A DNA stretch of 64,000 nucleotides from an uncultured Patescibacteria group bacterium. Lineage in GTDB: Bacteria; Patescibacteriota; Minisyncoccia; Phycocordibacterales; UBA918. Location: the NCBI GenBank assembly GCA_934699595.1, contig CAKUWT010000002.1, forward strand, positions 37,065 to 101,064, in the 5' to 3' direction. Under the pieces are notes generated by a model. That model had not been told where the DNA came from. It made no database searches and was given only the letters and a program-made list of their open reading frames with translations. Both the position numbers and the translations under genes were made by a program. Positions 1 to 64,000 of the stretch are shown here, one piece after another (position 1 is the first letter of the stretch; every line of letters starts with the position of its first letter).

Positions 1-1340
1 AGTTACTCGACTGTCAGTTACTGCTGCCGGTCCAGTAGCCGATGACAACCACGATATTGAAATAACTTTGGTGACCACGTAGCCAAGTGCTAATAAAACA
101 ATCACACTAGCCACTGCCATTGTTAAGGTGTTGGTGCTATAAAGTTGACGGCTCACAGGTTGTGACTTAGGTTCGTCAAGACTGCGAACCGGTACGCGCA
201 ACTCTCGTTCGGCGCGGACACTTTCAGCTCGTTGCTCAAGCAGGGTCGGTTGTGCAGCCACTGTGGTAGGTGGTTGCGGCACCACTACCTGGGGCAAGTC
301 GTCTTCTCTTGGTAGGGTTTCTTTCTGTAGAGTTTGAGGTCTTACGGGAATTACTGGGGCGGGTTCTTCGGTTGGAGTAGTCTGTGCTGGTAGGGTTTGT
401 GCCGCGGCGGGAACCAGTGCTTCAGTTTTAGGACTTCGATAAAGGGTCGGGGCAATCACCTTTGCCTGTGCCGGTGTGTTGCTTTTGAGAGCGGTTCGCG
501 TCATCACAGATGCAGTCCTTAGCTTTTCATCGGCCGGCACAGAAACACTCCGACGGTTCTCGAGACTCACGTTACTGATAGTTTGTATGGTGCTTGGTTC
601 AGTAGTGACAAAGTGGCTCCAGGCATTAGTTTCTTGCTTAGGAGAAGGCTCTTTGGTTTTAGTTTTTTTGGCCGTTGCGATTTTCTGGTTACGCTCTTGA
701 ATATTTCGGATTAGGTTTTGGTGTTCAGCGGTAGTAGCCTTGGCCGTTAAGGAAGTGGCTTGTTGCACTACTCCTTTTCGTAACTCGGATTGTTGTACAG
801 TGTATTTTGGTTGCTCTTGTAATTCCCGTTGACGTTTTTTGGCAGCCAGCCAAGACTTAAAACTGTCAACGAGAGCGCTGCCTAAATGAAAGCGGTTTCT
901 TTTAGTATCAGTAATGATATTGGCGGAGAAATCATCCGTTTCGTCTTCTTGCAGAGAAATAATTTTAGTTTTATCTGAATGTAAAACGGACTCAACTTTT
1001 TGACTAGTCTCCCGCTTATCTACGGTTCGCAGTTCGTCAGAAAGTTTTTGGGAAAGGTTGCTTTTTTGAAGTGAGTGAAAGGGAGGGTTAACAGTCACGT
1101 TGCTAGATCCGAGGTTATTATTATCTGAAGCGAGAGTTGCTTCTGGAGCGGGCGTGACCTCCGTCGCAGAATCGTCTTTAATCACTGTCTCGTCAAGGGT
1201 TCTTGTTCGAGATGAGGATTCTTGACTGGTCACCTCCAACTGTTCCTTATGGTCGGGATGGGACTGGTTAGTTTTTTCAGTAGCTAAATCAGAAGCAAAA
1301 GTCCTGATGGTAGGCAAGTCTTTTGGGCTGCTATTGTTCA
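1..1340 (-). CDS. Partial hypothetical protein; its N-terminus is in the window and its C-terminus runs off the window start. It is Q/T/P/S-rich, low-complexity, and has a hydrophobic segment near the window edge.
   Basis: Hand translation of the minus strand starts at an ATG at 1338-1340 and runs without a stop to position 1, missed by the track because no stop lies in the window. About 446 aa were translated, ending in a TM-like LTMAVASVIVLLALGYVV stretch. No family recognised. Confidence 0.4.
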
Positions 1341-1394
1341 TTAGTTACTAGTATGACACAAAATAATCAGTTTGGCATAGGGCGTTGTGAGAAT

Positions 1395-1430
1395 AAAGGT
1401 CAGCGCCCCCAAATGGGGGCGCTGACCTTT
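1395..1430 (-). terminator. Rho-independent terminator hairpin downstream of pnp
   Basis: 16-bp perfect inverted repeat AAAGGTCAGCGCCCCC-AAAT-GGGGGCGCTGACCTTT between the pnp stop and the next minus-strand start. Confidence 0.6.
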
Positions 1431-1456
1431 AATCCTAATTAAATAATCCCACTACC

Positions 1457-3556
1457 CTACTTAATGAAGTCTGGATCAGCTTGTTTTAACGACAGGCCGA
1501 TTTTTTCGCCCTCAATCTTAATCACCACAGCGGGCACCACCTGTCCTGCGGCTAATACCTCAGACGCGCTGTCGAGTCGTCGGTTGGTAATTTCAGAAAT
1601 ATGAATCAAGCCTTCATGGTAATCGTCGAGACGGACGAAAGCGCCAAAATCGGTTAACTTAGTGACTGTCACCGACAGTTTATCTCCCACTAAATATTCT
1701 TTGGTCATGGCGGCAATCAGATCTCGGGCCTTTGCGGCACTGTCCCCTAGACCAGTAATAAACACCTGACCGTCTTCTTCGATAGTGATTTCTGTAGCGC
1801 CACTCTCACCCTTAATTTTGTTAATAGTTTTACCACCACCACCGATGACTAGGCCGATTTGCTCTGGTTTGATGCTGAGAGTGAGAATCTGCGGGGCACG
1901 TGCAGAGATTTTTTCTCTCGGAGTGGCAATGGCAGCAGTTAAGGTTTTGATTATTTGCTCGCGAGCAGTTTTAGCGTCAGCCAAAGCACCGGCTAAAATT
2001 TCCAACTTAATACCGTCCACTTTGACGTCCATCTGAATGGCGGTAATGCCGTCGATTGTTCCTGCTACTTTAAAATCCATATCACCATACTCGTCTTCGG
2101 GTCCCTGGATATCAGTTAGTAGTACATATTCCTCACCTTTAATCATTACTCCTGAGGCGATACCCGCTACGTGTTTCTTTAGGGGTACACCACCATCAAA
2201 CAAGGCTAGTGAGCTGGCACACACTGACCCCATGGAACTAGAGCCGTTACTAGACAGGGTTTCAGAAACCAGACGAATAGTGTACGGAAAAGTGGCGGCA
2301 TCAGGGATGAGTGGTCGCAAGGCTTTTTCTGCCAAAGCACCATGACCAATCATGCGTCGGTTAGTGCCACCGAATCGTCCAGTTTCTCCAACTGAAAATG
2401 GTGGAAAGTTATAGTGGTGCATAAAAGTTTTTTTGCCATCCTGAGTTTCCATAGTGTCAATTAGTTGCGCTGTCTCTGGGCCGCCGAGAGTGAGAGCAGT
2501 GAGGACGTGAGTTTCACCACGATAGAAAAGGCCACTTCCATGAAGGACCGGGGATACTCCCCCAGCCGTTGCTGTCAGGCTCCGCACTTCAGTAAAGGCA
2601 CGACCGTCAGCGCGCTTTTTGTCTATCACAACACCACGATGGAGAGTTTCGTCAAGTTTCTGATCGAAGAAATCTCGGCAGTGGCCAAGGTTTGCTTCTG
2701 GCTCGATGGCTTGTACTCTTTCCAGAAACTCATCAGTCAGCACATTGAGATGAGATTTGCCAGTTCGGTTTGAGAAGATCGTCTGGTACAAAGTTTCCGC
2801 AAATTCATCTTCATAAAGTTGATGTACAGATTCAGAAATTTCTGGAGTTGCAAAAATAATTTTCTTTTTGCCTAGATTAGAAGTGATTTCTTTTTGCCAC
2901 TGCTCAAGCTCGCTGTTGATTACGGTGGCCGCCTCAAGCAGGGCGAGAGTATCAGCTTCTTGAATCTCGTTAGCGTTCGCTTCAATCATATTGATAGTGT
3001 TACTTTGGCCACAAGCGGTGATTTCAAAATCGGTTTCCGCTTGCCTGGTCTCAGTTCGGGTTGGATTAAGGAAGAGTTCTCCGTGGGTATTTCGTAAGAA
3101 CCGTACAACACCAATTGGGCCGGCCCAGGGAATATCCGAAACCGCTAAGACTAACGAAGCCCCTAAAACACCGAGGATGTCCGGAGCTTCTTCCCCTCGA
3201 GCTAGGACTGTTACCGCAACCTGAATCTCTCGTCTCAGACTTTGATTGAAAAGTGGCCGAATCGTGCGATCAATTAGTCTAGCTGCAAGGATGGCCTCAT
3301 CACTGGGGCGACCTTCGCGACGCTGGTAACGACTGCCCAGAATTGCACCAGCGGCGTAGTAGCGTTCCTCGAACTCTACTGTCAGCGGAAAATAATTTAA
3401 ACCAAGATTATCTTTTTTACTCATCACCGCTGTTACAAGGATGACAGTTTCGCCATAAGTGAGAACGACCGAGCCGTTCGCTTGACCAGCCCAGCTGTTG
3501 AAATCTGCTACTAATTTTTTACCGGCCCACTCGGTAGTGTAGATTTTACTTGACAT
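1457..3556 (-). CDS. pnp: Polynucleotide phosphorylase (PNPase)
   Basis: 699-aa ORF with two RNase PH-like domains and KH and S1 domains at the C-terminus. The characteristic rpsO-pnp neighbourhood is present. Confidence 0.95.
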   Translation of the reverse strand: MSSKIYTTEWAGKKLVADFNSWAGQANGSVVLTYGETVILVTAVMSKKDNLGLNYFPLTVEFEERYYAAGAILGSRYQRREGRPSDEAILAARLIDRTIRPLFNQSLRREIQVAVTVLARGEEAPDILGVLGASLVLAVSDIPWAGPIGVVRFLRNTHGELFLNPTRTETRQAETDFEITACGQSNTINMIEANANEIQEADTLALLEAATVINSELEQWQKEITSNLGKKKIIFATPEISESVHQLYEDEFAETLYQTIFSNRTGKSHLNVLTDEFLERVQAIEPEANLGHCRDFFDQKLDETLHRGVVIDKKRADGRAFTEVRSLTATAGGVSPVLHGSGLFYRGETHVLTALTLGGPETAQLIDTMETQDGKKTFMHHYNFPPFSVGETGRFGGTNRRMIGHGALAEKALRPLIPDAATFPYTIRLVSETLSSNGSSSMGSVCASSLALFDGGVPLKKHVAGIASGVMIKGEEYVLLTDIQGPEDEYGDMDFKVAGTIDGITAIQMDVKVDGIKLEILAGALADAKTAREQIIKTLTAAIATPREKISARAPQILTLSIKPEQIGLVIGGGGKTINKIKGESGATEITIEEDGQVFITGLGDSAAKARDLIAAMTKEYLVGDKLSVTVTKLTDFGAFVRLDDYHEGLIHISEITNRRLDSASEVLAAGQVVPAVVIKIEGEKIGLSLKQADPDFIK

Positions 3557-3753
3557 TTTTAAGAAGTGTTTTATTTAATTTTATTAATATAGAGATAAGC
3601 ACACTTTAGATTTCAATAATTTGAAACCTACTTGTGCTCACCTCATCTATGAGGATAACAAAACCACCGCCCGGCACAAGTACCAGGCGGTGGTTTTACT
3701 TTTGTTTAGGTTGAAAAAATTATTTGGTATGACTTATAAAAAATATTTTACTT

Positions 3754-4386
3754 CTATAAGTCATCGGTGTCTGTACCTACTACTTGAGAAAATATTCCTG
3801 AGGTTTTTTTGGCCCCCGACTTTTTAGAGATGGTTTTTCTGAGACTCTGCTTTTTGGTTGCTGAGTAGGACTTACGTCGTTTGTAATTGATCAGGAAATC
3901 CTCAGGGTTTTCATCCAGATTGATAAAGTCATCAACGGCTTCAATTAGCCTGGCCGAAGTGGAGCGACCAAAAGTGATGGCTTCCACTTGACAGCCTTGA
4001 CCCTTGACGTACTCCACCAAGGGGACAAAATCCCCGTCGCCACTAGCGATGACGATGGCGTCAACTTTCTGAGCGAGTTTAATAGCGTCGACTGCGAGCC
4101 CAACATCCCAGTCAGCCTTTTTTGCTCCCCCGAAGAATACTTGTAGATCTTTAGTTTTAATCTCAATGCCACTTTTTTCCAAGGCTTCAAAAAAAGATTC
4201 CTCTTCCCCACTCTCAGTATTCACCACGTAGGCCAAGGCACGCACCAGCCGGCGGTCTCCAAGGGCCACGTCAACCAGATGTTTAAAGTTTACTCGAGCG
4301 TGATAAAGATTTTTTGCACTGTGATAAAGATTTTGGGTATCGATAAGGACAGCGACGCGTTGTTCCTTATGTTTGATTACACTCAT
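3754..4386 (-). CDS. NYN/LabA-like (PIN-like) domain protein with a basic C-terminal tail
   Basis: 210 aa with an N-terminal VAVLIDTQNLYHSA motif typical of NYN/LabA domains. It lies between rpsO and pnp. Confidence 0.65.
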   Translation of the reverse strand: MSVIKHKEQRVAVLIDTQNLYHSAKNLYHARVNFKHLVDVALGDRRLVRALAYVVNTESGEEESFFEALEKSGIEIKTKDLQVFFGGAKKADWDVGLAVDAIKLAQKVDAIVIASGDGDFVPLVEYVKGQGCQVEAITFGRSTSARLIEAVDDFINLDENPEDFLINYKRRKSYSATKKQSLRKTISKKSGAKKTSGIFSQVVGTDTDDL

Positions 4387-4479
4387 GATATTTTGTATTA
4401 AAAAGTTCAGATAATTAATTGATAAAAGTTTATAAAAATAAAATGTAAAAAGTGTTCTCGACAGAGAACACTTTTTAGC

Positions 4480-4746
4480 TTAACGTCTAAGACCGAGTTT
4501 TTCAAGCAGGGTCTGGTAGGTTTTTTCGTCAGTTCGCTCTAAGTATTTTAGGTGGCGTCGGCGGTTAGCTACCATCTGTAGCAAGCCTCGACGAGAGTGG
4601 AAGTCCTTTTTGTGGCTGCGGAGGTGGGTTGATAGTTCCTCAATTTGACGAGTCAACAGAGCTACTTGAGCTTCTGGTGATCCGGTGTCCCTCTCGTGAC
4701 GCTGAGTCTTTTTTAAAGTATTTTCTTTAACGCGTTTACTTAACAT
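4480..4746 (-). CDS. rpsO: 30S ribosomal protein S15
   Basis: 88 aa with an S15-typical sequence ([27 protein letters not shown]). Confidence 0.9.
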
Positions 4747-5298
4747 AAATATAATTTTTTGTTACACCGTTTGGATAGATACGTGCTTGGCAAAAGTAAT
4801 TAGGCCGCCCACTCCGTGGAGTAACTCCAGTAACCTGCGAAGGTCGCTGATTACTATAGCACAATCAGGTTAATATTTCAAGCTTCAGCCATAAATCCTA
4901 GTCTGTGAAACTGACGAAAATAAGCTTGTAGAACTTAGGTTTCTCAAGGAAGTGTTTTAGGTAATTGAGTATCCTCCTCACGACGTGATAACCCATCACT
5001 GGAGAGATGCCAAAGTTTCCCTGCTCACGGGTAGTTAAACAGAAAATGTAAAAAGTGGGTCGACAAGAAATTTCCTTCAGCGTGATTCACGTTGAACAAC
5101 AACTGACTGAGAAAAGAGTGACGGAAACGAGGGGACCATTTCTTTTTCAGAAGAGAGGCACGGTCAAGTGGAAGAGGTGGTGTCTAGAAACTATAAAAAA
5201 TGTGGGTCCCCTAGTGTATGGGGCAGGGAGTAGGTTTTGCTGGTCACCGATAAACTGGCCGATCGCTGAGAAATGTTGAGAGAGAAACTAACAGAGTA

Positions 5299-6240
5299 AT
5301 GTTAAAATGGATTGACATGGACTGGCAAACTTCATTGAAAGATTTTCAACAATATTTAGAAATTGAACGTGGTCGTAGTCAGGCGACGACTGAAAATTAT
5401 TTACGCTACTTGCGTAAGTATTTCCAGTTTGCCAAAATCAGTTCCCCGAGTGAGATTACTGAAGTTAGTGTTCGGGAGTGGCGGCTGCACTTAAACCGCT
5501 TACCAGGAACTAAAGTGGGTGGTCGTCAGGAACCGATGAAAAGACGAACTCAAAATTATTACTTGATAGCACTAAGAGCCTATTTAAAATTTTTACGAAT
5601 GCGCAATGTAGAGAGTTTGGCGCCAGAAAAAATCGAACTAGCCAAAGTGGCCTCGAGACAAATTGACATCATTACCGCTGCTGAGTTAGAGAGATTGTTG
5701 TTAGCTCCAGATCCGGCCACCCCGCAAGGCTTGCGTGATCGTGCTGTGCTACAGCTCCTCTTCTCGACGGGGCTTCGGGTATCTGAGTTGTGCTCTCTTA
5801 ACATTGACGATATTGATATGGAACGTGACGAGTTCTCGATTCGAGGTAAGGGAGAAAGGGTGCGGGTGGTGTTTTTGTCGGAGACTGCTAAGCGTATGAT
5901 TCGTGATTGGTTAGCGACGAGGGAAGATATTGAGGAGGCTCTTTTTATACAACTAGGAAAACGTAGCGCGGCCGATGGTAGTCGCCGGCTGCAGCCACGG
6001 GCAGTGCAGCGACTTTTGAAAAAGGCGGCAGTACTGGCTGGTATTACCCGTAAGGTGACACCACACACTATCCGTCACAGTTTCGCTACCGATTTGTTAA
6101 GAAACGGGGCCGACCTGCGAGCAGTTCAAAGCATGCTTGGACATGCTGACATCAGTACTACTCAGGTCTATACGCACGTGACTGATGCCCATTTACGAGA
6201 AGTTCATAAAAAATTTCATCACCGCAAAAATCAGGATTAG
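5299..6240 (+). CDS. Tyrosine site-specific recombinase, XerC/XerD family
   Basis: 313 aa with an N-terminal SAM-like domain and a C-terminal catalytic domain (RHSFAT..LLRNGADLRAVQSMLGHADISTTQVYTHV). Confidence 0.85.
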   Translation: MLKWIDMDWQTSLKDFQQYLEIERGRSQATTENYLRYLRKYFQFAKISSPSEITEVSVREWRLHLNRLPGTKVGGRQEPMKRRTQNYYLIALRAYLKFLRMRNVESLAPEKIELAKVASRQIDIITAAELERLLLAPDPATPQGLRDRAVLQLLFSTGLRVSELCSLNIDDIDMERDEFSIRGKGERVRVVFLSETAKRMIRDWLATREDIEEALFIQLGKRSAADGSRRLQPRAVQRLLKKAAVLAGITRKVTPHTIRHSFATDLLRNGADLRAVQSMLGHADISTTQVYTHVTDAHLREVHKKFHHRKNQD

Positions 6241-6303
6241 CAGAATAGAAATGCCCTCGCTAGTTAGCAAGGGCATTTTTAACAAATAGGGACTAGAGTT
6301 AAG

Positions 6304-6633
6304 TTAAAGTTTTTTTTCGAACTCAACCAAGAGAGCCAGCTTCCGTCTCAGTTCTCGTTTTGGATCTTGAGACCGTAGTAACCAAGCATGATTTTGCCAA
6401 GCGTGGCGGTAGCATTCACGGTTATGGAAAAAGAAGGGATGACCCCAGATAAACATCCGGAGGTGTTTCGGAGATTCTTCGCAGATAGCTCCGCGACAGC
6501 CGCAGATGCAAAGACCGTCCCTGTTGGTAAAGTTGAAAACGTGGTCGAGTACCGCAGCTCGATCTTCTCGATGGATAATCTTCCAGTACTGTTGATCTCC
6601 AGTCTGGTCAACCATCATGTTGCTGTAGTCCAT
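6304..6633 (-). CDS. Small Cys/His-rich protein; possible YHS/TRASH-like metal-binding fold; paralog 1
   Basis: 109 aa. It shares R.AVLDHVFNF..R...CICGC...H..M.IWG...FFH...C.R.A...DP..ELRR.LA with 6820..7131. An AGGAGG SD sits 8 nt upstream of the ATG. Confidence 0.45.
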   Translation of the reverse strand: MDYSNMMVDQTGDQQYWKIIHREDRAAVLDHVFNFTNRDGLCICGCRGAICEESPKHLRMFIWGHPFFFHNRECYRHAWQNHAWLLRSQDPKRELRRKLALLVEFEKKL

Positions 6634-6768
6634 TTTCCCCTACCTCCTGATTCTGATTCAGATCTGAAGAGAAGCTTACTGAATGTAGTAATTGGTGTCA
6701 ACTCATTGCCAAGTATCCCGCCCCGACTGTTTTGCTGGTCAGGGTTGTTTACGCTTTGGATTTAAAAA

Positions 6769-6793
6769 ACGGGTCCAGAATTTCTGGACCCGT
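6769..6793 (-). terminator. Hairpin terminator between the two paralogs
   Basis: ACGGGTCCAG-AATTT-CTGGACCCGT stem-loop flanked by an A/T run. Confidence 0.5.
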
Positions 6794-6819
6794 AATGGTG
6801 TCACTGTGGTCGGTACACA

Positions 6820-7131
6820 TTACATGATGACGTGTACCGCTAGGCGGCGCCTAAGCTCGTGCCGGGGATCTTTTCCTCGCTTCACAGTTTCGAGAACTTT
6901 TCTCGCGCGCCGGTGGCAGCGGAGCGAGTGAAAGAAATAGGCTCGTCCCCAGATACTCATTTTAGAGTGGTCTCCCAGACCACGATGGCGAATAGGTTGT
7001 CCGCAGCCGCAGATACAGACATCGCGCCTGTCTGCAAAATTGAAAACATGGTCAAGCACGGCCGTGCGGTTTTTTTCACGTATTATCACATCGCACTTGT
7101 TGCTGGTGTCGAACAGGTTGACAATATTCAT
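6820..7131 (-). CDS. Small Cys/His-rich protein; paralog 2 of 6304..6633
   Basis: 103 aa with the same conserved CICGC/FFH..C motif. A GAGGAGAGG SD lies upstream of the ATG. Confidence 0.45.
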   Translation of the reverse strand: MNIVNLFDTSNKCDVIIREKNRTAVLDHVFNFADRRDVCICGCGQPIRHRGLGDHSKMSIWGRAYFFHSLRCHRRARKVLETVKRGKDPRHELRRRLAVHVIM

Positions 7132-7260
7132 TCGTCCTCTCCTCTTGCTGAAACTTTCTTCTAGGTAAAATCATACTCAGCCGGAGCGCCAGTGTCAATT
7201 TTTGGTACTCATATATAGATGAGTACCAAAGTACATATTATCTTCTAACTAACAAAACAC

Positions 7261-7284
7261 GCCCCCGAGACTGGACTCGGGGGC
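7261..7284 (-). terminator. Rho-independent terminator
   Basis: GCCCCCGAG-ACTGGA-CTCGGGGGC stem, followed on the minus strand by a T-rich tract. Confidence 0.6.
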
Positions 7285-7303
7285 GCTATGGGTGGTGACA
7301 GCT

Positions 7304-7690
7304 TCAGTAAGCAAGATAGCCGATTCGCATACCGTTGCTCCAAGCCTCCACAATTTGAAAAGTGATTCCCCGGCGGCTGGTCCAGTGTCCAATAGGACGT
7401 TGGTAAATGGGGGTTGGCATCACCACGAAACCGCAGCCGGGACCACTGGGGCTGAGTGCCTGTCTCCGAACATGGACCTTGTTGAGAAATGAGTGTAAGT
7501 TTCTCTTTGAGGTACAGACAGACAGAGCATTCCTCAGAATGATACCTTGGGCTAGGTGAAGATCGGCCGCAGCTGCCTGGTTGGTAAATACCGCCGTGGT
7601 GACCTCGGCGGCGGCCCCGATTGAAGGGTTGCCAAGCAGTAAAGTCGCCGAAGTCAGTAATGTACTGATGACCTTTTTGAAAAAAGACAT
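7304..7690 (-). CDS. Hypothetical secreted protein with an N-terminal signal peptide
   Basis: 128 aa beginning MSFFKKVISTLLTSATLLLGNPSIGAAAE. An AAGGGAGG SD lies 7 nt upstream of the ATG. Preferred over the overlapping 189-aa R/S/P/G-rich ORF. Confidence 0.5.
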   Translation of the reverse strand: MSFFKKVISTLLTSATLLLGNPSIGAAAEVTTAVFTNQAAAADLHLAQGIILRNALSVCTSKRNLHSFLNKVHVRRQALSPSGPGCGFVVMPTPIYQRPIGHWTSRRGITFQIVEAWSNGMRIGYLAY

Positions 7691-7853
7691 GACGTGCCTC
7701 CCTTGTGTCTGATGTCTTCCGACTTTGATTAGACCATATTTTAATTAGAAAAACAATAAGTGCTGTTATTATGGTTAGGGAGTAAAAAGAACGGGAACGC
7801 GGATGCTTTTGCATCCGCGCCCTCGTTCCTTATTAGGGTCCATAGAGTAGCCT

Positions 7854-10268
7854 CTATAAATCATCGACCTCAAGCACAATCTCACCCCCCTTCTCTACTT
7901 GCCCGGCAATAATTTTGTTAGTCGCTGTATCCTCAATTTTTTCTGCAATCAAACGCTGTAAGGCACGTGCCCCAAAACGGTCGTCGTAACTGGCTGCAAT
8001 CAGAGTTTTAATAAACTCAGTACTCACGCGTAGTTTGTAGCCACGATCAGCCATCGACTTTTTAAGTTTATCAACCATTAGGTAAGCGATCTGAAAATAT
8101 TCGTCAGCATTCAAGGGTTCAAAAACCACCACATCGTCAAAGCGATTGATAAGCTCTCGTCGGAAGATACGGTTCTTGATCAGGTTGTCGACAACCGCAC
8201 TTTCAAGTGTGGGTGCGTCCATGCGGGCGGAGGTTGTATGAGCAATTAAATCCGCGGCCGCATTACTGGTTGCGATGATAATGGTGGTACGCAAATTGAC
8301 CCGCTCTCCGCGACCATCGGTGAAAAATCCCTCGTCAAGCATTTGTAGAAATAGATCATGGACGGACTGAGTAGCTTTTTCGAATTCATCAAACAGTAAA
8401 ACAGCATAAGGTTGCTGGCGAATTTTATCGGCCAAAGCTCCCGTCGCCCCTTTTTCACCAATCAGCTTTGCTAAACCGTCTGCCTGACTGTACTCCGACA
8501 TATCAAAACGAATCATGGCATTTTGATCTTTGAACAACACTCGCGATAGTGATTTGGCCGTTTCGGTTTTCCCTACCCCAGTTGGTCCCAGGAATAAGAA
8601 AGAGCCAATCGGTCGTTCAGTTTGACTCATTTGTAGACGAGCTCGGCGCAAGGCACGCGCGATACTGTTAATAGCGGCATCCTGCCCAATCACCTGGCAG
8701 TGCAGCTCGTCTTCCAGACCGAGCAATTGATCGCGTTCAGTATCGTCAATCGGTCCCATCGGTATGCCAGTTTTTTCACTAATATATGTATAGACAAAAT
8801 CTTCCTGCACCAAGTTAGTTTTTTGGCTCCTGACCACGCCGCTGATTTCAGCAAGAAAATCCAAAGCTCGGTCACTGAGGGTTTCCTGTTGTAGGCTGCG
8901 CTTACTTCCGGCCAGAATAGCCTCAAGAGCTGGGTAGGTAAAATAAACTCCCTGATAAGAAAGGTTCCTTGCGGCAGCTTCTAAAAGAGCAAGAACTTTT
9001 TCATCGCTGAGTTCCTCCACCAGGATTTGCTCAAAGCGCCGCACTACTCCACCGAGTGGGGAAATATGTCGATGGAAATTAGCGGGGGTGTCGGTGGCAA
9101 TAATATGTAAACCAGTCATGGCCAAATAATCATCAATCACAATTGGCAAACTCACTTGGTAACGAGCTGTCAAAGCCATCATGTCACTGAAGTTTTCAAT
9201 GATTATGGTGAGATTACCAGCTTCAGCCACCTGATCGAGAATGTCGTGAAAAGCAGCCTCGAGGTCAATCTGGTTTGGATAAGTTAGCACCAGCTTCTCT
9301 ATATCCAGAGGGATTAAGTGTTGTCCCGACAGAGCGTTGAGTGCACGTCCGGAACGAAGTCGCTGTTCAACCGCTAGCAAAATATCCATTTTACCTACCC
9401 CTTCATTACCTATGAGGAGGACATTACTGGCACGGCTATTAGCTAGGGCAACTTCAATTTTTTCAATCTCTGGCAAAAATTGCTTTTCAGCGGAAACTAA
9501 ATTAGCAAATGTGGCGTTAGCACGGAGAGGCTTAGAAAATTCTTCTAAGGCATAGGAATAACCGTAAACCAGTTCTCTTCCTAGGCCGCCGTGTCGTGAT
9601 AAATTATCTCGACTCCACCACCGTTCTCGCCGTAGCGATTCCTGGTGACCGCTGACCAACCAGCGAGCAGTTTTTAGAAAAGTAGCGGGAGTGACGCCTT
9701 CAGATTGAATAAAGTCACTAAAGCCAGTATCTTGCTTAAGGATAGTTTCAGCCAGGCTCCTTAGGGTGAAAGTTTTGGTGGGTAAAGGGATTTCAGTAGT
9801 TTGTAGACGGCGTCGTTCTGGCTGGTTTACCCAACTGTCAACCTTATCCAGATCAAGACCAGCTTGCCAAGCGATGCGTCTGCCCCAGAGAGATTCTAAA
9901 AATTGTCGAGTGAGGTCTCCTTGGTCGGGAATAAGAGTGTCGGCCACTGCAAAAGTAATCCCAGCCTGTGCTTTGTTGTGACTGGCAATAACTGAGTCTA
10001 GACCCCGAAAGTAGAAGCTGTTGCTGTAGGTGTAAACTAAGATTTGCTCTAACCATAAAGCGAAGAGGATCAGATTCAGTCCTAACCAGCGGGGATGATA
10101 CCAATCTGGATATATGGTTAGAGAAAGAATGAGGAAGATCAGTGAGAGGCAAAGTAGGTATAGCAAGGTTAGCCGCAGGCGACGTAGAAATGACCGTGTC
10201 GCTAAACGGTTTAGGATTACGAACGTGCGAAATTGGTTTAGAGTAGAGGTTAAATTTTTCTGATACAT
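7854..10268 (-). CDS. Clp/Hsp100-family AAA+ ATPase (ClpB/ClpC-like) with an N-terminal transmembrane region
   Basis: 804 aa with two AAA+ modules. NBD2 has a canonical Walker A (GPTGVGKT) and Walker B (LLFDEFE). NBD1 has GNEGVGKM and IIIENF. The N-terminal roughly 90 aa are strongly hydrophobic. Confidence 0.85.
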   Translation of the reverse strand: MYQKNLTSTLNQFRTFVILNRLATRSFLRRLRLTLLYLLCLSLIFLILSLTIYPDWYHPRWLGLNLILFALWLEQILVYTYSNSFYFRGLDSVIASHNKAQAGITFAVADTLIPDQGDLTRQFLESLWGRRIAWQAGLDLDKVDSWVNQPERRRLQTTEIPLPTKTFTLRSLAETILKQDTGFSDFIQSEGVTPATFLKTARWLVSGHQESLRRERWWSRDNLSRHGGLGRELVYGYSYALEEFSKPLRANATFANLVSAEKQFLPEIEKIEVALANSRASNVLLIGNEGVGKMDILLAVEQRLRSGRALNALSGQHLIPLDIEKLVLTYPNQIDLEAAFHDILDQVAEAGNLTIIIENFSDMMALTARYQVSLPIVIDDYLAMTGLHIIATDTPANFHRHISPLGGVVRRFEQILVEELSDEKVLALLEAAARNLSYQGVYFTYPALEAILAGSKRSLQQETLSDRALDFLAEISGVVRSQKTNLVQEDFVYTYISEKTGIPMGPIDDTERDQLLGLEDELHCQVIGQDAAINSIARALRRARLQMSQTERPIGSFLFLGPTGVGKTETAKSLSRVLFKDQNAMIRFDMSEYSQADGLAKLIGEKGATGALADKIRQQPYAVLLFDEFEKATQSVHDLFLQMLDEGFFTDGRGERVNLRTTIIIATSNAAADLIAHTTSARMDAPTLESAVVDNLIKNRIFRRELINRFDDVVVFEPLNADEYFQIAYLMVDKLKKSMADRGYKLRVSTEFIKTLIAASYDDRFGARALQRLIAEKIEDTATNKIIAGQVEKGGEIVLEVDDL

Positions 10269-10281
10269 ATATATGTATAAA

Positions 10282-10677
10282 TTAAAACATTAGCCAAAGT
10301 CCGTAAACTAAACAAAAGACAATCAGGGCTGGGGCAGCTAACCAGACAATATAAAAGCAGACACTCAAGATGGTGTAGAGCGTGAGCCCGACTAGTCCAG
10401 TAGTTAACACTGTGAGGCGAATAATCAGACCGAGTAATCTGCTGAGGGTATTAATTATTAGGCGTGTAAGGAATTCCTCTAAATTAAAACCGCGCGCTCT
10501 TGGCTCTGTCATCCGCTTGAAGGGGGCAAGTAAGGAGGCAGGCAGTTCTTTGATGGAAAAAAACTGTACGATAAACCACCAAAAATTACGAAAAACACGT
10601 AAATAAGAAGTGAGAGCTTCACTATAATGCCAACGCAAATAATCGTTAAGAAAGCCAAAAAATAACATAAGTGTCAT
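10282..10677 (-). CDS. Hypothetical integral membrane protein immediately upstream of the Clp-like ATPase
   Basis: 131 aa with several hydrophobic helices, separated by a 14-nt gap from the same-strand downstream gene. Confidence 0.45.
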   Translation of the reverse strand: MTLMLFFGFLNDYLRWHYSEALTSYLRVFRNFWWFIVQFFSIKELPASLLAPFKRMTEPRARGFNLEEFLTRLIINTLSRLLGLIIRLTVLTTGLVGLTLYTILSVCFYIVWLAAPALIVFCLVYGLWLMF

Positions 10678-10770
10678 TAATCCTATTGGTATTATAACCT
10701 AAACTAAATCTGGAGACCGGACTTGTCTGCAGGTAGTGATAAAAGTCTTTTGAGTAGTAGAGGCAAAACA

Positions 10771-10798
10771 AAAACTCCTGGCGTTTACCAGGAGTTTT
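10771..10798 (-). terminator. Rho-independent terminator of cspA
   Basis: AAAACTCCTGG-CGTTTA-CCAGGAGTTTT with flanking T-run. Confidence 0.6.
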
Positions 10799-10821
10799 TG
10801 TTAAGAAGTTACTTGTGCTAC

Positions 10822-11022
10822 CTAAGCACGAGCGACATTGGTGGCGGCAGGACCTTTTGGGCCTTCCTCAATGTCGAAAGAGACAGCATCCCCCTCGTTA
10901 AGGTCGTCGTAAGCAACGTCAACCACTGATTGGGCATGGAAGAAAACATCCTTGCTACCATCGTCAGGAGTGATAAAGCCGTAGCCGTTATCTTTTTTCA
11001 TGCGGGCAATTTTACCAGTCAT
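10822..11022 (-). CDS. cspA: Cold-shock protein (CspA family)
   Basis: 66 aa with KDNGYGFITPDDGSKDVFFH, characteristic of the cold-shock domain. Confidence 0.9.
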   Translation of the reverse strand: MTGKIARMKKDNGYGFITPDDGSKDVFFHAQSVVDVAYDDLNEGDAVSFDIEEGPKGPAATNVARA

Positions 11023-11205
11023 AATTAATTATTTATTTTTATCTATTAAAACAAAACTTCATCTCCTTAGGTGGTTCTTACATCCTTCCGAGTGAGCGTG
11101 GTTTCGCTGCTGCTATTAAAGCATATTTATAAGCAAAAACAAGTACTCGTGCTTACAAATACTGACTTTTGATGAAAGTTACAAAATAGCTTATATTAAG
11201 AAGTA

Positions 11206-11997
11206 ATGAAAATTTATTCTTGGAATGTGAACGGCATTCGCTCAGTGTACAGTAAAGGGCTGCTACAAAGCTTTATTAAGGAACACAATCCCGATATTCT
11301 TTGCTTACAAGAAACCAAAGCACAGCCAGAGCAGGTAGATTTTGTACTACCTGATTATAAGGAGTATTGGTGTTCAGCCACAAGGAAGGGCTACTCCGGT
11401 ACCGCTATTTATACCAAGGTTGCTCCGCGGCAGGTGTTATGCGGTTTTTCTAATGCGGTACAAAAGAAGCATCAGGTTGTTGATATTTACGGAGACGCTG
11501 CCACTGAAGGTCGGGTAACCACATTAGAGTTTGAGGATTACTACGTGGTCTCGGTCTATGTACCAAATGCTAAAGATGACCTGAGCCGTATCCCTCTCCG
11601 TGTACAGTGGGATGCTGCCCTGTTAGATTATTTGTTGGAATTGGAAAAAACCAAGCCCGTCCTTTGTGGTGGTGATTTTAACGTCGCTCATCAGGAGATT
11701 GACCTGGCTAGGCCAAAGCCGAATAGAGGCAAGAAGGGCTTCACTGATGAGGAGAGACAGGGTTTTACTAACTTCATTGAGAATGGTTTTTTTGATGCTT
11801 GGCGTACTTTGCATCCAGAGCAGACTGACGTCTACACCTGGTGGTCCCATTACGCCCAATCAAGAGCCCGGAATGTCGGTTGGCGGATAGACTATTGGTT
11901 AGTTTCCAACAAATTAAAGAAACAATTACTGCAAGCTGAAGTTCACGCCACTGTTATGGGTAGTGACCACTGCCCGGTTTCAATCACTCTTAAATGA
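11206..11997 (+). CDS. xth: Exodeoxyribonuclease III (AP endonuclease)
   Basis: 263 aa beginning MKIYSWNVNGIRS with the ExoIII/EEP-fold motifs. Confidence 0.9.
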   Translation: MKIYSWNVNGIRSVYSKGLLQSFIKEHNPDILCLQETKAQPEQVDFVLPDYKEYWCSATRKGYSGTAIYTKVAPRQVLCGFSNAVQKKHQVVDIYGDAATEGRVTTLEFEDYYVVSVYVPNAKDDLSRIPLRVQWDAALLDYLLELEKTKPVLCGGDFNVAHQEIDLARPKPNRGKKGFTDEERQGFTNFIENGFFDAWRTLHPEQTDVYTWWSHYAQSRARNVGWRIDYWLVSNKLKKQLLQAEVHATVMGSDHCPVSITLK

Positions 11998-12765
11998 ATA
12001 TAATTAAAGAGTTGAGAATTAGCCTTTGTTTACAAAGCAAAATTAAGTAACGGGTAAAGTGAACAGGTCTTGTCCTTTATAAAAGACAGAGTTTGCTCAC
12101 TTATCCCCACTTATACACATACTGTCCTTTACACTAACCTATAAAAGACATAATATACATGTAGGCCCAAAGAGGGCGCGCAGGAACTTTTCCTCGAGTT
12201 CTCCACAGAATCTTTCTGTTGAGAGTTCGGGGCTAAGCTCCCCGTAAAGAGTCCTTTATAAAAATAATAAGAGTTTTATCTCCAAAAATAACTCTAAAGT
12301 TCATAAGTAAAGAACAAACCCACCTTAATATAAGAAATCTGCTTACTAGTTCTCTAAAGACTAATAAGTGCAGTGATGTACGAGGTAGTGCTTGATAGAA
12401 TACGTAAGTAATCTTGATTTCTTCTCAAAGAGAGCAAAAAAAGGTTAACCACATTGTAATAGTGGATACCAATAGAGGAAAAACCTCCAATAATAAAGCT
12501 CTAAATCAAAAGGCCTGCGGGAGTTGCTAGTTAATGACAGTTTGACTACCAACTTCCCCAGGCCTTTTTCTATGGTTGAACATGGATCGTTTTAAATCTA
12601 ATCTGCAGATAAAATATCGCTGGTAACACCTTAGGGTGCTATCGATATTACGGACAGTTAGTTACGAGTAATTAGCTGAAACTGGATGAGGTCTAATATT
12701 TCTCTTATTTGGAGCAAAAAAGACATGATGAAAGGCCGGGACTATAAAACGGCTGTTTATTAAAG

Positions 12766-14235
12766 CTAAGTCACCTTGTGATTTCGAGCAATCGCTTGCA
12801 GGGCTTTAGCTTCCTCGTCAGCTAACAGCTTTTTGCCAGCAGCGGCAAGCTCTTCCAGCTCATCATCAGGGAGTAAGACTAACTCTTGCACCCGTTTCTC
12901 CAGATAATCGGCGGTATTCTTCTGTGGATCACTCAAGACTTCTTCCAAAAGGCTGTTTAATAATAAACCAAGCTTTTTACCAGGTTTTTCGTTGGTAACA
13001 CTCATGATTTTGCTGCCATCAATTTTCAATAAAGCGACAGAAATAGGGTCTCGGCGGGCTTCATCCACCATCGCTTGGTATTTTCGTAAGCGAAATGGCA
13101 GCGCTTTCGGTCTACCGGTGCCGATACGGTCACAAATACGCAGTTTTAACAAGTCGTCGATGTTCTCCTCCCCTACCCGCACAATCGTACGACGCACTGC
13201 CGCCAAGGTAATTTCATCTGGATCTGAGAAAAACATATGCCAGCGCACCAAAGTCACTACTTTGTCACTAATTTCTTTAGGAATACGCAATGAAGCCAAG
13301 ATTTCCTTAGTCATCTTCGCCCCCACTACTTCGTGACCGAAGAAGGTGTAGTGTTTGTTTTTACCTCCCGTACGTCTGGTGGCCGGTTTACCAATGTCGT
13401 GGAATAGAGCGGCTAATTTGAGGGTGTAACTGTAGTTCTTGTCACTGGCGGCCTGCAGTGAGCGTAACAAGTGCTCATAAACATCGTATTTATGCACCCC
13501 GCCCTGCTCACAGCCGATAGTGGGCAGTAATTCTGGTACCACGTACTGCAGAAGACCAAATTTTTCCAATAGAATAATGCCATACATTGGTTTATCAGAA
13601 GCGATAATCTTAGAAAACTCACTACCGATCCGTTCTCGGGAGATTTGCTTAAGCTTAGCTGCTTGGTCGCAAATGCCGGCAATGGTGTCTGGCTCTATTA
13701 GGAAATCTAGTTGAGCTGCCAACCGTACCGCGCGGAGCATGCGGAGCGCGTCTTCAGCGAAACGTTCCCCAGGGTCACGAACAGCTCGTAAACGTCCCTC
13801 TCGTAGATCTCGCAGACCATTAAAGGGGTCAATAATCTGTAAATCAGTTACTCGAATAGCGATAGCGTTAACGGTAAAGTCACGCCTAGCCAAGTCTTCC
13901 TCTAAAGAGACCCCAAAAACAACAGAATCCGGCCGTCTGGCGTCACTGTAAGTGCCTTCTGCTCGATAGGGAGTTATTTCAATCACTTGGAGAGTGGGGT
14001 CTGGGTCCTCAGTTTTTACACCAACAGTACCGTAGTCGTTATTGCAAAAACTATCTGGAAAAATTGTCTGAATTTGCTCAGGAGTGGCGTTGGTGGTTAA
14101 ATCCCAGTCGTTTGGTTGGCGTTTGGTCAATAAATCGCGCACACAACCACCAATTAGGTAGGCGGTAAAACCAGCTTTTTCTAAATCATCGGCTAGGCTA
14201 TGAATGATCGCCGGGATATTTGTTTGAGAAACCAT
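12766..14235 (-). CDS. cca: CCA-adding tRNA nucleotidyltransferase, polymerase-beta head plus HD domain
   Basis: 489 aa with GGCVRDLLL..DWDL at the N-terminus and an HD motif (LFHDIGKP). Confidence 0.85.
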   Translation of the reverse strand: MVSQTNIPAIIHSLADDLEKAGFTAYLIGGCVRDLLTKRQPNDWDLTTNATPEQIQTIFPDSFCNNDYGTVGVKTEDPDPTLQVIEITPYRAEGTYSDARRPDSVVFGVSLEEDLARRDFTVNAIAIRVTDLQIIDPFNGLRDLREGRLRAVRDPGERFAEDALRMLRAVRLAAQLDFLIEPDTIAGICDQAAKLKQISRERIGSEFSKIIASDKPMYGIILLEKFGLLQYVVPELLPTIGCEQGGVHKYDVYEHLLRSLQAASDKNYSYTLKLAALFHDIGKPATRRTGGKNKHYTFFGHEVVGAKMTKEILASLRIPKEISDKVVTLVRWHMFFSDPDEITLAAVRRTIVRVGEENIDDLLKLRICDRIGTGRPKALPFRLRKYQAMVDEARRDPISVALLKIDGSKIMSVTNEKPGKKLGLLLNSLLEEVLSDPQKNTADYLEKRVQELVLLPDDELEELAAAGKKLLADEEAKALQAIARNHKVT

Positions 14236-14316
14236 AATCGACGATATTATAACAAATATTATTGCTTTTTCCCTATTTTAGACGTATGATGGCTGACGAA
14301 AGCGAATACGCTAACT

Positions 14317-14388
14317 GCACCCATGGTGAAATGGATATCACAACTGACTTCGGATCAGTCGTTCTGGGTTCGAGTCCTGGTGGGTGCA
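14317..14388 (+). tRNA. tRNA-Arg(TCG)
   Basis: Folded by hand. The acceptor is GCACCCA/TGGGTGC, the D stem GTGA/TCAC, and the anticodon stem ACTGA/TCAGT with loop CTTCGGA. The T arm is CTGGG-TTCGAGT-CCTGG. No CCA is encoded. Confidence 0.75.
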
Positions 14389-14440
14389 CAATCGTTACTT
14401 AATTTTATTACGTAACAAAACTTCCTAGAGATAATAAAAC

Positions 14441-14635
14441 ATTATTTGGGCAGAAACAGTGTAAAGACACTGTTTCTGAGACTAGTACCACCAGGGCATT
14501 TCTATTTTTATAGTCGGACTATCGTCCTTCTTAAAAATAAGTCAAGCCCGATTGAGATATTTCTAAGGCGACAGCCGAAAGAAATATCCAATTGGGGTAC
14601 TGAACCTGTAAGGTTCGAGTCCTGGTTGGGGTAAA
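14441..14635 (+). repeat. tRNA-associated modular repeat element, copy A, ending in a degenerate copy of the tRNA-Arg 3' half
   Basis: tttgggCAGAAACAGTG-taaaga-CACTGTTTCTG hairpin at 14451-14478. A GATATTT...AAATATC stem-loop at 14556-14588. The end is GGTTCGAGTCCTGGTTGGGG, compared with the tRNA's GGTTCGAGTCCTGGTGGGTGC. Confidence 0.6.
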
Positions 14636-14771
14636 AGCCATTTACCTGGTTCGACTATGGAGGAAGGTCACTTAGTAGATTTGAAATCTCTCAGACGAAC
14701 AAAATATCCACTAGAATGACCGAAGTGGGTGGCTGTGTCCAATTTTTAAAAAATCACTATACTAAAGTATT

Positions 14772-15146
14772 ATGAAACTATACATTATTCCTGGTTTAGG
14801 TGAAAGCCTTGATGATTATCAATGGTTGGTTCTGTCGGGTGAACAACGTGGTTACGAGGTCGAGTTTCTTCCTTGGCAATTACCGGGGAACCTTTTGACC
14901 GAAATTATCAACCGTCCTCTGGTGCCTGGCTCAACAGTTTTTGGCTTCTCCGTCGGGGCTTTGATAGCCTATAAGCTAACAACACCGATGTAAAAAGGTA
15001 TCTATGCATCAATGTCGGAGATCCTTGAGGGCGATATTGAGCCAGTTTTAGATGAGGCGGTAAAGATCTTTGAATTTAAAACAGTTCAAGACTTTCGCTA
15101 CTTAACATATGGTGTACCAAAAGCGACTGAGTGGGTGCAGTTTTAA
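14772..15146 (+). pseudogene. Decayed alpha/beta serine hydrolase paralog of 18726..19334, interrupted by an in-frame TAA
   Basis: The 73-aa ORF has a GFSVGA nucleophile elbow and ends at the TAA at 14991. The same frame continues with ...FEFKTVQDFRYLTY, resembling the C-terminus of the intact hydrolase (KLVTFQDRNHFLL). The total is still too short for the fold. Confidence 0.4.
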
Positions 15147-15400
15147 GGTGAATTAGAACCTAGTTCCCGAGTGCATCAATTAGGGTCAGTACAGATAGTT
15201 CCCCAAACTGGTCACGAGCTAACTCCCGCTTATCAGGAATTGATACTTAGCGAGCTCTAGCTCTAAAGCTGGTATCAGAACCTCTTCTTATTAACAACCT
15301 GCTACTCTTCCCCTCACCCAGAGCTGCCTAATACCCCTCCCCAAAAAATGAACACTGGTGACTATCTTTGTAATAAAGATATTGTTATACTAAGTTACGA

Positions 15401-16090
15401 ATGACCGTAAAAAAACCCTATAAACAAAAGCTATATCAGGAAGCGCTTACTTTGAGGCAGCGTGGCTTTACCTATACTCAGATTGCAGAAATCTGTGGTA
15501 TTTCACGTGGAACCGTCAGTAATTGGCTAAAAGACCACTCTTTTTCCCAGCGAGTAGCTTTAGATAATCAAAAAAGAGCTGTCAGGCAGAATAAGGAGCG
15601 TCTAAAACTAGTTAACAAAACTAGAGCTAATGAACGCCAACGACAGCTGGCTGAAATGGTTCGTCACGCCACTGTGGAGTTTAAGAATTATCAGTCCTCT
15701 CCCCTGTTTATGAGCGCTTTAGCGCTTTATGCCGGTCACGCTGATCATAAAGCAACTAATCAGGTGCGCTTTAGTAGCAATCAAGTCGAGCTTCATTTAA
15801 TCTTTAAACGGTTCCTGCTCAAATACGCTGGCGTTACCAACGAACGTTTACGTCTCGCTCTGCAAATACCAGAAACAGCTAACCAAGAACGGTGCCGAAA
15901 ATATTGGGCGCAGAAACTAGGACTAAAAGCTAATCAGTTCTACAAAATCCAGCTTATCCCTAGGGGTCACACCAGTAGACCGTTGCATTTTGGGACCGGA
16001 AACACTATAATCAATGATACTTTACTTCAAGCTAAGTTGCAGACCTGGGCAAAGCTCACTTTGCAGCAGCTGAGTAAAAAGAGTTCTTGA
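15401..16090 (+). CDS. Hypothetical protein with an N-terminal helix-turn-helix domain
   Basis: 229 aa. LRQRGFTYTQIAEICGISRGTVSNWLK resembles resolvase/terminase-small-subunit-type HTH. The C-terminal half is unassigned, with only a weak LAGLIDADG-like stretch (LYAGHADH). Confidence 0.45.
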   Translation: MTVKKPYKQKLYQEALTLRQRGFTYTQIAEICGISRGTVSNWLKDHSFSQRVALDNQKRAVRQNKERLKLVNKTRANERQRQLAEMVRHATVEFKNYQSSPLFMSALALYAGHADHKATNQVRFSSNQVELHLIFKRFLLKYAGVTNERLRLALQIPETANQERCRKYWAQKLGLKANQFYKIQLIPRGHTSRPLHFGTGNTIINDTLLQAKLQTWAKLTLQQLSKKSS

Positions 16091-16106
16091 TTAAGTTCAA
16101 TACATT

Positions 16107-16180
16107 GCGGCCATGGTTAAGTGGTATAACATGTCGTTGCCAACGATAAGTCGAGAGTTCGATTCTCTCTGGCCGCACCA
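16107..16180 (+). tRNA. tRNA-Gly(GCC) with genomically encoded CCA
   Basis: Hand fold. The acceptor is GCGGCCA/TGGCCGC, the D stem GTTA/TAAC, the anticodon loop TTGCCAA, and the T arm GAGAG-TTCGATT-CTCTC. The discriminator A is followed by CCA. Confidence 0.85.
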
Positions 16181-16231
16181 AAAGTGACCTAATCTTATTA
16201 CGTTAGGTATTCTCTATATTAAACAAACTTT

Positions 16232-16368
16232 ATTTGGGCAGAAACAGTCCGGGGGACTGTTTCTGAGAATCGAAGGGTTAGTCAGATATTTTAAGGTCTG
16301 ATAGGTGAACTAAAATATCGATAACCAGCACTGAACCCGTAGAGTCCGATTCCCTCTAGTCGCACCAA
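16232..16368 (+). repeat. tRNA-associated modular repeat element, copy B, ending in a degenerate copy of the tRNA-Gly(GCC) 3' half
   Basis: tttgggCAGAAACAGTC-cggggg-GACTGTTTCTG hairpin at 16239-16265. The 9-bp stem GATATTTTA...TAAAATATC covaries with copy A. The end is GAGTCCGATTCCCTCTAGTCGCACCA, compared with the tRNA's GAGTTCGATTCTCTCTGGCCGCACCA. Confidence 0.6.
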
Positions 16369-16768
16369 AGGGTAGTGTAATCCTGTTATAGTACACACTG
16401 TCTATTTATTGAAACTGGATGAATCTGTTGATCAAGGTCAGCCCCCACGTCGCTTACAGAGTATTAGTCATTAAATAGACAGGGTCCTCATAAACTCAGT
16501 ATTTGGACCCAGATCAGACCTATAGGCCTATAAGGGAAAAAGATAATAGACAAAAGTCGCCTCTGGGGACAAACCTGTGTATTTGTGGATAAGAGACAAT
16601 CGTCTTTTATGGATTATCTTATTTAGAGCCATATATTAAAAGACATAGTCAAAATATGGTCTTATTTAATGTTTCACGTGAAACAAGTTACACGAGAAAC
16701 AGTCTTTAGCTAGAACGATAACCAAGTATCATTTTAATTAGACCAGGCTGTGTGTTAAACTAGCCTCA

Positions 16769-17170
16769 GTGTCAAGGCTAAAAAATAAGCAAATTGGCAA
16801 TCTAGGAGAATCTGTTGTTGCAAATCACTTAGTGAGACATGGGTTCACTATTTTAGAACGAAATTACCTTAAAAAGTGGGGTGAAATTGACATTATTGCA
16901 GTCAAAAGCGATAAAGTGCATTTTATCGAAGTAAAAACTGTTTCATATGAAACAAAATCTCTATTAAAGTATGCTGTTACACATGAAACTTGGCGACCTG
17001 AAGAAATGGTGCATAAGCATAAACAAGAACGGTTTAAGCGAGTAATCGACACTTGGTTAAGCGCCACTAGTTATCAAGGAGATTGGCAAATTGATGTTAT
17101 CACCTTAAGAATTGTGCCACGTGAAACATACGCTGTTATAAAAGTCTTTGATAATTTAATCTTTGAGTGA
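16769..17170 (+). CDS. YraN/UPF0102-family putative endonuclease
   Basis: 133 aa with G..GE..A..HL...G..ILERNY....GEIDIIA....V.FIEVKT, the UPF0102 signature. Confidence 0.7.
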   Translation: MSRLKNKQIGNLGESVVANHLVRHGFTILERNYLKKWGEIDIIAVKSDKVHFIEVKTVSYETKSLLKYAVTHETWRPEEMVHKHKQERFKRVIDTWLSATSYQGDWQIDVITLRIVPRETYAVIKVFDNLIFE

Positions 17171-18117
17171 ACGCAGACATGTTACACGTGTAACTAAAAT
17201 GTCCGAATATTGAGATTTAGGACCAAAATTACGTTTTTATAAAAAACAAACATAAAATAAATGAGGACAGTCCTGCTGATAGTAGATAATTTTGTAATCT
17301 AGTTAAGAGCCAGTCATCTTTTGGGAGTAGAGGCGAGGGTTACACGTGTAACTGAATTCGCAGAAACGTAGGCTAGATTGAGCCGTCTTTGATCAGCACG
17401 CTAGAATAATGGACGTATTTATACCTGCTGGCACTACCTTCTTTAGGTAATTCTCAAAAAAAGAGAAGAAAAGGTTACCGACTGATTGGTCCAGGGCTGC
17501 CGGACTTACTGACTTGGTTAAAAAACTTCGAAATTCTTCTTGATAAACACTGCCTTGGTGCATTGGTTGAGATTACCGCTTAATTATAAGGTGATTTATG
17601 TAGAATTTACCGTTTTAGAAGTAAAAATGTTTCCCATGAAACGGCTTTTAAAAAAATAATACTTATAAATCGATCTTTGGGCAAAGACCTTAAGTCTTTG
17701 TTGGTACAACTTACTCGTTGGAATCAACTTTGGGTCATATTTTTCTAAAAAAGAGGATATAATACTTATTATACGCTGGAGTGCATCAGAAGTTTGGACT
17801 TAAATGCTATTCAGGTGTTACACGTGTAACTGGTTAGATTACAAAAATTCCAGAAACTAGTAGAATCGATATGAAATTTGGCAGAAACCGGTAAAAAACT
17901 GGCAATAACTTCTAATTATCTGTCATGGGGTTAGTTTCACGTGAAATATTTGTCTTGTGAGCTTCAGTTTAAATCTATGAGGGTTTTTGACTGGCGCAAA
18001 AGGTTAAGCAAATGGTGGAGGATTAACTGTTGTTGTATACATAGCGATATGTAATCGAACTGTGCGGTTTCAGCATGGATTGTCGATTTTTTACTTGCTA
18101 TTAAGTGGGTACTAGCC
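17171..18117. repeat. Roughly 950-bp noncoding stretch with no ORF of 60 aa or more, containing repeated 14-bp CACGTG-core palindromes and hairpin repeats
   Basis: GTTACACGTGTAAC occurs at 17181-17194, 17339-17352 and 17817-17830. GTTTCACGTGAAA(t) occurs at 17934-17946, and GTTTCACGTGAAAC lies upstream at 16671-16684. A tttgggCAAAGAC-cttaag-GTCTTTG hairpin sits near 17672-17700. Confidence 0.55.
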
Positions 18118-18390
18118 TGACTATAAAAATAGAAATGTCCTGGCGGTACTGTTCACAGAAACAGTCTCCCAGACTGTTTCTGCCCAGACAGAGTTGCTTC
18201 GCCTCTTAGCGTTAAATTGCTCACTAATATTCAGTAACCTAGATGTCGGGGAGCCGGGAATCGAACTCTACGAGTTCAGTATCCCAATTGGATATTTCCT
18301 TCGGCTGGCGCCTTAGAAATATCTCAATCGGGCTTCGATTCCTCAAGAATAGTCCCCCAGACTATTCTTGCCCAAACAACGTTAGGTTTT
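18118..18390 (-). repeat. tRNA-associated modular repeat element, copy C (minus orientation, split architecture), containing a copy of the tRNA-Pro 3' half
   Basis: On the minus strand, a tttgggCAAGAATAGTC-tgggg-GACTATTCTTG hairpin at 18345-18371 is followed by aatcgaagcccgattgagatatttctaagg and a tRNA-like end GTTCGATTCCCGGCTCCCCGACA at about 18245-18268. That end is identical to the tRNA-Pro 3' end. A second hairpin unit, CAGAAACAGTC-tgggag-GACTGTTTCTG with its agtaccgccaggacatttctatttttatag tail, lies at 18118-18185. Confidence 0.6.
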
Positions 18391-18436
18391 GTATCTGTAG
18401 TTATATGTTACTCACTAATATCCAGTAAGTCACTTG

Positions 18437-18507
18437 TCGGGGAGCCGGGAATCGAACCCGGGCCGCACGGTCCCAAACCGCGTACACTACCATTATGCTA
18501 CACCCCG
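18437..18507 (-). tRNA. tRNA-Pro(TGG)
   Basis: Hand fold of the minus strand. The acceptor is CGGGGTG/CTCCCCG with one T-T mismatch at 6:67. The anticodon loop is TTTGGGA and the T arm CCGGG-TTCGATT-CCCGG. No CCA is encoded. Confidence 0.7.
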
Positions 18508-18725
18508 AAATTGGCGTCGCTGTGCCAAAAATATATCACCTTTACGGTGAAAAAGCCAATCGGGACTGGAGAATAAGTAGAGTCAAAATTTAAGTTCAGT
18601 GCAGTTGCATAAGGTCTCTAGCAGATAAGTCAATAAATAGTGGTTCCAGCAGTCAATATTTAGTGAGTTGAATTAAGAAGTTTGTTATTAATCCCCAAAA
18701 TAGCTAAACTAACCAGACATAACAA

Positions 18726-19334
18726 ATGAAACAGGTATTTTTTATTCATGGCGGTAGCGCTTATTCCCGTTATGATGATTTCTTAGAAGCCTTAAAAACT
18801 AAGGAGTTGCGCTCAGTTACTGGAGAGTCCAGTGAGCGCTGGTCGGACAATTTGCGGCGAGATCTGGGTGGGCAGACGGAACTTTTTCAGCCCCGAATGC
18901 CTAATGCTGATAATGCGCAATATCAAGAGTGGCAAATTTGGTTTGAACGACATTTTTCTTATTTACTAGACGGAGTGATCTTGGTCGGCTGGTCTTTGGG
19001 AGGGATGTTCCTTGCTAAGTATTTGTTAGAGAATGATTTGCCGTTCCGTCCGAGCGCGTTGCTGCTCTTGGCGGCTCCTGCCGGAAGTTGTGCAAGCGAA
19101 GTTGGGGAAGATTGTGGCACTTTTCAATTTGATCCAGGCAGAATCGAGGAGTTGGCAACTAAAATGTCCAATATTCAGATTTGGCACTCGGAAGACGATT
19201 TTGTGGTACCTTACGCAGATGCTTTAGTCTATCAGGCGGCACTACCGCAGGCTAAACTGGTGACTTTCCAGGACCGAAACCACTTCTTGCTACCGCAGTT
19301 TCCAGAATTTATTGAAGCTATCCATAGTCTTTAA
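18726..19334 (+). CDS. Alpha/beta-fold serine hydrolase (YdeN/RBBP9-like)
   Basis: 202 aa with a GWSLGG nucleophile elbow and later Asp/His candidates (SEDDFVV, RNHF). Confidence 0.65.
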   Translation: MKQVFFIHGGSAYSRYDDFLEALKTKELRSVTGESSERWSDNLRRDLGGQTELFQPRMPNADNAQYQEWQIWFERHFSYLLDGVILVGWSLGGMFLAKYLLENDLPFRPSALLLLAAPAGSCASEVGEDCGTFQFDPGRIEELATKMSNIQIWHSEDDFVVPYADALVYQAALPQAKLVTFQDRNHFLLPQFPEFIEAIHSL

Positions 19335-19412
19335 GGTGTGCTCGGGTAACTTTTCCCGAAAAACAGCGTAAGAGTTCGGATTAACTAGCGTCTACGTATA
19401 TAATGGTTCCAT

Positions 19413-20018
19413 ATGAGAGAACAGCTGTCAGAACCCGGAAACCAGGAGAAAGACTTTCTAGAGGCCTTTCATCAGTACAACGATGCTCTTTTTAGGCACG
19501 CTTGGATGCGTATCAGTGATCGAGAGAAGGCGATTGACTTAGTGCATGACACCTTCACTAAGGTTTGGGGGTATATTCGTAACGGTAAGGAAGTAGAGCA
19601 GTACCGCCCTTTTCTTTATAAGGTCTTGAATAACCTTATTATTGATGAGTACCGGCGTAAGCGCGAAACCTCCTTAGATGCCCTCTTTGAGAAAGAGGGG
19701 GTAGATGAGGGAACTTTTCCTGAGTTATCAGAAAGTACTGCTGAAACCCTCGCGGCCACTATGGATGGGCAACAGGCCTTTGATTTGGTGGGAGAACTAC
19801 CAGATACTTACAAAGAAATTCTCATTTTACGGTTTGTTGATGGTTTGGGGCCAAAAGAGATCGGTGAGCTGGTGGAGGTGAGTGAAAACGTGGTCTCGGT
19901 GCGTTTGCATCGTGGTCTGAAGATGCTCCGAGAGAAGATTGAGTCTGAGAGTTTGGCGGCTGATGAGCGACGAGAGATCAAGAAAACCCGAGAAAAAAAT
20001 AAACATGCGAAGATTTAG
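19413..20018 (+). CDS. RNA polymerase sigma-70 factor, ECF subfamily
   Basis: 201 aa with a region-2 motif (FRHAWMRISDREKAIDLVHDTFTKVW) and region 4 (LILRFVDGLGPKEIGELVEVSENVVSVRLHRGLKMLR). Confidence 0.85.
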   Translation: MREQLSEPGNQEKDFLEAFHQYNDALFRHAWMRISDREKAIDLVHDTFTKVWGYIRNGKEVEQYRPFLYKVLNNLIIDEYRRKRETSLDALFEKEGVDEGTFPELSESTAETLAATMDGQQAFDLVGELPDTYKEILILRFVDGLGPKEIGELVEVSENVVSVRLHRGLKMLREKIESESLAADERREIKKTREKNKHAKI

Positions 20019-21342
20019 CGAACAATTTTATAAAAAAGCTCAGAGTGTTAAGTTGAGCATAGCGGAAAAGTCTGAACTAGAGAGACAGCTGCTTACTTAT
20101 ATTGAGTATCACCCGCTGGCGGCTACTAGTGTAGTAGCGGGACAGGCTGGGCAGCGAGTGGCTAGTCCGTGGTATCGCTACCTACTTGATTACCGAGCCG
20201 TTGGCGCTATGGCGGTGATGTTTTTAATGATTGGTATTCCTTTGTGGGCAGAAAGAACTTTGCCTGGTGATGTTTTGTACCCCGTTAAAGTTAAGGTTAA
20301 TGAGGAAGTCTGGAGTTCTCTAGCTAGAACACCTTACGAAAAGGTTGAGTGGGAGGGTGAGCGACTGGAACGACGGTTGTCTGAGGCCCGCAAGTTAGCT
20401 GATAGCGGACGTTTGACTCCTGAGTTGGAGGCAGAAGTGTCGGCTAATGTTTTAGCGCATGCTAAAAGTGCTGATCAAAGTTTGGCAAAGTTGCGGACTG
20501 AGGACGAGGCGAACGCTGATGCGGCTACGATGGCTTGGAATTCCAGTTTAGAAGCACAGGTGGCGATGTTAAGTTTGAGTAATGAGATTGAGGGAGAGTC
20601 TGACACCGGTATAGAGGCAAAGCCTCTGGTGGCCCTGGCGAGAACTTTGGGTGAGAGTCTTCCTGCAACCGATGTCACTTTAAAAGCAACTTATAACGAC
20701 CTGGTTGCGCAGCTAGACAAAGACTTTAAGAAGAATGAAACAGCCTTAGCAAAATTAAGGAAAGATCCGACCGTGGAAGCTGACTTTACCGCAATTGAGA
20801 AAAGTCTGAATGATCTACAGCAAATCGCTTCGACTATTTATGAGCAGTATTCAGAAATTGAGTCTGGACAGCAATCTGTAGATGATAAAGAGGCTCTTCT
20901 TAAAGAAAAACGTGACGCTCTACGTAAAATTCTTCGTGACAGCAAGAAGTTAAATATTTTCTTGACAGAGTTGGAAGTACGTAAAAAGATCACTATCGAC
21001 CAGGTTTTTCTGGATAATCTCGATACTAAAGCAGCGGTTAAAACTTTGCAGGCGGAGATTAGTAAGGATCTAGAAATTTTAAGAAAATGGTTAAGTGAGG
21101 AAAGTCGGTTGACAGCGGTAGAGAAGCAGACTCTGACCAATGATTTGGATCGGGCTGATCAGGCGATTTTTGTTGAAGATGTTAGTCTTGAGGAGTTAAA
21201 AAAGATAAGATCTGCCCTAGAGATAGAATTGAAACGAAAAGAAGAATTATCGCTAGGAGCGACTGGGGGAGAGGCGACTAACCAAGGGGCAGCAACCGGA
21301 ACGAAGTCTTTAGAATCTCCAAGTTGGATGTTGCCGAGATAA
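20005..21342 (+). CDS. Putative membrane-anchored anti-sigma factor-like protein with a large coiled-coil extracytoplasmic domain
   Basis: The ATG at 20005 overlaps the sigma stop codon, implying translational coupling. One TM helix (AVGAMAVMFLMIGIPLWA) is followed by a long K/E/L-rich helical region. The track's earlier start at 19939 is out of frame with the sigma gene. Confidence 0.45.
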   Translation: MRRFSEQFYKKAQSVKLSIAEKSELERQLLTYIEYHPLAATSVVAGQAGQRVASPWYRYLLDYRAVGAMAVMFLMIGIPLWAERTLPGDVLYPVKVKVNEEVWSSLARTPYEKVEWEGERLERRLSEARKLADSGRLTPELEAEVSANVLAHAKSADQSLAKLRTEDEANADAATMAWNSSLEAQVAMLSLSNEIEGESDTGIEAKPLVALARTLGESLPATDVTLKATYNDLVAQLDKDFKKNETALAKLRKDPTVEADFTAIEKSLNDLQQIASTIYEQYSEIESGQQSVDDKEALLKEKRDALRKILRDSKKLNIFLTELEVRKKITIDQVFLDNLDTKAAVKTLQAEISKDLEILRKWLSEESRLTAVEKQTLTNDLDRADQAIFVEDVSLEELKKIRSALEIELKRKEELSLGATGGEATNQGAATGTKSLESPSWMLPR

Positions 21343-21389
21343 TTTACAAAACTTGTAGAAAAAGCCTTTCCGAAACGGAAAGGCTTTTT

Positions 21390-22493
21390 CTACAGGTTTT
21401 GCTCTAGGAGACTGGTTAAGAATGGACTCATGATTTCATTAAAAATGTTTGCGCGGGTGGTGATGTTGCCGCTGATGTTAGTTTTGAGATTCGCGCCGGT
21501 TTCTTCGGTGATTGTGCGATCGATATGGCTTAAGGTAATGGCCCGCAAGCTCCCCACGCCCTCGGTTGCGTCGTTGCCACGAGTAGTAATAACACCGATG
21601 ACAGAATTATGACTGTTGGCTACCGGGCCGCCAGAAGCGCCGTGGTTGCCGAGTTCGCTTCCAGAAAGAGCGATAACATCAGCATAGCCGGAGCTAAAAG
21701 TGTATAGATTGGTAATGTTAGCGCTAGCAATACTAGGAATGAATAACCCCGTGCGCCCGTCGGTGAAAAGGCTGGTGGCCGGATAACCGGCTGCCCGGAC
21801 AGTGCTACCTTTGATAGAAGTTGGAAGCAGGTCAGTAGTAATAGCTAGAGCTGGGAAAGTATCGGGCAGAGGAGTTACTTCGTCAATATTGGCGGAAATA
21901 TAAAGAAGAGCGTAATCGCGCTCGCCAGTGCCGAGAGGAAGGGTGTCGTTGATCGCTGCAGCATGCTCTTGAATCCAGGCGGGTGAGATATACAGCAAAT
22001 CAGCTATATAATGTGCCACTGCCGGTGATCCGGTGCGCACCACGCAGGACGCCGAGTCTAGATAATCAGTATTTTTCAGCAGTAGAAACTGTGCTACATG
22101 AGCGTTGGTGAGAATAACTCCTTGGTTGCTGATGAAAAAGCCTGTTCCGGTAGTGGTGCGGAGGCTGTCTTTGGTAGTAATGGTGCAAAAAATATTTACT
22201 AAAGCCTCTAAGGGGTTGTTGGTGTAGGTGGGTTGGGTGCCAGTACTGCCGACAAGGTTAGCTTGTTGATAGCGAAGACTGTTTAGGAGGATATCAGGAA
22301 TGGGCAGGGTTTTGTTGGAGAGCGACTGGTTAATGAGAAGGCTGTCGCGATGAGGTGGAAATAAAGCGGTAAGACTGTTGGTGTCATTGAAATACTGCCA
22401 CCCCCAAAGGCTGCCCAAGAGTGCGGTCAGTACCAGTAAAACCTTTAAACTAGTTGACATAGTTGTGCTAATTGTAGCATGGGTGGAGGCCAT
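21390..22493 (-). CDS. Secreted or membrane-anchored trypsin-like (S1/chymotrypsin-fold) serine protease
   Basis: 367 aa with an N-terminal hydrophobic signal/anchor. His is in TNAHV and Ser in GNHGASGGPV, a GDSGGP-like motif. Confidence 0.6.
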   Translation of the reverse strand: MASTHATISTTMSTSLKVLLVLTALLGSLWGWQYFNDTNSLTALFPPHRDSLLINQSLSNKTLPIPDILLNSLRYQQANLVGSTGTQPTYTNNPLEALVNIFCTITTKDSLRTTTGTGFFISNQGVILTNAHVAQFLLLKNTDYLDSASCVVRTGSPAVAHYIADLLYISPAWIQEHAAAINDTLPLGTGERDYALLYISANIDEVTPLPDTFPALAITTDLLPTSIKGSTVRAAGYPATSLFTDGRTGLFIPSIASANITNLYTFSSGYADVIALSGSELGNHGASGGPVANSHNSVIGVITTRGNDATEGVGSLRAITLSHIDRTITEETGANLKTNISGNITTRANIFNEIMSPFLTSLLEQNL

Positions 22494-22569
22494 TGGTGCT
22501 GGCGATAGTGAGGCGGCTGTGCTAGAATGCAGGGAACTTTTTATAAAGTTGTGCGAAAAAATAGGATTT

Positions 22570-22640
22570 GCGGGTGTAGTTTAGTGGTAAAACGACTGCC
22601 TTCCAAGCAGTAGTCGGGAGTTCGATTCTTCTCACCCGCA
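22570..22640 (+). tRNA. tRNA-Gly(TCC)
   Basis: Hand fold. The acceptor is GCGGGTG/CACCCGC, the D stem GTTT/AAAC, and the anticodon stem ACTGC/GCAGT with loop CTTCCAA. The T arm is GGGAG-TTCGATT-CTTCT. Confidence 0.8.
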
Positions 22641-22770
22641 CGAGTACAAAAATGAGCGTCCCGTCAGGGCGCCATTTTTGTTCGTGCGGGTGAAGGGAGT
22701 CAACTGCTTGGCTTCCGGGAAGAATCGAAAGGCGGAGCCATGTCGCCTTGCGACAAGTGAGCCGGGGTCG

Positions 22771-22952
22771 AGAACACTTAGTAGATTTGGAGGCGTCAGC
22801 CGAACAAATATACTTAGTGATTCGTGACCGATTCGTATCGCCCTCACTCGCACTAGATGATTTACTAGATATTAAGTAAGTCATAAAACTTTAAATAATT
22901 AACCAAGCACTGTCTGGGGTACTGAGCCCATAAGCTTCGATTCTTCTCAAAC
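22771..22952 (+). repeat. tRNA-associated repeat element, copy D, ending in a degenerate copy of the tRNA-Gly(TCC) 3' half
   Basis: cacttagtagatttgg...cagccgaacaaatatac is also present at 14679-14725. Then ctGGGGTACTGAgcccataaGCTTCGATTCTTCTCAaac ends it, compared with the tRNA's GAGTTCGATTCTTCTCACCCGC. A 5'-like fragment tgcgggtgaaggg lies at about 22684. Confidence 0.5.
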
Positions 22953-22979
22953 AAACCTTCTTACATTAAGATAACCACT

Positions 22980-24077
22980 ATGAATATCATTACTAATCTA
23001 CAGAAACTCGTTGCTTTTCCTACCGAGACGGGGCGGAAGACGGAGACTTTGTCACTGTTTTCCTTTGTGCGGTCGGAGCTGGCAGATTTGCCACTACATT
23101 TTACTGAGCGCGAGTATCAGAATTTTCCTGCCTTACTCATCACTACTCGCGATACTAAGACGCCGAAGATCTGGCTCTACTGTCATGTTGACGTGGTGCC
23201 GGCAACGACCGAGCAATATCAAGCGATTGAACAGAATGGTCGGCTTTATGGCCGGGGAGTCTTTGATATGAAATTTGCTCTGGCATCTTACCTCAGCCTC
23301 TTTCGTGAGTTAGGCGAGAGTCTGACTGATTTTGATTTGGGAATCATGCTGGTCAGTGATGAGGAGGTGGGCGGCTTTAACGGAGCTAATCGGTTACAGC
23401 AAGAAGGTTTTTTGTCGAAGGTAATTATTATCCCGGACGGTGGCGATGATTTGCGCGTAGAAACCAAAGCTAAAGGCATATGGCATTTAACCATTCGAGC
23501 GGAGGGTAGGGGTGCGCATGGTTCGCGTCCGTGGGAGGGGGAGAACGCGATTGAGCAGCTGAGTGATTATTTGACCGCTTTACGTCAAGCAGTGTGTCAT
23601 CAAGATAAAACTGAAAAGTGGTGTCGTACTCTCAGTACAGGCATGATCACGGGTGGACAAGCGGTCAACCAGGTACCAGATTATGCTGAGGCAAAGATTG
23701 ATATCCGACTTATTTCTAATGAGGAGAAAACGGAAATTGAGCACATCTTTACCAGTTTGCAGGCAGAGTATCCGCGGGTGACGGTGGAGACTGATATGTT
23801 GGGGAGTTGTGTAAATACCGACATTAATAATCACTATTACCAATCATTCGTGGAAATTACAGAAAGTATTACTGGAGTGGAGCACGTGCCTGTTTGTAGC
23901 TATGGCGCTAGCGATGCCCGGTTTTTTGTATCTGATATGCCCGCGATTATCACTAGACCGACTGGTGGCGGTATGCATGGAGCGGAGGAGTGGCTCGATT
24001 TGGCTAGCTTTGCCAAATTCCATCAGATCATCATGGCGTTTGTACAGCAGAACGGACAGATTGATGTTGGTGATTAG
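22980..24077 (+). CDS. M20-family metallopeptidase (ArgE/DapE-like deacylase)
   Basis: 365 aa with LYCHVDVVPA, GRGVFDMK and SDEEVGG motifs. Confidence 0.8.
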   Translation: MNIITNLQKLVAFPTETGRKTETLSLFSFVRSELADLPLHFTEREYQNFPALLITTRDTKTPKIWLYCHVDVVPATTEQYQAIEQNGRLYGRGVFDMKFALASYLSLFRELGESLTDFDLGIMLVSDEEVGGFNGANRLQQEGFLSKVIIIPDGGDDLRVETKAKGIWHLTIRAEGRGAHGSRPWEGENAIEQLSDYLTALRQAVCHQDKTEKWCRTLSTGMITGGQAVNQVPDYAEAKIDIRLISNEEKTEIEHIFTSLQAEYPRVTVETDMLGSCVNTDINNHYYQSFVEITESITGVEHVPVCSYGASDARFFVSDMPAIITRPTGGGMHGAEEWLDLASFAKFHQIIMAFVQQNGQIDVGD

Positions 24078-24095
24078 TTGGATGGGGAATAGAAA

Positions 24096-24130
24096 GCGAG
24101 GGCCGGCAAAGCCGGCCCTCGCTTTTTTAC
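24096..24130. terminator. Bidirectional rho-independent terminator between convergent genes
   Basis: GCGAGGGCCGGC-AAA-GCCGGCCCTCGC followed by TTTTTT. Confidence 0.65.
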
Positions 24131-24156
24131 CAGTCAGCTTGATACTGACTAGGGTT

Positions 24157-24429
24157 TTATTTCAATGAATCTTTGAGAGTTTTTGAGGCGCGGAATTTTG
24201 GCACTCGCATAGCGGCCACCTTAACGGTCTCACCAGTACGTGGATTACGAGCTTCTCTGGCAGCTCGCATTTTGGCTTCGAAGATACCAAAACCTGCTAC
24301 CGATACCTGGTCACCAGCTTTCATAGCTCCCTCAATACTAGAGAAGACAGTATCGACAGCACGCTCAGCATCAGCCTTGGTGCCACCAAGAACCTCATGT
24401 ACTTTATTGATGATATCAACTTTGTTCAT
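24157..24429 (-). CDS. hup: DNA-binding protein HU
   Basis: 90 aa; MNKVDIINKV...GFGIFEAKMRAAREARNPRTGETV is HU-typical. Confidence 0.9.
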   Translation of the reverse strand: MNKVDIINKVHEVLGGTKADAERAVDTVFSSIEGAMKAGDQVSVAGFGIFEAKMRAAREARNPRTGETVKVAAMRVPKFRASKTLKDSLK

Positions 24430-24643
24430 ATGTCAGTATTTAATTTAAGTGTGGTTAAACTTCCGCGTTAGAATTTTTCCGACGCCGCCGCTTACTGCGG
24501 ACTTGCCAGTATTATATAGCAACATATATGACGTGCAAGCTATTTACACTTTAAGTATCTGTGTTTTGCTGTTTAGGAGCGACAGTAGCCGCTGGTTGGA
24601 GATGGTGGTAAGATAAAAAATATTTTAATTTTTATCATAAATT

Positions 24644-25261
24644 ATGTCAGAAACTGTAGGAATAAAAGTGGGGGTGATGGGAGCGACCGGAAGCTTCTCC
24701 GAGCAGGCGGGAGAGCGCTATCTACGCGACAACGATTTGCAGGGAGAAATTTTACCGCTCGTTAGTGCTGAAGCGGTTTTGAGTGCTCTCACAAAGGGAG
24801 AAATTGATCGGGCGGTTTTTCCCATTGAGAATAGCAATGGTGGCATTGTGCTGGAGGCAGTGCACGCCATGTCTAAATATAACTTTGAGATTGAAGCTAT
24901 GTTTGAGCTGGACGTGCATCATATGTTGTTAGTAAGGCCCGGAGTGACTGCCGCTACTATTGATACTATTTGCTCACACGACCAAGCACTGCGACAATGC
25001 CGGATGTACTTGAAACGGGCGTGGGGTGAGGCTGAGGTTAAACCGTACAGCGATACTGCCGCCGCTGCTGCAGCGTTAGCGATAGGTGAGCTACCGGTCA
25101 CTACGGCTGTCATCGCTCCCAAACGGGCGGCGACGCAGTACGGCTTAGAAATTCTCGAAGCATCCATTCAGGATTTGAAATACAACTACACTACTTTTAT
25201 CGTGGCTAAGCAGCGAACGGTGACAGGTGAACGCGAGTTATCAACAGCTGGAGTAAAATGA
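24644..25261 (+). CDS. Prephenate dehydratase catalytic (PDT) domain protein without an ACT domain
   Basis: 205 aa with GATGSFSEQA...FPIENSNGG matching the PDT domain. No regulatory ACT domain follows. Confidence 0.7.
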   Translation: MSETVGIKVGVMGATGSFSEQAGERYLRDNDLQGEILPLVSAEAVLSALTKGEIDRAVFPIENSNGGIVLEAVHAMSKYNFEIEAMFELDVHHMLLVRPGVTAATIDTICSHDQALRQCRMYLKRAWGEAEVKPYSDTAAAAAALAIGELPVTTAVIAPKRAATQYGLEILEASIQDLKYNYTTFIVAKQRTVTGERELSTAGVK

Positions 25262-25385
25262 GATTCTCGATAATCAAAGTTGGTTATAATTAAAGCACCC
25301 GCGAGGGCTCATGAGATTAAGGTACACAGCTGTTACCTGAATCAAACTGATAACAAACCTTATCAATAAAAATTTAAGAATCAAT

Positions 25386-25832
25386 ATGATGAAATTAATG
25401 AAAGAACGTGGTTTCACCCTCATCGAACTCTTGGTGGTGATTGCCATTATTGGTATTCTCGCCGCTGTAGTCTTAGCTTCACTTAACGATGCACGTAAGT
25501 CTGGTAATGATGCTGCTCTAAAACAATCGATGGCGTCACTAAGATCACAGGCGGAGATTTTCTATAATGAAAATAGTTTTTCTTACAGCGGTTTCTGTGC
25601 CACCTTGGCTACCGGTCAGCCAAACGCAGCTCTAGCTGCCTCAATTCAGAACAATAGTAACGGGGCAGGTGCTCCTGTGTGTGTGCAAAATACCAGTGGC
25701 ACAGGTTGGGCAACCACAGCTATTATATCTTCAGGTAGAAAGTGGTGTGTAGATAGTACTGGAGTGGCTAGGGATATTGCTGCTGCGGCTACAACCCCTA
25801 CAAATGCGGACCCTACTTGTCCAGCTTCTTAA
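25386..25832 (+). CDS. Type IV major pilin, copy 1
   Basis: 148 aa with the prepilin leader MMKLMKERG followed by FTLIELLVVIAIIGILAAVVL, and C-terminal Cys pairs. Confidence 0.85.
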   Translation: MMKLMKERGFTLIELLVVIAIIGILAAVVLASLNDARKSGNDAALKQSMASLRSQAEIFYNENSFSYSGFCATLATGQPNAALAASIQNNSNGAGAPVCVQNTSGTGWATTAIISSGRKWCVDSTGVARDIAAAATTPTNADPTCPAS

Positions 25833-25854
25833 TTTAGTATAAAAACCAAATAAT

Positions 25855-25884
25855 AAAACAAGACCCGTATCCGGGTCTTGTTTT
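25855..25884 (+). terminator. Rho-independent terminator after pilin 1
   Basis: AAAACAAGACCCG-TAT-CCGGGTCTTGTTTT. Confidence 0.65.
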
Positions 25885-26053
25885 ATTATGATTAACTGTC
25901 CCAGTTATATATACCTAGGAGTTATGCACAGACAAAAATAATTACCATACTGGATATAGAGGTTTCTTGTATACTTAAAAAAGATTAAGGTATACAGCTG
26001 TTACCTGAATCAAACTGATAACAAACCTTATCAATAAAAATTTAAGAATCAAT

Positions 26054-26494
26054 ATGATGAAATTAATGAAAGAACGTGGTTTCACCCTCATCGAACTCTT
26101 GGTGGTGATCGCTATTATCGGTATTCTCGCCGCTGTAGTCTTAGCTTCACTTAATGACGCCCGTAAGTCTGGTAATGATGCCGCTTTGAAACAGTCGATG
26201 GCGTCGGTGCGGTCGCAAGCAGAAATTCATTATAATGAAAATGGCTTTTCTTATGCCACTTTCTGTGACAGTGGTACATTGGCTTCTGCCAATGCAGCCT
26301 TGCGTGATTCTATTAGGAATAATAGCAGCGACAACACTAATCCCGTTTGTACTTCGAGTGCAGATGCCTGGGCGGCCTCAGCTAGGATTTCTGACAATCC
26401 CGGTACTACCGCTCGCTATTGGTGTGTAGATAGTACGGGTGCGGCCAGAGAGGGGACGACTGCTCTAGGATCTAGCGCGACAGTTTGTCCGTAG
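26054..26494 (+). CDS. Type IV major pilin, copy 2
   Basis: 146 aa. The first roughly 60 codons and 71 nt of upstream sequence are near-identical at the nucleotide level to copy 1. The C-terminus is divergent. Confidence 0.85.
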   Translation: MMKLMKERGFTLIELLVVIAIIGILAAVVLASLNDARKSGNDAALKQSMASVRSQAEIHYNENGFSYATFCDSGTLASANAALRDSIRNNSSDNTNPVCTSSADAWAASARISDNPGTTARYWCVDSTGAAREGTTALGSSATVCP

Positions 26495-26510
26495 ACCGCT
26501 AGTCTTGAGG

Positions 26511-26549
26511 AAAACAAAAACCGCCATCTTTGATGGCGGTTTTTGTTTT
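26511..26549 (+). terminator. Rho-independent terminator after pilin 2
   Basis: AAAACAAAAACCGCCATC-TTTG-ATGGCGGTTTTTGTTTT. Confidence 0.65.
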
Positions 26550-26575
26550 CCTAAGTATGTTATTATTTGAGGACA

Positions 26576-27043
26576 ATGAGATTGTGCCAATTACAGCTAG
26601 GTAAACAGCGGGGTTTCACCCTCATCGAACTCTTGGTGGTGATTGCAATTATCGGTATTCTGGCTGCCGTAGTTTTAGCTTCATTAAATAGTGCCCGCAA
26701 ACAAGGGAATGATGCTGCTCTAAAACAATCGATGGCGTCACTAAGATCACAGGCGGAGATTTATTACCTAAGAAGTAATTTTACTTACGACGGTTTCTGC
26801 GACACGTTAACCTCCGGAAAAGTTAATGCGCACTTAGGAGATTCGATTAAGAAAAACAGCAACAACAACACTGCTCCAGTTTGTAATGATGAGGATCAGG
26901 TTTGGGCTGCCTCGGCACAGATATCTCCACAGGGTGTAGTGAGCCGCTATTGGTGTGTAGACAGCACGGGAGTCGCCAAGGAGCAGGCTTCTGCTTTGGC
27001 TGGCATGGCTGGCGCACCCGCGGTCGACACCCAGTGTTTGTAA
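26576..27043 (+). CDS. Type IV major pilin, copy 3 (longer leader peptide)
   Basis: The ATG at 26576 gives MRLCQLQLGKQRG|FTLIELLVVIAIIGILAAVVL. The track's TTG at 26567 is an alternative start. The C-terminal half is divergent. Confidence 0.8.
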   Translation: MRLCQLQLGKQRGFTLIELLVVIAIIGILAAVVLASLNSARKQGNDAALKQSMASLRSQAEIYYLRSNFTYDGFCDTLTSGKVNAHLGDSIKKNSNNNTAPVCNDEDQVWAASAQISPQGVVSRYWCVDSTGVAKEQASALAGMAGAPAVDTQCL

Positions 27044-27045
27044 GC

Positions 27046-27387
27046 CCGGCTTCTTCGGTGCGCTCACAGGCGGAGATTCATTATTTAAAAAATGGTTTCA
27101 CTTACACTAGTTTTTGTAACTCTTTTAACTCCGGCCAAGCAAATTTTCCCTTAGGGCAATCAATTAAGAAAAATAGTTATGCCAATGAAGGAATCGCTTG
27201 TATGGATAGAAATTCTAGCTGGGCTGTTGTTGCTCCGGTGTTACGAGAGGGGGGCGAAGTGAAGGCGTGGTGCGTAGACAGCACTGGCTGGGCGGGGATG
27301 CTGCAGGTTTCAGATAGTTTATATTACTATAATGCCAATATCTTAAAGCCAGACTCATGCCACTCCTTTACTCTTGTTGCCAGTTAG
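27046..27387 (+). pseudogene. 5'-truncated pilin copy lacking start codon, leader and N-terminal helix; a silent-cassette candidate
   Basis: Reading-frame homology begins at ...SVRSQAEIHYLKNGFTY..FC...GQSIKKNS...WCVDSTG, matching the pilin C-terminal domains (compare copy 2 ASVRSQAEIHYNENGFSY and copy 3 GDSIKKNS). It directly abuts the pilin 3 stop and is only read through from an out-of-frame overlap, 26902.. in the track. Confidence 0.6.
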
Positions 27388-27462
27388 GTGGTGTTATCGG
27401 TACCGATTTTGCGGTAATGCTAAGTTGCTTTTTCTTGATAACTAAGTAAACTAACCACTGTT

Positions 27463-28608
27463 ATGACGCATACACACGAACACAATTTAGATTATAAAAA
27501 ACTATTTACCGTTACTCCTAAAGAGGACTCAACTGTGGAAATTGTCGGAGAGTTACCCTACGAAGCTCTGTTAGAAGAGCGACCAGCCGCTATTAAACAG
27601 TTGGGTAAGCAGTTAAAAGTAGACGGTTTTCGCAAGGGGCACCTTCCGGAAGCTGTGATTATTAGTAAAGTCGGTGAGATGGCTATCTTGACCGAAATGG
27701 CGGAGCGTGCTGTGGCGCATCACTACGGACATATAGTAGAAGCGTTTGAGTTGGCTGCCCTCGGACGTCCGCAGATTGCACTTACCAAAATTGCCCCTGA
27801 GAACCCGCTTGGTTTTACCGCTACAACGGCAGTTTTCCCTGATTTTACTCTACCGAACTACAAGGAAATCGCACACGTGGCTAATCTAAAGAAGGTTACC
27901 GCGGTGGTGGAGGAGGCTGATGTTGATAAACAGATTAGTGATATTCTACGACAAAAGGTCGCATACGAACGTTTGCAAAAAAAAGCAGTTGCTAAATCTG
28001 CAAAAGATAAGTCAGAAGAAACAGCTAATAATAATAAGAACGAAGATGTGATTGAATCCCAGGAAGACTTGGATAAGTTACCTCTTCCCGAACTGACTGA
28101 TGAGTTGGTTAAAACGCTGGGACAACCGGGACAGTTTACTGATGTGACTGATTTTAAAGCTAAGATTAAAGAGCATCTGCAAATTGAAAAAGAACGTGAA
28201 GCAACAGCCAAGAACCGCACCAATGTTACCGAGGCAGTGATGGCGGAGACGAAATTGGTGGTGCCTCGAGTACTCCTAGATGCAGAACTTTCGCAAATGT
28301 GGGCAGAGATGCAAGACAATTTGTCACAAGCCAATCTACAGATGGGTGACTATTTAAAACATATTAAAAAAACTGAGACTGAGCTCAAGAAAGAATGGGA
28401 GGGCGACGCTAAAAAACGGGTGGAGTTGCAGTTGATTTTGAGCGCGATCGCGAAAGAAGAACAGCCAGAACTTGATCAGGAAGCTGTCACGGGTGAAGTG
28501 GAGGCAATTCTCAAGCAATACCCGGGAGCTGATGAAGAGCGAGTAAGGTCTTACGTTACTAATATGATGACCAATGAGGCGGTGATGAAAATGCTAACCG
28601 AGGCCTAG
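27463..28608 (+). CDS. tig: Trigger factor-like chaperone lacking the PPIase (FKBP) domain
   Basis: 381 aa with the ribosome-binding signature VDGFRKGHLP (E. coli IDGFRKGKVP) and N- and C-terminal domains alignable to TF. The FKBP region is replaced by a K/E/N-rich linker. Confidence 0.65.
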   Translation: MTHTHEHNLDYKKLFTVTPKEDSTVEIVGELPYEALLEERPAAIKQLGKQLKVDGFRKGHLPEAVIISKVGEMAILTEMAERAVAHHYGHIVEAFELAALGRPQIALTKIAPENPLGFTATTAVFPDFTLPNYKEIAHVANLKKVTAVVEEADVDKQISDILRQKVAYERLQKKAVAKSAKDKSEETANNNKNEDVIESQEDLDKLPLPELTDELVKTLGQPGQFTDVTDFKAKIKEHLQIEKEREATAKNRTNVTEAVMAETKLVVPRVLLDAELSQMWAEMQDNLSQANLQMGDYLKHIKKTETELKKEWEGDAKKRVELQLILSAIAKEEQPELDQEAVTGEVEAILKQYPGADEERVRSYVTNMMTNEAVMKMLTEA

Positions 28609-28656
28609 AGTCGTTCCTGACAGTTCGTATTTTTGTGGTATGCACAGGATTAACCT

Positions 28657-29232
28657 GTGCAGGAGGTAACAAGTAGACCGATAAAGGTTATACTAGTGGG
28701 GATGTTGATATGCTATCGAAGTTTGGCAGCGTTTTTAGTAGGGAGCAGCTTATGGCTGTGGCCCCTAGCTATTTTGGCTGAGGAGACGGTAATGGCAACG
28801 ACAACAGCTGAGGAAACGGTCGCTACCAGCACACCCTCTTTGATGGGAGCTTTGTCCTCGGTGGGGCAAACTCGATTACAGGTTTTATTTAATGCTCAAA
28901 ATCGCCGCCTGAGTTTGGCAGTACAACGTTTAGAAAATATTACCAAGCGTTTAGAGACGCATATTCCAGAAGATTTGGAAGAAGTTGAGAGTTATGAGCA
29001 ATTATCCTCTGAGACTAAAGCGGAACTAGCTATTTGGATGGCTAAAGAAACTTTGACCACGGCTAAGACAGCTCTTGGTCAGGCTGAAGGTCGTAACGCT
29101 ACCGTCCTTTTGAGTCCAGATCCAGAATTTGTTTGGCAGCAACTAAAAACTGAGTATTTGGCAGTTGAGCATGCTTTGAAAGCGACTCAAAATGCTCTTG
29201 AGCTAGCTTTGTATAATTTAATTATTAAATAA
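28657..29232 (+). CDS. Hypothetical protein with an N-terminal hydrophobic segment
   Basis: 191-aa ORF with no recognisable motif; the start codon is uncertain. Confidence 0.3.
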   Translation: MQEVTSRPIKVILVGMLICYRSLAAFLVGSSLWLWPLAILAEETVMATTTAEETVATSTPSLMGALSSVGQTRLQVLFNAQNRRLSLAVQRLENITKRLETHIPEDLEEVESYEQLSSETKAELAIWMAKETLTTAKTALGQAEGRNATVLLSPDPEFVWQQLKTEYLAVEHALKATQNALELALYNLIIK

Positions 29233-29234
29233 CC

Positions 29235-29732
29235 ATGCCTGATCCGACCAAAACACAGCCTGATTTTTCTCGAGAAGAGATGATTATGCCTAAAGACGAT
29301 AGTGGAATACGACTAGTTCCTGCGGCCAAGGTGAGTAAATCAGTTAGCAAGGTTTTTGTGGTGACAGCGCTTGGTCTATTGTTGGTAACAGCGCTAATCA
29401 TCCTGGGCGCACTGTTTCTACCCAAGGTTGATTGGCGGCAATGGCTTGCGGGGTCGTCGGCAGATTTTGTTGTTGAAGAAAAAGTGCCTCCATTTATGGT
29501 CAAAACAGAAGCACCTGAAAAAAATCAGGATTTGGAAGATTTGATGAAATATAGTGAATCAACAGATTTGGAAGCAATCGCTACCGATTTGGCCGCAACT
29601 GATTTTAGAAATATTTTACTGGAGGTGAACCAGATCGAGCGTGAGATCAAGGCTGATCTAGCTACTAGCGCTAGCAGTAGCGACCCTGCTCTCCATGTTG
29701 GTGATGAGGATGAAGCGGAAGAAGAGAGATAG
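29235..29732 (+). CDS. Hypothetical single-pass membrane protein with an acidic C-terminus
   Basis: 165 aa with TM VFVVTALGLLLVTALIILGALFL and a D/E-rich tail. Confidence 0.35.
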   Translation: MPDPTKTQPDFSREEMIMPKDDSGIRLVPAAKVSKSVSKVFVVTALGLLLVTALIILGALFLPKVDWRQWLAGSSADFVVEEKVPPFMVKTEAPEKNQDLEDLMKYSESTDLEAIATDLAATDFRNILLEVNQIEREIKADLATSASSSDPALHVGDEDEAEEER

Positions 29733-29800
29733 GACAAGTTAGTAAATAATAAAACCGTCTAGCATGAGACGGTTTTATTATATTGGTTGTCAATTTGTCT

Positions 29801-30319
29801 CTAATCTTGTTGTTGGTACATCTCTACACTTTTAGTAAAAGCGTCCTTGGCGGCAGTGGCGCCAGACCATTCGCCCACACTTACCTCTTTATGTTGGACT
29901 TTTTTATAGGTTTCAAAGAAATGCGTCATCTCTTTGATAAAGTGCTTGTTGAGGTCAGCTAAGTCTTGCACATCGTCGAAACGAGGATCGTCAATCGGAA
30001 CCGCCACCACTTTATCGTCACGGTCGCCGCCATCAATCATTTCCATGATAGCCACCGGACGCGCTCGCACGAGAATACCTGGAGCGAGTGGGTAAGTGGT
30101 AAGCAGCACCACATCTAGAGCGTCGCCATCATCAAATAGTGTCTGCGGTACAAAGCCATAATCGAAAGGATAGTCTTGAGCGGTATGCATCACTCGGTCA
30201 AGAGCAATAATGCCGGTTTCTTTATCAATCTCGTACTTATTCTTAGAGAACTTTGGAATTTCAATAATCACATTCATTGCCTCAGTAGTACCGGCAGGAA
30301 TATCATGTAGTAGGTTCAT
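29801..30319 (-). CDS. ppa: Inorganic pyrophosphatase (family I)
   Basis: 172 aa with the DGDALDVVLL motif and overall PPase pattern. Confidence 0.9.
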   Translation of the reverse strand: MNLLHDIPAGTTEAMNVIIEIPKFSKNKYEIDKETGIIALDRVMHTAQDYPFDYGFVPQTLFDDGDALDVVLLTTYPLAPGILVRARPVAIMEMIDGGDRDDKVVAVPIDDPRFDDVQDLADLNKHFIKEMTHFFETYKKVQHKEVSVGEWSGATAAKDAFTKSVEMYQQQD

Positions 30320-30349
30320 ATTATTGTTTAATTAAGAAATAGTAAAACC

Positions 30350-31732
30350 TTAGACGGTCTCATCAGTTTTATTTGCTTCGGTGACCTCCGGCTCTCCTTC
30401 AGCTGCTTCTACAGCATCAATAGCTGCTTCCGCCTCCTCAGGAGTGTCGACTGGGTCTTCTTCGTCACGATCAGGATTAAGGCCACGGTCTTCTGTGCGC
30501 TCATCGCCAGGATCATTAGCTGGAACAGAGTCGATGATATCAGTAGTGACTTCTTCGGGAGCTTCTTCTCCCGCTTCCGGAGTACTGGAAACAATGTCAA
30601 TTTTCCAACCAGTCAACTTGGCAGCTAAGCGCACATTTTGTCCGCCACGACCAATGGCTAGTGACTGTTGATCGGTCTGGACCACAGCTTCAGCATGGCC
30701 ACGTTCGTTGCTTTCCTCATTAGGTTCGCTAAGAATATTTACTTGCAAGACTCGCGCAGGTAGTAAAGCGTCCTCGACGAACTCCTCATTGACTGGGGAC
30801 CATTCGATAATATCAATTTTTTCTCCACCCAGCTCACTCATTACGGTGCTAACGCGCACTCCGTGCTGTCCAACCAAAGAGCCGACGGGATCAACATATT
30901 CGTCATGAGAAAAGACAGCAATTTTAGACCGAGCACCGGCTTCACGAGCTACTGCTTTTACTTCCACGGTGCCGTTTTGTAGCTCAGGAGTCTCTTGGGC
31001 GAACAGTTCCACCAAGAAATCAGGATGTGCCCGAGAGAGTTTTAAGAATACGCCGCGAGAGCTTTCCTCCACGGCCAACAGTAGTGCCCGAATACGATCG
31101 CCAGGTTTGTAGCGCTCACCAGGAATCTGTTCTTCGTAAGGCATCATGGCAGTGACGCGACCAAGGTCGACGTACAAGAAGCCCCGTTCAAAACGTTGCA
31201 CCTGTCCGACCACAATTTGTCCAGCTTTTTGGCCAAAGTCTGCCATGGCCGCGTCTTTTTCAGCTTCCCGGAATTTTTGCATAATCACCTGCTTGGCAGT
31301 CTGGGCAGCAATCCGACCAAAGTCTGACTTACTCTCGAGTGAAAAGGCCAATTCCTCACCCGGCTCCACATCACGCTTAATCATGCGGGCAGTATCAATC
31401 ATGATGTGCTTCTCCTCATCGAAACGAACTTTCTGGTCGGTGTCCTCGCTGATCTCCTCAGTTTCAGTAGTATTTTCTCCAGTTTCATCCTCGTCTTCCT
31501 CACTTACTTCACGAATCATCTCGGGACTAACCGCGATTTTAATTTGTTCAAACACGACGTTACCCGTCGCTAGGTCAAAATGCGCCTTAATCACTTGGCC
31601 GCGCTGCCCGTATTCCTTTTTGTAAGCGGTTGCGAGTGACTGCTCAATCGCTTCAATAATCCGTTCGCGGGAAATACCGCGCTCGGTCTCCATTTCTTCC
31701 AGGACGGAGTTGATGGCTTTTAAATCAAACAT
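30350..31732 (-). CDS. nusA: Transcription termination/antitermination factor NusA
   Basis: N-terminal domain, S1 and two KH domains, and an acidic C-terminal tail. The start at 31732 (MFDLKAINSV...) is preferred over the upstream in-frame ATG at 31810. Confidence 0.9.
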   Translation of the reverse strand: MFDLKAINSVLEEMETERGISRERIIEAIEQSLATAYKKEYGQRGQVIKAHFDLATGNVVFEQIKIAVSPEMIREVSEEDEDETGENTTETEEISEDTDQKVRFDEEKHIMIDTARMIKRDVEPGEELAFSLESKSDFGRIAAQTAKQVIMQKFREAEKDAAMADFGQKAGQIVVGQVQRFERGFLYVDLGRVTAMMPYEEQIPGERYKPGDRIRALLLAVEESSRGVFLKLSRAHPDFLVELFAQETPELQNGTVEVKAVAREAGARSKIAVFSHDEYVDPVGSLVGQHGVRVSTVMSELGGEKIDIIEWSPVNEEFVEDALLPARVLQVNILSEPNEESNERGHAEAVVQTDQQSLAIGRGGQNVRLAAKLTGWKIDIVSSTPEAGEEAPEEVTTDIIDSVPANDPGDERTEDRGLNPDRDEEDPVDTPEEAEAAIDAVEAAEGEPEVTEANKTDETV

Positions 31733-32067
31733 AAATAAATAATGGTGGGGTATACCCCTTAATATGTAATCTTGGTTTAGTTGCTGGGCGAGCCAGGCAT
31801 GAGAAACCAAGATATTTTAATAATTTGGCAGAATTTAAGAGGGCTCTAGCTCTTGTTTGCTCTCTAGTTTAGACCAGAGGCGGCACCGCTAAACTCTACC
31901 GATAACAAGTTGCGCGGGCCCAAGGCCCGCGCAACAGTTACAGATCACTGTACCACAATTTGATTCTTTTTACAAAATTTTTTTGGGCGGCTACCTGTGT
32001 AAAGTGGCGGGCGTAGTTACTCTACTATCGTGTATAATTGAATCAGTTAAATAGGTGACTAGTTTTT

Positions 32068-33822
32068 ATGGACATTAAGGATAAGCAACTAAAAGAATTT
32101 ATTCTCGACTCTGGGTTGATTACTAAGGGGGAACTGGTCGAGGCTGAGAAAGTGGCGGCTGAGGAAGGGCGGACTTTGGCGGAGGCTTTGGTAACTAGTG
32201 GGCAGATTACCGAGGACGATATGCGTCGGGTGAATTCTTATATCACTGGTATCCCCTACATCTCTCTGAAAGATTTACAGAACATTGATTTTGAAGTGCT
32301 ATCTCTTATTCCAGAACCAGTCGCCCGTACTCATAATATCGTCGCATACAAAAGAACCGATCGTGAGCTTGAGGTGGCCATGCTGGACGTGGCTGATTTG
32401 GCAGCGATTGATTTTGTTAAGAAGAAAGTGGGTTTAAAAATCCTTCCTAGGCTGACAGACAGCGAATCAATGCGTCGGGCTTTACAGCGCTATCAGAAAA
32501 CTCTTAAGGATGAGTTTGGCGACTTTATTGCTGAGGATGCCAAAGCTTTAAAAACTATTAAAACAGAAGATGGTAGCGAAGTATCAGAGACTGATTTAAA
32601 AAAGATGGCCGAGGATTTGCCAGTGGTGCGGATCGTAGACACGCTTTTGCGGCACGCGGTTATTCAGAATGCTTCCGATGTGCACATTGAGCCGATGGAA
32701 GAGGAGGTTTTGGTCCGGTACCGGATTGACGGTATTTTGAGTGATGCCATGAAGCTGCCCAAAAGTGCGGCTGATATGATTGTGGCGAGAATCAAAGTGT
32801 TGTCTAATTTGAAGCTTGACCAAAAACGTCTTCCGCAAGACGGGCGGTTTAAGATTGAGATGGATGGGCAGAAAGTCTCTCTCCGTGTTTCAGTGTTACC
32901 AATTTATTTTGGAGAAAAGGTGGTGATGCGCTTGTTGCGGGAGAATCGCTCGGGGTATTCCTTGGAGGGTATCGGTTTTCATGGTCAGTCTTTGGAAAGA
33001 ATTCATCGGGCTATGCGCACCACGACAGGAATTATCCTTATTACCGGACCGACCGGATCTGGTAAGTCCACCACTTTATATACTATTTTGGATTTACTCA
33101 ATACTCCGGAGGTAAATATTTCTACGATTGAAGACCCAATTGAGTACCAGATGCCGCGGATTAACCAGACTCAGGTGAAGCCAGACATTGGTTTTACTTT
33201 TGCCAACGGTTTGCGTACGCTCATGCGACAAGATCCGGACATCATTATGGTGGGTGAGATCCGCGATCAAGAGACAGCTAGCTTGGCGATCAACGCTGCT
33301 CTCACAGGTCACTTAGTTTTAGCCACAGTACACACTAACTCCGCCGCTGGGACAGTAGCCCGCTTGACCGATATGGGCGTGGAGCCGTTTCTCTTGGTCT
33401 CTACTTTGCGAGTGGCGGTGGGACAACGTCTGGTGCGTAAGCTCACTGATGATAAAATTCCTTATATACTTAGCAAAGCCGAACGAGAAGAGTTGGCGCG
33501 ACATGCCAATATGGATTTGGTCTTGGCAGCCTTGAAGGAAGAAGGGGTGGTCAAAGGTAGTGCTACCTGGAATGATGTGGAGTTTTATCACCCCAAGGAA
33601 AACGGACTAACAGCCGATGGTTACCAAGGGCGGATGGGTATTCATGAGGTGTTTGAGGTGTCTGCGGCTATTAAAGAGTTGGTGATTGGACACAGGACAG
33701 GTGATGAGATTGAGGCTGAGGCCAGAAAAACTGGTATGCTCACGATGATGGAGGACGGTATTTTTAAAGCTGCCCGCGGACTTACGACTGTAGAAGAGGT
33801 CTTACGTGTAATTAATGAATAA
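32068..33822 (+). CDS. pilB: Type IV pilus assembly ATPase PilB (GspE family)
   Basis: 584 aa with N-terminal GSPII domains and Walker A GPTGSGKSTTLY. Confidence 0.9.
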   Translation: MDIKDKQLKEFILDSGLITKGELVEAEKVAAEEGRTLAEALVTSGQITEDDMRRVNSYITGIPYISLKDLQNIDFEVLSLIPEPVARTHNIVAYKRTDRELEVAMLDVADLAAIDFVKKKVGLKILPRLTDSESMRRALQRYQKTLKDEFGDFIAEDAKALKTIKTEDGSEVSETDLKKMAEDLPVVRIVDTLLRHAVIQNASDVHIEPMEEEVLVRYRIDGILSDAMKLPKSAADMIVARIKVLSNLKLDQKRLPQDGRFKIEMDGQKVSLRVSVLPIYFGEKVVMRLLRENRSGYSLEGIGFHGQSLERIHRAMRTTTGIILITGPTGSGKSTTLYTILDLLNTPEVNISTIEDPIEYQMPRINQTQVKPDIGFTFANGLRTLMRQDPDIIMVGEIRDQETASLAINAALTGHLVLATVHTNSAAGTVARLTDMGVEPFLLVSTLRVAVGQRLVRKLTDDKIPYILSKAEREELARHANMDLVLAALKEEGVVKGSATWNDVEFYHPKENGLTADGYQGRMGIHEVFEVSAAIKELVIGHRTGDEIEAEARKTGMLTMMEDGIFKAARGLTTVEEVLRVINE

Positions 33823-33830
33823 GTGGTCCT

Positions 33831-35060
33831 ATGAAAAAGTTTACCTACGAAGGCGAAGACGCAAGTGGTAAAAGAATCAAGGAGACTATTACTGCCAAAG
33901 ATCGTTACGCGGTATACGATATTGCTCGTGCCGAGGGACATCGAGTGACGGCTGTTAGCGAGTACAAGAATTTTTCTCTAGAGTCGCTAATTAATGTTGA
34001 GAAAATTAATCAAAAGCTCAGTCGTGTCAAACAGGATGAGTTAGTAATGATGACTCGGAACCTTGGTTCAATGTTGACAGCTGGTTTGACGGTAACCAGG
34101 GCGTTGTCAGTTATCGAAAGGCAAAGTAGTAACCCTAAACTAAAGGGGGTGATTAACCAGGTAGTAGAAGATGTTAACAAAGGAGGTCAGTTTTATGATG
34201 CTCTGAAAAAGTCTCCTAAAATTTTTGATAATTTATATGTAGCCATGGTGCGGGCGGGAGAAGAGAGTGGTAACTTAGCGGAATCGCTCAAAACCCTATC
34301 TTTGCAAATGGAGCGTTCTAGTAATCTAAAGAAAAAAATCAAGGGAGCCATGATTTATCCCTCGATCGTAATTGCGGTGATGGTGGTTATTGGTATTCTG
34401 ATGATGATCTTTGTGATGCCGGCTATCACTGGTATCTTCAAAGATATGGGTAACGAACTACCTGGGACGACCAAAGTTTTAATTGCAACCAGCGACTTTT
34501 TGGTAGCTAATACTATTTTGTCGTTAGTGACATTAGTTGGGGTGATTGTCGGCTTTATCTATTTCTTAGGTACTAAAATCGGCAAGCACTTCACTTCATG
34601 GCTGGTGGTACGGTTGCCAGTTATTGGTACCATGGCCAAAGAGACCAATGCAGCTCGAACGGCTCGAACACTATCGTCCTTATTAAATTCTGGGGTTGAT
34701 GTGTTGCAGTCTTTAGAGATTACTGAGGAAGTGGTACAGAATATTTACTACAAGCGGATTTTGCACGAAGCCGGTGAGAGGGTGGAAAAGGGTACTCCTC
34801 TCTCGACGACCTTTATTGCTCACAACCAACTTTACCCTATTCTGGTGGGAGAAATGATTCTGGTGGGAGAGGAAACTGGACAAATCGCCGGTATGTTGGG
34901 TGAGCTGGCAATTTTTTATGAGAACGAAGTAGAGAGAAAAACTAAAGATCTCTCCACCATTGTGGAACCATTATTAATGGTTGTAATCGGCGCCTCGGTT
35001 GGTTTCTTTGCCTTGGCTCTGATTGCGCCAATTTATTCTATTTCCGATGGCTTGTCTTAG
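33831..35060 (+). CDS. pilC: Type IV pilus inner-membrane platform protein PilC (GspF family)
   Basis: 409 aa with duplicated GspF domains and TM helices. Confidence 0.9.
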   Translation: MKKFTYEGEDASGKRIKETITAKDRYAVYDIARAEGHRVTAVSEYKNFSLESLINVEKINQKLSRVKQDELVMMTRNLGSMLTAGLTVTRALSVIERQSSNPKLKGVINQVVEDVNKGGQFYDALKKSPKIFDNLYVAMVRAGEESGNLAESLKTLSLQMERSSNLKKKIKGAMIYPSIVIAVMVVIGILMMIFVMPAITGIFKDMGNELPGTTKVLIATSDFLVANTILSLVTLVGVIVGFIYFLGTKIGKHFTSWLVVRLPVIGTMAKETNAARTARTLSSLLNSGVDVLQSLEITEEVVQNIYYKRILHEAGERVEKGTPLSTTFIAHNQLYPILVGEMILVGEETGQIAGMLGELAIFYENEVERKTKDLSTIVEPLLMVVIGASVGFFALALIAPIYSISDGLS

Positions 35061-36771
35061 AAACAAACTTACCGGACGCGGCTTCTCATTGGTGGAGACA
35101 CTGGTGGTCTCGGCATTGATACTGGTGGTTTTTAGCGGTTTGATTTTAGGCTTCAAGTATTCTCTCGAGTTAATTCTGACTAGTCGGGCCCGGTTATCGG
35201 CGCTATCTGTAGCTACAGATCGGATGGAGTACATTCGCTCGCTATCGTATGATGACGCTGGCACAGTGGGAGGGATCCCAGCCGGGTCTATCCCACAAAC
35301 TCAAGTTATCAGCCTGAACGGTATTGATTTTACTGAGCGAATACTGATTGAATATCAGGACGACCCGGCTGATGATCTGGCCCCAACCGATTTAATCCCC
35401 ACCGATTATAAAGCGATACAAATCAGTTACGAGTGGACGGTAAATGGTAAGACCTACTCCACCTCACTGAGCAGCAATATCGTTCCCCGGTCTCTTGAGA
35501 CTAGCGCGGGCGGTGGATCCATTAGGGTGCGGGTTTATGATGCGGGAGCCAACCCGATAGCCGGGGCGGAGGTGAGACTAGTCAATAATTACGCCACCAC
35601 AACCGTCGACACTGTCAGAACTACCAACAGCAATGGGGAGGCTTTGTTTTTGGGAGCAGCGGCCGGTTCAGAGTATGAATTATCTGTGACCAAAGCCGGG
35701 TACTCCACAGATGGTACTTATCGGGCTGATGCCAAAGTGGTCACCCCTTACTCCGCTCCCTTTCCGGTGCTGGAAGGAGATGTGGTGGCGCTTAACTACT
35801 TTATAGATAAATTAAGCGATTTACACGTCGCTACTTATAGCAGTATTACTGACGCTAGTGTGGCTGTCGATATGAATGATAGCAGTCAGGTAGTAGCTAG
35901 TGATCAGGTAGTATTAAATGGCGGGCAGTGGCAATTGGCAGAGATTTCTCCCGGAGTTTTTGCAGACAGTGGACAAATTATGTACCAATTGCCGACCCCT
36001 GCACCACTAGCCGCTTGGCAGAACTTGACGCTTAGTAAGAACTTAATTCCCGGGACAAACCTACGTTACCGAATTTACCAAGGATACGCCTCTCCCGTAC
36101 TGGTCCCAGATACTGACTTACCCGGTAATAGTTTAGGATATGTAAGCGACGCCATTGATATTTCTGGACTTAATCCCGTCACTTATAACGAGCTGGTTTT
36201 GGGAGTTGATTTTGAAACTAGTGACTCAACAATCACCCCACAACTGTTGGGTGTAAAAAATAATTACTGGTCTGAGGCCACAGTTTTGCCTAATGTCAGC
36301 TTTGCTCTTGATAGTATGAAAATTATCGGACAAGATGGTGACGGAGCGGATGTCAGTAAGAATAGCTATGCGATGAATACGGCGGGTAATGGCAAGGCAC
36401 TATTAAGTGATATTGAGTGGGACTCGTATAATTTCGTCAATGCTGGTTACGATGTGATCAGTGCCTGTACCGGCGATCCGGTATCGGTAGCGCCTGGCAC
36501 CGAAGATAATCTGACATTAGTCCTCCAGCCCAAAATACCTAATAGTTTAAGAGTGGTGGTAAAAAATAATGAGCAGCAACCAATAGCTGGAGTGGCGGTT
36601 TCTTTGTCAGGTAGTGGGGTGACTAAAAATTTGGAGAGTGATTTTTGTGGACAGGCTTTCTTCCCCGGCCTGACCAAGGACGGTAACTACACGGTGACGG
36701 TTGATTATGAGGGGGTAACCCAGACCGTGGATGTGATTGGGGGACAGACAGCGGCGACGGTAATCTTTTAG
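35047..36771 (+). CDS. Large pseudopilin / minor pilin-like protein with a prepilin-type N-terminus and beta-rich C-terminal domains
   Basis: The ATG at 35047 overlaps the pilC stop. The leader MACLRNKLTGRG|FSLVETLVVSALILVV matches the prepilin cleavage/methylation motif. About 575 aa. Confidence 0.7.
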   Translation: MACLRNKLTGRGFSLVETLVVSALILVVFSGLILGFKYSLELILTSRARLSALSVATDRMEYIRSLSYDDAGTVGGIPAGSIPQTQVISLNGIDFTERILIEYQDDPADDLAPTDLIPTDYKAIQISYEWTVNGKTYSTSLSSNIVPRSLETSAGGGSIRVRVYDAGANPIAGAEVRLVNNYATTTVDTVRTTNSNGEALFLGAAAGSEYELSVTKAGYSTDGTYRADAKVVTPYSAPFPVLEGDVVALNYFIDKLSDLHVATYSSITDASVAVDMNDSSQVVASDQVVLNGGQWQLAEISPGVFADSGQIMYQLPTPAPLAAWQNLTLSKNLIPGTNLRYRIYQGYASPVLVPDTDLPGNSLGYVSDAIDISGLNPVTYNELVLGVDFETSDSTITPQLLGVKNNYWSEATVLPNVSFALDSMKIIGQDGDGADVSKNSYAMNTAGNGKALLSDIEWDSYNFVNAGYDVISACTGDPVSVAPGTEDNLTLVLQPKIPNSLRVVVKNNEQQPIAGVAVSLSGSGVTKNLESDFCGQAFFPGLTKDGNYTVTVDYEGVTQTVDVIGGQTAATVIF

Positions 36772-36785
36772 CAGCTGGTATAACT

Positions 36786-37397
36786 ATGAATAAACTATAC
36801 TTACAAAAGGGTTTTACGTTAGCTGAAGTGGTCGTGGTGGCGACGATCAATACCGTGCTGATGCTGGCGGTGTCGCTAACTGTTATGTATATTTATCAAC
36901 AAAACAGCTACACCTTCTCACAGAGTCAAGAAATCGATCATGCTCGTCGGGGATTGTTAACTTGGGAACAAGACGCCCGGTCCATGAGTACTGGAGCGGA
37001 CGGTTCTTACGCGGTAGAAAAGGCTCAGTCTAGTAGTTTTGAATTTTATACAAATATTGACCACGACAAAGATATTGAATTTGTCCGGTATGTCGTGGAC
37101 GACCATACTTTATACCGGTACATATATAAAGCTACTGGTTTACCGGTGAAGTACGAGCGAGCGACACCCACTTCAATAGAAATCTTATCAGAGTATGTGC
37201 AAAATATAGACTTAGGGGTACCTCTGTTTACTTACTACGGTGGCAACGGGGCAGAGTTGTTGTCTCCTGAGGCGATGATCACTGATATTAGGTATGTGGA
37301 TATGGAGATTGTTATCAATGTTGACCCCCTCCGTTCGCCAGACGGCTACACCCTTAAGGGGAGTGTTACACCCCGGAACCTTAAAGATAACTTATAA
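36786..37397 (+). CDS. Minor pilin / pseudopilin
   Basis: 203 aa with MNKLYLQKG|FTLAEVVVVATI, a prepilin-type N-terminus. Confidence 0.7.
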   Translation: MNKLYLQKGFTLAEVVVVATINTVLMLAVSLTVMYIYQQNSYTFSQSQEIDHARRGLLTWEQDARSMSTGADGSYAVEKAQSSSFEFYTNIDHDKDIEFVRYVVDDHTLYRYIYKATGLPVKYERATPTSIEILSEYVQNIDLGVPLFTYYGGNGAELLSPEAMITDIRYVDMEIVINVDPLRSPDGYTLKGSVTPRNLKDNL

Positions 37398-38834
37398 TTG
37401 CTTAGTATGAACGTCTCACTAAAAAATAATTTGCAAAGTGGTTACTTGCTGGTATTGGTGCTGGTCTTTGGAGCCATCTTCCTGACTATTCTGATGGGCT
37501 TTATTAGTTTTATTTATTCTCAGAGTCGGGTGGTCACTCAACGAGTGCAGTTAGAACAGGCGGGGAATATTGCCGAGGCTGGCCTCAATTATTACCGCTG
37601 GTTTTTGGCGCATTATCCTGATGATGTTACTAATGGCACCGGTGCTCCGGGGCCGTACGTTGAGGTCTATACCGATCCGGCTGGTAACGCTATTGGTGAG
37701 TACTCTTTGGATATTGAAAGTACTGAGTTTTGTGGAGATGTCTCAACCATCACCGTGCACTCAACGGGATATACTTACGAAAACCCGAGCGTGAAGCGTA
37801 CCATTAGTGCTAGTTACCGGCGCCCAACAGTGGCGGACTATTCTTTTATTATCAACCAAAATGTCTGGGCGGGTGATTCTCGGGTGATCACCGGCCCTTA
37901 TCACAGCAATGGCGGTATTCGCATGGACGGGCAGAATAATTCTCAGGTGACTAGTATGCTGGGAACCTGGACTTGTACCGACAGTTTCGGCTGCAGCCCA
38001 GCCACTACCAAGCCGGGAGTTTTTAGTACCGAGAGCCATTCCCGTCCAGAGTTATTTTCTTATCCGGTACCACAAATCAACTTTGGTAATTTTAAATATG
38101 ATTTGTTGAGTATGAAAGAGAAGGCGATCAATAATGGCGGGCTTTTTCTTCCAGCTTCAAATAAAGAGGGTTACGAAATCACTATCAATGGTGACGATAT
38201 TGAAGTCTACCGGGTTGTCAAAACCCACAGCTATTACGGTCTGAGTGTTAATGACTTAAAAAACTATCAGCTGGAGGACAATGTGATTAAGAACAAGAAC
38301 GTGGTGCCGAATAAGGACTTTGATCCCAGCTGTCCAATTATTTTTGTCGAAGACCGAGTCTGGCTGAAAGGTAATTTGAATGACCGAGTGACCCTGATCG
38401 CCAGTAACCAAAGTGATACCAGTAAAAAACCGTCGATTATTCTGCAGGGCAACATCACTTACAACAACCCTGATGCCGGTTTGCTGGCTCTCGCGGAATC
38501 CAATGTGTTGATTGGGGTGAATGTACCTAATAATCTGTACCTGAACGGGATCTTTATTGCTAAGGAGGGGTACTACGGGCGTAACCACTACACCGCTTCA
38601 CACTTAAGCTCTATCGGTATGTCCGCTTACGTTTTCCGTAATTCTGAGAACCTTAACGGAACCGTGGTTTCTAACGGCCAGGTGGGGACGCAGTGGACGA
38701 GTTCGGGAGTGCCAGTTTCAGGTTTCTACAATCGTTACAACACCTTCGACCGTAACTTGGCGGAGAACCCGCCAGCTCTCACCCCCCGGATTTCTGAAGT
38801 CTACCAGTTTCTGGATTGGCGGGACGCGCGGTAG
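37398..38834 (+). CDS. PilX-like minor pilin / pilus-associated protein
   Basis: 478 aa. The N-terminal TM plus QLEQAGNIAEAGLNYYRW resembles the PilX N-terminal domain. Confidence 0.55.
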   Translation: MLSMNVSLKNNLQSGYLLVLVLVFGAIFLTILMGFISFIYSQSRVVTQRVQLEQAGNIAEAGLNYYRWFLAHYPDDVTNGTGAPGPYVEVYTDPAGNAIGEYSLDIESTEFCGDVSTITVHSTGYTYENPSVKRTISASYRRPTVADYSFIINQNVWAGDSRVITGPYHSNGGIRMDGQNNSQVTSMLGTWTCTDSFGCSPATTKPGVFSTESHSRPELFSYPVPQINFGNFKYDLLSMKEKAINNGGLFLPASNKEGYEITINGDDIEVYRVVKTHSYYGLSVNDLKNYQLEDNVIKNKNVVPNKDFDPSCPIIFVEDRVWLKGNLNDRVTLIASNQSDTSKKPSIILQGNITYNNPDAGLLALAESNVLIGVNVPNNLYLNGIFIAKEGYYGRNHYTASHLSSIGMSAYVFRNSENLNGTVVSNGQVGTQWTSSGVPVSGFYNRYNTFDRNLAENPPALTPRISEVYQFLDWRDAR

Positions 38835-38869
38835 TGAGGTTCGGTTTACCTGTGGTAGAATGTGTCCAT

Positions 38870-39649
38870 ATGCAAACTACCGGAAAATGGGTGATTGGTA
38901 ATTGGAAAATGAACCCTGGGGAACTAGCGGAAGCCAAAAAATTATTCCTCGGGGCAAGACAGGCAGCCAAAAAATATCCGTCAGTTCAGGTAGGAGTGGC
39001 AGCACCGTTTGTCTTTCTTAGTGAGTTGCGGAAACTGTCGGTGGCCGGTCTCGTCTCTCTAGGGGCGCAGAATTTATTCCCCGAAGCTCTGGGTGCCCAC
39101 ACCGGCGAAATCTCACCCTTGATGTTGAAAGGTCTAAACGTGACTCAGGTTATCATTGGTCATAGTGAGCGCCGAGCGGCTGGAGAAACTAGTCAGGAAA
39201 TTGTCGCTAAAATCAAGAGTGCTTTGAAGTACAAGCTGACTCCAATTATTTGCTTTGGGGAAACGGAACGCGATGAGCAGGGCAGTTTTTTGGCGGTAGT
39301 GGAAGCGCAGCTAGAAGAGATTGTGGCAGAAATTCCGGCGACGCGACTGAAGGAGGTTATTTTTGCTTATGAGCCTGTCTGGGCGATTGGCAGTGGAGAG
39401 ACCCCCGCCCCGGATGAGGTGGAAGAAATGCGGCTATTTATTCACAAAGTCTTAGCTAAGAAGTATTCTCGACCAGTCGCGAGTAAGGCGACGATTATTT
39501 ATGGCGGTTCGGTTTCTAAAAATAACGCGGCATTGCTGTTGGCGGAAACGGAGATGGCTGGTTTTTTGGTCGGCGGTGCCAGTTTGAAGGTAGGTGATTT
39601 TGAGGGCATTATTGCAGCGGCCGCTAAGAGTGATAAAAAATCAAGATGA
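38870..39649 (+). CDS. tpiA: Triosephosphate isomerase
   Basis: The ATG at 38870 gives MQTTGKWVIGNWKMN...AYEPVWAIGSG. The track's earlier TTG start would overlap the upstream gene. Confidence 0.9.
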   Translation: MQTTGKWVIGNWKMNPGELAEAKKLFLGARQAAKKYPSVQVGVAAPFVFLSELRKLSVAGLVSLGAQNLFPEALGAHTGEISPLMLKGLNVTQVIIGHSERRAAGETSQEIVAKIKSALKYKLTPIICFGETERDEQGSFLAVVEAQLEEIVAEIPATRLKEVIFAYEPVWAIGSGETPAPDEVEEMRLFIHKVLAKKYSRPVASKATIIYGGSVSKNNAALLLAETEMAGFLVGGASLKVGDFEGIIAAAAKSDKKSR

Positions 39650-40770
39650 GATTACTAACCGATATCCCGGCTGCAGAACTGAAAGACCGTTACGTATTTT
39701 TACGTGGCTCGTTGAATGTGCCGGTGCGGGATGGGGTAGTGCTGGATGATTTTCGCTTGCAGCAATTATTGCCCACTATCAAGTATTTACAGGAGCGAGA
39801 GGCACGGATTATTTTAGCGGGACACATTGGTCGAGAAGCAAACGAAACCTTGCAACCAGTACAATTGGCTTTGGCGGAGCTGGGGATAGAAACTATCTGG
39901 GGTGGGCGAGTGGGAGAGGGAAGTTTTGCTACAGCGCGAGCTGATTTATTGTCAGGGCAAGTGCTGTTGTTAGAAAACCTGCGCCAAGATCCGCGGGAAG
40001 TGGTTAATGATTCTGGATTTGTTAGTGAGTTGGCAGCGACAGCCGATTTGTACATTAATGACGCTTTTGCCGATTCGCATCGAGAACACGCTTCTATTTT
40101 TGGTCTGCCACAGCGCCTACCGAGTTATGCGGGTTTAGGATTGGCGAAGGAAGTGACTGAGTTGTCTAAGGCCCTTAATCCAATCCGACCGTCTTTGCTG
40201 ATTTTAGGCGGAGCCAAGTTTGATACCAAGATCCCCCTGTTGGAAAAATTGCTACCAGTTTATGATTGTGTCTTTATTGGCGGCGCTTTACTAAATGACG
40301 TATTGTTGGCGACGGGTTATGAGGTCGGGCGGTCGTTGGTGTCTGAGGTGTCGTTAGTCGGACGTTCGTGGCTGAAAGATTCTAAAATTGTTCCGGTGAT
40401 AGATGTGGTGGTGCGTAGCGGAGAGCAGGAGCGAGTGTGTCTGATTAGTGAAGTGCAGCCAGCAGAAATGATTGTCGATATGGGACCAGAAACAGTCGCC
40501 AGTTTGCGAGGGCCGATTAGCGAGGCGAAAACTATTTTATGGAACGGTCCGCTAGGATTGTATGAATCCGGGGCTAAAGGCAGTACTCACGCAGTGGTGG
40601 AGCTAGCGGCGGCGAGCAAGGCTTTTTCAGTGGTGGGCGGAGGAGACACAATAGCAGCGATTGCCGACTTGGCGGTAGAGGAAAAGCTCGGTTTTGTTTC
40701 TACTGGAGGTGGAGCAATGCTGACTTTCTTGGAGCAGGGCACTTTGCCGGGGATTAGGGTGTTGGGGTAG
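39646..40770 (+). CDS. pgk: Phosphoglycerate kinase
   Basis: 374 aa with the PGK hinge/binding motifs; it overlaps the tpiA stop by 4 nt. Confidence 0.9.
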   Translation: MRLLTDIPAAELKDRYVFLRGSLNVPVRDGVVLDDFRLQQLLPTIKYLQEREARIILAGHIGREANETLQPVQLALAELGIETIWGGRVGEGSFATARADLLSGQVLLLENLRQDPREVVNDSGFVSELAATADLYINDAFADSHREHASIFGLPQRLPSYAGLGLAKEVTELSKALNPIRPSLLILGGAKFDTKIPLLEKLLPVYDCVFIGGALLNDVLLATGYEVGRSLVSEVSLVGRSWLKDSKIVPVIDVVVRSGEQERVCLISEVQPAEMIVDMGPETVASLRGPISEAKTILWNGPLGLYESGAKGSTHAVVELAAASKAFSVVGGGDTIAAIADLAVEEKLGFVSTGGGAMLTFLEQGTLPGIRVLG

Positions 40771-40900
40771 GTGATGAGTGAGGGCCCGGCCAGTGATTTT
40801 CCAAAGGAAAATCACGGGCCAGGTTTTGGTTATTTTATTTTTAGAACTACTCCTGGCGAGGAGTTGCTCCCGCTGAAAACAGAAAAGTTTTATGTGCTGG

Positions 40901-41326
40901 TTAATTAGCCAAAGCAGCACGTAGGCGAGCAGCAGTTTCCGCCTGAGCTTCTGGAGTAACTTCAGTATGGCCAAAGGGCAGCGCTTTTCCATCATCAGCC
41001 AAGCGGGGAATAACGTGCAGATGCGCGTGAGGTATCTCTTGTCCAGCTTCTTCACCACTATTCATCACGATATTAACGCCTGTCGCTAGACCAGTTTCTT
41101 TCAAACTGCGACTAATTTTCCTGGCTAGCAAAATCATTTCTTGTAAGTAGGTTGGTTCACTGTCAAAAATATTGACGAATACTTGTTTAGGAATAATCAG
41201 GGTGTGTCCGGGATTGACTGGCTGAATATCCAGAAAAGCCAGTAGCTGGTCGTCTTCGTAAATGATGTTAGCGGGGATTTCCCGAGCGATAATTTTAGTA
41301 AAGATGGTTTCCGGATGTTTGTCCAT
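40901..41326 (-). CDS. HIT-family (histidine triad) hydrolase
   Basis: 141 aa with the HAHLHVIPR histidine triad. Confidence 0.85.
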   Translation of the reverse strand: MDKHPETIFTKIIAREIPANIIYEDDQLLAFLDIQPVNPGHTLIIPKQVFVNIFDSEPTYLQEMILLARKISRSLKETGLATGVNIVMNSGEEAGQEIPHAHLHVIPRLADDGKALPFGHTEVTPEAQAETAARLRAALAN

Positions 41327-41356
41327 GGTAGTTTAATGTTACCATAGGAAGCACTT

Positions 41357-43084
41357 ATGAGTCACGAGCGTACCAGGTTAAAAATTCCTCAGCTGAGCGA
41401 TGTGCCGGTTTCAGTGCGTGCTGAGTTGGCGGAGTTTTCGCCCACCATGCAGCTCCTTCTCTGGCAAGCTGGTTTTGATGACAAAAAAGCTGTAGCCTCG
41501 TTTATTAATCCTAGCTATGAGGATAGTCTACATGATCCGCTATTGCTGCACGATATTGGTAAGGCCACTAAAGCCATTGTGCGGGCAGTTGATCATAGAC
41601 AGAAAATTGCTATTTTTAGTGACTATGATTGTGATGGTATTCCGGGGGCAGTGGTACTGCATGATTTCTTCACCGCCATCAAGCACGAGAACTTTATTAA
41701 TTACATCCCACACCGCCACTATGAGGGCTTTGGCTTGAGTATAGCGGCGGTAGAGAAATTAGCTAAAGATGGGGTGGAATTGATTATTACGATTGATTGT
41801 GGGGTAACCGACGTGGAGGCAGTGGCGCGTGCCAATGAGCTCGGTGTGGCGGTTATTATTACTGATCATCATGAGCCGGGCGAGACCTTACCAGATGCCC
41901 TGGCCATCGTTAATCCTAAATTAGGCAAATACCCGTTCCCTAATTTATGTGGAGCGGCAGTGGCTTTTAAGCTGGCAAAGGCGGTGATGCAGGTGAGTAG
42001 TTACCAAGTTACGCCCGGACAGGAAAAGTGGTGGCTTGATATGGTGGGGTTAGCTACTATTGCTGATATGGTGCCACTGGTGGACGAAAACCGCACTCTG
42101 GCACTTTATGGTTTGAAGGTGTTGCAAAAGTCTCGTCGCCCCGGCCTGCAGCATTTACTACGGTTAGCCAAGACTAGTCAACGCTTTATCACCGAGGACG
42201 ACATCGGCTTTACCGTTGGTCCACGTATTAACGCCGCTTCACGGATGGATGCTCCCGAGCAAGCCCTGAACTTACTTATTAATCAAGACGAGGTCGAAGC
42301 TGGGGTGCTCGCCCGTGATTTAGAAAAACTAAACAACGAACGAAAAGGATCAGTGGCCGCCCTCACAAGACAGCTGCATCAAAAAGTTTATGGTCTGGTG
42401 GAGGTGCCTCCCGTCTTGGTTTTTGGTGACAATACCTGGCGTCCGTCATTAGTGGGTTTGGTCGCTGGCAAGTTGGCAGAGGAATATCAGCGCCCGGCAT
42501 TTATCTGGGGTCGTGATGGTAATAACGTCATTAAAGGTTCGGCTCGCTCGGGTGGCGGTGTCAGTGTACTGGCACTGATGCAGCAGGTACCGGAGGCTTT
42601 TCTTGGTTTTGGTGGTCATCAGGAAGCGGGTGGATTTTCGGTGGCAGATGAGCAGGTGATTGCCCTTGCTGATAGTTTGGTAGCAGCCCATGGTCGTTTG
42701 GCGGGGGCGGAGGAACGAGTGGAGATAACGTCCCAGACTTGGGATATTAAAGCTGAATTGGAATGGTCTGATCTGTTCACTCAATTACCACAAGAACTAT
42801 TTCAACTAGCGCCGTTTGGAGTTGGTAATGAAAAGCCACTGTTTGTATTTCGTCCAGAGGCACCGTCAGCGGTAGTCAGTTTTGGTAAGCAGCAGGAGCA
42901 TACCCGCCTTACTTTTGTGACGCCCAAAGGCGCGATTGAGGCAATTGCTTTCTTTACTACCCCGGATCAGTTTCGAGTGACTCCGACCGTAGGGGTGGCC
43001 AATACTGTCTTGGGATACCTGGAGGTTAGCTACTGGCGGGGACGACGTGAGGTGCGAGTAAGGCTGGTGGAGATTTTGCCATAA
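41357..43084 (+). CDS. recJ: Single-stranded-DNA-specific exonuclease RecJ
   Basis: 575 aa with DHH motifs (FSDYDCDGIPGAV; ITDHH) and a DHHA1 region. Confidence 0.85.
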   Translation: MSHERTRLKIPQLSDVPVSVRAELAEFSPTMQLLLWQAGFDDKKAVASFINPSYEDSLHDPLLLHDIGKATKAIVRAVDHRQKIAIFSDYDCDGIPGAVVLHDFFTAIKHENFINYIPHRHYEGFGLSIAAVEKLAKDGVELIITIDCGVTDVEAVARANELGVAVIITDHHEPGETLPDALAIVNPKLGKYPFPNLCGAAVAFKLAKAVMQVSSYQVTPGQEKWWLDMVGLATIADMVPLVDENRTLALYGLKVLQKSRRPGLQHLLRLAKTSQRFITEDDIGFTVGPRINAASRMDAPEQALNLLINQDEVEAGVLARDLEKLNNERKGSVAALTRQLHQKVYGLVEVPPVLVFGDNTWRPSLVGLVAGKLAEEYQRPAFIWGRDGNNVIKGSARSGGGVSVLALMQQVPEAFLGFGGHQEAGGFSVADEQVIALADSLVAAHGRLAGAEERVEITSQTWDIKAELEWSDLFTQLPQELFQLAPFGVGNEKPLFVFRPEAPSAVVSFGKQQEHTRLTFVTPKGAIEAIAFFTTPDQFRVTPTVGVANTVLGYLEVSYWRGRREVRVRLVEILP

Positions 43085-43145
43085 CTAGAATCGGCAAATT
43101 GTATTAGGGACAGTTTTTCGCTATGATAGATACATTACGTAATAT

Positions 43146-43565
43146 ATGGAAAAAATTTTCGTCAATACGGATGGTGGCGCTCGAGGTAATCCGGGACCAG
43201 CAGCAGTGGGGGTGTTTGTGACGGATGCTGACGGGAAGATGCTGAAGGAGGTAAAACAGACTATCGGTAATAGCTCTAATAACTTTGCCGAGTATCAGGC
43301 GGTGCTGATCGGGCTTGAGACTCTTAAGCAAATGTATGGTAAGGCCACTAGGGATAAAGAGATTGTTTTGCGCTTAGATAGTGAGTTGGTAAAGAAGCAG
43401 CTGAACGCTGAGTACCAAATAAAGGAACCAGGCCTGGTACCCAATTTCATTGCCATTCATAACTTACGTGTGACGAATTTTCCACATCTTACTCTCCAAC
43501 ATGTACCGCGGGAGCAGAACAAAGAAGCTGATCGCCTGGTTAACGAAGCCTTGGATGGTCAGTAG
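43146..43565 (+). CDS. rnhA: Ribonuclease HI-like protein
   Basis: 139 aa with NTDGGARGNPGPAAVG...NNFAEYQAVLIGLETL matching the RNase H fold motifs. Confidence 0.75.
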   Translation: MEKIFVNTDGGARGNPGPAAVGVFVTDADGKMLKEVKQTIGNSSNNFAEYQAVLIGLETLKQMYGKATRDKEIVLRLDSELVKKQLNAEYQIKEPGLVPNFIAIHNLRVTNFPHLTLQHVPREQNKEADRLVNEALDGQ

Positions 43566-43584
43566 CAGCGCCGGTTAGTTACTT

Positions 43585-45261
43585 ATGGTGGCTACGAAGA
43601 AATTATTTTTCATCACCAGCTGCTTTGCTCTCGGTATTTTAGTCGCTAGTTTTTGGACAGTGTCACCCACGACGCTGTCTTTTTTATTACTGTTAGCTCT
43701 ATTGTTAGGTCTAATCTACGTCCGAGAGAAGCGGGGTGTTCACTCAGCTTGGGTGTTGATCGGGAGTATCGTGTTGGTTAGTTTTGTAGCTGGGGTTTTT
43801 CGCCTGCAGCTAGCAGATTTACATTGGGAACAAACTGGTCACGGCTTGGACAACTTAGTGGGTGAGACAGTTACTCTTGAAGGAGTGATTGCCGAGCCGC
43901 CGGAGTCGCGAGAAGCTACCCAGCGCTTGGTGATAACTACCTCAGAGGTAAGGGTGATAGTGTCGACGGAGCGTTACCAAGATTTAGCTTATGGCGACCA
44001 GGTCACCGTCATTGGAAAATTGAAAAAACCGGAAACTATTATTTCTGAAGACGGGCGGACTTTTGATTACGCTGGTTATTTAAAGGCTAAAAATATTGCT
44101 TACCAAATCTCTTTTGCTCAAGTAGAGGTCACCTCTTCTGGTCATGGCCAACCAGTCTTGGCTCTGATTTATCGACAGAAGTACGCTTTTATGAACGCTC
44201 TAGAATCAGTCTTAAGTGAGCCAGAGGCCGGGTTAGGAGAAGGATTGTTGCTCGGGGTGAAGCAGTCGCTCGGGGTTAAGTTGGAGGAGGATTTTCGCCG
44301 GACGGGGATTATCCATATCGTGGTTTTGTCTGGGTACAACGTGATGATTGTGGTGGCGTTCATGATGTTTATTTTGAGTTTATTTCTGGGTCAGCGGGGG
44401 CGGATTATTGGCGGAGTAATTGGCATTATGGGGTTTGCGCTGTTGGTGGGCTTGTCGGCCACGGTTCTTCGTGCCAGCATTATGGCGGTGCTGGGACTCC
44501 TAGCTTTATTCTGGGGGCGGAGCTATGACGTAATGAGGGCCTTATTTATCGCTGGGATGATTATGTTGCTTTTCAACCCTGATATTTTGGTGCATGATGT
44601 TGGTTTTCAGTTGTCTTTTATGGCTACTTTTGGATTGATTCTGTCTTTGCCTAACTTTGAGAATATCTTAGTGGCTTGGAGAGATCGGGTGGGTATAAAA
44701 GAAATTATCATGTCAACTGTGGCCACACAAATTGCCGTTTTACCACTCTTGCTTTACCAGATGGGACAGCTATCTTTTGTAGCGGTCGCCGTGAACGCTC
44801 TAGTCTTGCCGGTGGTGTCTTTTGCTATGCTGGGAACTTTTGTGACCGGACTGACTGCTGTGGCGTCACCTACTCTGGCCCTCGTCCCCGCTCTGCCCAC
44901 CAACTTCTTTTTAGGCTACATTATTATGATGGCCGAATGGTGGTCGGCACTTCCCTTTGCGACGGCAAACTTGCCGGTGTTTTCGGCGCTATGGTTGATG
45001 GTGGCCTATGGATTACTAACGGCTGTGTTCATTGTTGGACGTCGGATGTTAAAAAACTATCATACTAAAAAGATGGCTAGAGAAAAAAGTAAGATGAGCA
45101 CAATTTCTGTTGACAGTCAGGAGCAGGACTTGAGTCGGTGGCAGGTAGTGACTGAAGCGGAGTGGTTGGTGGGGGAAGCGGCCGAGCCGAGCGAAGACTT
45201 GCCTTCGCCCGGCTCGGCCGCGGCTTCTGTCCCAAAGACGTTGCCGGTCTTCTTTCAGTAG
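43585..45261 (+). CDS. comEC: ComEC/Rec2-like competence membrane protein; channel portion only, no MBL domain
   Basis: 558 aa, polytopic membrane protein with an N-terminal DUF4131-like region and competence domain. No C-terminal metallo-beta-lactamase module is present. Confidence 0.75.
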   Translation: MVATKKLFFITSCFALGILVASFWTVSPTTLSFLLLLALLLGLIYVREKRGVHSAWVLIGSIVLVSFVAGVFRLQLADLHWEQTGHGLDNLVGETVTLEGVIAEPPESREATQRLVITTSEVRVIVSTERYQDLAYGDQVTVIGKLKKPETIISEDGRTFDYAGYLKAKNIAYQISFAQVEVTSSGHGQPVLALIYRQKYAFMNALESVLSEPEAGLGEGLLLGVKQSLGVKLEEDFRRTGIIHIVVLSGYNVMIVVAFMMFILSLFLGQRGRIIGGVIGIMGFALLVGLSATVLRASIMAVLGLLALFWGRSYDVMRALFIAGMIMLLFNPDILVHDVGFQLSFMATFGLILSLPNFENILVAWRDRVGIKEIIMSTVATQIAVLPLLLYQMGQLSFVAVAVNALVLPVVSFAMLGTFVTGLTAVASPTLALVPALPTNFFLGYIIMMAEWWSALPFATANLPVFSALWLMVAYGLLTAVFIVGRRMLKNYHTKKMAREKSKMSTISVDSQEQDLSRWQVVTEAEWLVGEAAEPSEDLPSPGSAAASVPKTLPVFFQ

Positions 45262-45402
45262 TTTTAGAGTTCTCTGGTAGAGTATTTTTCCTAGAACTTG
45301 ATTGGGTACAGGAAAATAATTGGACCGCGGGCTTTGCCCGCGGTCCAATTATTTTAAATACACTCAGCTCTTATTATCGGCCAATTGTCGTGCCGATCAA
45401 CT

Positions 45403-45981
45403 CTAACTTAAACGCTCCGCCACTATTTCCCAGTTGAGGTTCTTAAAGAAGGCTTCTACGTACTGCCCCTTTTCGCTAGAGCGGTAGTCGCGCAGGTAGG
45501 AATGCTCCCACATATCAAGACCAAGTACCATTTGCAAATCGGGGAGTTGTCCCAAGTGCTGCTCGTCTACCCAGGTCTGCACTAGTTGCTCGGTGTGGCG
45601 ATCATAATAAAGCATGGCCCAGCCAATCCCGCGGGTACCGACAATGGTTTTAAAGCTCGTTAGCCAGGTATCAAAGCTACCCCATTGTTTTTCTATCAGG
45701 TCTTTTAGTTTACCCTTTGGTAAAGCTTTGGCCCCGCCTTCAAATTGTTTGAAGTAGTATTCATGGTTCCGCATCCCGCCAAACTCAAAGCCGAGTCGGC
45801 GCTGGAGTTCACTAATCGCTAATGTATTCGCTTCGCGGTCGGTGCTGTAGGCGGTAATTTTTTCCTGAATCGCATTAACATTTTTCACATAGCCTTCATA
45901 AAGCCCGATGTGGTCATTAATAGTTTCGTTACTAATTCCGTCTAGGTCGGGGACAGTAAAGGTCATCGGTTCATATTTCAT
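45403..45981 (-). CDS. Fe/Mn superoxide dismutase-like protein
   Basis: 192 aa. Metal-ligand positions are conserved (H in NDHIG, H in MRNHEYYF, DMWEH). The canonical N-terminal HHxKHH motif is not conserved. Confidence 0.6.
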   Translation of the reverse strand: MKYEPMTFTVPDLDGISNETINDHIGLYEGYVKNVNAIQEKITAYSTDREANTLAISELQRRLGFEFGGMRNHEYYFKQFEGGAKALPKGKLKDLIEKQWGSFDTWLTSFKTIVGTRGIGWAMLYYDRHTEQLVQTWVDEQHLGQLPDLQMVLGLDMWEHSYLRDYRSSEKGQYVEAFFKNLNWEIVAERLS

Positions 45982-46013
45982 AGTTTGTAAAAATTATTTT
46001 CTAGCAAGTTTCG

Positions 46014-46943
46014 GTGACGATTGTCATCAGGTACTGTCGCAGCCGTCGCCTTCTCCTCTATAATAGAACTATGCAGGCGGTTCTGTCCAATGGGCGGGTA
46101 GTGATAGTGGGTTTTTTGTTGCTGCTAAATGTCAGTGCCGGTGGTTTGTGGTTGATTGGTGCTAAGGGAAGTGCTGCTGGTACTGGTTTTTTAGAAGTGT
46201 ACTTTCTAGACATTGGTCAGGGTGATGCCATTTTTATCATTACTCCAGAAGGTGGACAAATTTTGATAGATGGCGGACCCAACAACACTGTTCTTCGCCA
46301 GCTACGTACCGCTATGCCGTGGTGGGATCGAAGTATTGATGTGGTGGTGGGGACGCATTTTGACAAAGATCATGTTGGCGGTCTGGTAGATGTGCTCTCG
46401 CGGTACCGGGTGGGGGAAGCGTTGATCACCATCAACGAAAGCGGCAGCGTCGTTAAAAAAACTTTTAAGAATCGTTTGGTAGACAACGGTATTAAAACCA
46501 CCTACGTACAGGCTGGCGAGCGGTACCAACTAGGGGAGGCAGTAGACTTGCTGGTTTTTTCTCCGACCGCCGCCGCTCGAGTAGCGGATACTAATACCAG
46601 TTCCATTGTGCTGCAACTCCGCTACCAAGACACCAGCTTCTTGCTGACTGGCGATGCCCCCTCAGAAATTGAGGACTACTTAGTACGACGCTTTGGCGAT
46701 CAGCTGCAAAGCCAAGTGCTAAAACTTGGACATCATGGTTCACGCACCTCCAGCTCTGCACTTTTCTTGGCCGCAGTTGCTCCCGAGTACGCGATTGTGT
46801 CTGCCGGACGAAATAATTCCTACGGTCACCCGCATCCAGAAGTCTTGGAACGAGCTGTTGCAGCGGAGATAAAGATACTGAGTACCACTGAACAGGGCAC
46901 TATTCACTTGGTGAGTGACGGACAAACAGTGATGGTTAAGTAG
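46014..46943 (+). CDS. Metallo-beta-lactamase-fold protein, ComEC C-terminal-domain-like, with an N-terminal membrane anchor
   Basis: VYFLDIGQGDAIFIITPEGGQILIDGG and HFDKDHVGG plus LKLGHHGSRTSS match the ComEC-type MBL domain. The likely start is the internal Met at about 46071. Confidence 0.7.
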   Translation: MTIVIRYCRSRRLLLYNRTMQAVLSNGRVVIVGFLLLLNVSAGGLWLIGAKGSAAGTGFLEVYFLDIGQGDAIFIITPEGGQILIDGGPNNTVLRQLRTAMPWWDRSIDVVVGTHFDKDHVGGLVDVLSRYRVGEALITINESGSVVKKTFKNRLVDNGIKTTYVQAGERYQLGEAVDLLVFSPTAAARVADTNTSSIVLQLRYQDTSFLLTGDAPSEIEDYLVRRFGDQLQSQVLKLGHHGSRTSSSALFLAAVAPEYAIVSAGRNNSYGHPHPEVLERAVAAEIKILSTTEQGTIHLVSDGQTVMVK

Positions 46944-46994
46944 TTGTGAGGAGCTGTCTGAATATCTCTTGTCATTAAATAATTTCATGGCAAA

Positions 46995-47036
46995 TAAAAA
47001 ATAACCCGCCGGCTAGGCGCCGGCGGGTTATTTTTT
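46995..47036. terminator. Bidirectional rho-independent terminator
   Basis: AACCCGCCGGC-TAGGC-GCCGGCGGGTT with T-runs on both strands, between the MBL gene (+) and rpmB (-). Confidence 0.65.
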
Positions 47037-47050
47037 GATTGTGAGCTAGC

Positions 47051-47293
47051 TTAGATAAGCTTAGCGTCTTTCAGAGTGGCGTAGGCGCCATTCTTGGTTA
47101 GGGTACGCAAACCTTTGGTGGAAACTTTAACCACTACGGTCTTTTCTAGTTCAGGCACGTAGATACGCTTCTTCTGAATATTTGGAGAGCGCTTAATCTT
47201 ACCGCCCGGATTAAACTGGGTGGCACGAGTACGGTTGCTGTAGCGTCCGCCAACTTGTGGGCCTTTGCCGGTGATTTCACATTTATTCGCCAT
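47051..47293 (-). CDS. rpmB: 50S ribosomal protein L28
   Basis: 80 aa; MANKCEITGKGPQVGGRYSNRTRAT... fits the L28 pattern. Confidence 0.8.
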   Translation of the reverse strand: MANKCEITGKGPQVGGRYSNRTRATQFNPGGKIKRSPNIQKKRIYVPELEKTVVVKVSTKGLRTLTKNGAYATLKDAKLI

Positions 47294-47426
47294 AGTTTTC
47301 TTAATTTAAGTGTCGGTATCTTACCATGGACGGGAATTATTGCAATAGTCTATTTATATGTTAACCTGTTTGTTCGTATCGAGAGATAACTACATCTCTC
47401 GAACGGCATGCAATAGGAGAGTACGC

Positions 47427-47657
47427 ATGAAAAAACTTCTTTTTATGGCGGCTGCCGCCGCTCTCGTGACTACCTCAACCCAAGCAGAGGTGAAAAGTCC
47501 AACATCTGCCCTGTCTCAGATTCAGTCGCAGAACACCTCTCTGTCCTTGGGGGAAATGGGGGAGGTGAGAGGTGAGGCAATTCCCTGGCCTCTATATTAC
47601 GCTGTTTTGCATGCGCCGTCGCTGGCTGCACTTCTCAGTTCGGCCATCCGATTTTAA
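47427..47657 (+). CDS. Small hypothetical secreted protein
   Basis: MKKLLFMAAAAALVTTSTQA signal peptide. AGGAGAG SD lies 5 nt upstream of the ATG at 47427. Confidence 0.35.
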   Translation: MKKLLFMAAAAALVTTSTQAEVKSPTSALSQIQSQNTSLSLGEMGEVRGEAIPWPLYYAVLHAPSLAALLSSAIRF

Positions 47658-47688
47658 ATACTGTGTTTAGTATATTCTTTGTTAGAAT

Positions 47689-48288
47689 ATGTTTATAATA
47701 GATATCTGTAAAAAGTATTTGTCGATCAGTCTGGAGCCGCCCATTGGTGAAGCTGTTCTTGTGTTGGGGGTTATTTGTATTCTAACAGCAATCGGATTCA
47801 TTGACGGTATAACAGCCTTAAGTTGGTTTATTCCAGGATCTTTATTCATTTCTTTCATTTTGGGGATATTTCTCTTGAGTAGATTGTGGCAATATAAAGC
47901 AGCTAGTGCGTATTGGTATTTCTATACAATATTTATAATTCTCAACATCATCATCAGTATTGGTGTTATTGTAAAATTGTTCACCTTGAACTTCTTAACT
48001 TTACTGGGCCTGCTTCTTTTTATAACAAGTATTTTTTCAGCTTTGTTTGCGGTAATGATTTTATTAGGGAAGAGTTATTTTACAAAAAAGTTTTGGCGGA
48101 TATTCTTTTTTTTGGAAATAATCCTTATTCCACTAGTCCTGTTGTATAGTTATAAGGTTAAATTCCTTACCAGTGCTGACACCCTCATAACTACTAAGGG
48201 AATGATTGTTACTAGTATTGTGTATATTGTTTTGGTCTTGCCATATTTTTACAAACTCTATAAGTACAGTTTTGATAAAACTAAATAA
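47689..48288 (+). CDS. Hypothetical polytopic membrane protein encoded in a markedly AT-rich segment
   Basis: 199 aa, I/L/F-rich with several predicted TM helices. The local base composition is visibly lower in GC than the flanks. Confidence 0.5.
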   Translation: MFIIDICKKYLSISLEPPIGEAVLVLGVICILTAIGFIDGITALSWFIPGSLFISFILGIFLLSRLWQYKAASAYWYFYTIFIILNIIISIGVIVKLFTLNFLTLLGLLLFITSIFSALFAVMILLGKSYFTKKFWRIFFFLEIILIPLVLLYSYKVKFLTSADTLITTKGMIVTSIVYIVLVLPYFYKLYKYSFDKTK

Positions 48289-48293
48289 AAACA

Positions 48294-48322
48294 AACCCCA
48301 GCATGTCAAACATGCTGGGGTT
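48294..48322. terminator. Hairpin terminator
   Basis: AACCCCAGCATG-TCAAA-CATGCTGGGGTT immediately after the membrane-protein stop. Confidence 0.5.
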
Positions 48323-48544
48323 CTCCTTAAATATATCACCGTAAAAGAACTTGAGAACGAAGACGCTGCAGAGTTAGTGGAGATTATTAAAAAGTTTTTT
48401 GATGTTAATCGGACACTTTGTGTAATTAGTGGAGATGTAGATTGGGTGGCGCAGGAAAAGATTAAGGACAAATTCCGCGCCGTACAGACGAGAGAATAGC
48501 TCCCTCTTTCTCCTCACCTTTCTCTGTGTTAGCATTAGAGCCAT

Positions 48545-49183
48545 ATGGATGAAACACAAATTGTGGCAATTATTATTGCCTTGGTGATGTCGGTTGTTAT
48601 TCACGAAATGGCGCATGGCTATATGGCTAACTGGCTGGGTGACCCGACCGCGCGTTTAGCCGGCCGTCTCTCTGGCAACCCCTTGGTGCACTTGGATCCG
48701 TTGATGTCGGTAATTATTCCGGGGTTGCTGGTGCTGTCCGGCTCACCGATTCTTTTTGGCGCGGCCAAGCCAGTGCCGTACAACCCCTTTAATTTACGAA
48801 ACCAAAAGTGGGGTGAGGCTTTGGTGGCTGCCGCTGGCCCAGCTTCTAATATTGCCCTCGCTATCATCTTTGCTCTCCTAGTGCGCTTTGCTGATGTGCT
48901 GAGTCTAAATGAAGCTTTTACTAGCCTGGCGGTACAGATTGTGATGCTAAACATCTTCTTAGCTCTGTTTAACTTAGTGCCAATCCCACCTCTTGACGGC
49001 TCCAAAATTCTCCCACGATTACTACCTTATAATTTGCGGATGAGCTACGACCAGCTCCGTCGTCGTATGGAAGGTAACTTCTTCCTTTCTTTTGCTATCA
49101 TTATTATTCTGTTTGTGTATGTCTTTAGTGCCCCGATTGTACAGTTTACGCTGTGGGTGACGAGGCTGATGATTGGTGCGTAA
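48545..49183 (+). CDS. M50-family membrane metalloprotease (site-2 protease-like)
   Basis: 212 aa with HEMAH zinc motif and NLVPIPPLDG second motif, multi-TM. Confidence 0.8.
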   Translation: MDETQIVAIIIALVMSVVIHEMAHGYMANWLGDPTARLAGRLSGNPLVHLDPLMSVIIPGLLVLSGSPILFGAAKPVPYNPFNLRNQKWGEALVAAAGPASNIALAIIFALLVRFADVLSLNEAFTSLAVQIVMLNIFLALFNLVPIPPLDGSKILPRLLPYNLRMSYDQLRRRMEGNFFLSFAIIIILFVYVFSAPIVQFTLWVTRLMIGA

Positions 49184-49272
49184 AGTTACCGTGACTGGTT
49201 TGACTATTGATGTCTTCTAATTTATGCTCCCTATTGGAACAGATTTGTTCCGTGTAACAAGAGGAGGATGAA

Positions 49273-49476
49273 ATGGGTTGGGGTTCTTGGTTCAAGAACA
49301 GTGACGGGACGTCTTCGAGTACAAAGACACGGAGTTCGGGTGGTGTGAAAGAAACGCACCATCTTGTCACCGACAAAGGTGGTTCCAAACGGAACCACAG
49401 TCACGTCATTGTGAGGGAGAGCGGTGGGCGGAAGTCTGCACATTGCGTTCCTCACAAAGACAATCGCAAGAAGTGA
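49273..49476 (+). CDS. Small basic hydrophilic protein (Gly/Ser/Lys-rich, KGG motif)
   Basis: 67 aa. AGGAGG SD lies 5 nt upstream of the ATG. It is followed by a GGCAGC-CA-GCTGCC hairpin plus T-run at 49477-49509. Confidence 0.45.
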   Translation: MGWGSWFKNSDGTSSSTKTRSSGGVKETHHLVTDKGGSKRNHSHVIVRESGGRKSAHCVPHKDNRKK

Positions 49477-49518
49477 GATCAAGACCGGCAGCCAGCTGCC
49501 GATCTTTTTAATAACCTA

Positions 49519-49746
49519 TTAATAAATGAACTCCTCAGGATTAAAATTGTATCCCCGAGATTCCTCATCGTCACCCAAGTATACTGACATATCCAAGACA
49601 AAATCCCTCTCTTTCTTAGAAATATCTTTTAATTCAGACAGCTTGAAGAAAGCATCTGATAATTCTAAATCTGTAGCAAAATCCTTACTTTTAGCCTGGT
49701 TGTATAATTTGGTGATCTGCTTGGCCAAAGAAACCTTGTTTTCCAT
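49519..49746 (-). CDS. Small hypothetical protein
   Basis: 75-aa ORF in an AT-rich segment; no motif recognised. Confidence 0.25.
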   Translation of the reverse strand: MENKVSLAKQITKLYNQAKSKDFATDLELSDAFFKLSELKDISKKERDFVLDMSVYLGDDEESRGYNFNPEEFIY

Positions 49747-49824
49747 ATAAAGCTATATTATAACTTTTACTAAAATAAATAAAGGGCAAATAATCCGACA
49801 TTAACATTAGTATAATATTAAGAT

Positions 49825-50127
49825 ATGGAAAAAGCAGTTTCATTTAGAGTGAAGGAAGGGCAGAGCGAGCCTTGGCGACAGTGGTGTGAGGAGTTGAGTA
49901 CCAGCTTGCGTGCCGCCGCAGTGGAGACTTTGGTGGAGGAAAAAGTTCGGCAGGAACTGACGCTCAGGTTTGAGATAGCTGGCCAAGCATACGTGATTGG
50001 CTTTATGGAAGGTGAGTGCTTGCCTGCTAATCTGGAAAGAGCCATTAATCGGCGACATCTGGCGATGCGCGAGCAGTGCTTGGAGCGGATGGGTGAAGTG
50101 ACGGTGTTGGCGAATATTCGGAGTTAG
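49825..50127 (+). CDS. Hypothetical small protein
   Basis: 100 aa, followed directly by a strong GC hairpin at 50135-50167. Confidence 0.4.
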   Translation: MEKAVSFRVKEGQSEPWRQWCEELSTSLRAAAVETLVEEKVRQELTLRFEIAGQAYVIGFMEGECLPANLERAINRRHLAMREQCLERMGEVTVLANIRS

Positions 50128-50212
50128 GGTAGCGCAGCCGGGCGGAAGCTACGCTTCCGCCCGGCTGTCTTGCTTACTTTATCGAATCGTTTTGAAAGTT
50201 TTTATAAAAATG

Positions 50213-50250
50213 AAAAAGGCCGGTGCTTTGTAAAAACAAAGCACCGGCCT
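50213..50250 (-). terminator. Rho-independent terminator for the minus-strand gene 50276..50647
   Basis: AGGCCGGTGCTTTG-TAAAAA-CAAAGCACCGGCCT with a U-run on the minus strand. Confidence 0.6.
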
Positions 50251-50275
50251 CGCCAAACGGCAGTCCTGTTCAACC

Positions 50276-50647
50276 CTACGGCCGCAGTCCGGATGATTCG
50301 TACGTGACTTTCCATCCCTGGTCGAGCATGGCTGCTCTGAACTCCGCGTAACAGCGATATCCAACAATAAGCCCGCCATGGTTCTGGTTTACCACAAGTT
50401 GCAGCACCATATACAGCGATCCTTGCTGAAGACTCTCGCTGCCCCATAGGCTTTTCAAGCGATGTTCGTAGCTGGAGACCTCGGCAATGATGGTCCCCCG
50501 ATCCAAGCTGTCCACATGACGAGCTATCTCGACCGTAGTGCCGAGTGGTGAAGGGAAGGGTAGGTTAGAAGCCCTCTCGAATATGACGTATTCTTTCTTT
50601 TCCCCTGCGATAGTGACAGCCACCTCGTACTTTAGTAAGTTGTCCAT
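50276..50647 (-). CDS. Hypothetical protein
   Basis: 123-aa ORF with its own terminator; no family recognised. Confidence 0.4.
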   Translation of the reverse strand: MDNLLKYEVAVTIAGEKKEYVIFERASNLPFPSPLGTTVEIARHVDSLDRGTIIAEVSSYEHRLKSLWGSESLQQGSLYMVLQLVVNQNHGGLIVGYRCYAEFRAAMLDQGWKVTYESSGLRP

Positions 50648-50814
50648 CAGCCCGCTCCTTTACTGTGGCGAAACAAGTCTTTCAGCATAATGCCTTATCT
50701 ACCAATAAAGTCAAGAGCAAATCATCTTCTCAATTATGGAGTTGTCACACAGCAAACCCTCGCAAACCTTGCAAAAAAACCTAAATATAGTATTCTGACC
50801 TCGCTAGATATTTT

Positions 50815-51222
50815 ATGGCAACAATCAATCAATTAACCAAAAAGAAACGGGTTGACCCAGCTCGCAAACGCAAGACGGGTGCTTTGTACATGGGCTTTGA
50901 CTCAGTAGAGAACAAGCCTAACTACTACAATTCACCTTTCAAGCGTGGCGTCTGTACGCGTGTGACCACCAAGACTCCACGTAAGCCGAACTCAGCGATT
51001 CGTAAAATCGCTCGTGTCCGTCTTTCTAACGGCTTGGAAATTACCGCCTACATTCCTGGTATTAAGCACACTCTGCAAGAACACTCCGTAGTGTTGGTGC
51101 GAGGAGGACGTGTGAAGGATATTGGTGTGAACTACACCATTGTCCGCGGAAAATACGATGCGACTGGTGTTAGCGAGCGCCGACGAGGACGCTCAAGATA
51201 TGGTGCAAAGAAACCTAAATAA
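50815..51222 (+). CDS. rpsL: 30S ribosomal protein S12
   Basis: 135 aa with [52 protein letters not shown]. Confidence 0.95.
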
Positions 51223-51421
51223 ACTTTAATCATAAAAAGTTTAGGGATCCGTACACCAAAATAGTTTATATTCGCTACAGATAAACGACTGCGATACAGA
51301 GGTAGGACCTTTGGTATCAAGAATATGCGAAGAATGAAAAAGTCAGCTTTTAAAATAATAAGTTTGCCTCTCTCATTCTTAATTACTTACTAAATTAAGA
51401 ACTTAAGTTTACTAAAACTAT

Positions 51422-51895
51422 ATGCGACGACCAGTAAAAAAGAAGCCAGTCGTAAAGCCAGACGTTAAGTATGGCTCTATCGATGTGGAGCGCTTGATCA
51501 ATTACATCATGCTCCATGGTCAGAAGGAAACCGCCCGCAAAATCGTTTATGGTGCTTTCGCTGAAATCGAAAGTCGTAAAGATGGCGGCGGTGATCCGGT
51601 GGAAATGTTTAATACTGCGCTGCGGAACGCCGGTCCGTTGATGGAGGTGCGCTCTCGTCGAGTGGGTGGAGCCAACTACCAAGTGCCGCGAGAAGTGCGG
51701 CCAGAGCGTCGGGTATCTCTCGCTTTGCGTTGGATTATCAACGCGGCCCGCGGACAAAAAGGTGTCCCGATGTACAAAGCCTTGGCAAGTGAAATCCTGC
51801 TGGCTGCTAAAGAAGAGGGAACTGCTGTGAAGCGACGCGATGATATGCACAAGATGGCAGAAGCCAACCGAGCCTTTGCTCACTTTGCTTGGTAG
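51422..51895 (+). CDS. rpsG: 30S ribosomal protein S7
   Basis: 157 aa with an S7-typical sequence. Confidence 0.95.
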   Translation: MRRPVKKKPVVKPDVKYGSIDVERLINYIMLHGQKETARKIVYGAFAEIESRKDGGGDPVEMFNTALRNAGPLMEVRSRRVGGANYQVPREVRPERRVSLALRWIINAARGQKGVPMYKALASEILLAAKEEGTAVKRRDDMHKMAEANRAFAHFAW

Positions 51896-52010
51896 TAATC
51901 CTGTCAACTGCTTTAAAGTCAAAGCCCCGTTCTCATGAACGGGGCTTTGACTTTATCCCTATCATAATTACCAAAAATGGTGTAGGGTAAGCTTTCATTC
52001 AACCTATGAT

Positions 52011-53492
52011 ATGTCACGACCAGAAGGCGTAATTGTTTTTAAAGAAGTGGGTTTTGAGTACGACTCTACCCGACCGATTCTCCGCGAGGCGAGTTTTGTG
52101 GTGCGCCGTGGCGCCAAACTGACGCTAATGGGACAAAACGGGGCTGGAAAGAGTACTATTTTCTCCCTCATTACCGGAAAATTAGCCACTGATGAGGGTA
52201 GTATTAACTTGCCGCCTCGTACCACCATTGCCATTGCGCGCCAGATTATTCCTCGGGAAGAATTGCTGCTGACGGTGCGTGATTTTTTCCTGGAGAGTTT
52301 TAGCGAAAAGGTTTATGATATAGACCCACGGATTGATGCAGTCTTGGAAATCGTCAACCTGACTCCAACTGAGAAGCAACGTAGTACTTTTAAGGATAGG
52401 ATTGTTGGCACTTTTTCTGGCGGACAACAGGCCCGGCTGTTGTTGGCGCAGGCTTTAATTCAGAACCCAGATATTTTATTACTTGATGAACCGACTAATA
52501 ACTTAGATCGGAGCGGTATTGAGCAACTGACTACTTTTTTGAAAGAGTACCGCAAGACGGTGCTGGTTATTTCTCACGACGCTGACTTTTTAAACGCTTT
52601 TACCGAAGGAATTCTTTATTTAAATACCCAAACCAGAACGGTGGAGCAGTACGTGGGTAATTATCACGCCGCTCTGAAACTAATCGCCGCCCAAGTCGAG
52701 CGTGAGCAAAGACAGAATACTTTACTGGAAAAAGAAATTAGAGACAAGAAAGACAAGGTCAACTACTTCGCCAATAAGGGCGGTAAGATGCGCCTATTAG
52801 CCAAACGGATGCGGGAGGATATTGCCGAGGCAGAGGAAGATAAGGTGGAGGTGCGTCGCGAGGACCGCACTATTCGTGACTTCACCATCCCGAAACAGGA
52901 TAACTTACCCACCACGGTGCTAACTTTAGATAATTACCAGGTGATTAAAAACCACGAACCAAAAGTAGTAACTTGCGACCTGGTGCTGAAAAAAGGGGAG
53001 CATCTGCAGATTATTGGCCCCAACGGGATTGGTAAGACCACTTTGTTGGAGCGCTTAGCTAATGATGAGACTAATGAGTACGTGGCCGCTGGCGTTAAAG
53101 TCGGTTATTATCGCCAGGATTTTTCTAACTTAAATTTTGAGAAAACTGTCCTACAAATTCTCGAAGAGGCCTTGAGTAGTCGCAATGAAGAGGCTGTTAG
53201 GTCGCGAGCGTCCGGATTTTTGCTGACCGCGGAAATTATGAAGACCAAAGTTGGCCATTTATCAGAAGGACAGAAGGGTTTGGTGGCGTTTGCTAAGCTG
53301 GTTTTGGAAGCTCCTGGCTTGCTGATTCTGGACGAGCCCACCAACCATATCAATTATCGGCACTTGCCAGTGATTGCCAAAGCTTTGGATCAGTACGAAG
53401 GGGCGCTGATTTTGGTCTCGCACGTGCCGGAGTTTGTGGCCAAAGTACGGATTGATACGGTTCTGGATTTAGGAAAGAAAATCCGTAAGTAA
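52011..53492 (+). CDS. ABC-F family ATPase (tandem ABC domains, no TM domain)
   Basis: 493 aa with two Walker A motifs (GQNGAGKST; GPNGIGKTT), two LSGGQ/LSEGQ signatures and a charged inter-domain linker. Confidence 0.8.
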   Translation: MSRPEGVIVFKEVGFEYDSTRPILREASFVVRRGAKLTLMGQNGAGKSTIFSLITGKLATDEGSINLPPRTTIAIARQIIPREELLLTVRDFFLESFSEKVYDIDPRIDAVLEIVNLTPTEKQRSTFKDRIVGTFSGGQQARLLLAQALIQNPDILLLDEPTNNLDRSGIEQLTTFLKEYRKTVLVISHDADFLNAFTEGILYLNTQTRTVEQYVGNYHAALKLIAAQVEREQRQNTLLEKEIRDKKDKVNYFANKGGKMRLLAKRMREDIAEAEEDKVEVRREDRTIRDFTIPKQDNLPTTVLTLDNYQVIKNHEPKVVTCDLVLKKGEHLQIIGPNGIGKTTLLERLANDETNEYVAAGVKVGYYRQDFSNLNFEKTVLQILEEALSSRNEEAVRSRASGFLLTAEIMKTKVGHLSEGQKGLVAFAKLVLEAPGLLILDEPTNHINYRHLPVIAKALDQYEGALILVSHVPEFVAKVRIDTVLDLGKKIRK

Positions 53493-53551
53493 TGACTATT
53501 TAGTGTTTCTGATAAATTAGGTACTTGCCCGGCAGAATTGGGAGTAGGTTA

Positions 53552-53580
53552 TTGACATCCGTACTTAAATATGCTATATT
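53552..53580 (+). promoter_or_regulatory. Canonical sigma-70-type promoter for the GC-rich minigene
   Basis: TTGACA (53552-57), 17-nt spacer, TATATT (53575-80). A GGGAGG SD at 53607-12 lies 7 nt before the ATG. Confidence 0.55.
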
Positions 53581-53619
53581 AGAAGGAGTAAAGGATTGTT
53601 ATTTCTGGGAGGAATATCG

Positions 53620-53946
53620 ATGTGTAAGATCGAGCGGCGTGAAATTGCGCTGGAGACCAGCACGGTCTTCGTCTCCGACAGGCATGACTGCCCGTACTCG
53701 GAGCGGTATTGTACCGCTCTCCCCGAGTACGGGGAAAGTGATCAGGTCTCTGACCTGATCGCCGCCGCTTTCGACCGCCGGGCCGAGCGGGAACGCTTGG
53801 CCGCTCTGAAGAGGTGCCGCGGTCGCGGCCGCTCCGGGTGGAGGCCGCTGCGCATCCACGATTACCGTAGCGGACAGCCGACCATTTCGGTTGAGGCCGA
53901 GGCTGATGCTGAAGAGTTCGCCAGCTATGCTGACTTCGACGTGTAG
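53620..53946 (+). CDS. Small hypothetical protein encoded by a visibly GC-rich, compositionally foreign segment
   Basis: 108 aa (MCKIERREIALETST...). It has a strong promoter, an SD and a downstream terminator. GC content by eye is well above that of the flanks. Confidence 0.5.
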   Translation: MCKIERREIALETSTVFVSDRHDCPYSERYCTALPEYGESDQVSDLIAAAFDRRAERERLAALKRCRGRGRSGWRPLRIHDYRSGQPTISVEAEADAEEFASYADFDV

Positions 53947-54049
53947 GATCTTTTGCTTGACGAAGCTGGGTGGCTGGCGGAGATGATTCTCCCCCAGAGA
54001 CCCGGCGCCAGTCTTGATCTGAGGTAACACCTCCGATCGTTCAAATTAA

Positions 54050-54077
54050 GGCCGCCAGCTCGCTGGCGGCTTTTTTC
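54050..54077 (+). terminator. Rho-independent terminator of the GC-rich minigene
   Basis: GCCGCCAGC-TCG-CTGGCGGC followed by TTTTTT. Confidence 0.65.
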
Positions 54078-54122
54078 TGTGTCAGGTAGTTTCTAGAGAT
54101 ATTTTTGCTATAATGCACCTAT

Positions 54123-54689
54123 ATGAAAAATATTATTATTGTCGGATTGGGGTTGGTGGTCGTAGTCTTGTTAGTCTGGGCTTTTATGACGGGTAAGCTT
54201 GGATTTGGCACACCGGTAGCGACCGTGCCGGGAGAAGAAACAAGTACCACTACCGACAATCCCGCGACTGAGACTGGTGAAGCTGAAGACAGTGATGCCG
54301 ACGAGCAGTGGGTGGCCAGTTACTTGCCCGCCATTGACGCTTTGGCTGATAAGATTACCGTTAGTTCGGTTACTCCGGGCACGGTAATAACTTCGCCAGT
54401 AACCATCGCAGGAGAGGCTCGAGGTCCTTGGTATTTTGAAGCTAGTTTTCCAGTTTTCCTCAATAATTGGGATGGTCTGACGATCGCCACTGGTGTCGCA
54501 ACCGCCCAAAGTGATTGGATGACTGAAGACTTTGTCCCATTCACACTATCCTTAAGTTTTGTTAATCCGTACCAGGTTGGTGACCCTGATTTTATGAAAA
54601 AGGGCACGCTGATACTTAAGAAAGACAATCCTTCTGGCTTACCCGCCAATGACGCCAGTTTAGAGGTGCCGATTTTCTTCGCCAACTAG
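54123..54689 (+). CDS. Membrane-anchored secreted protein with a Gmad2-like immunoglobulin-like domain
   Basis: 188 aa with an N-terminal anchor, an acidic T/E/D-rich linker and a beta-rich C-terminal domain. Confidence 0.45.
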   Translation: MKNIIIVGLGLVVVVLLVWAFMTGKLGFGTPVATVPGEETSTTTDNPATETGEAEDSDADEQWVASYLPAIDALADKITVSSVTPGTVITSPVTIAGEARGPWYFEASFPVFLNNWDGLTIATGVATAQSDWMTEDFVPFTLSLSFVNPYQVGDPDFMKKGTLILKKDNPSGLPANDASLEVPIFFAN

Positions 54690-54867
54690 TTTGGTGACTG
54701 CCGCGGACGGGTGACGTGCCGTTGCCGTTTCGTCATTAATGCGTTATAGTACCTCCGTCTTGTCATTTTATGACGGTACTCTTTTCTATCAGCCGTGCGC
54801 AATTTTGTGAACAAAGAGACGGAAGGAGGTTTAGCAACAATCAATTAAATTTTAATAACTTTATTTT

Positions 54868-57039
54868 ATGGCCCGAGAGTTTCCTATTGAGCGCACCCGC
54901 AACTTTGGAATTGTAGCGCACGTTGATGCTGGAAAGACCACGACCTCTGAGCGTGTACTTTTCTTTACTGGTATGACCCATAAATTGGGTGAAACCCATG
55001 ATGGCGCATCTGTGACCGACTGGATGGAGCAAGAACGCGAGCGTGGTATCACGATTACGGCGGCGGCAATTTCTTGTAACTGGTCCAAGTCTGACGTGGT
55101 GGATCGTACCGATAAATCACAAATGTATACCTTCAATGTTATCGACACCCCGGGCCACATCGACTTTACCGCTGAGGTGAAGCGGTCAATGCGCGTTTTG
55201 GACGGCGCCGTGACCGTCTTTGACTCGGTGGCAGGAGTGGAGCCGCAATCAGAGACCAACTGGGCTTATGCTGATGAGGCGGGAGTACCACGATTGTGCT
55301 ACATCAATAAGATGGACAAACTCGGCGCTGACTTCAATAAGGCCTACCAAACCATTGTCAGTCGCTTGTCTAGCAAAGCTGTGCGCGCCCAAATACCGTG
55401 GGGCAAGGAGGATAGTCTCAAGGGAGTGATTGATTTACTGACTCGAAAAGCCTACACCTTCGAAGGTAATATGGGCATGGAAATTAAGGAGCATGAGGTG
55501 CCTGAGGAATATCGCGAGGAAATGGAAGAGTTACGTGCCGAATTGATTGAGCGCATTGTGGAGCATGATGACGCTGCTATGGAAGCTTTTTTGGAAGGCG
55601 AAGAGCCGAGCTTGGAAGATCTGAAGAAGATCATGCGTAAAGCGGTGTTGGCTAATGAAATCTTCCCGGTTTATACTGGTTCCTCATTGAAAAATATCGG
55701 CGTACAGCTAATCCTTGATGCTGTGGTGGACTACCTGCCGTCACCAGTTGATTTGCCGCCAGTGCACGGTATCAATCCTAAAGATGATAGTGAAATTGAG
55801 CGTAAGCCAAGCGACGCTGAGCCATTTGCCGCCCTGTCTTTCAAATTGCAAACTGACCCGTTTGTGGGGCAGCTTACCTTTTTCCGAGTTTATTCGGGTG
55901 TGATTAAAGCTGGTAGTTATATTTATAACGCCAATACTGGTAAAAAGGAGCGACTCGGACGGATCGTACGTCTTCAGGCTGACAAGCGTACTGAAATTGA
56001 GGAAGTTTACGCTGGTGAAATTGCTGCTGGAGTTGGGTTGAAAGATATTAAGACGTCACATACTCTTTGTGACGAGAATAACCCGATTATTCTAGAGCAG
56101 ATCACTTTCCCAGAACCGGTGATCGCCCTTCGAGTGGAGCCGAAAACTAAGAACGACCAGGAGAAAATGGGTGTCGCTCTTAAAAAGTTGGCTGATGAAG
56201 ACCCGACTTTTAAAGTATCTACTGACCCAGAAACGATGGAAACAATTATTGCGGGTATGGGCGAGCTACACCTTGAGGTGTTGGTGGACCGGATGAAGCG
56301 TGAGTTTAACGTGGAGGCTAATGTGGGTACGCCACAAGTAGCTTATCGTGAGACCATTCAACGGGAAGCGGAAGCCGATTATAAGTACGTTAAGCAGTCT
56401 GGCGGTCGGGGGCAATATGGACATGTCAAGATTCGTATTAAACCAATGGAGCCGCTGGCTGAGGGTGAAACTGTGGCCAAGAACGTTACTCGTGAAGATC
56501 ACTTTGAGTTCATCAACAGTATCAAGGGAGGGGTGGTGCCACAGGAGTACATTCCAGCTGTGGTAAAAGGTGCGCGCGAAGCGATGGCCCGTGGACAGGT
56601 GGCAGGATACAAAATGGAGGATGTCTCAGTTGAGCTTTACGACGGTAGCTACCATGATGTTGACTCCTCAGAAATTGCCTTTAAGTTAGCCAGTATTTAT
56701 GCTTTCCGGGACGCGGCTAAGAAAGCTAACGCCGTCTTGCTAGAGCCAGTGATGAAGGTAGAAATCCGCACCCCAGAAGAATACCTTGGTGATATTAACG
56801 GTAATATTTCTAGTAAGCGAGGTCACGTGGAGAGTATGGGAGAGATTGGCGACAAGCGCGTCATTACTGCCAAAGTACCACTATCAGAAATGTTTGGTTA
56901 TACCAATACCTTGCGCTCAATGACTCAAGGGCGAGCTACTAACATGATGGAGTTTGATCACTACGCCGTGGTGCCACCAAATATTGCTGATGAGATTAAG
57001 AAAGTGCGTGGGGTCAAGGACGTGGTCGACGAAGATTAG
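54868..57039 (+). CDS. fusA: Elongation factor G
   Basis: 723 aa with G-domain motifs AHVDAGKTT and DTPGH, and full five-domain length. Confidence 0.95.
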   Translation: MAREFPIERTRNFGIVAHVDAGKTTTSERVLFFTGMTHKLGETHDGASVTDWMEQERERGITITAAAISCNWSKSDVVDRTDKSQMYTFNVIDTPGHIDFTAEVKRSMRVLDGAVTVFDSVAGVEPQSETNWAYADEAGVPRLCYINKMDKLGADFNKAYQTIVSRLSSKAVRAQIPWGKEDSLKGVIDLLTRKAYTFEGNMGMEIKEHEVPEEYREEMEELRAELIERIVEHDDAAMEAFLEGEEPSLEDLKKIMRKAVLANEIFPVYTGSSLKNIGVQLILDAVVDYLPSPVDLPPVHGINPKDDSEIERKPSDAEPFAALSFKLQTDPFVGQLTFFRVYSGVIKAGSYIYNANTGKKERLGRIVRLQADKRTEIEEVYAGEIAAGVGLKDIKTSHTLCDENNPIILEQITFPEPVIALRVEPKTKNDQEKMGVALKKLADEDPTFKVSTDPETMETIIAGMGELHLEVLVDRMKREFNVEANVGTPQVAYRETIQREAEADYKYVKQSGGRGQYGHVKIRIKPMEPLAEGETVAKNVTREDHFEFINSIKGGVVPQEYIPAVVKGAREAMARGQVAGYKMEDVSVELYDGSYHDVDSSEIAFKLASIYAFRDAAKKANAVLLEPVMKVEIRTPEEYLGDINGNISSKRGHVESMGEIGDKRVITAKVPLSEMFGYTNTLRSMTQGRATNMMEFDHYAVVPPNIADEIKKVRGVKDVVDED

Positions 57040-57090
57040 GCGCGCCAATTCTAAAGAAAGCACCTAATCGTCGCTTAATAAAAAATAATT

Positions 57091-57130
57091 AAAATCCCTC
57101 TCACCCGAGAGGGATTTTAATTATTTTTTA
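57091..57130 (+). terminator. Rho-independent terminator after fusA
   Basis: AAAATCCCTCTC-ACCC-GAGAGGGATTTT followed by a T-run. Confidence 0.65.
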
Positions 57131-57225
57131 TCAACAACTTTACGTTGCCTATGTCAACAGAGGAGGGAAGTGTGACATAATAAACTGAACTTAATAGTTA
57201 GTTAAATTAAAATATTATTATTGGT

Positions 57226-57846
57226 ATGACCGTCTCATCTTTCTTCAAAAGCACCGCCCTCCTCGGAATGGTTGCCTTTGGCCTATTAGCCTACAACTTT
57301 ATCCAAGCTTCTTGGACAGCGCCTACAGCGACTCCTCCTGGGGGCAACACTGATAGACCGATTAACGTTGGTAGTATTTATCAAGCTAAGTCTGGTGACC
57401 TTGGTGCTATCCGCATGCGGGCAGGACAGTATTGTAATGCGGCGGGGACGAAGTGTTTTACAGCTGATCAGGTGGAGGGGCTAGTTAAAGCTGGCGGTAC
57501 GGTGACTCCTCCAGGTGGTACACCGACTGACATTTTGCGAAGGGAGAGTGGGCGAGCAACTATTGCTACCGAGTCATACGGTTTTGGGTCACGCAATTCT
57601 GGTACTAGAGCTAAGCCTGTTTCCGTCAGTTTTGGTAAATCATTTACTAGCGTTCCGATGGTGCAAGTCACAACTGCAGATGGTCGCAACCTTGTTGATG
57701 CTCCAGTAGCTGTTTCCCGAACTGGCTTTATAGTGACAATTCCGCAAGACTGCAGCACTTCCACTCACGGCTCGGGTGAGGCCGAGACTACCCGATGTAA
57801 TCCTCGCTACACCGGATCGCTAAACTGGAATGTTATTGGCAATTAA
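57226..57846 (+). CDS. Secreted or anchored protein with an H-type-lectin-like C-terminal domain; paralog 1
   Basis: 206 aa. The first roughly 78 codons are nucleotide-identical to 62505... The C-terminus (VSFGKSFTSVPMVQVTTADG...VSRTGFIVT) resembles the H-type lectin beta-sandwich. Confidence 0.5.
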   Translation: MTVSSFFKSTALLGMVAFGLLAYNFIQASWTAPTATPPGGNTDRPINVGSIYQAKSGDLGAIRMRAGQYCNAAGTKCFTADQVEGLVKAGGTVTPPGGTPTDILRRESGRATIATESYGFGSRNSGTRAKPVSVSFGKSFTSVPMVQVTTADGRNLVDAPVAVSRTGFIVTIPQDCSTSTHGSGEAETTRCNPRYTGSLNWNVIGN

Positions 57847-57854
57847 TAAAAAAT

Positions 57855-59081
57855 ATGCAAGATTCACCTTTAAATCATCTGAGAAACACCTCGCTTATTG
57901 TCGCCACCTTTTTACTAGGTGCTTTTCTCGCTACGTTATTTTTGTTACCGGTGGCAGTTACTGCAGCAGAGTCACCTTTTGATAGTAATGTGCCTCTGAC
58001 TGGATACGCATGGAGTAGTAACATCGGTTGGATTTCTTTTAACTGCCAAACAGGCGGTAACTCGGGAGGTAATATTTGTGCTACTAGTAATTATAAAGTG
58101 GAGATTAAAACTGACGGTACGCTCTCAGGCTACGCTTGGAGTAGTAACATTGGTTGGATTAAGTTTGGCGGGCTGAGCGCCATTCCTAGTGGTCCTGGTA
58201 ATGCGGCTAATAATGCCCAACTAGTTAGTGTTGGCAGTGATAAGTATGAGTTACAGGGTTGGGTTCGAGTCTGTTCCTCAAACTCAGCCGCTGGGTCTTG
58301 TAATTTTGGAGTGACTCGTAACGAAGGCTGGGATGGTTGGATTTCTCTAAAGGGGACCAGTCCTAACTACACCACTGAGTTTACCAGCGCTGGCGTAGTT
58401 AAAACTCCGGTCGGTTACGCTTGGGGCAGTAGTGTAGTGGGTTGGATTGGTATGACTCATCTCGATATTGAGGCTCCTGAGGCTATTAAAATTACTAGTT
58501 TCAAAAAAGGCGCTGGTGAAACATTGGCGACAGATGGTTCAGAGACTTATGACAATGTTACGTTAGTTGCCACGGTTACTGGAGTTGATACGGGTAAGAG
58601 CGTGCCGTATACCGTTACTGTTAATGGGGTGACAAAAACTGGTACTTATAAAGCCGATAGTCCAACAACTGGTACCTTTACCCCAGCGCTGAAGTTTGAC
58701 GGCGTACCCGCTAATGTGCCCGTGACGGCTATCTTGAGAGTGGGTACTGCAAAGAATTATGACGAAAAAACCATCACCCTCAATCTTGTGGCGGCTGCTG
58801 CTACCGTGAGTCTGAAAGCTCAGCCAGATCTCGTCCGCCCTGGCTCGACCTCAAACCTAAGGTGGACAGTTTCTAGTCCGCAGGATGTTTCTTGTCAGAT
58901 TACTGGTGGGGGAATGGATAAGACTGTTAACATAGCCGGTGGAACCCCGGACACTGGTAGCGTTGACACCAATGTGATAAATAACCTTACCCGGTTCACG
59001 ATCACGTGTTCTGGAGCAGGAGTAATCACAACTAGCGAGTCGACAACAGTAAGTGTGGTACCTTACGTAATGGAGAGATAA
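57855..59081 (+). CDS. Secreted repeat-containing surface protein
   Basis: 408 aa with an N-terminal signal/anchor and three copies of a GYAWSSNIGWI(S/K)F-type motif. The C-terminal half is T/V/G-rich and beta-like. Confidence 0.5.
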   Translation: MQDSPLNHLRNTSLIVATFLLGAFLATLFLLPVAVTAAESPFDSNVPLTGYAWSSNIGWISFNCQTGGNSGGNICATSNYKVEIKTDGTLSGYAWSSNIGWIKFGGLSAIPSGPGNAANNAQLVSVGSDKYELQGWVRVCSSNSAAGSCNFGVTRNEGWDGWISLKGTSPNYTTEFTSAGVVKTPVGYAWGSSVVGWIGMTHLDIEAPEAIKITSFKKGAGETLATDGSETYDNVTLVATVTGVDTGKSVPYTVTVNGVTKTGTYKADSPTTGTFTPALKFDGVPANVPVTAILRVGTAKNYDEKTITLNLVAAAATVSLKAQPDLVRPGSTSNLRWTVSSPQDVSCQITGGGMDKTVNIAGGTPDTGSVDTNVINNLTRFTITCSGAGVITTSESTTVSVVPYVMER

Positions 59082-59110
59082 TTAATCAAAAAATATTATA
59101 AATTGTAGAT

Positions 59111-59443
59111 ATGGAACTAATTAGAGAGAAAAAAGTATTTTGGTTATCGGCGGCGATCCTCATCTTCATGCTGATGCTAATTGGCATCTATATAGTTATC
59201 GGTATCGAATCTGCTAAAAGACATTCTCAGCCTGACTTAGTAGATGATCAGTCTGGGGGCATGTTAGATGATAGCGCTGAGCGTCAAGCTATTTGGGAGG
59301 ATCTGAACCAGGAGGCGCCTGAGATGGCCCCGGAAGAAGTAGAGGAAATTATTTCTGATCTAGATAATCCTACTAGCGTTGACATGGAGGAGGCAGAGAG
59401 GCAGCAAATTGCGGAGGAATTATCGATTGGCTTGGGGGAATAA
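59111..59443 (+). CDS. Small membrane-anchored acidic protein
   Basis: 110 aa with one TM helix and a D/E-rich tail. A terminator at 59462-59500 follows. Confidence 0.4.
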   Translation: MELIREKKVFWLSAAILIFMLMLIGIYIVIGIESAKRHSQPDLVDDQSGGMLDDSAERQAIWEDLNQEAPEMAPEEVEEIISDLDNPTSVDMEEAERQQIAEELSIGLGE

Positions 59444-59810
59444 TCTTGGGTATTGTAGACAAAAAAATAAGCCGCGGGCAAAGCCCGCGGCTTATTTTTC
59501 ATCAGGCACCATCCCTAAAGCCGCTCTCACCCAGTAGAAAATCACTTGAGAAAGGAGGGTAATTTAGTCAATAGTAAGAGACGAGAGGGCTAGTAGGGTG
59601 GTCGTTGGTTGCGCCAGCATTATTCTCGTGCTACACTCCCTCTCAGCGTTTAAGACCTATGTTCGCTAATTGCTCCCTTGCGGAGCAAGAGAACCACTGG
59701 GCACAATTAACCGTGCCTAATGCTATGCCGACGAAAGTCTGTTAGCTGAGGACGGTTTTTGTTTTTAGGTTTCCGGTCTAGCGCTTTTATTAGCATAAGT
59801 GAAAATAACA

Positions 59811-60431
59811 ATGAAATTTATTGTTGGCACTAAGGAGCGCATGACGCAGATTTTTGACGCTGACGGCGTTTGTCATCCTGCCACCGTGCTCCGAGTGGAA
59901 TCGGCAGCCATCACTCGTATTAAAACCAAAGATTCCGATGGTTACGATGCGGTGCAGGTGGCGACTGGTGTAAAAAAAGACCACCGTGTACGTCGCGCCG
60001 ACAAAGGTCAGCACGAGACTGCTGAGACAGTGCGTGAGTGGCGACCAAAAAGTATTTATGGTGAGGATATTACCGGCTTGACGGTCGGGCAAACCTTGAA
60101 TGCTGAGACTTTTGCTGCTGGCGATAAGATTGCTGTGTCGGCTGTCTCTAAAGGTAAAGGTTTTCAGGGAGTGGTTAAGCGTCACAACTTTGCTGGTGGC
60201 CCACGAACGCACGGTCAGAAGCACTCTGAACGTCGCTCTGGTTCAATCGGTTCCACTGGTAATATGCGCGTGCTGAAGGGTACTCGCATGGCCGGTAGGA
60301 TGGGTGGCGACCGGATTACGGTCAAGAATCTCACTGTACTGCAGGTAGATGCTGCTAACAACTTATTACTGGTGAAGGGCGCTGTCCCTGGTCGAAAAGG
60401 AACTTTAGTAGAAGTGCGTGGCGCTAATTAA
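59811..60431 (+). CDS. rplC: 50S ribosomal protein L3
   Basis: MKFIVGTKERMTQIFD... is L3-typical. The start is taken at the ATG at 59811, not the upstream GTG at 59799. Confidence 0.9.
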   Translation: MKFIVGTKERMTQIFDADGVCHPATVLRVESAAITRIKTKDSDGYDAVQVATGVKKDHRVRRADKGQHETAETVREWRPKSIYGEDITGLTVGQTLNAETFAAGDKIAVSAVSKGKGFQGVVKRHNFAGGPRTHGQKHSERRSGSIGSTGNMRVLKGTRMAGRMGGDRITVKNLTVLQVDAANNLLLVKGAVPGRKGTLVEVRGAN

Positions 60432-60435
60432 ATAA

Positions 60436-61119
60436 ATGATTATGAAAATTAATGTTTATTCTAGTACAGGAACTACTAAAGGGGAGTTTAATCTTCCGGA
60501 GCAGGTTTTTGCTCTACCTTGGAATGGAGATTTGGTGCACGATGTGGTGACATCCATGCAAGCCAATGCTCGGGCTGGGACTGCTCACACTAAGGACCGT
60601 GGTGAGGTGCGTGGTGGTGGTAAAAAACCATGGCGTCAGAAAGGAACTGGTCGTGCCCGTCATGGTTCTCGTCGCAGCCCGATCTGGGTTGGTGGTGGAG
60701 TTACTCATGGACCACGTAACGAGCGTGATTACAAAGTCAAGATAAATAAGAAAGTGAAAGCGAAGGCTTTGGGGATTATTCTCAGCCGCAAATTAGCTGA
60801 TACCGAAATTATTGCTTTGGATAGTTTAGCACTATCGGAAATGAAAACTGCTAAAGCGGTAGAGGTGGTAACAGCGGTGGCCAAGGCTTCAGAGGCAAGC
60901 GCCTTAGCTACTAAGAAGCAGAATGCTGCCTTGGTAATCTTGCCAGAGCGTGATGAGGTTGCGGAAAAAAGCTTCCGCAACTTAGGACAATTCTCGGTAA
61001 TGCAAGCCAAGGACATTAGTCCAGTTGATTTACTAACCTATAAATACGCTGTGTTAGTCAACCCGGAAGCGACGGTAGAAATTCTTTCTGCGCGTGTGCT
61101 GCCGATGGTGACTAACTAG
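60436..61119 (+). CDS. rplD: 50S ribosomal protein L4
   Basis: 227 aa with L4-typical features (GGGKKPWRQKGTGRARHGS). Confidence 0.9.
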   Translation: MIMKINVYSSTGTTKGEFNLPEQVFALPWNGDLVHDVVTSMQANARAGTAHTKDRGEVRGGGKKPWRQKGTGRARHGSRRSPIWVGGGVTHGPRNERDYKVKINKKVKAKALGIILSRKLADTEIIALDSLALSEMKTAKAVEVVTAVAKASEASALATKKQNAALVILPERDEVAEKSFRNLGQFSVMQAKDISPVDLLTYKYAVLVNPEATVEILSARVLPMVTN

Positions 61120-61132
61120 CGAAGAAATTGTT

Positions 61133-61483
61133 ATGGCCCTCTTTAGTCGAAAAAAATCAGAATCTACAGCGGCAACCGTGACCACTAGTCAGGCAACTGA
61201 TCGTAATCTAGAGGCGGTGATTATCCGTCCATTGATTACTGAGAAGGCACTCGGACAGAGCGATCGTCGAGTCTATGCTTTTCTAGTTCGTCGGGATGCT
61301 AATAAATTTGCTGTATCCGCTGCAGTAGCTGCGGTCTATAAAGTGACGCCGGTAAGGGTGAATATCGTTAACAAAGCACCAAAGCAAGTCAAATCACGCA
61401 CCCGCGGTCGAATGGTGTCAGAACGTGGTTACAAGAAAGCTTACGTCTACTTAAAAGCAGGCGATAGCATTAACCTAATCTAA
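61133..61483 (+). CDS. rplW: 50S ribosomal protein L23
   Basis: 116 aa; the position and sequence (IIRPLITEKA...) fit L23. Confidence 0.85.
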   Translation: MALFSRKKSESTAATVTTSQATDRNLEAVIIRPLITEKALGQSDRRVYAFLVRRDANKFAVSAAVAAVYKVTPVRVNIVNKAPKQVKSRTRGRMVSERGYKKAYVYLKAGDSINLI

Positions 61484-61488
61484 AGCAG

Positions 61489-62349
61489 ATGAAAAAATAT
61501 AACCCTACATCTCCTGGTCGTCGTGATGGTTCAGTAATCGAGTATCGCAAGAAACTCACCTCTACCACCAATCGCCCGCTAAAAAGTTTGACGCGCGGTC
61601 GTAAAAGTACTGGTGGACGCAATAGCTACGGACGTACTACAGTAGTGAGTCGTGGTGGCGGTCACAAGCGTACTTATCGCCAGATTGACTTTAAGTATGA
61701 TAAGAAAGATATTGCTGCTCGAGTGGAAAGTATCGAATACGACCCATTTCGCACTGGTTTTATTGCCCTGGTACTATATCGAGACGGTGAACGACGCTAC
61801 ATTCTCGCCCCACAGAAACTGACTCAGGGTGATGAAATCTTGGTTTCCGAAAAGGCTAAGATCGCTGTCGGTAACCGTTTGCCGCTCAAAGAGATTCCGG
61901 TCGGAACTTACGTGTACGGGATTGAAATTAATCCTGGTGCTGGTGCTCGACTGGCGCGAAGTGCGGGAAACTTTGCTGAAGTGGTTGCTCACGACGCTGG
62001 TTACACTACCGTCAAGCTGCCGTCTTCAGAAATCCGTAAAATTCACGGTACGGCCTGGGCTTCTGTCGGTGAGGTGTCTAACGAAGAAAATCGCTTAGTC
62101 ACTCTCGGCAAGGCTGGGCGTGCCCGACACGTTGGAATTCGACCGAAGACTCGGGGAAGTGCCATGAACGCCGTCGATCACCCACACGGTGGTGGTGAAG
62201 GTCGTTCGCCTCGTGGTCATCGCCGCGCTCGCACCAAACAAGGTCGTCCGGTTGGTAAAGGTCAGAAGACCCGCTCACCGAAGAAGCACTCTAATAAGTT
62301 TATTGTGCAGCGTCGGAAGCCAGGTCGCTTGATGACGAGCAAGAAGTAG
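61489..62349 (+). CDS. rplB: 50S ribosomal protein L2
   Basis: 286 aa with GRNSYGRTT...VDHPHGGGEGR. Confidence 0.95.
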   Translation: MKKYNPTSPGRRDGSVIEYRKKLTSTTNRPLKSLTRGRKSTGGRNSYGRTTVVSRGGGHKRTYRQIDFKYDKKDIAARVESIEYDPFRTGFIALVLYRDGERRYILAPQKLTQGDEILVSEKAKIAVGNRLPLKEIPVGTYVYGIEINPGAGARLARSAGNFAEVVAHDAGYTTVKLPSSEIRKIHGTAWASVGEVSNEENRLVTLGKAGRARHVGIRPKTRGSAMNAVDHPHGGGEGRSPRGHRRARTKQGRPVGKGQKTRSPKKHSNKFIVQRRKPGRLMTSKK

Positions 62350-62370
62350 TGCACCCTGTTCAGGTAAGTA

Positions 62371-62407
62371 AAAATAAAACACCTCCCCTCAGGAGGTGTT
62401 TTATTTT
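62371..62407 (+). terminator. Rho-independent terminator after rplB
   Basis: ACACCTCC-CCTCA-GGAGGTGT flanked by A/T runs. Confidence 0.6.
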
Positions 62408-62504
62408 ACCTCGCTATCAACAACTCCTCACTTTAGCTTGTAAAACATTAGTATCAGTGTGACATAATGTACTCATATCCGTAATTAGTTTACCTAGTCA
62501 AATA

Positions 62505-63347
62505 TTGCGTATGACCGTCTCATCTTTCTTCAAAAGCACCGCCCTCCTCGGAATGGTTGCCTTTGGCCTATTAGCCTACAACTTTATCCAAGCTTCTTGG
62601 ACAGCGCCTACAGCGACTCCTCCTGGGGGCAACACTGATAGACCGATTAACGTTGGTAGTATTTATCAAGCTAAGTCTGGTGACCTTGGTGCTATCCGCA
62701 TGCGGGCAGGACAGTATTGTAATGCGGCGGGGACGAAGTGTGTGACTGCCGACGGATTAATTGGTGGTGGCTCAGGGCAGGCAATGGCGATTGGCCGAGT
62801 GGCGATGACTGTTAATGCGGCGGGGAACCTAACTGTTGGTACGGTAACTTTTGATAAACCTTTTGATAAGGTGCCAAAAGTAGTGGCGTCAGTGCAAGAC
62901 GCTTATTACAATGGACCTTGTCGGGGTGACGAAATTATTTTCCGAGTTAATGTCCGTAGTGTATCCAGAACCGGATTTGTAGTAGAGGCCCCGTATGCTA
63001 CTGGTGGTTGTGGAACACGGAGAGTGGTCGGAGCGAGTTGGATAGCTTTGGCAGATGGTGGCGCCAACACCCTTGTGCGCACTTTTAGTGAAAATCAGAT
63101 GAAAAATGCTGTTAAAAAAGAGAATCCATCGGTAGCAACTGCTGACGCCGTACATGACACTCCGGGAAACCGCGCGGCTCTTTGTGAGTCACTATTTCCT
63201 GGCAGTAGCCCTACCAGAGCCACGACAGGATCATTCACTTCCCCTAGTAACAACACAGTTTACACTTTATCGGGCTTTACAGTTTGGACACGGGCGGGTG
63301 CTAGTGGACGTAATGTGACTTTGACTAGTTTGGAGTGTACCAGGTAG
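62505..63347 (+). CDS. Secreted or anchored H-type-lectin-like protein; paralog 2 with a C-terminal extension
   Basis: 280 aa. The 5' about 235 nt and the 13-nt upstream motif agtgtgacataat are identical to paralog 1. A lectin-like core (VTFDKPFDKVPKVVASV...VSRTGFVVE...SWIALADGG) is followed by an extra roughly 90 aa. Confidence 0.5.
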   Translation: MRMTVSSFFKSTALLGMVAFGLLAYNFIQASWTAPTATPPGGNTDRPINVGSIYQAKSGDLGAIRMRAGQYCNAAGTKCVTADGLIGGGSGQAMAIGRVAMTVNAAGNLTVGTVTFDKPFDKVPKVVASVQDAYYNGPCRGDEIIFRVNVRSVSRTGFVVEAPYATGGCGTRRVVGASWIALADGGANTLVRTFSENQMKNAVKKENPSVATADAVHDTPGNRAALCESLFPGSSPTRATTGSFTSPSNNTVYTLSGFTVWTRAGASGRNVTLTSLECTR

Positions 63348-63645
63348 TTATAAGTCACTTTAGTAACTAAAATTACAAAACGGCCACATTTTCTGTGGCT
63401 GGTTTTGGTTAAAGTGGTAAGTCTATACTTGCAAAAAAATCCTTATTTGTTAACATAGACCACACCGTACAGCAGAGTCTACTTAGTAACTTTGCGTGTC
63501 GGAGCAGAAAATATTTGGCTCTTTCACACTTACCTTAAGTGTACAGTGGTAACGCGCCGTTCTCGCGCCGTTACCAATGTATATTTAGGCTGGCTTATTA
63601 AAGACAGCAGTGCGGTTTATTAATTATCTATAAATTAAATTTATT

Positions 63646-64000
63646 ATGGCTGAAAATTATGATCGTTCCAAGCCGCACGTAAACGTTGGTACTATTGGTC
63701 ACGTTGACCATGGTAAGACTACTACCACGGCTGCTATCCTTACTGTCCTTAAAGCTCATGAAGCTGAGGGTTATGGAGCCAACGTGAAAGATGTGGCGGC
63801 TATCGACAAAGCGCCAGAGGAGAAGGCTCGCGGAATTACTATTTCCTTGTCTCACTCTGAGTACGAAACTCCTAAGCGTCATTACGCACATATCGATGCT
63901 CCTGGTCACGCTGACTATATTAAAAATATGATCACCGGTGCCGCCCAGATGGACGGGGCTATTTTGGTAGTATCAGCTACCGACGGTGCTATGCCGCAGA
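63646..64000 (+). CDS. tuf: Elongation factor Tu; N-terminal part, running off the window end
   Basis: [31 protein letters not shown]...[26 protein letters not shown]. It is not in the ORF track because no stop lies within the window. Confidence 0.9.

Follow-up and report, generated by a model that had tools for sequence, protein, structure and literature searches.

Analysis of the window, the whole 64-kb stretch of DNA under study, revealed two small adjacent genes on the minus strand, which we have designated A and B, located between a convergent recombinase gene and an ORF encoding a protein with a signal peptide. The features of this locus, with their coordinates in the window, are as follows:

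5299..6240, plus strand: gene for an Xer-type tyrosine recombinase, convergent with B (Pfam Phage_integrase, 1.7e-48)
6246..6281: hairpin between the convergent B and xer genes, with 17-nt arms that are 88% complementary
6304..6633, minus strand: gene B, an ORF encoding P0002 (109 aa, pI 8.7), a paralogue of A
6373..6519, minus strand: core of B (residues 39-87) matching that of A, placed by alignments
6643-6648: Shine-Dalgarno sequence of B, AGGAGG
6673..6701, minus strand: promoter-like site of B, TTGACA-17-TAAGCT, read from the sequence
6769..6793, minus strand: intrinsic-terminator-like hairpin 3′ of A, with an 11-bp stem followed by a T run
6820..7131, minus strand: gene A, an ORF encoding P0001 (103 aa, basic, pI 10.6)
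6877..7026, minus strand: predicted TRASH-like treble-clef core of A (residues 36-85)
7135-7144: Shine-Dalgarno sequence of A, GAGGAGAGGA
7170..7198, minus strand: promoter-like site of A, TTGACA-17-TATGAT, near-consensus with 11/12 matches
7201..7230: palindrome of 30 nt 5′ of A, TTTGGTACTCAT-N6-ATGAGTACCAAA, with 12-bp perfect arms, abutting the -35 box of A
7304..7690, minus strand: 128-aa signal-peptide ORF upstream of A, conserved in a related genome
7854-10268, minus strand: gene for a Clp/ClpB-like AAA protein of 804 aa

The sequence-only reading had described A and B as tandem paralogous minus-strand genes, each with a Shine-Dalgarno sequence and a terminator, next to an Xer recombinase and a secreted protein, and each of these elements was located as described. 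BLASTP alignment of the two proteins showed 47% identity (40/86, E 3e-25), which is far above chance, and both contain the pattern to which that reading had drawn attention, AVLDHVFNF..R...CICGC, then 15-16 residues, then IWG..(Y/F)FFH(S/N).(R/E)C. The protein encoded by A is identical to a database entry from NCBI/ENA. A codon alignment of A and B gave a saturated pS of 0.85 against a pN of 0.38, and 27 of the 43 residues identical in the two proteins are written with different codons. As pS greatly exceeds pN and a syntenic orthologue (P0004, described below) was found, A and B are real genes under protein-level selection. Neither protein has a signal peptide and both are therefore taken to be cytoplasmic.

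The aligned upstream regions of A, B and P0004 share an invariant -35 hexamer, TTGACA, which lies 61 nt from the start codon in P0004 and 62-68 nt from it in A and B. With expression signals of their own, A and B are each predicted to be transcribed separately, as monocistronic genes. The hairpin between B and xer (6246..6281) is probably a bidirectional terminator for the two genes, and a comparable hairpin is present between P0004 and its xer gene. The palindrome at 7201..7230 occurs once in the 64 kb and was found in none of 100 shuffles; it has no counterpart upstream of B or P0004. As no T run follows it, this palindrome appears operator-like and not terminator-like, and it is possibly an operator. 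A search of Rfam found nothing at the gathering score, and the region between 6000 bp and 7500 bp gave sub-threshold noise alone. The GC content was unremarkable.

An exact 13-nt direct repeat, GTTTTGCTGGTCA, is present at 5234-5246 and 6729-6741, with a spacing of 1495 nt, and flanks xer and B. With up to one mismatch allowed, 0.1 occurrences of this sequence are expected per 64-kb window and three were found, including both exact copies. It was considered as an att-like site and rejected: the match does not extend past 13 nt and is missing from the related loci. The repeat could be what remains of a junction left by duplication or recombination; alternatively, it could be due to chance.

A third member of the family, P0004, was identified on a JGI metagenome contig (locus L001) as a single-copy orthologue with approximately 35% identity to A. 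It had been called as a protein of 111 aa; its true length is probably 107 aa, judging from an ATG that follows GGAGAGGG. The gene order at this locus is CCA-adding enzyme, exonuclease III-like protein, cold-shock protein, a 128-aa ORF, the Clp-like AAA protein (6025-8439, the counterpart of 7854-10268 in the window), small secreted or membrane ORFs, P0004, a convergent xer gene, rpsO, NYN and pnp. P0004 thus occupies the same syntenic slot as A and B, in the block from AAA to xer, S15, NYN and PNPase, and at approximately 35% identity its reading frame and start context are retained, as are its promoter and terminator. The AAA proteins of the window and L001 share 64% identity, compared to approximately 35% for P0004 and A, which suggests that the small protein is fast-evolving yet constrained. 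Comparison of the three genes gave pN values of 0.38 (A-B), 0.47 (A-P0004) and 0.54 (B-P0004). As A and B are nearer to each other than either is to P0004, their tandem duplication appears to have happened within this lineage, with B as the faster-evolving copy. The duplication would be old, and the promoter seems to have been copied along with the gene.

The family is very rare. A full HMMER search with the A+B profile of 1.84 billion cluster representatives (approximately 15 billion proteins) revealed three true members in total. A word-index protein search with A alone returned only A, and the three-sequence profile returned the three members only. Scans of GTDB species genomes and IMG/VR with degenerate patterns gave no family member, tblastn against 50,697 phages gave no match, and plasmids gave only chance-level matches (E>=0.09). 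Similarly, no family member was found by six-frame hmmsearch of 80 distant metagenome loci that had been collected with the AAA profile (<=42% identity). In the relative L086, the AAA protein of which is 48% identical, the slot holds xer and two unrelated ORFs of 111 aa and 151 aa, and in the relatives L087-L089 (AAA 43% identical) it holds two Peptidase_M14 genes; none of these encodes a family member. The contigs of a relative with 63% AAA identity stop at the AAA gene. The named homologues of the AAA protein belong to Candidatus Paceibacterota, Parcubacteria and Kaiserbacteria, which places the host in the candidate phyla radiation (CPR), and the family is a clade-restricted orphan of such Paceibacteria-type bacteria.

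A protein of 1480 aa (P0003) matched the A+B profile with an E value of 5e-11 and was rejected as a member. The score summed 19 weak stretches and pairwise BLASTP gave an E value of 10; the protein consists of approximately 25 tandem copies of a 58-aa unit (containing VWSHKYYLGAMQGRGQ and, further on, EWCSYGPTNTIQERCRG) and is without CxCxC. Multi-stretch matches of short Cys-containing profiles therefore need a pairwise check. An independent Logan assembly (L082, run ERR7738460) was 100% identical to the window between 4854 bp and 13268 bp. The gene calling of this assembly missed A and B and called a different ORF, of 69 aa, instead. As this pipeline missed both genes, the small genes of the family may be under-represented in protein collections built from such calls.

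The recombinase encoded at 5299..6240 also has XerD/XerC/XerA-like matches in NCBIfam. The signal-peptide ORF on the other side of A (7304-7690) aligned with a 158-aa protein of L001 (40% over 83 aa, E 2e-16 by BLASTP) and gave an in-frame tblastx match. The version carried in public collections is an overlapping ORF of 189 aa (7245-7814, minus strand). This call is probably wrong, since the 128-aa frame is the one conserved in L001; 7304-7690 is probably the conserved ORF. The N-terminal region of the 804-aa AAA protein is hydrophobic, and Pfam matches the protein well over the second AAA module only; it is described here as a membrane-anchored Clp-like protein. Its gene is always preceded by a cold-shock gene and by a conserved ORF that belongs to no known family and measures 128-131 aa in the closer relatives. 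Between the AAA gene and rpsO, close relatives carry xer and small ORFs, and more distant Paceibacteria carry two M14 peptidase genes; the backbone is conserved and the slot within it is variable. The closeness of A and B to xer and the secreted ORF reflects this variable chromosomal slot and not an operon. Nothing in the neighbourhood of A and B suggests a partner or substrate.

Alignment of A, B and P0004 revealed the following invariant residues (numbering of A): C39, C41, G42, C43, I47, H55, G62, F66, F67, C72, R74, P89, L93, R94, L97 and A98. The candidate metal ligands of A are C39, C41, C43, H55, H68 and C72, to which C42, C44, C46, H57, H70 and C74 correspond in B. The ligand pattern is C-x-C-G-C, 24 residues, and then F-H-S-x2-C in A, F-H-N-x2-C in B or F-A-D-x2-C in P0004. 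H68 of A, the His of "YFFHS", is accordingly not invariant, as it is replaced by Ala in P0004 (FFAD), and the YFFHS element noted in the sequence-only reading is not a feature of the family. The canonical YHS/TRASH motif, C(D)-x2-C...14-30 residues...(F)C(S)-x2-C (PMC4047054; PMC4626032), differs from that of A, B and P0004 in the spacing of the first pair and in the third ligand, and agrees with it in the last Cys and the CG..I context. C43 would match the second Cys in the CxxC-G of a canonical knuckle, with C39 or C41 standing in for the first. The third ligand position would be taken by H68 or by nothing and the fourth by C72. In A, CGQPIRHRGLG parallels CGTDIEPGTG of archaeal eL24 (eL24 sequences taken from the PDB), and GRAYFFHSLRC parallels GATTHFCSSKC of eL24 and GERYHFCSDGC of the phenol hydroxylase YHS domain.

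No recognised family was found for A and B, and the sequence-only reading had not recognised the exact family either. A Pfam hmmscan with full-length A and B at E<=10 returned 0 families, NCBIfam gave no match, PHROGs and PADLOC gave 0 hits each, and a scan of IMG/VR found none. The PDB sequences were without a match to phmmer and profile hmmsearch. Searched by themselves, the cores of A, B and P0004 gave only chance hits in Pfam (Vwaint 0.092, zf-C6H2 0.16 and DUF6527 0.097), each core a different one. No TRASH-type protein was found in the loci retrieved for comparison. The resemblance to the YHS/TRASH module that the same reading had noted, and for which it had proposed an HMM search and structure prediction as checks, stood in part. 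The HMM search went against it: none of the YHS/TRASH families of Pfam clan CL0175 (PF04945, PF08394, PF06467, PF01246 and others) gave a profile HMM match near the gathering threshold, and none matched the cores of A, B or P0004 at E<=10. An hhalign comparison of the family with five PDB eL24 sequences was not significant (11 columns, P 0.18), with the aligned columns in the FxS..C region and in the expected register. Foldseek against the PDB returned nothing significant, the top matches being toluene monooxygenase alpha subunits. Although the individual fold scores were weak, the matches gathered in a single small family among 48,164 chains. Such modules were located with a generic YHS string in 2inn_A (420-448), ToMO (418-444), eL24 and 9d2f_A.

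The motif and the structure prediction were the parts of this resemblance that stood. AlphaFold2 (AF2) was run with the three-sequence alignment of A, B and P0004 as input. The model of full-length A (pLDDT 75.7, pTM 0.67) showed a beta strand at residues 3-7, a second at 13-18, a helix at 19-30, a Cys knuckle, beta strands at 57-60 and 63-66, and helices at 70-85 and 91-99. Modelling of the core alone (residues 33-88, pLDDT 75.3) gave the same hairpin and helix. The knuckle, hairpin and helix that this check returned at a pLDDT of approximately 75 form a predicted treble-clef topology, with H68 and C72 at the helix N-terminus. The AlphaFold output may be the mere reproduction of a learned zinc-finger motif. 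Most likely, the cysteine-rich core folds like a TRASH/YHS metal-binding finger. The cores of A, B and P0004 would be TRASH-like in motif and in predicted fold, but not by HMM membership. As to what the sequence-only reading had said would tell against it, namely the lack of conserved homologues in any other genome together with a lack of expression, or a confident assignment to a known family, the syntenic P0004 was found and no family matched.

Our preferred reading, to which we give a probability of roughly 0.55, is that A, B and P0004 are zinc-stabilised treble clefs in which a basic helix and the C-terminal helix bind nucleic acid or protein. We infer the fold (from a model of moderate confidence), that a metal is bound and which one, and the binding partner. 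The CxCGC knuckle would give the first ligands; its last Cys and the G-x-x-I that follows would represent the second Cys of CxxC-G, with one extra Cys replacing the first canonical Cys. The beta-hairpin (IWG..YFF) would come next, and the site would be closed by the (His)-x3-Cys pair, located where the long basic helix begins. The knuckle would be clamped to this helix by a single metal ion, most likely Zn(II) in a structural role. The three proteins are all basic (pI 8.7-10.6), A and B being of approximately 12 kDa, and their positive charge is concentrated in two helices, the one that follows C72 and the conserved one at the C-terminus (P..eLRrRLA), which would together form a surface for a nucleic acid or protein partner.

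The candidate ligands, three adjacent Cys, the invariant H55 and C72, exceed the needs of a single structural Zn, and a CxC motif is characteristic of Cu(I) thiolate sites. Both points would suit a role in metal trafficking or sensing, of the kind proposed for TRASH/YHS proteins that stand alone: the Cys cluster would bind Cu or Zn/Cd reversibly, and the protein would serve as a metal chaperone, a buffer or a sensor. NosL, a copper chaperone, and YHS modules are among the nearest fold matches, and a mycobacterial adenylyl cyclase has a YHS domain that works as a Cu sensor (PMC4626032). However, neither a P-type ATPase (DKTGT) nor an MxCxxC or CxxC...CxxC protein was found in the 64-kb window or the 20-kb L001 locus. 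The predicted monocistronic arrangement of the genes also speaks against such a role, and strongly basic proteins with a conserved Arg-rich helix suit a binding protein better than a chaperone. We consider metal trafficking or sensing, the main alternative to our preferred reading, unlikely. The same residues could be read more boldly, with the CxCGC triplet, H55 and C72 (and H68 here) as a new type of centre carried by a TRASH scaffold (for example Cu(I)-thiolate, binuclear or Fe-S) in a metal- or redox-sensing mini-regulator of a small CPR clade. This is quite unlikely; in such a case the palindrome at the A promoter might be the operator of the mini-regulator.

The family gene is always convergent with, and directly beside, an xer-type gene, the AAA-to-rpsO interval differs among relatives, and the 13-nt direct repeat brackets xer and B. 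From this it could be argued that the small genes are cargo of a mobile or recombinase-associated module and encode a small regulator, an anti-defence protein or a toxin/antitoxin-like protein. The recombinase, however, is Xer-like, and three genomes carry it at the same place on the chromosome; in one of these the small gene is missing. The 13-mer, with no extension and no copy in the relatives, the unremarkable GC content, and the searches of PHROGs, PADLOC, the phages, the plasmids (chance-level matches) and IMG/VR likewise weigh against a mobile origin, which we judge decidedly improbable.

That A and B are metal-free Cys proteins, in which CxCxC and the distal Cys form disulfides or a redox switch and the likeness to a treble clef is superficial, appears very improbable. 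The absence of a signal peptide places the proteins in the cytoplasm, where structural disulfides are uncommon, and the four invariant Cys are located exactly at the knuckle and the helix N-terminus. In favour of this alternative, the fold assignment is weak and some treble clefs, for example Lsr2 and NosL/MerB, have lost zinc (PMC4999995). That A and B are spurious ORFs or shadows of opposite-strand genes, as might be argued from the long antisense ORFs that overlap both of them (6388-6765 and 6859-7164, plus strand) and from their omission by the Logan gene caller, has next to no chance and is in effect refuted by the synteny of P0004, with its retained frame and signals, and by the codon comparison, in which pN was far below pS in the minus-strand frame, as well as being opposed by the Shine-Dalgarno sequences and terminators of both genes.

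If the zinc-stabilised treble clef is the right fold, the family shows that the TRASH/YHS treble clef can drift far yet keep its architecture. The drift here would comprise the CxCxC knuckle, a third ligand that is His or missing, and added N- and C-terminal elements. The family adds a lineage-specific small protein, predicted to bind metal, to the poorly understood proteomes of the CPR; the genomes of these bacteria are very small, yet this one retains two diverged copies. The practical value is modest: two hypothetical proteins gain a name and a testable hypothesis, and the gene call of a neighbour is corrected. The reach is narrow, with three members in approximately 15 billion proteins, and no long-standing question is opened.

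The TRASH domain reportedly goes back to Ettema et al. 2003. L24, YacG, YHS and the NosL/MerB fold have been grouped as TRASH treble clefs, and Lsr2 is a treble clef as well (PMC4999995). The Pfam TRASH clan also includes zf-FCS, MYND, HIT, DUF329 and L24e (PMC4047054), and toluene-4-monooxygenase has a YHS domain (PMC4626032). Compared to YHS (PF04945) and TRASH, the family shares G..Y.F[H]S..C with the G..Y.FCS..C of phenol hydroxylase YHS and eL24, but has a C-x-C-x-C knuckle in place of C/D-x2-C and a spacer of 24 residues. The third ligand is His (A and B) or Ala (P0004), and there is an invariant extra His, H55. A beta-beta-alpha extension at the N-terminus and the C-terminal P..eLRrRLA helix are specific to the family, which shows no link to Cu-ATPases or other metal genes. 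The archaeal and eukaryotic ribosomal protein eL24/Rlp24 (PF01246) is a single TRASH treble clef that binds rRNA. It is likewise small and basic, with CG..I..G.G and G...F[C/H]S..C in register. In the structural superposition, 38-39 residues were aligned at 1.7-2.1 A. Its C-terminal R.P..L.WT motif, however, is missing from A, B and P0004, and the similarity did not extend to the whole-domain profile. The family cannot be a core ribosomal protein, as it is present in just two bacterial genomes.

Among the remaining systems, the zf-FCS/MYM/FLZ fingers (CX2CX14-30FCSX2C), some members of which act in protein interaction (PMC4047054), share F-x-S-x2-C after a hairpin with the family; the Cys of FCS is His or Ala here, the knuckle spacing is different and there was no HMM match. 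YacG (DUF329), a zinc-finger DNA gyrase inhibitor of approximately 65 aa, has the arrangement C-x2-C...C-x3-C and an acidic or Trp-rich tail; its sequence similarity to A, B and P0004 is nil and there is no sign of a link to gyrase here. The NosL and MerB proteins are duplicated and fused TRASH-derived treble clefs that function as lipoproteins or enzymes and are encoded in nos or mer operons, none of which applies to A or B. Set beside these systems, A, B and P0004 would represent a divergent, clade-restricted finger with an unusual CxCxC and a dispensable third ligand, in an unremarkable genetic context, and not a categorically new system.

What the first reader, a model, noticed from the sequence alone, without database searches (positions are those of the whole stretch)
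7854..10677. Membrane-anchored Clp/Hsp100 ATPase with apparently degenerate first nucleotide-binding domain, paired with a small membrane protein
Hsp100 unfoldases are normally soluble. This one begins with about 90 hydrophobic residues and follows a 131-aa polytopic membrane protein on the same strand. NBD1 reads GNEGVGKM (Walker A Thr replaced by Met) and IIIENF where hhhhDE is expected. NBD2 is canonical. One reading is a membrane-tethered protein-extraction or translocation ATPase with a regulatory pseudo-ATPase NBD1. This is an inference.
Basis: partly seen in the sequence, partly recalled or inferred. Interest (0 to 1): 0.55.

Follow-up and report, generated by a model that had tools for sequence, protein, structure and literature searches.

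The report
Membrane-anchored Clp ATPase with small partner
This is a real two-gene operon, widespread in the tiny CPR (Patescibacteria) bacteria, encoding a Clp/Hsp100-type ATPase built into the membrane next to a small membrane protein; its first ATPase ring is dead and it lacks the usual substrate-gripping tyrosines, a combination I could not find described for this otherwise well-studied chaperone family.

Summary
On the minus strand, a 128/131-aa membrane protein (10282..10677) and an 804-aa Clp/Hsp100-like ATPase (7854..10268) form a bicistronic operon with a 13-nt gap, bracketed by terminators.

**ATPase architecture**
- It begins with an amphipathic helix and a two-helix transmembrane hairpin, oriented N-in/C-in.
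- A helical N-domain and an RWWSRDNLSR motif follow.
- D1 is degenerate: GNEGVGKM and IIIEN.
- D2 is catalytically canonical.

- D1 degeneracy is family-wide. The catalytic Glu is almost never present, and the Walker A Lys is lost in about 70% of distant representatives.
- D2 is not fully canonical. Its pore loop is 6 residues shorter and has no tyrosine.
- There is no M-domain and no ClpP-docking loop.
- The gene pairing is obligate in both directions: 69/70 genome loci and 49/49 metagenome loci, with a median gap of 3 nt.
- A sister family in Levybacteria shares every one of these traits.

**Interpretation**
The most likely reading is a D2-driven membrane complex whose entry face points at the membrane. 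It would extract or remodel membrane-associated proteins independently of ClpP and DnaK. Function is inferred, not shown. I rate it a new variant of a known kind, and found no published description.

The parts
10282..10677 (-). Small membrane protein gene. It is 131 aa from the first ATG; the family-consistent start is M4 at 10668, giving 128 aa. It has aromatic-rich N-terminal helices, a K/R-rich loop with the motif FFSIxxL...PFKR, an amphipathic helix with two invariant Arg, and a C-terminal transmembrane hairpin.
   Evidence: ORF. The family has at least 414 members of about 129 aa with no Pfam match. AF2 gives pLDDT 90.
10285..10410 (-). C-terminal transmembrane helical hairpin of the small protein (VLTTGLVGLTLYTILSVCFYIVWLAAPALIVFCLVYGLWLMF).
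   Evidence: Family-mean hydropathy is 2.65 and 2.46, with no charged residues. Translation verified.
7854..10268 (-). 804-aa Clp/Hsp100-like double-AAA+ ATPase gene, stop codon included.
   Evidence: Supported.
10203..10253 (-). N-terminal amphipathic, K/R-rich helix (residues 6-22).
   Evidence: AF2 helix H6-22. There are 4.8 K/R in residues 1-31.
10011..10196 (-). Transmembrane hairpin (residues 25-86), including the conserved LWLEQ...Y(S/H)NSFYFRGL motif at the cytoplasmic end of TM2.
   Evidence: Supported.
9624..9971 (-). Helical N-domain (residues 100-215). It is possibly a diverged Clp_N-like double repeat.
   Evidence: AF2 places 7 helices here. There is no Pfam hit. hhalign against the ClpB N-region gives 74% probability. 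Foldseek alignments span up to 788 columns of full-length ClpC.
9594..9623 (-). RWWSRDNLSR motif (residues 216-225), the most conserved family-specific element outside D2.
   Evidence: R216 and L223 are invariant, and W217/W218/S219/D221 are at least 90% conserved. This pattern alone retrieved 70 loci.
8814..9458 (-). D1 (NBD1), a pseudo-ATPase module (residues 271-485).
   Evidence: It aligns to E. coli ClpB 193-406 at 56 bits.
9387..9410 (-). D1 Walker A, GNEGVGKM. The Lys is kept and the Mg-coordinating Thr becomes Met.
   Evidence: Supported. In the family T occurs in only 12/146 sequences.
9192..9209 (-). D1 Walker B equivalent, TIIIEN. Asp becomes Glu and the catalytic Glu becomes Asn.
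   Evidence: Supported. In the family Asn occurs in 111/146 sequences and Glu is absent from the top residues.
9258..9287 (-). D1 pore-loop equivalent, LTYPNQIDLE. The Y251 position is Asn here and Asp/Glu across the family.
   Evidence: Supported.
7857..8813 (-). D2 (NBD2) with the ClpB_D2-small domain (residues 486-804). It is catalytically canonical.
   Evidence: Pfam AAA_2 at 2e-40 and ClpB_D2-small at 8e-17. It scores 244 bits to ClpB D2. Walker A K567/T568, Walker B D627/E628, sensor-1 N669, Arg finger R709 and sensor-2 R768 are all present.
8433..8459 (-). Truncated D2 pore loop, GEKGATGAL. It replaces GAPPGYVGYEEGGYL, is 6 residues shorter, and has no aromatic residue.
   Evidence: Supported. 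AF2 shows a short beta-turn here.
10691..10696 (-). TATAAT -10-like hexamer upstream of the small gene. This is a consensus match only.
   Evidence: Read directly from the sequence.
10765..10799 (-). Intrinsic-terminator-like hairpin plus T-run after the upstream cold-shock gene. It separates that gene from the operon.
   Evidence: AAAAACTCCTGG-TAAAC-GCCAGGAGTTTTTGTTTT, read. The automatic scan did not list it.
7785..7822 (-). Intrinsic-terminator-like hairpin directly after the ATPase stop codon.
   Evidence: 12-bp stem with 8 GC pairs and a T tail. Sequence shown.

Best explanation
**Shown.** A two-gene operon encodes a small integral membrane protein and a Clp/Hsp100-derived double-AAA+ ATPase.
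- The ATPase is inserted in the membrane by an N-terminal two-helix hairpin, with all ATPase domains in the cytoplasm.
- D1 is a conserved pseudo-ATPase: it has no catalytic Glu, no Mg-binding Thr and no pore-loop Tyr.
- D2 has every catalytic and sensor residue, but its pore loop is shortened and lacks tyrosine.
- There is no M-domain, so no ClpB-type DnaK coupling, and no ClpP-docking loop.
- The two genes are obligately adjacent and usually translationally coupled across two CPR classes.

**Inferred.**
- The two proteins form one stoichiometric membrane complex, presumably a hexameric ring whose 12 transmembrane helices pack with those of the small subunit.
- D1 acts only as an assembly or scaffold ring, like NSF-D2, p97-D1 or Pex1/6-D1. 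D2 is the sole motor.
- The anchor is N-terminal, so the N-domain/D1 face, which is the substrate entry side of every Hsp100, points at the membrane.
- The complex therefore most likely acts on membrane-embedded or membrane-associated proteins. It would pull them out or remodel them and release them into the cytoplasm, without coupled proteolysis.
- The grip on substrate must be non-canonical. Candidates are the conserved RWWSRDNLSR element, the N-domain or the small subunit, rather than Tyr pore loops.
For: **Homology and architecture.**
- Pfam, NCBIfam, PDB and Foldseek all place it in Clp/Hsp100.
- The AF2 model has pLDDT 85.7, with helices H6-22, H25-51 and H58-86.

**Membrane topology.**
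- Two family-averaged hydropathy peaks above 1.6, and a positive-inside charge bias.

**D1 degeneracy is family-wide.**
- Close relatives (146 sequences).
- 97 representatives of 50%-identity clusters.
- 104 Levybacteria proteins.

**D2 is intact as an ATPase but has an altered pore loop.**
- K 96/97 and DE 95-96/97 among representatives; 104/104 in Levybacteria.
- The pore-loop Tyr is deleted.

**Missing couplings.**
- No [LIVM]G[FL] loop in 0/243 sequences.
- The D1-D2 connector is 80 aa against 201 aa in ClpB.

**Gene pairing.**
- The small gene lies directly upstream on the same strand in 69/70 genome loci. The one exception is truncated by a contig end.
- In the reverse direction, 49/49 assessable metagenome loci have the ATPase directly downstream.
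- The gap has a median of 3 nt, 16/72 pairs overlap by 4 nt, and 70/72 gaps are at most 30 nt.
- No other neighbour occurs in more than 25 of 73 loci.
- The pairing also holds in Levybacteria.
- The small protein's sequence distances track the ATPase TM region best after controlling for D2: partial r 0.50 against 0.34-0.38 for other regions. This is weak evidence.

**Operon boundaries.** Terminators bracket the pair.
Against: - No experiment or expression data bear on function.
- The loss of both pore-loop tyrosines argues against classical polypeptide threading, which extraction normally requires. About half of the distant representatives do keep a Phe/Tyr in a 9-residue D2 loop, so the requirement varies within the family.
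- Oligomeric state and physical contact with the small protein are inferred only from gene linkage.
- The N-domain could not be assigned to Clp_N with confidence.
- The neighbouring genes are housekeeping genes and give no functional hint.
Confidence: 0.5

Rival explanations
1. It is a tethered general disaggregase. It does the job of ClpB on soluble protein aggregates and is merely parked at the membrane, and the small protein is an anchor or assembly factor.
For: - D2 is most similar to ClpB D2: 244 bits, and NCBIfam ClpB is the top hit.
- The ClpB_D2-small domain is present.
- The neighbourhood sometimes includes stress or chaperone genes: a cold-shock protein in the window and DnaJ in L134.
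Against: - There is no M-domain, which ClpB/Hsp104 needs for DnaK-dependent disaggregation.
- Both pore-loop tyrosines, required for ClpB threading, are missing.
- D1 is dead.
- The NCBIfam ClpB score of 353 is far below the 1232 cut-off.
- The strictly conserved TM hairpin motifs and the obligate membrane partner are unexplained by mere parking.
Confidence: 0.12
2. It is a non-threading, ATP-driven gate or conduit. The ring of TM hairpins plus small subunits would form a membrane pore or basket. D2 hydrolysis would open, close or drive it, moving something across the membrane (a Bcs1- or PTEX-like idea) or controlling a channel formed by the small protein.
For: - A hexamer would contribute 12 TM helices, plus those of the small subunit.
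- Polar residues are conserved inside or at the edge of the membrane: LWLEQ in TM2, and two invariant Arg next to the small protein's hairpin.
- Loss of the pore-loop tyrosines fits a non-threading mechanism.
- 5/24 N-terminal regions weakly hit the ring-forming 8xMP membrane family.
- CPR bacteria depend on uptake from hosts. This last point is general knowledge, not tested here.
Against: - No pore is demonstrated.
- The extracytoplasmic loops are only about 6 residues long, so there is no external receptor or docking surface.
- The 8xMP hits are far below the threshold.
- The N-terminal anchor puts the entry face, not the exit face, at the membrane, which is the opposite of PTEX.
Confidence: 0.15
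3. It is a dedicated assembly or disassembly factor for one specific envelope machine, for example type IV pili, the competence apparatus or the division apparatus. It would act like NSF or Torsin on a defined membrane complex rather than in general quality control.
For: - The N-domain and the RWWSRDNLSR linker are highly conserved, which suggests a specific partner.
- The D1 scaffold ring resembles NSF and Pex1/6.
- CPR genomes are rich in pili and competence genes, including in this window.
Against: - No pilus, competence or division gene is consistently adjacent.
- In the window the pilus and ComEC genes are 15-35 kb away.
Confidence: 0.13
4. It is an anti-phage defence module related to Dodola, whose DolB is a ClpB-like ATPase.
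For: PADLOC DolB and PDC-M37B models hit D2 at about E 1e-37.
Against: - The hit covers only the generic AAA_2 core (residues 507-681).
- The small protein matches no PADLOC model, so there is no DolA.
- The genes sit in conserved housekeeping synteny (PNPase, S15, Xer, CCA enzyme, NusA, IF-2) in two CPR classes, not in variable islands.
Confidence: 0.02

Closest known systems
ClpA / ClpC / ClpB (class I Clp/Hsp100 double-ring AAA+ unfoldases)
   Same: - It is a true homologue, with two tandem AAA+ modules plus the ClpB_D2-small domain.
- D2 carries all catalytic and sensor residues.
- The best structural matches are ClpC and ClpB (Foldseek E 5e-43).
- As in ClpA, it has no long M-domain.
   Different: - It is an integral membrane protein through an N-terminal TM hairpin.
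- D1 lacks the catalytic Glu and the Mg-binding Thr.
- Both pore-loop tyrosines are absent.
- It has no ClpP-docking IGF/IGL loop and no M-domain.
- It scores 3-4-fold below every NCBIfam cut-off.
- It has an obligate small membrane partner.
FtsH (membrane-anchored AAA+ protease)
   Same: - It has two N-terminal TM helices.
- Its cytoplasmic AAA+ ring has the entry face pointing at the membrane.
- It is implicated in pulling proteins out of the membrane (established knowledge).
   Different: - FtsH has a single classical-clade AAA module fused to an M41 protease, and a roughly 70-aa periplasmic domain between the TM helices.
- Here there are two Clp-type modules, no protease domain and a 6-residue external loop.
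Pex1/Pex6 with Pex15/PEX26 (peroxisomal AAA+ complex)
   Same: - It is a double-ring ATPase with a hydrolysis-dead D1 scaffold ring and an active D2 motor.
- It is held at a membrane together with a small membrane protein.
- It extracts a membrane-associated client (PMC9265785).
   Different: - Pex1/6 belong to the Cdc48-like classical clade.
- They are soluble and are recruited by the anchor protein.
- They keep D2 pore-loop aromatics.
- They are eukaryotic.
- The likeness is functional only; this is not membership.
Msp1/ATAD1 and Bcs1 (N-terminally anchored AAA+ machines)
   Same: - They have an N-terminal TM anchor.
- They act on membrane proteins: extraction for Msp1 (PMC12793716), and non-threading translocation for Bcs1 (my knowledge).
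   Different: - They are single-ring classical AAA proteins.
- They are eukaryotic or organellar.
- They have no small obligate partner gene.
PTEX HSP101-EXP2 (Plasmodium export translocon)
   Same: It is a ClpB-type Hsp100 working at a membrane together with a pore-forming membrane protein.
   Different: - HSP101 is soluble, keeps its pore-loop tyrosines, and docks its D2 exit face on the pore so as to push cargo out.
- Here the anchor is on the D1 entry side.
DolB of the Dodola defence system
   Same: It shares a ClpB-like AAA_2 core (PADLOC E 1e-37).
   Different: - There is no DolA partner.
- The genes lie in housekeeping synteny.
- The architecture is double-ring and membrane-anchored.

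Membership tests
Clp/Hsp100 class I (double-ring) AAA+ superfamily | Two tandem AAA+ modules followed by the ClpB_D2-small domain | tested here: met
   Pfam AAA_2 and ClpB_D2-small match. D1 aligns to ClpB 193-406 and D2 to 512-849. Foldseek finds ClpC/ClpB at E 5e-43.
Clp/Hsp100 class I (double-ring) AAA+ superfamily | Functional D1 nucleotide site (Walker A GxxGxGK[ST], Walker B hhhhDE) | tested here: not met
   The window has GNEGVGKM and IIIEN. In the family T213 occurs in 12/146, and E279 is replaced by Asn in 111/146. Among representatives K212 is kept in 30/97 and E279 in 4/97.
Clp/Hsp100 class I (double-ring) AAA+ superfamily | Functional D2 nucleotide site (Walker A/B, sensor-1, Arg finger, sensor-2 GAR) | tested here: met
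   K567/T568, D627/E628, N669, R709 and R768 are present. They are conserved in 95-97 of 97 representatives.
Clp/Hsp100 class I (double-ring) AAA+ superfamily | Aromatic pore loops (D1 KYR, D2 GYVG) | tested here: not met
   The D1 Y251 position is Asn here and Asp/Glu in the family. The D2 loop is GEKGATGAL, 6 residues shorter and with no aromatic residue, as in 119/146 relatives. In Levybacteria the loop is GAPPG--EGEE.GEL.
Clp/Hsp100 class I (double-ring) AAA+ superfamily | Hexameric ring assembly | not testable with these tools
   Only monomer prediction was available.
ClpB/Hsp104 disaggregases | Long coiled-coil M-domain inserted in the D1 small subdomain | tested here: not met
   The D1-D2 connector is 80 aa (range 70-84) against 201-202 aa in ClpB references. 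The AF2 model has no coiled coil.
ClpB/Hsp104 disaggregases | NCBIfam TIGR03346 equivalog cut-off | tested here: not met
   353 bits against a cut-off of 1232.
ClpA/ClpC/ClpE (ClpP-partner unfoldases) | ClpP-docking [LIV]-G-[FL] loop in D2 | tested here: not met
   0 of 243 family sequences have it between sensor-1 and the Arg finger.
ClpA/ClpC/ClpE (ClpP-partner unfoldases) | NCBIfam TIGR02639 (ClpA) cut-off | tested here: not met
   312 bits against a cut-off of 993.
ClpA/ClpC/ClpE (ClpP-partner unfoldases) | Clp_N (PF02861) double-repeat N-domain | tested here: inconclusive
   There is no Pfam hit, even at E of 1 or less, in 24 members. hhalign gives 74% probability, partly driven by the start of D1. 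The AF2 helix pattern and the long Foldseek alignments to full-length ClpC are compatible with it.
ClpV (type VI secretion ATPase) | NCBIfam TIGR03345 cut-off and a T6SS gene context | tested here: not met
   253 bits against a cut-off of 885. No T6SS genes occur in the window or in related loci.
FtsH | Single AAA module fused to an M41 zinc protease | tested here: not met
   There is no Peptidase_M41 match, and there are two Clp-type modules. Only the N-terminal two-TM anchoring is shared.
Dodola (DolA/DolB) defence system | DolB ATPase together with a DolA partner in a defence island | tested here: not met
   The DolB model hits only the D2 core. The partner has no PADLOC hit. The context is housekeeping.

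The most novel reading that the evidence does not exclude
CPR bacteria carry a previously unrecognised kind of membrane-embedded AAA+ machine.
- It would be a Clp/Hsp100-derived ring with a dead D1 and a tyrosine-less D2.
- Its twelve transmembrane helices, together with a small subunit, would form an ATP-driven conduit or gate in the cytoplasmic membrane.
- It would not thread substrates in the classical way.
- It would be used to take up or hand over macromolecules, or to insert or extract envelope components. Either role is central to the host-dependent lifestyle of these organisms.
Probability: 0.13. Interest if true: 0.85.

Novelty: new variant of a known kind. Interest (0 to 1): 0.62.

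Why it matters
**For the Hsp100 field.**
- Hsp100/Clp unfoldases are among the best understood AAA+ machines. They are described as soluble, tyrosine-pore-loop threading motors.
- This clade is membrane-integral, runs on D2 alone and has lost both canonical pore-loop tyrosines, yet keeps D2 under strict purifying selection.
- It therefore tests how far the hand-over-hand threading model generalises. It also gives a natural example of a scaffold D1 ring in the Clp lineage.

**For CPR/Patescibacteria biology.**
- The pair is a conserved, chromosomally core, uncharacterised membrane complex. It is present in at least Paceibacteria and Microgenomatia.
- These organisms have poorly understood envelopes and host-dependence.

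**For annotation.**
- The proteins are currently labelled 'ATP-dependent Clp protease ATP-binding subunit'.
- That label is probably wrong, because they have no ClpP-docking loop.

Tried and rejected
**Structure searches.**
- The afdb50 fold library was not available.

**Weak family hits.**
- Pfam hits of the TM hairpin to 8xMP (5/24, best E 0.01) are below any threshold and probably reflect TM composition. I noted them but did not use them.
- The same applies to hits of the small protein to DUF2207_C (28/101, best E 0.028).

**Domain assignment.**
- The Clp_N assignment of residues 100-215 could not be settled.

**Alternative readings.**
- The defence-system reading (DolB) is rejected on partner and context.
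- A phage origin is rejected. The only PHROG hit is a generic Clp ATPase family, and the context is chromosomal.
- I searched for a fused small-protein/ATPase gene among 146 representatives and found none.
- No CIRCE-like heat-shock operator is visible in the short promoter region, by reading.

**Limits of the scans.**
- The promoter/terminator scan found no more sites than shuffled sequence. I cite only the two hairpins flanking the operon, and one of those I read by eye.
- The mirror-tree analysis gives only a modest preference for the TM region.
- I could not test whether the same genomes also carry canonical ClpB, ClpC, ClpX, ClpP or FtsH, because whole genomes were not retrievable. In the window, no clpP follows tig.

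**Literature.**
- Seven full-text searches found no description of a membrane-anchored Clp/Hsp100 in CPR.


Full report
**1. What is at the coordinates**

- Two ORFs lie head-to-tail on the minus strand.
  - The small gene is 10282..10677 (131 aa). Database copies and all homologues start at the second Met, giving 128 aa at 10282..10668.
  - The ATPase gene is 7854..10268 (804 aa). The two are separated by 13 nt.
- An intrinsic-terminator-like hairpin follows the upstream cold-shock gene (about 10799..10765). A TATAAT hexamer sits at 10696..10691.
- A strong hairpin with a T-tail (7822..7795) follows the ATPase stop codon. The pair therefore reads as a self-contained bicistronic operon.
- Exactly these proteins are already in public databases (P0001, P0099), without a specific name.

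**2. The ATPase is a Clp/Hsp100 homologue but not a member of any named Clp family**

- Pfam sees only D2: AAA_2 at residues 552-712 and ClpB_D2-small at 719-798.
- NCBIfam ClpB, ClpA, ClpV, ClpK and ClpG models all hit, but at 250-350 bits against cut-offs of 885-1900.
- phmmer against the PDB aligns D1 to E. coli ClpB 193-406 (56 bits) and D2 to 512-849 (244 bits).
- An AlphaFold2 model built on 77 family sequences has pLDDT 85.7. Its best Foldseek matches are ClpC and ClpB hexamer subunits, at E 5e-43.

**3. Membrane anchoring**

- The model begins with helix 6-22, followed by two long helices at 25-51 and 58-86, with pLDDT 88-95.
- Kyte-Doolittle 19-residue windows reach 2.56 (34-52) and 1.61 (62-80) in the window's protein.
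- Averaged over 146 relatives, the two peaks are 1.90 and 1.70. Two windows of at least 1.3 are present in 135/146 sequences.
- The segment before TM1 carries 4.8 Lys/Arg on average, while the 6-residue loop between the helices carries 0.4. The topology is therefore N-in, loop-out, C-in, and the ATPase domains are cytoplasmic, as they must be.
- TM2 ends in a conserved polar motif, LWLEQxLxxSYHNSYYFRGL.
- After TM2 come a helical domain (100-215) and the most conserved family-specific element, RWWSRDNLSR at 216-225.
- The helical domain could be a diverged Clp_N domain, but I could not show it. There is no Pfam hit in 24 members. hhalign gives 74% probability. The long Foldseek alignments to full-length ClpC are compatible.

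**4. D1 is a conserved pseudo-ATPase**

- Using E. coli ClpB numbering, the window's protein has K212 kept, T213 replaced by Met, D278 by Glu and the catalytic E279 by Asn. R331/R332 are kept. The pore-loop Y251 position is Asn.
- This is not sporadic decay. Among 146 close relatives:

| Position (ClpB numbering) | State in 146 close relatives |
|---|---|
| T213 | Thr in 12 |
| D278 | Glu in 122 |
| E279 | Asn in 111 |

- Glu is not among the common residues at the catalytic position.
- Among 97 full-length representatives of 50%-identity clusters, Lys212 survives in only 30, Glu279 in 4 and Arg331 in 23.
- D1 has therefore been free of selection for hydrolysis, and in many lineages for canonical nucleotide binding, while being retained as a folded module. 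This is the pattern of a scaffold ring, as in NSF-D2, p97-D1 or Pex1/6-D1. It does not fit a nucleotide-sensing regulator.

**5. D2 is the motor, but with an unexpected defect**

- Walker A (K567/T568), Walker B (D627/E628), sensor-1 (N669), the Arg finger (R709) and sensor-2 (GAR, R768) are canonical. They are conserved in 95-97 of 97 representatives.
- The pore loop is not canonical. ClpB has GAPPGYVGYEEGGYL, whereas the window has GEKGATGAL. This is six residues shorter and has no aromatic residue, however the gap is placed.
- The same holds for 119/146 close relatives.
- Among distant representatives the loop is 7-9 residues long, and about half keep a Phe or Tyr.

**6. What is missing**

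- The D1-D2 connector is 80 aa (range 70-84) against 201-202 aa in ClpB references. There is no M-domain and therefore no ClpB-type DnaK coupling.
- None of 243 family sequences has a [LIVM]-G-[FL] ClpP-docking loop.
- The database label 'ATP-dependent Clp protease ATP-binding subunit' is therefore probably misleading.

**7. The small protein**

- The family has at least 414 members of about 129 aa. They have no Pfam, PADLOC or PHROG match and are annotated as hypothetical.
- The AF2 model has pLDDT 90.
- From N- to C-terminus it has these elements:
  - Two aromatic-rich helices with the motif YLxWHYS.
  - A Lys/Arg-rich loop with the motif FFSIPQL..SW.SPWKR.
  - An amphipathic helix with two invariant Arg.
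  - Two very hydrophobic, charge-free helices (mean hydropathy 2.65 and 2.46) joined at an Ala-Pro.
- 'Polytopic' is a fair description.

**8. The pairing is obligate**

- A scan of one genome per GTDB species with the N-terminal profile returned 70 loci, all Patescibacteria: Kaiser-, Nomura-, Taylor-, Adler- and Vogelbacteria and other Parcubacteria/Paceibacteria.
- In 69 of these loci the small gene lies immediately upstream on the same strand. The single exception is cut by a contig end.
- Starting instead from the small protein in metagenome contigs, 49 of 49 assessable loci have the ATPase N-terminal module directly downstream.
- The intergenic distance has a median of 3 nt, 16/72 pairs overlap by 4 nt (ATGA), and 70/72 are at most 30 nt. 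This indicates co-transcription and probably translational coupling.
- No other neighbouring gene family occurs in more than 25 of 73 loci. The surrounding genes are housekeeping: PNPase, S15, XerC/D, cold-shock protein, ExoIII and the CCA-adding enzyme.
- No fused version was found.
- A mirror-tree test gives a modest preference for co-variation of the small protein with the ATPase TM region. After controlling for D2, partial r is 0.50 against 0.34-0.38 for other regions. I treat this as weak evidence.

**9. A sister family shows the traits are old**

- The distant hit P0086 (31% identity) belongs to a large family in Levybacteria (class Microgenomatia), with proteins of about 790 aa.
- These proteins share the main traits:
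  - They have two N-terminal hydrophobic helices (80/104).
  - D1's Walker B Asp is replaced by Pro (94/104), and its Arg fingers are lost.
  - D2 is fully conserved (104/104).
  - The D2 pore loop reads GAPPG--EGEE.GEL, which is visibly the ClpB loop with the tyrosines removed.
- In all three loci examined, a homologous 108-110-aa membrane protein with the motif SLP.LIRT.FRPWKNEY lies directly upstream, 3 nt away or overlapping by 4 nt.
- The module therefore spans at least two CPR classes.

**10. How it most likely works**

- Shown:
  - The ATPase is integral to the membrane and has a dead D1.
  - D2 is catalytically intact but lacks the pore-loop tyrosine.
  - There is no M-domain and no ClpP-docking loop.
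  - The small membrane-protein gene is obligately and tightly linked to the ATPase gene.
- Inferred:
  - The two proteins form one stoichiometric membrane complex. D1 holds the ring together and D2 supplies all the work.
  - In every Hsp100, substrate enters at the N-domain/D1 face. That face is tethered to the membrane here, as in FtsH and Msp1.
  - The complex therefore most likely engages membrane-embedded or membrane-associated proteins and pulls or remodels them toward the cytoplasm, without coupled proteolysis or DnaK.
  - The grip must be unconventional. The invariant RWWSRDNLSR element, the N-domain or the small subunit are candidates.
- I put about 0.5 on this overall picture. The architectural part is much more certain than the functional part.
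- Rivals are a tethered ClpB substitute (0.12), a non-threading ATP-driven gate or conduit (0.15), a dedicated assembly factor for one envelope machine (0.13) and a Dodola-like defence module (0.02).

**11. Comparison with known systems and novelty**

- By homology it is a Clp/Hsp100. By membership tests it fails the defining features of ClpB (M-domain), of ClpA/C/E (ClpP loop) and of ClpV (context), and falls below all curated score cut-offs.
- By mode of operation, the nearest analogues are these:
  - FtsH, for the N-terminal two-TM anchor with the entry face toward the membrane.
  - Pex1/Pex6-Pex15/26, for the dead D1, active D2 and small membrane partner.
- Seven full-text literature searches found no description of a membrane-integral Clp/Hsp100 or of this CPR family.
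- I rate it a new variant of a known kind, with interest 0.62. The combination of traits should surprise AAA+ specialists and is easy to test biochemically, but its function remains inferred.

Noticed in passing
window 6304-6633 (-) and 6820-7131 (-): Two tandem paralogous small proteins (109 and 103 aa, 47% identical, BLASTP E 3e-25) lie between the ATPase operon and the XerC/D gene. They share a Cys/His-rich motif, AVLDHVFNF..R..CICGC...H...IWG..FFH...C.R. They have no Pfam, PADLOC or PHROG match. They may bind zinc.
   Followed up: partly
window 7304-7690 (-): A 128-aa protein with an N-terminal signal-peptide-like sequence lies just downstream of the ATPase terminator and has its own terminator (7286..7259). 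It matches no family and is not conserved next to the pair in other loci.
   Followed up: partly
window 25386-27387 (+) and 32068-35060 (+): Three or four tandem type IV pilin-like genes share a near-identical N-terminus (MKLMKERGFTLIELLVVIAIIGILAAV...) and diverge at the C-terminus. PilB-like (T2SSE) and PilC-like (T2SSF) genes follow a few kb further on. The fourth ORF (26902-27387) overlaps the third and may be a frame artefact or a pilin remnant.
   Followed up: no
window 41357-45261 (+): RecJ and ComEC (competence channel) genes lie side by side, consistent with DNA uptake capacity in this CPR organism.
   Followed up: no
L076:3-440, L133:2671-2997, L134:2672-3004 with their downstream ATPases: Levybacteria (Microgenomatia) carry a sister version of the same two-gene module, next to nusA-infB. 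In it, D1's Walker B Asp is replaced by Pro and the D2 pore loop is GAPPG--EGEE.GEL. The gene callers missed the small gene in L134, and also in L005.
   Followed up: partly
ATPase residues 1-90 (window 9999-10268) and the small protein: There are weak, sub-threshold Pfam similarities. The TM hairpin hits PF24838, 'octameric membrane protein 8xMP' (5/24 members, best E 0.01). The small protein hits PF20990, DUF2207_C (28/101 members, best E 0.028). These probably reflect composition, but the ring-forming 8xMP family could be worth a profile-profile check.
   Followed up: partly
window 27463-30350: The trigger factor gene (tig) is not followed by clpP-clpX, as it is in many bacteria. Instead, two unannotated proteins of 165-191 aa and an inorganic-pyrophosphatase-like ORF follow it. 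Whether this genome has ClpP at all could not be checked.
   Followed up: no
window 62505-63347 (+) and 35023-36771 (+): There is an H-type lectin domain protein, and a large CarboxypepD_reg/Ig-like repeat protein directly after pilC. Both are candidate surface or adhesion proteins.
   Followed up: no
window 10765-10799 (-): The consensus terminator scan did not report the clear hairpin plus T-run after the cold-shock gene. It is visible by eye in the sequence.
   Followed up: yes

Follow-up and report, generated by a model that had tools for sequence, protein, structure and literature searches.

The interval at positions 14236-18725 of the 64,000-nucleotide stretch analysed here (the window) is best read as a piece of a Paceibacteria (Patescibacteria/CPR) chromosome that was inherited vertically and is dense in function though poor in protein genes, and we put the probability of this at roughly 0.7. 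It has four components: a conserved backbone, a putative centromere, small units that trail tRNA genes, and one variable slot.

The first-pass annotation had described the interval as far poorer in genes than its surroundings, and so it is. Counting greedily chosen ORFs of at least 100 aa, its coding density is 0.243, whereas the remainder of the window reaches 0.825; no other 4490-nt segment of the stretch scores as low (median 0.851). Three gaps contain no ORF (14236-15400, 16091-16768 and 17171-18725), and GC content is somewhat low (0.36-0.43 versus about 0.46). The three tRNA genes claimed for the interval were all located, by ARAGORN and Rfam: tRNA-Arg (TCG) at 14317-14389 (+, 59.8 bits in Rfam), tRNA-Gly (GCC) at 16107-16180 (+) and tRNA-Pro (TGG) at 18436-18507 (-). 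The two coding sequences proposed alongside them also hold up. The first (15401-16090, +) encodes a protein with an N-terminal HTH_23 domain (Pfam, E 1e-9), a long helix and a C-terminal domain weakly resembling LAGLIDADG/WhiA in fold; the second (16769-17170, +) is yraN (UPF0102, PD-(D/E)XK-like; Pfam and NCBIfam, E 1.6e-18).

This backbone recurs in related Paceibacteria (Patescibacteria) in the order cca, tRNA-Arg, HTH protein, tRNA-Gly, yraN, tRNA-Pro and ECF sigma factor, and beyond tRNA-Pro the relatives also keep the ECF sigma factor, DUF5667 and trypsin genes in order. It is kept although the relatives' CCA enzyme is merely 66-68% identical. The tRNA-Arg gene neighbours cca in L002-L005 as well, and the position of tRNA-Gly directly 3' of the HTH gene is likewise conserved. 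Between tRNA-Gly and tRNA-Pro, yraN is the sole conservation at the protein level (tblastx). The HTH gene and yraN are core syntenic genes, not cargo. The orientation of tRNA-Pro varies: it lies on the strand opposite to tRNA-Gly (GCC) in the window, L003, L062 and L077, and on the same strand in L002, L005, L012 and L027. A comparison with relatives had been proposed earlier, on the understanding that a conserved interval would count against an island; the order of its contents is indeed the same, although its length differs.

The interval has a single variable slot of its own, which lies between tRNA-Arg and the HTH gene. Its gene content is wholly different among relatives, with a lone small cupin gene at one extreme and over seven genes at the other. 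In the window this slot holds a pseudogene (14772-15260, +), and the suggestion of a recombination hotspot at a tRNA is therefore true locally. The pseudogene, a small and rare hydrolase-like protein with a GFSxGA motif, runs in one frame with in-frame TAA codons at 14991 and 15147. An intact 161-aa homologue from Kaiserbacteria (P0121) aligns over the full length with 49% identity and has K and C where the stops fall. The slot gene here is an accessory gene that was recently inactivated. While the decayed hydrolase reported earlier is real, its supposed paralogy with the hydrolase at 18726-19334 is not borne out (BLASTP E = 22, no detectable similarity), and searches of Pfam and NCBIfam with the decayed gene gave no match.

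Much of the remaining ORF-free DNA is occupied by an array of 11 parS sites, the palindromic ParB boxes, within 2.45 kb (15499-17948, no strand), identified by motif search and by conservation in relatives. Counted at up to 3 mismatches from the published consensus (PMC7053999; PMC7022226), the sites start at 15499, 16670, 16686, 16939, 16975, 17113, 17180, 17338, 17628, 17816 and 17933. The site at 16670 is a perfect 16-mer (TGTTTCACGTGAAACA), and 3 of the 11 lie inside yraN, which the array both surrounds and enters. The whole window yields 24 strand-hits versus 1.95 expected, 22 of them in the array. Clusters of 5-10 sites occupy the same interval in seven relatives whose loci cover it (L002, L003, L005, L012, L027, L062 and L077). 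Given this conservation, we read the ORF-free DNA around and inside yraN as the probable centromere of the chromosome. Related genomes encode a canonical ParB (ParB_N, HTH_ParB and ParB_C); as no ParB gene was found in the 64-kb window, a ParB for this genome is inferred from these relatives. ParB would nucleate on the array and promote chromosome segregation and SMC loading, a role suggested by the canonical identity of the sites, their clustering and their conservation.

The first-pass annotation missed both the palindromes filling the ORF-free DNA and the tRNA-3'-end copies within its repeats. It had counted three repeat copies; repeats do exist, but there are five of them, all structured units of about 100-250 nt that trail a tRNA directly on its 3' side (one or two units per tRNA). 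Every unit ends in a copy, X, of its tRNA's sequence from the T-loop to the 3' end, and in most units the reverse complement of this sequence, X', also occurs upstream. Each of the four tRNAs in the window has its 3' end repeated downstream, as do those in L002 and L004.

Behind tRNA-Arg lies a W-type unit (14390-14636, +; repeat comparison and fold) with hairpin B (14451-14478), an imperfect X' (about 14485-14497), a long hairpin D (14547-14597), a small hairpin (14602-14616) and X (14611-14634, 19/24 identical to the tRNA); its predicted RNA fold has a free energy of -88.9 kcal/mol (z = -8.8). It has pushed distally a degenerate S-type unit (14637-14740, +, one mismatch to the S-type motif), consisting of a P3-like hairpin (14666-14721, CACTTAGTAGATTTGAA) and a remnant of the tRNA-Arg acceptor strand (14722-14733). 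The S-type unit is intact at the orthologous tRNA-Arg loci of L003, L004, L012, L033 and L062. The remaining units were delimited by repeat comparison. tRNA-Gly (GCC) is followed by a shortened W-type unit (16181-16369, +) with hairpin B (16239-16265) and X (16344-16367, 20/24). Two units trail tRNA-Pro on the minus strand, the proximal one described as young and the distal one as older. The proximal unit (18245-18435) has a hairpin B variant with three compensatory pairs (18345-18369), a hairpin D with 89% identity to that of the Arg unit, and a nearly perfect X (18245-18268, 23/24). The decayed distal unit (18050-18244) retains hairpin B (18156-18182), an X remnant (18053-18076) and an X' (18140-18149) closer to the Arg unit than to tRNA-Pro. 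Outside the interval, tRNA-Gly (TCC; 22570-22641, +) has the same kind of trailer (locus 22570-22950): an S-type unit (22642-22853, +) with a terminator hairpin, X' (22684-22695), P3 (22765-22829) and X (22830-22853), and then a W-like remnant ending in TTCGATTCTTCTCA (22922-22950, +).

These units belong to an apparently undescribed family of small structured elements, which matched no Rfam family. Units of the widespread S type run from the 3' end of the gene (X0) through a terminator-like hairpin, X' (reverse complementary to X0) and a conserved Y-shaped core (helices P2 and P3) to X, a direct copy of X0 from about tRNA position 52-58 to about 74-77. A 20-mer from the core occurs at 79 loci, all in Patescibacteria, and within Paceibacteria the family is distributed widely, following tRNAs of many types as well as tmRNA and certain ribosomal-protein genes. 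A tRNA or tmRNA lies upstream on the same strand for 65 of 84 core matches (46 of the 65 at a distance of 101-165 nt). Among 120 tRNA and tmRNA genes, a sense copy of at least 10 exact nucleotides occurs downstream in 52 versus upstream in 3, and an antisense copy in 67 versus 3, frequencies that are biased upward because the loci were picked by a single core motif. The antisense copy precedes the sense copy in 38/41 cases; X starts at position 56 in 19/49 and ends at 74-75 in 19. P3 covaries at its base and apex and has a conserved G.U pair in 44/48 sequences, favouring the sense strand; the core is most likely made as RNA from the tRNA-sense strand.

We interpret the units as miniature non-autonomous insertion elements with att-like duplications. 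They would insert at the 3' ends of highly expressed genes, tRNA genes among them, and each insertion would copy the target from its T-loop onwards to the 3' end, in the manner of a small attL/attR pair, so that the target gene would stay intact and the displaced copy X would decay. The hallmark of integration into tRNA genes, a duplication reaching from the T-loop to the 3' end, is present at each tRNA, but bounds these small elements and not an island. Occupancy varies, the orthologous tRNA-Pro carrying a unit in the window, L002 and L077 but none in L003, L005, L012 and L027. Of the two tRNA-Pro units in the window, the proximal one keeps its 23/24 copy and the distal one has decayed. At positions where X and X0 differ, X' follows X0 26:4. 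In L080, two units, one following tRNA-Met and the other tRNA-Asp, have cores of about 215 nt that differ by 1 nt while every flanking module is locus-specific, although gene conversion instead of transposition could also produce such cores. Neither an autonomous copy nor an associated enzyme was found, insertions within P3 loops carry no ORF, and no units occur in viral contigs. No standard mechanism of integration or target-site duplication accounts for the internal X'.

There is perhaps a one-in-four chance that the units are instead immobile cis-acting RNA modules of the host, for example fail-safe terminators or insulators, signals for 3' processing or stable trailer RNAs. X' would then pair with the upstream transcript at its 3' end, and X would act as the competing or closing strand. 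The strongly conserved core, the covarying P3 and the z-score of the Arg unit's fold fit such a role, as does the placement of the units, which always come after a highly expressed gene and ahead of the next gene in the same direction; some trail ribosomal-protein genes and have an X' that complements the end of the coding sequence. X' also tracks X0, by the 26:4 preference given above and by co-varying with it between L035 and L048, although this co-variation fits templated repair as well as functional pairing. However, presence or absence at orthologous tRNAs, different scaffold types at the same tRNA, decayed distal copies in tandem arrays and cores differing by 1 nt at unrelated tRNAs all speak against this reading. 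Changes in X are mostly pair-breaking (about 20/26 of those listed), and pairing of X0 with X' in tRNAs would require unfolding of the T arm and acceptor stem.

A less probable reading places the chromosomal replication origin in the ORF-free DNA, instead of or besides the centromere. parS arrays usually lie near oriC (PMC7022226), the interval has a perfect DnaA box (16584-16592), GC reaches its minimum at 17-18 kb, and around 11-18 kb the genes switch from a minus-strand to a plus-strand majority. Yet this DnaA box is the only one in the interval, cumulative GC skew has no minimum there, and dnaA and dnaN were not found in the window; the cca-xth spacer (11998-12765), with conserved twin DnaA-box-like 9-mers, is a better candidate.

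We consider it unlikely that the units are tiny retroelements, with X' as a primer-binding site and, speculatively, with X and a new X' templated from the priming RNA and integration through homology to the primer's gene. This would account for the tailoring of each copy to its locus. X' complements about 19-21 nt of the tRNA 3' end, into the T-loop, as retroviral primer-binding sites do, and the host RNAs (tRNA, tmRNA and ribosomal-protein mRNAs) are the most abundant ones. However, X0 usually ends 1-4 nt beyond the discriminator without a CCA signature, X0 of protein genes is not at a known RNA 3' end, and the window yielded no reverse transcriptase, the RVT_3 match at 43146-43565 being an RNase H.

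Least likely of all is the first-pass proposal that the whole 4.5 kb is the decaying remnant of one mobile element (genomic island or prophage) integrated at a tRNA: low coding density and GC, the pseudogene, the duplicated tRNA 3' ends and the HTH protein's weak matches to transposase or terminase HTH domains suggest it, but the order kept in all relatives examined largely refutes it, the island contains no integrase and no tRNA-derived direct repeat bounding it at its own scale, its two proteins are syntenic core genes, and its AT-rich ORF-free part is a conserved parS array.

The putative centromere resembles chromosomal parS/ParABS centromeres (Spo0J-type, tGTTNCACGTGAAACa) in its identical 16-bp palindrome, its clustered degenerate copies, its sites within coding sequence and the canonical ParB of its clade. 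It differs in being unusually dense, in wrapping yraN between two tRNA genes and in lying away from parAB, gidB and dnaA within the window.

For the units, three known systems invite comparison. Tyrosine-integrase elements reportedly sit in tRNA genes with an attL/attR identity block starting from the T-loop or the 3' end. The units likewise show an intact tRNA, an element and a displaced partial copy (T-loop 52-58 to the 3' end), a second class beginning at the extreme 3' end, and use of tmRNA and protein-gene 3' ends. In contrast, they measure about 100-250 nt without an integrase, one family accepts essentially any tRNA, and each unit also holds an internal reverse complement of its target. 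Like MITEs and bacterial intergenic repeats (Correia, REP/BIME, RPE, ERIC), they are small, non-coding, multi-copy, strongly folding and intergenic, lie near terminators and form nested and mosaic copies; unlike them, their terminal inverted repeat (X'/X) derives from the target and not the element, their duplication spans 19-25 nt or more versus 2-10 bp, and they are placed strictly and immediately 3' of a structural-RNA gene. Finally, the right-end guide RNAs of IS200/IS605 (TnpB omega/reRNA) consist of a conserved scaffold followed by flank-derived sequence, and in the units, too, a conserved structured scaffold stops at a sharp boundary (..GTGAC), beyond which come about 20 nt specific to the locus. 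However, the units have no adjoining tnpB or tnpA and no Rfam match, and their flank duplicates upstream DNA and is paired to X'.

Coding density in the interval 14236-18725 is 0.243, compared with 0.825 elsewhere in the window. No other stretch of 4490 nt has a lower value, and the low density described in the first-pass annotation is therefore genuine and not a chance effect. ARAGORN and Rfam concur on the three tRNA genes it had listed: tRNA-Arg(TCG) (14317-14389, + strand), tRNA-Gly(GCC) (16107-16180, + strand) and tRNA-Pro(TGG) (18436-18507, - strand). Only two ORFs within 14236-18725 have family support, an HTH_23 protein (15401-16090) and a UPF0102/YraN protein (16769-17170) that matches over the full domain (PF02021, E = 1.6e-18; NCBIfam YraN, E = 1e-20, under the equivalog cut-off). 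The window, part of a contig of 141,483 bp, belongs to a CPR genome in the Paceibacteria/Parcubacteria group; the best non-self matches of its cca product (66-68% identity) are in Kaiserbacteria, Nomurabacteria and Paceibacteria MAGs. The earlier observation was right for the most part, its paralogy claim was wrong, and its reading as an island was mostly wrong.

The decayed gene (14772-15260) is a single reading frame interrupted by two TAA codons. With the stops masked, a search of 5.8 billion proteins gave a single homologue. This Kaiserbacteria protein is intact (161 aa), is 49% identical over its full length, carries Lys and Cys where the two stops stand, and lies in an unrelated genomic context. 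Given the two stops and this lone intact homologue in an unrelated context, it is a rare accessory gene, inactivated recently. It had been called a paralog of the alpha/beta hydrolase at 18726-19334, to which it shows no similarity (BLASTP E = 22).

To place the interval among relatives, we compared 20 kb around the cca orthologues of four distant relatives (L002-L005). They share one gene order: xth, a long spacer, cca, tRNA-Arg(TCG), variable genes, the HTH_23 protein, tRNA-Gly(GCC), UPF0102, tRNA-Pro(TGG), further variable genes, ECF sigma factor, DUF5667, trypsin-like protease and tRNA-Gly(TCC). This places the HTH protein and YraN among the core syntenic genes, not the cargo. A genomic island should be absent from relatives, leaving an empty site; this backbone is found in L002-L005 and in four more related loci (L012, L027, L062 and L077). 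No recombinase occurs among the island ORFs as an integrase beside a tRNA; the one tyrosine recombinase gene seen, at 5299-6240, is XerD-like and syntenic in L003. The spacer upstream of that gene holds an isolated parS-like site (5083-5098, 2 mismatches). Nor does a direct repeat of a tRNA 3' end mark the island's far border: each tRNA has its copies at 160-300 nt and none at kilobase distance. The suggestion of a decaying integrated element thus falls for the block as a whole, where relatives keep the order and there is neither an integrase nor a kilobase-distance repeat, while that of a hotspot adjoining tRNA genes holds for two slots. In the first, after tRNA-Arg, L003 has a single cupin gene, L002 and L005 have three or four genes and L004 has more than seven; in the window this slot contains the pseudogene. 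The second lies between tRNA-Pro and the sigma factor. Beyond it, the block at 19413-22493 is also syntenic in L003 and L005; in it the ECF sigma factor and a DUF5667 protein overlap by 80 nt, and a trypsin-like protease is encoded convergently.

The HTH protein itself has only 15 detectable homologues (41-50% identity), the few named ones being from Patescibacteria. In its AF2 model (pLDDT 84.6), the HTH lies at the N terminus, a helix of 50 residues follows, and the C-terminal domain is alpha/beta. This last domain has an invariant Asp in a LALYxxxGD motif and may bear a weak LAGLIDADG/WhiA-like fold similarity; Foldseek gave no significant fold match for the protein. The gene always lies immediately upstream of tRNA-Gly(GCC) and of an array of ParB-binding (parS) palindromes.

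This array occupies the gene-poor core. The 14-nt palindrome GTTWCACGTGWAAC, the core of the canonical ParB site, occurs 11 times at up to two mismatches, all within 15500-17947, against an expectation of 0.6 for the whole window. A perfect match to the 16-bp palindrome (TGTTNCACGTGAAACA) lies at 16670-16685; its sequence, TGTTTCACGTGAAACA, is the exact parS of the ParB literature (PMC7053999, PMC7022226). Ten more sites carry 1-3 mismatches. Counted at up to three mismatches, there are 24 strand-hits compared with 1.95 expected, and 22 of the 24 fall inside 2.45 kb. Seven relatives have their cluster in the same place, between tRNA-Gly(GCC) and tRNA-Pro, around and inside yraN, with 10 sites in L002, 7 in L003, 5 each in L005 and L012, 6 in L027 (one perfect), and 8 each in L062 and L077. 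The parS-like site TGTGCCACGTGAAACA (17113-17128) lies in the yraN frame, where it encodes VPRET, and the same 16-mer recurs inside the yraN-homologous stretch of L005 and L077. A tblastx search of 16181-18435 for hidden conserved ORFs returned yraN only.

Neither ParB nor DnaA was found among the scanned window ORFs. In related Patescibacteria loci, tblastn with B. subtilis Spo0J gave matches at E = 1e-46 to 1e-49, and Pfam assigns ParB_N, HTH_ParB and ParB_C domains to the one in L037. These canonical parB genes (L037 623-1462; L045 5216-6034; L058 2348-3181; L061 2194-2988) adjoin tRNA-Leu(CAA), away from the parS array. From the sites and their conservation, we conclude that the gene-poor core is a putative chromosomal centromere to which ParB would bind. 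The array is unusually dense, and the region is inherited vertically and accounted for by the putative centromere, the tRNAs and one pseudogene. To our knowledge, nobody has yet been able to culture Paceibacteria. A dense, conserved parS array around yraN is a concrete landmark of their chromosome organisation and a handle for locating oriC. What looks like junk between the tRNAs of streamlined CPR genomes is here a putative centromere together with a repeat family, and automated pipelines would make the same "island" call that is corrected here.

The only perfect DnaA box of the 64-kb window, TTATCCACA (16584-16592, - strand), lies 80 nt upstream of the perfect parS. An oriC within the island was rejected, there being just this one box. 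The spacer between the convergent genes xth and cca (11998-12765) is long in L002-L005 too (733-1179 nt), and about 450 nt on its xth side are strongly conserved in relatives. It contains twin DnaA-box-like 9-mers (TTATCCCCA and TTATACACA, 12101-12119), three copies of GTCCTTTA/TAAAGGAC, among them one 18-bp palindrome (12070-12088), the block CCTGCGCGCCCTCTTTGGGCCTACATGTATATTATGTC and a bidirectional terminator hairpin (12508-12568). Neither at gathering threshold nor at E up to 10 does Rfam match this spacer, which may be a replication origin (oriC) or an RNA gene of unknown kind.

The repeat family consists of units that trail tRNA genes. Three repeat copies had been counted in the island; aligning the DNA behind each tRNA gives five. 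Two follow tRNA-Arg, a unit of one scaffold type (W; 14390-14636, + strand) and the remnant of another (S; 14637-14740, + strand). One follows tRNA-Gly(GCC) (16181-16369, + strand), and two follow tRNA-Pro on the - strand (unit 1, 18245-18435; unit 2, 18050-18244). Beyond the island, two further units follow tRNA-Gly(TCC). Each unit ends in a copy of the adjoining tRNA from the T-loop to the 3' end, with 19/24 (Arg), 20/24 (Gly) and 23/24 (Pro) positions matching. The Arg unit folds much more strongly than shuffled sequence (z = -8.8).

Unit order is cleaner in the relatives. The tRNA is followed by a terminator-like hairpin (T1), the reverse complement (X') of the host gene's own 3' end (X0), often a small hairpin, GAAA, two core helices (P2 and P3), a direct copy of X0 (X) and often a second terminator. 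The commonest start of X is tRNA position 56 and the commonest end 74-75; in other scaffold types it starts at 52-54 or 58-59. RNAfold predicts a Y-shaped three-way junction closed by X':X. P2 has two covarying base pairs, a GA-rich internal loop and a variable hairpin, while P3 is a long, irregular and nearly invariant hairpin (GGGGTCGAGAACACTTAGTAGATTTGGA..GAACAAATATACTTAGTGATTCGTGAC). P3 covaries at its base and apex, with two-sided changes at pairs 30/39 and 31/38 in 11/48 and 22/48 sequences, and it retains a G.U pair in 44/48, single changes going from G-C to G-U. This covariation and the G.U pair fit an RNA that would be made from the tRNA-sense strand; alternatively, P3 may form a hairpin in single-stranded DNA. 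The apical loop of P3 carries insertions of about 20-60 nt without ORFs in L023, L062, L029 and L051, and the family looks modular and nested.

Several known classes were considered and set aside. A hammerhead or K-turn in the P2 loop failed a by-eye check of the core motifs. ARAGORN finds neither a second tRNA gene nor a tmRNA of permuted or two-piece form. TIGR-Tas arrays differ in architecture, being made of 36-nt tandem units (PMC12045711). X' complements the 3' strand exactly, T stem included, and is not a copy of a tRNA 5' half. An autonomous copy with an ORF in the P3 loop was sought in L029, whose insertion of about 40 nt is ORF-free. A phage origin was dropped as the P3 core 20-mer has 0 hits in IMG/VR. 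At gathering threshold, Rfam reports only tRNAs in the window and L002-L005, and at E up to 10 nothing credible but tRNAs on 14236-18725.

To see how widespread the units are, we searched the GTDB species set with the P3 20-mer and obtained 79 stretches, all from Patescibacteria, several genomes having multiple copies. A same-strand tRNA or tmRNA lies upstream in 65/84 hits, at 101-165 nt in 46 of the 65, and most of the remaining hits are at contig ends. At least 17 amino-acid specificities are represented among the host tRNAs of the sampled loci, and tmRNA twice, with an S-type unit 120 nt (L021, 4726-5263) or 530 nt (L030, 6411-7356) downstream. S-type units also follow ribosomal-protein genes (among L035, L048, L036, L047 and L050), where X' complements the end of the coding sequence; their C-terminal peptides read as a probable L2-like end, L7/L12 and S9. 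In L050, 37-40 nt at the 3' end of the coding sequence, stop codon included, are duplicated after the unit.

We also counted copies around the 120 tRNA and tmRNA genes of the fetched loci, using the upstream side as control. An exact sense copy of the gene's own 3' end (at least 10 nt) occurs downstream of 52 genes and upstream of 3, an exact antisense copy (at least 10 nt) downstream of 67 and upstream of 3, and both together (each at least 9 nt) downstream of 46 and upstream of 0; selection of the loci through the motif inflates these frequencies. The antisense copy precedes the sense copy in 38/41 cases. Units stand behind about 40-55% of the tRNA genes in this ascertainment-biased sample.

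Several observations suggest that the units turn over. The orthologous tRNA-Pro(TGG) carries a unit in the window, L002 and L077 and is empty in L003, L005, L012 and L027, as would be expected of a miniature insertion element, with gain and loss indistinguishable between such distant genomes. One and the same tRNA is occupied by different scaffold types in different genomes. In the window, the W-type unit sits between tRNA-Arg and the degenerate S-type unit; L003, L004, L012, L033 and L062 have the latter intact at the orthologous site. Of the two Pro units, the proximal has a near-perfect X and the distal is decayed, with an X' that resembles the Arg unit. In L080, the units after tRNA-Met and tRNA-Asp (1008-1400 and 2545-2930, 1.5 kb apart) share a core of about 215 nt (AACCGCAG...GATTCGTGAC) with a 1-nt difference, each locus having its own T1, X', small hairpin and X. 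This core also holds nested extra modules, a W-type small hairpin among them.

Where X and X0 differ, X' sides with X0 in 26 cases and with X in 4, and the majority of the changes in X break pairs; X therefore looks like a decaying relic in these alignments. Compensatory evolution of the closing helix (P1, X':X) is not supported by the same 26:4 ratio, in an alignment that is imperfect across the small-hairpin insertion. Between L035 and L048, X0 has changed from GGGAAGAGATA to GGAAAAAGATA and X' likewise, with X retaining the older state.

On the preferred reading of the units, the core would be a discrete module, and either spreading or gene conversion would carry it between the 3' flanks of highly expressed genes. 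Candidate origins of X' are a role as guide or as primer-binding site, template switching of the quasi-palindrome kind at the terminator, and selection to pair with the upstream transcript. No ORF for an enzyme to move the units was found associated with them, P3 loop insertions included. Perhaps, with a probability of roughly 0.3, the units form an undescribed class of structured-RNA-bearing element in which the last 10-40 nt of the highly expressed gene that is colonised are written in twice, as X' and as X. If true, this would imply RNA-primed/reverse-transcribed or RNA-guided insertion with built-in retargeting, or alternatively a new cis RNA device sensing the 3' end of the upstream transcript. 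If mobile, the units imply a retargeting mechanism unlike known bacterial repeats; if functional, they would be an abundant yet dispensable layer of 3'-end RNA biology across a major bacterial radiation. They lie outside Rfam, each fitted to its host gene in both orientations. A literature search for a tRNA-trailing element in CPR returned nothing relevant, and target-tailored elements behind tRNA genes have apparently gone undescribed so far.

Known systems resemble the units in part. A classical MITE has element-specific terminal inverted repeats and a short target-site duplication of fixed length, whereas the inverted ends X' and X differ at each locus, match the local tRNA, and accompany a duplication of 19-25 nt. 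The intact tRNA with a displaced partial copy from T-loop to 3' end is att-like: the last 19-25 nt of the target would be duplicated as in the attL/attR of tRNA-integrating elements, so that the host gene survives. X', in turn, is complementary to the 3' end of a tRNA, as is the retroviral primer-binding site.
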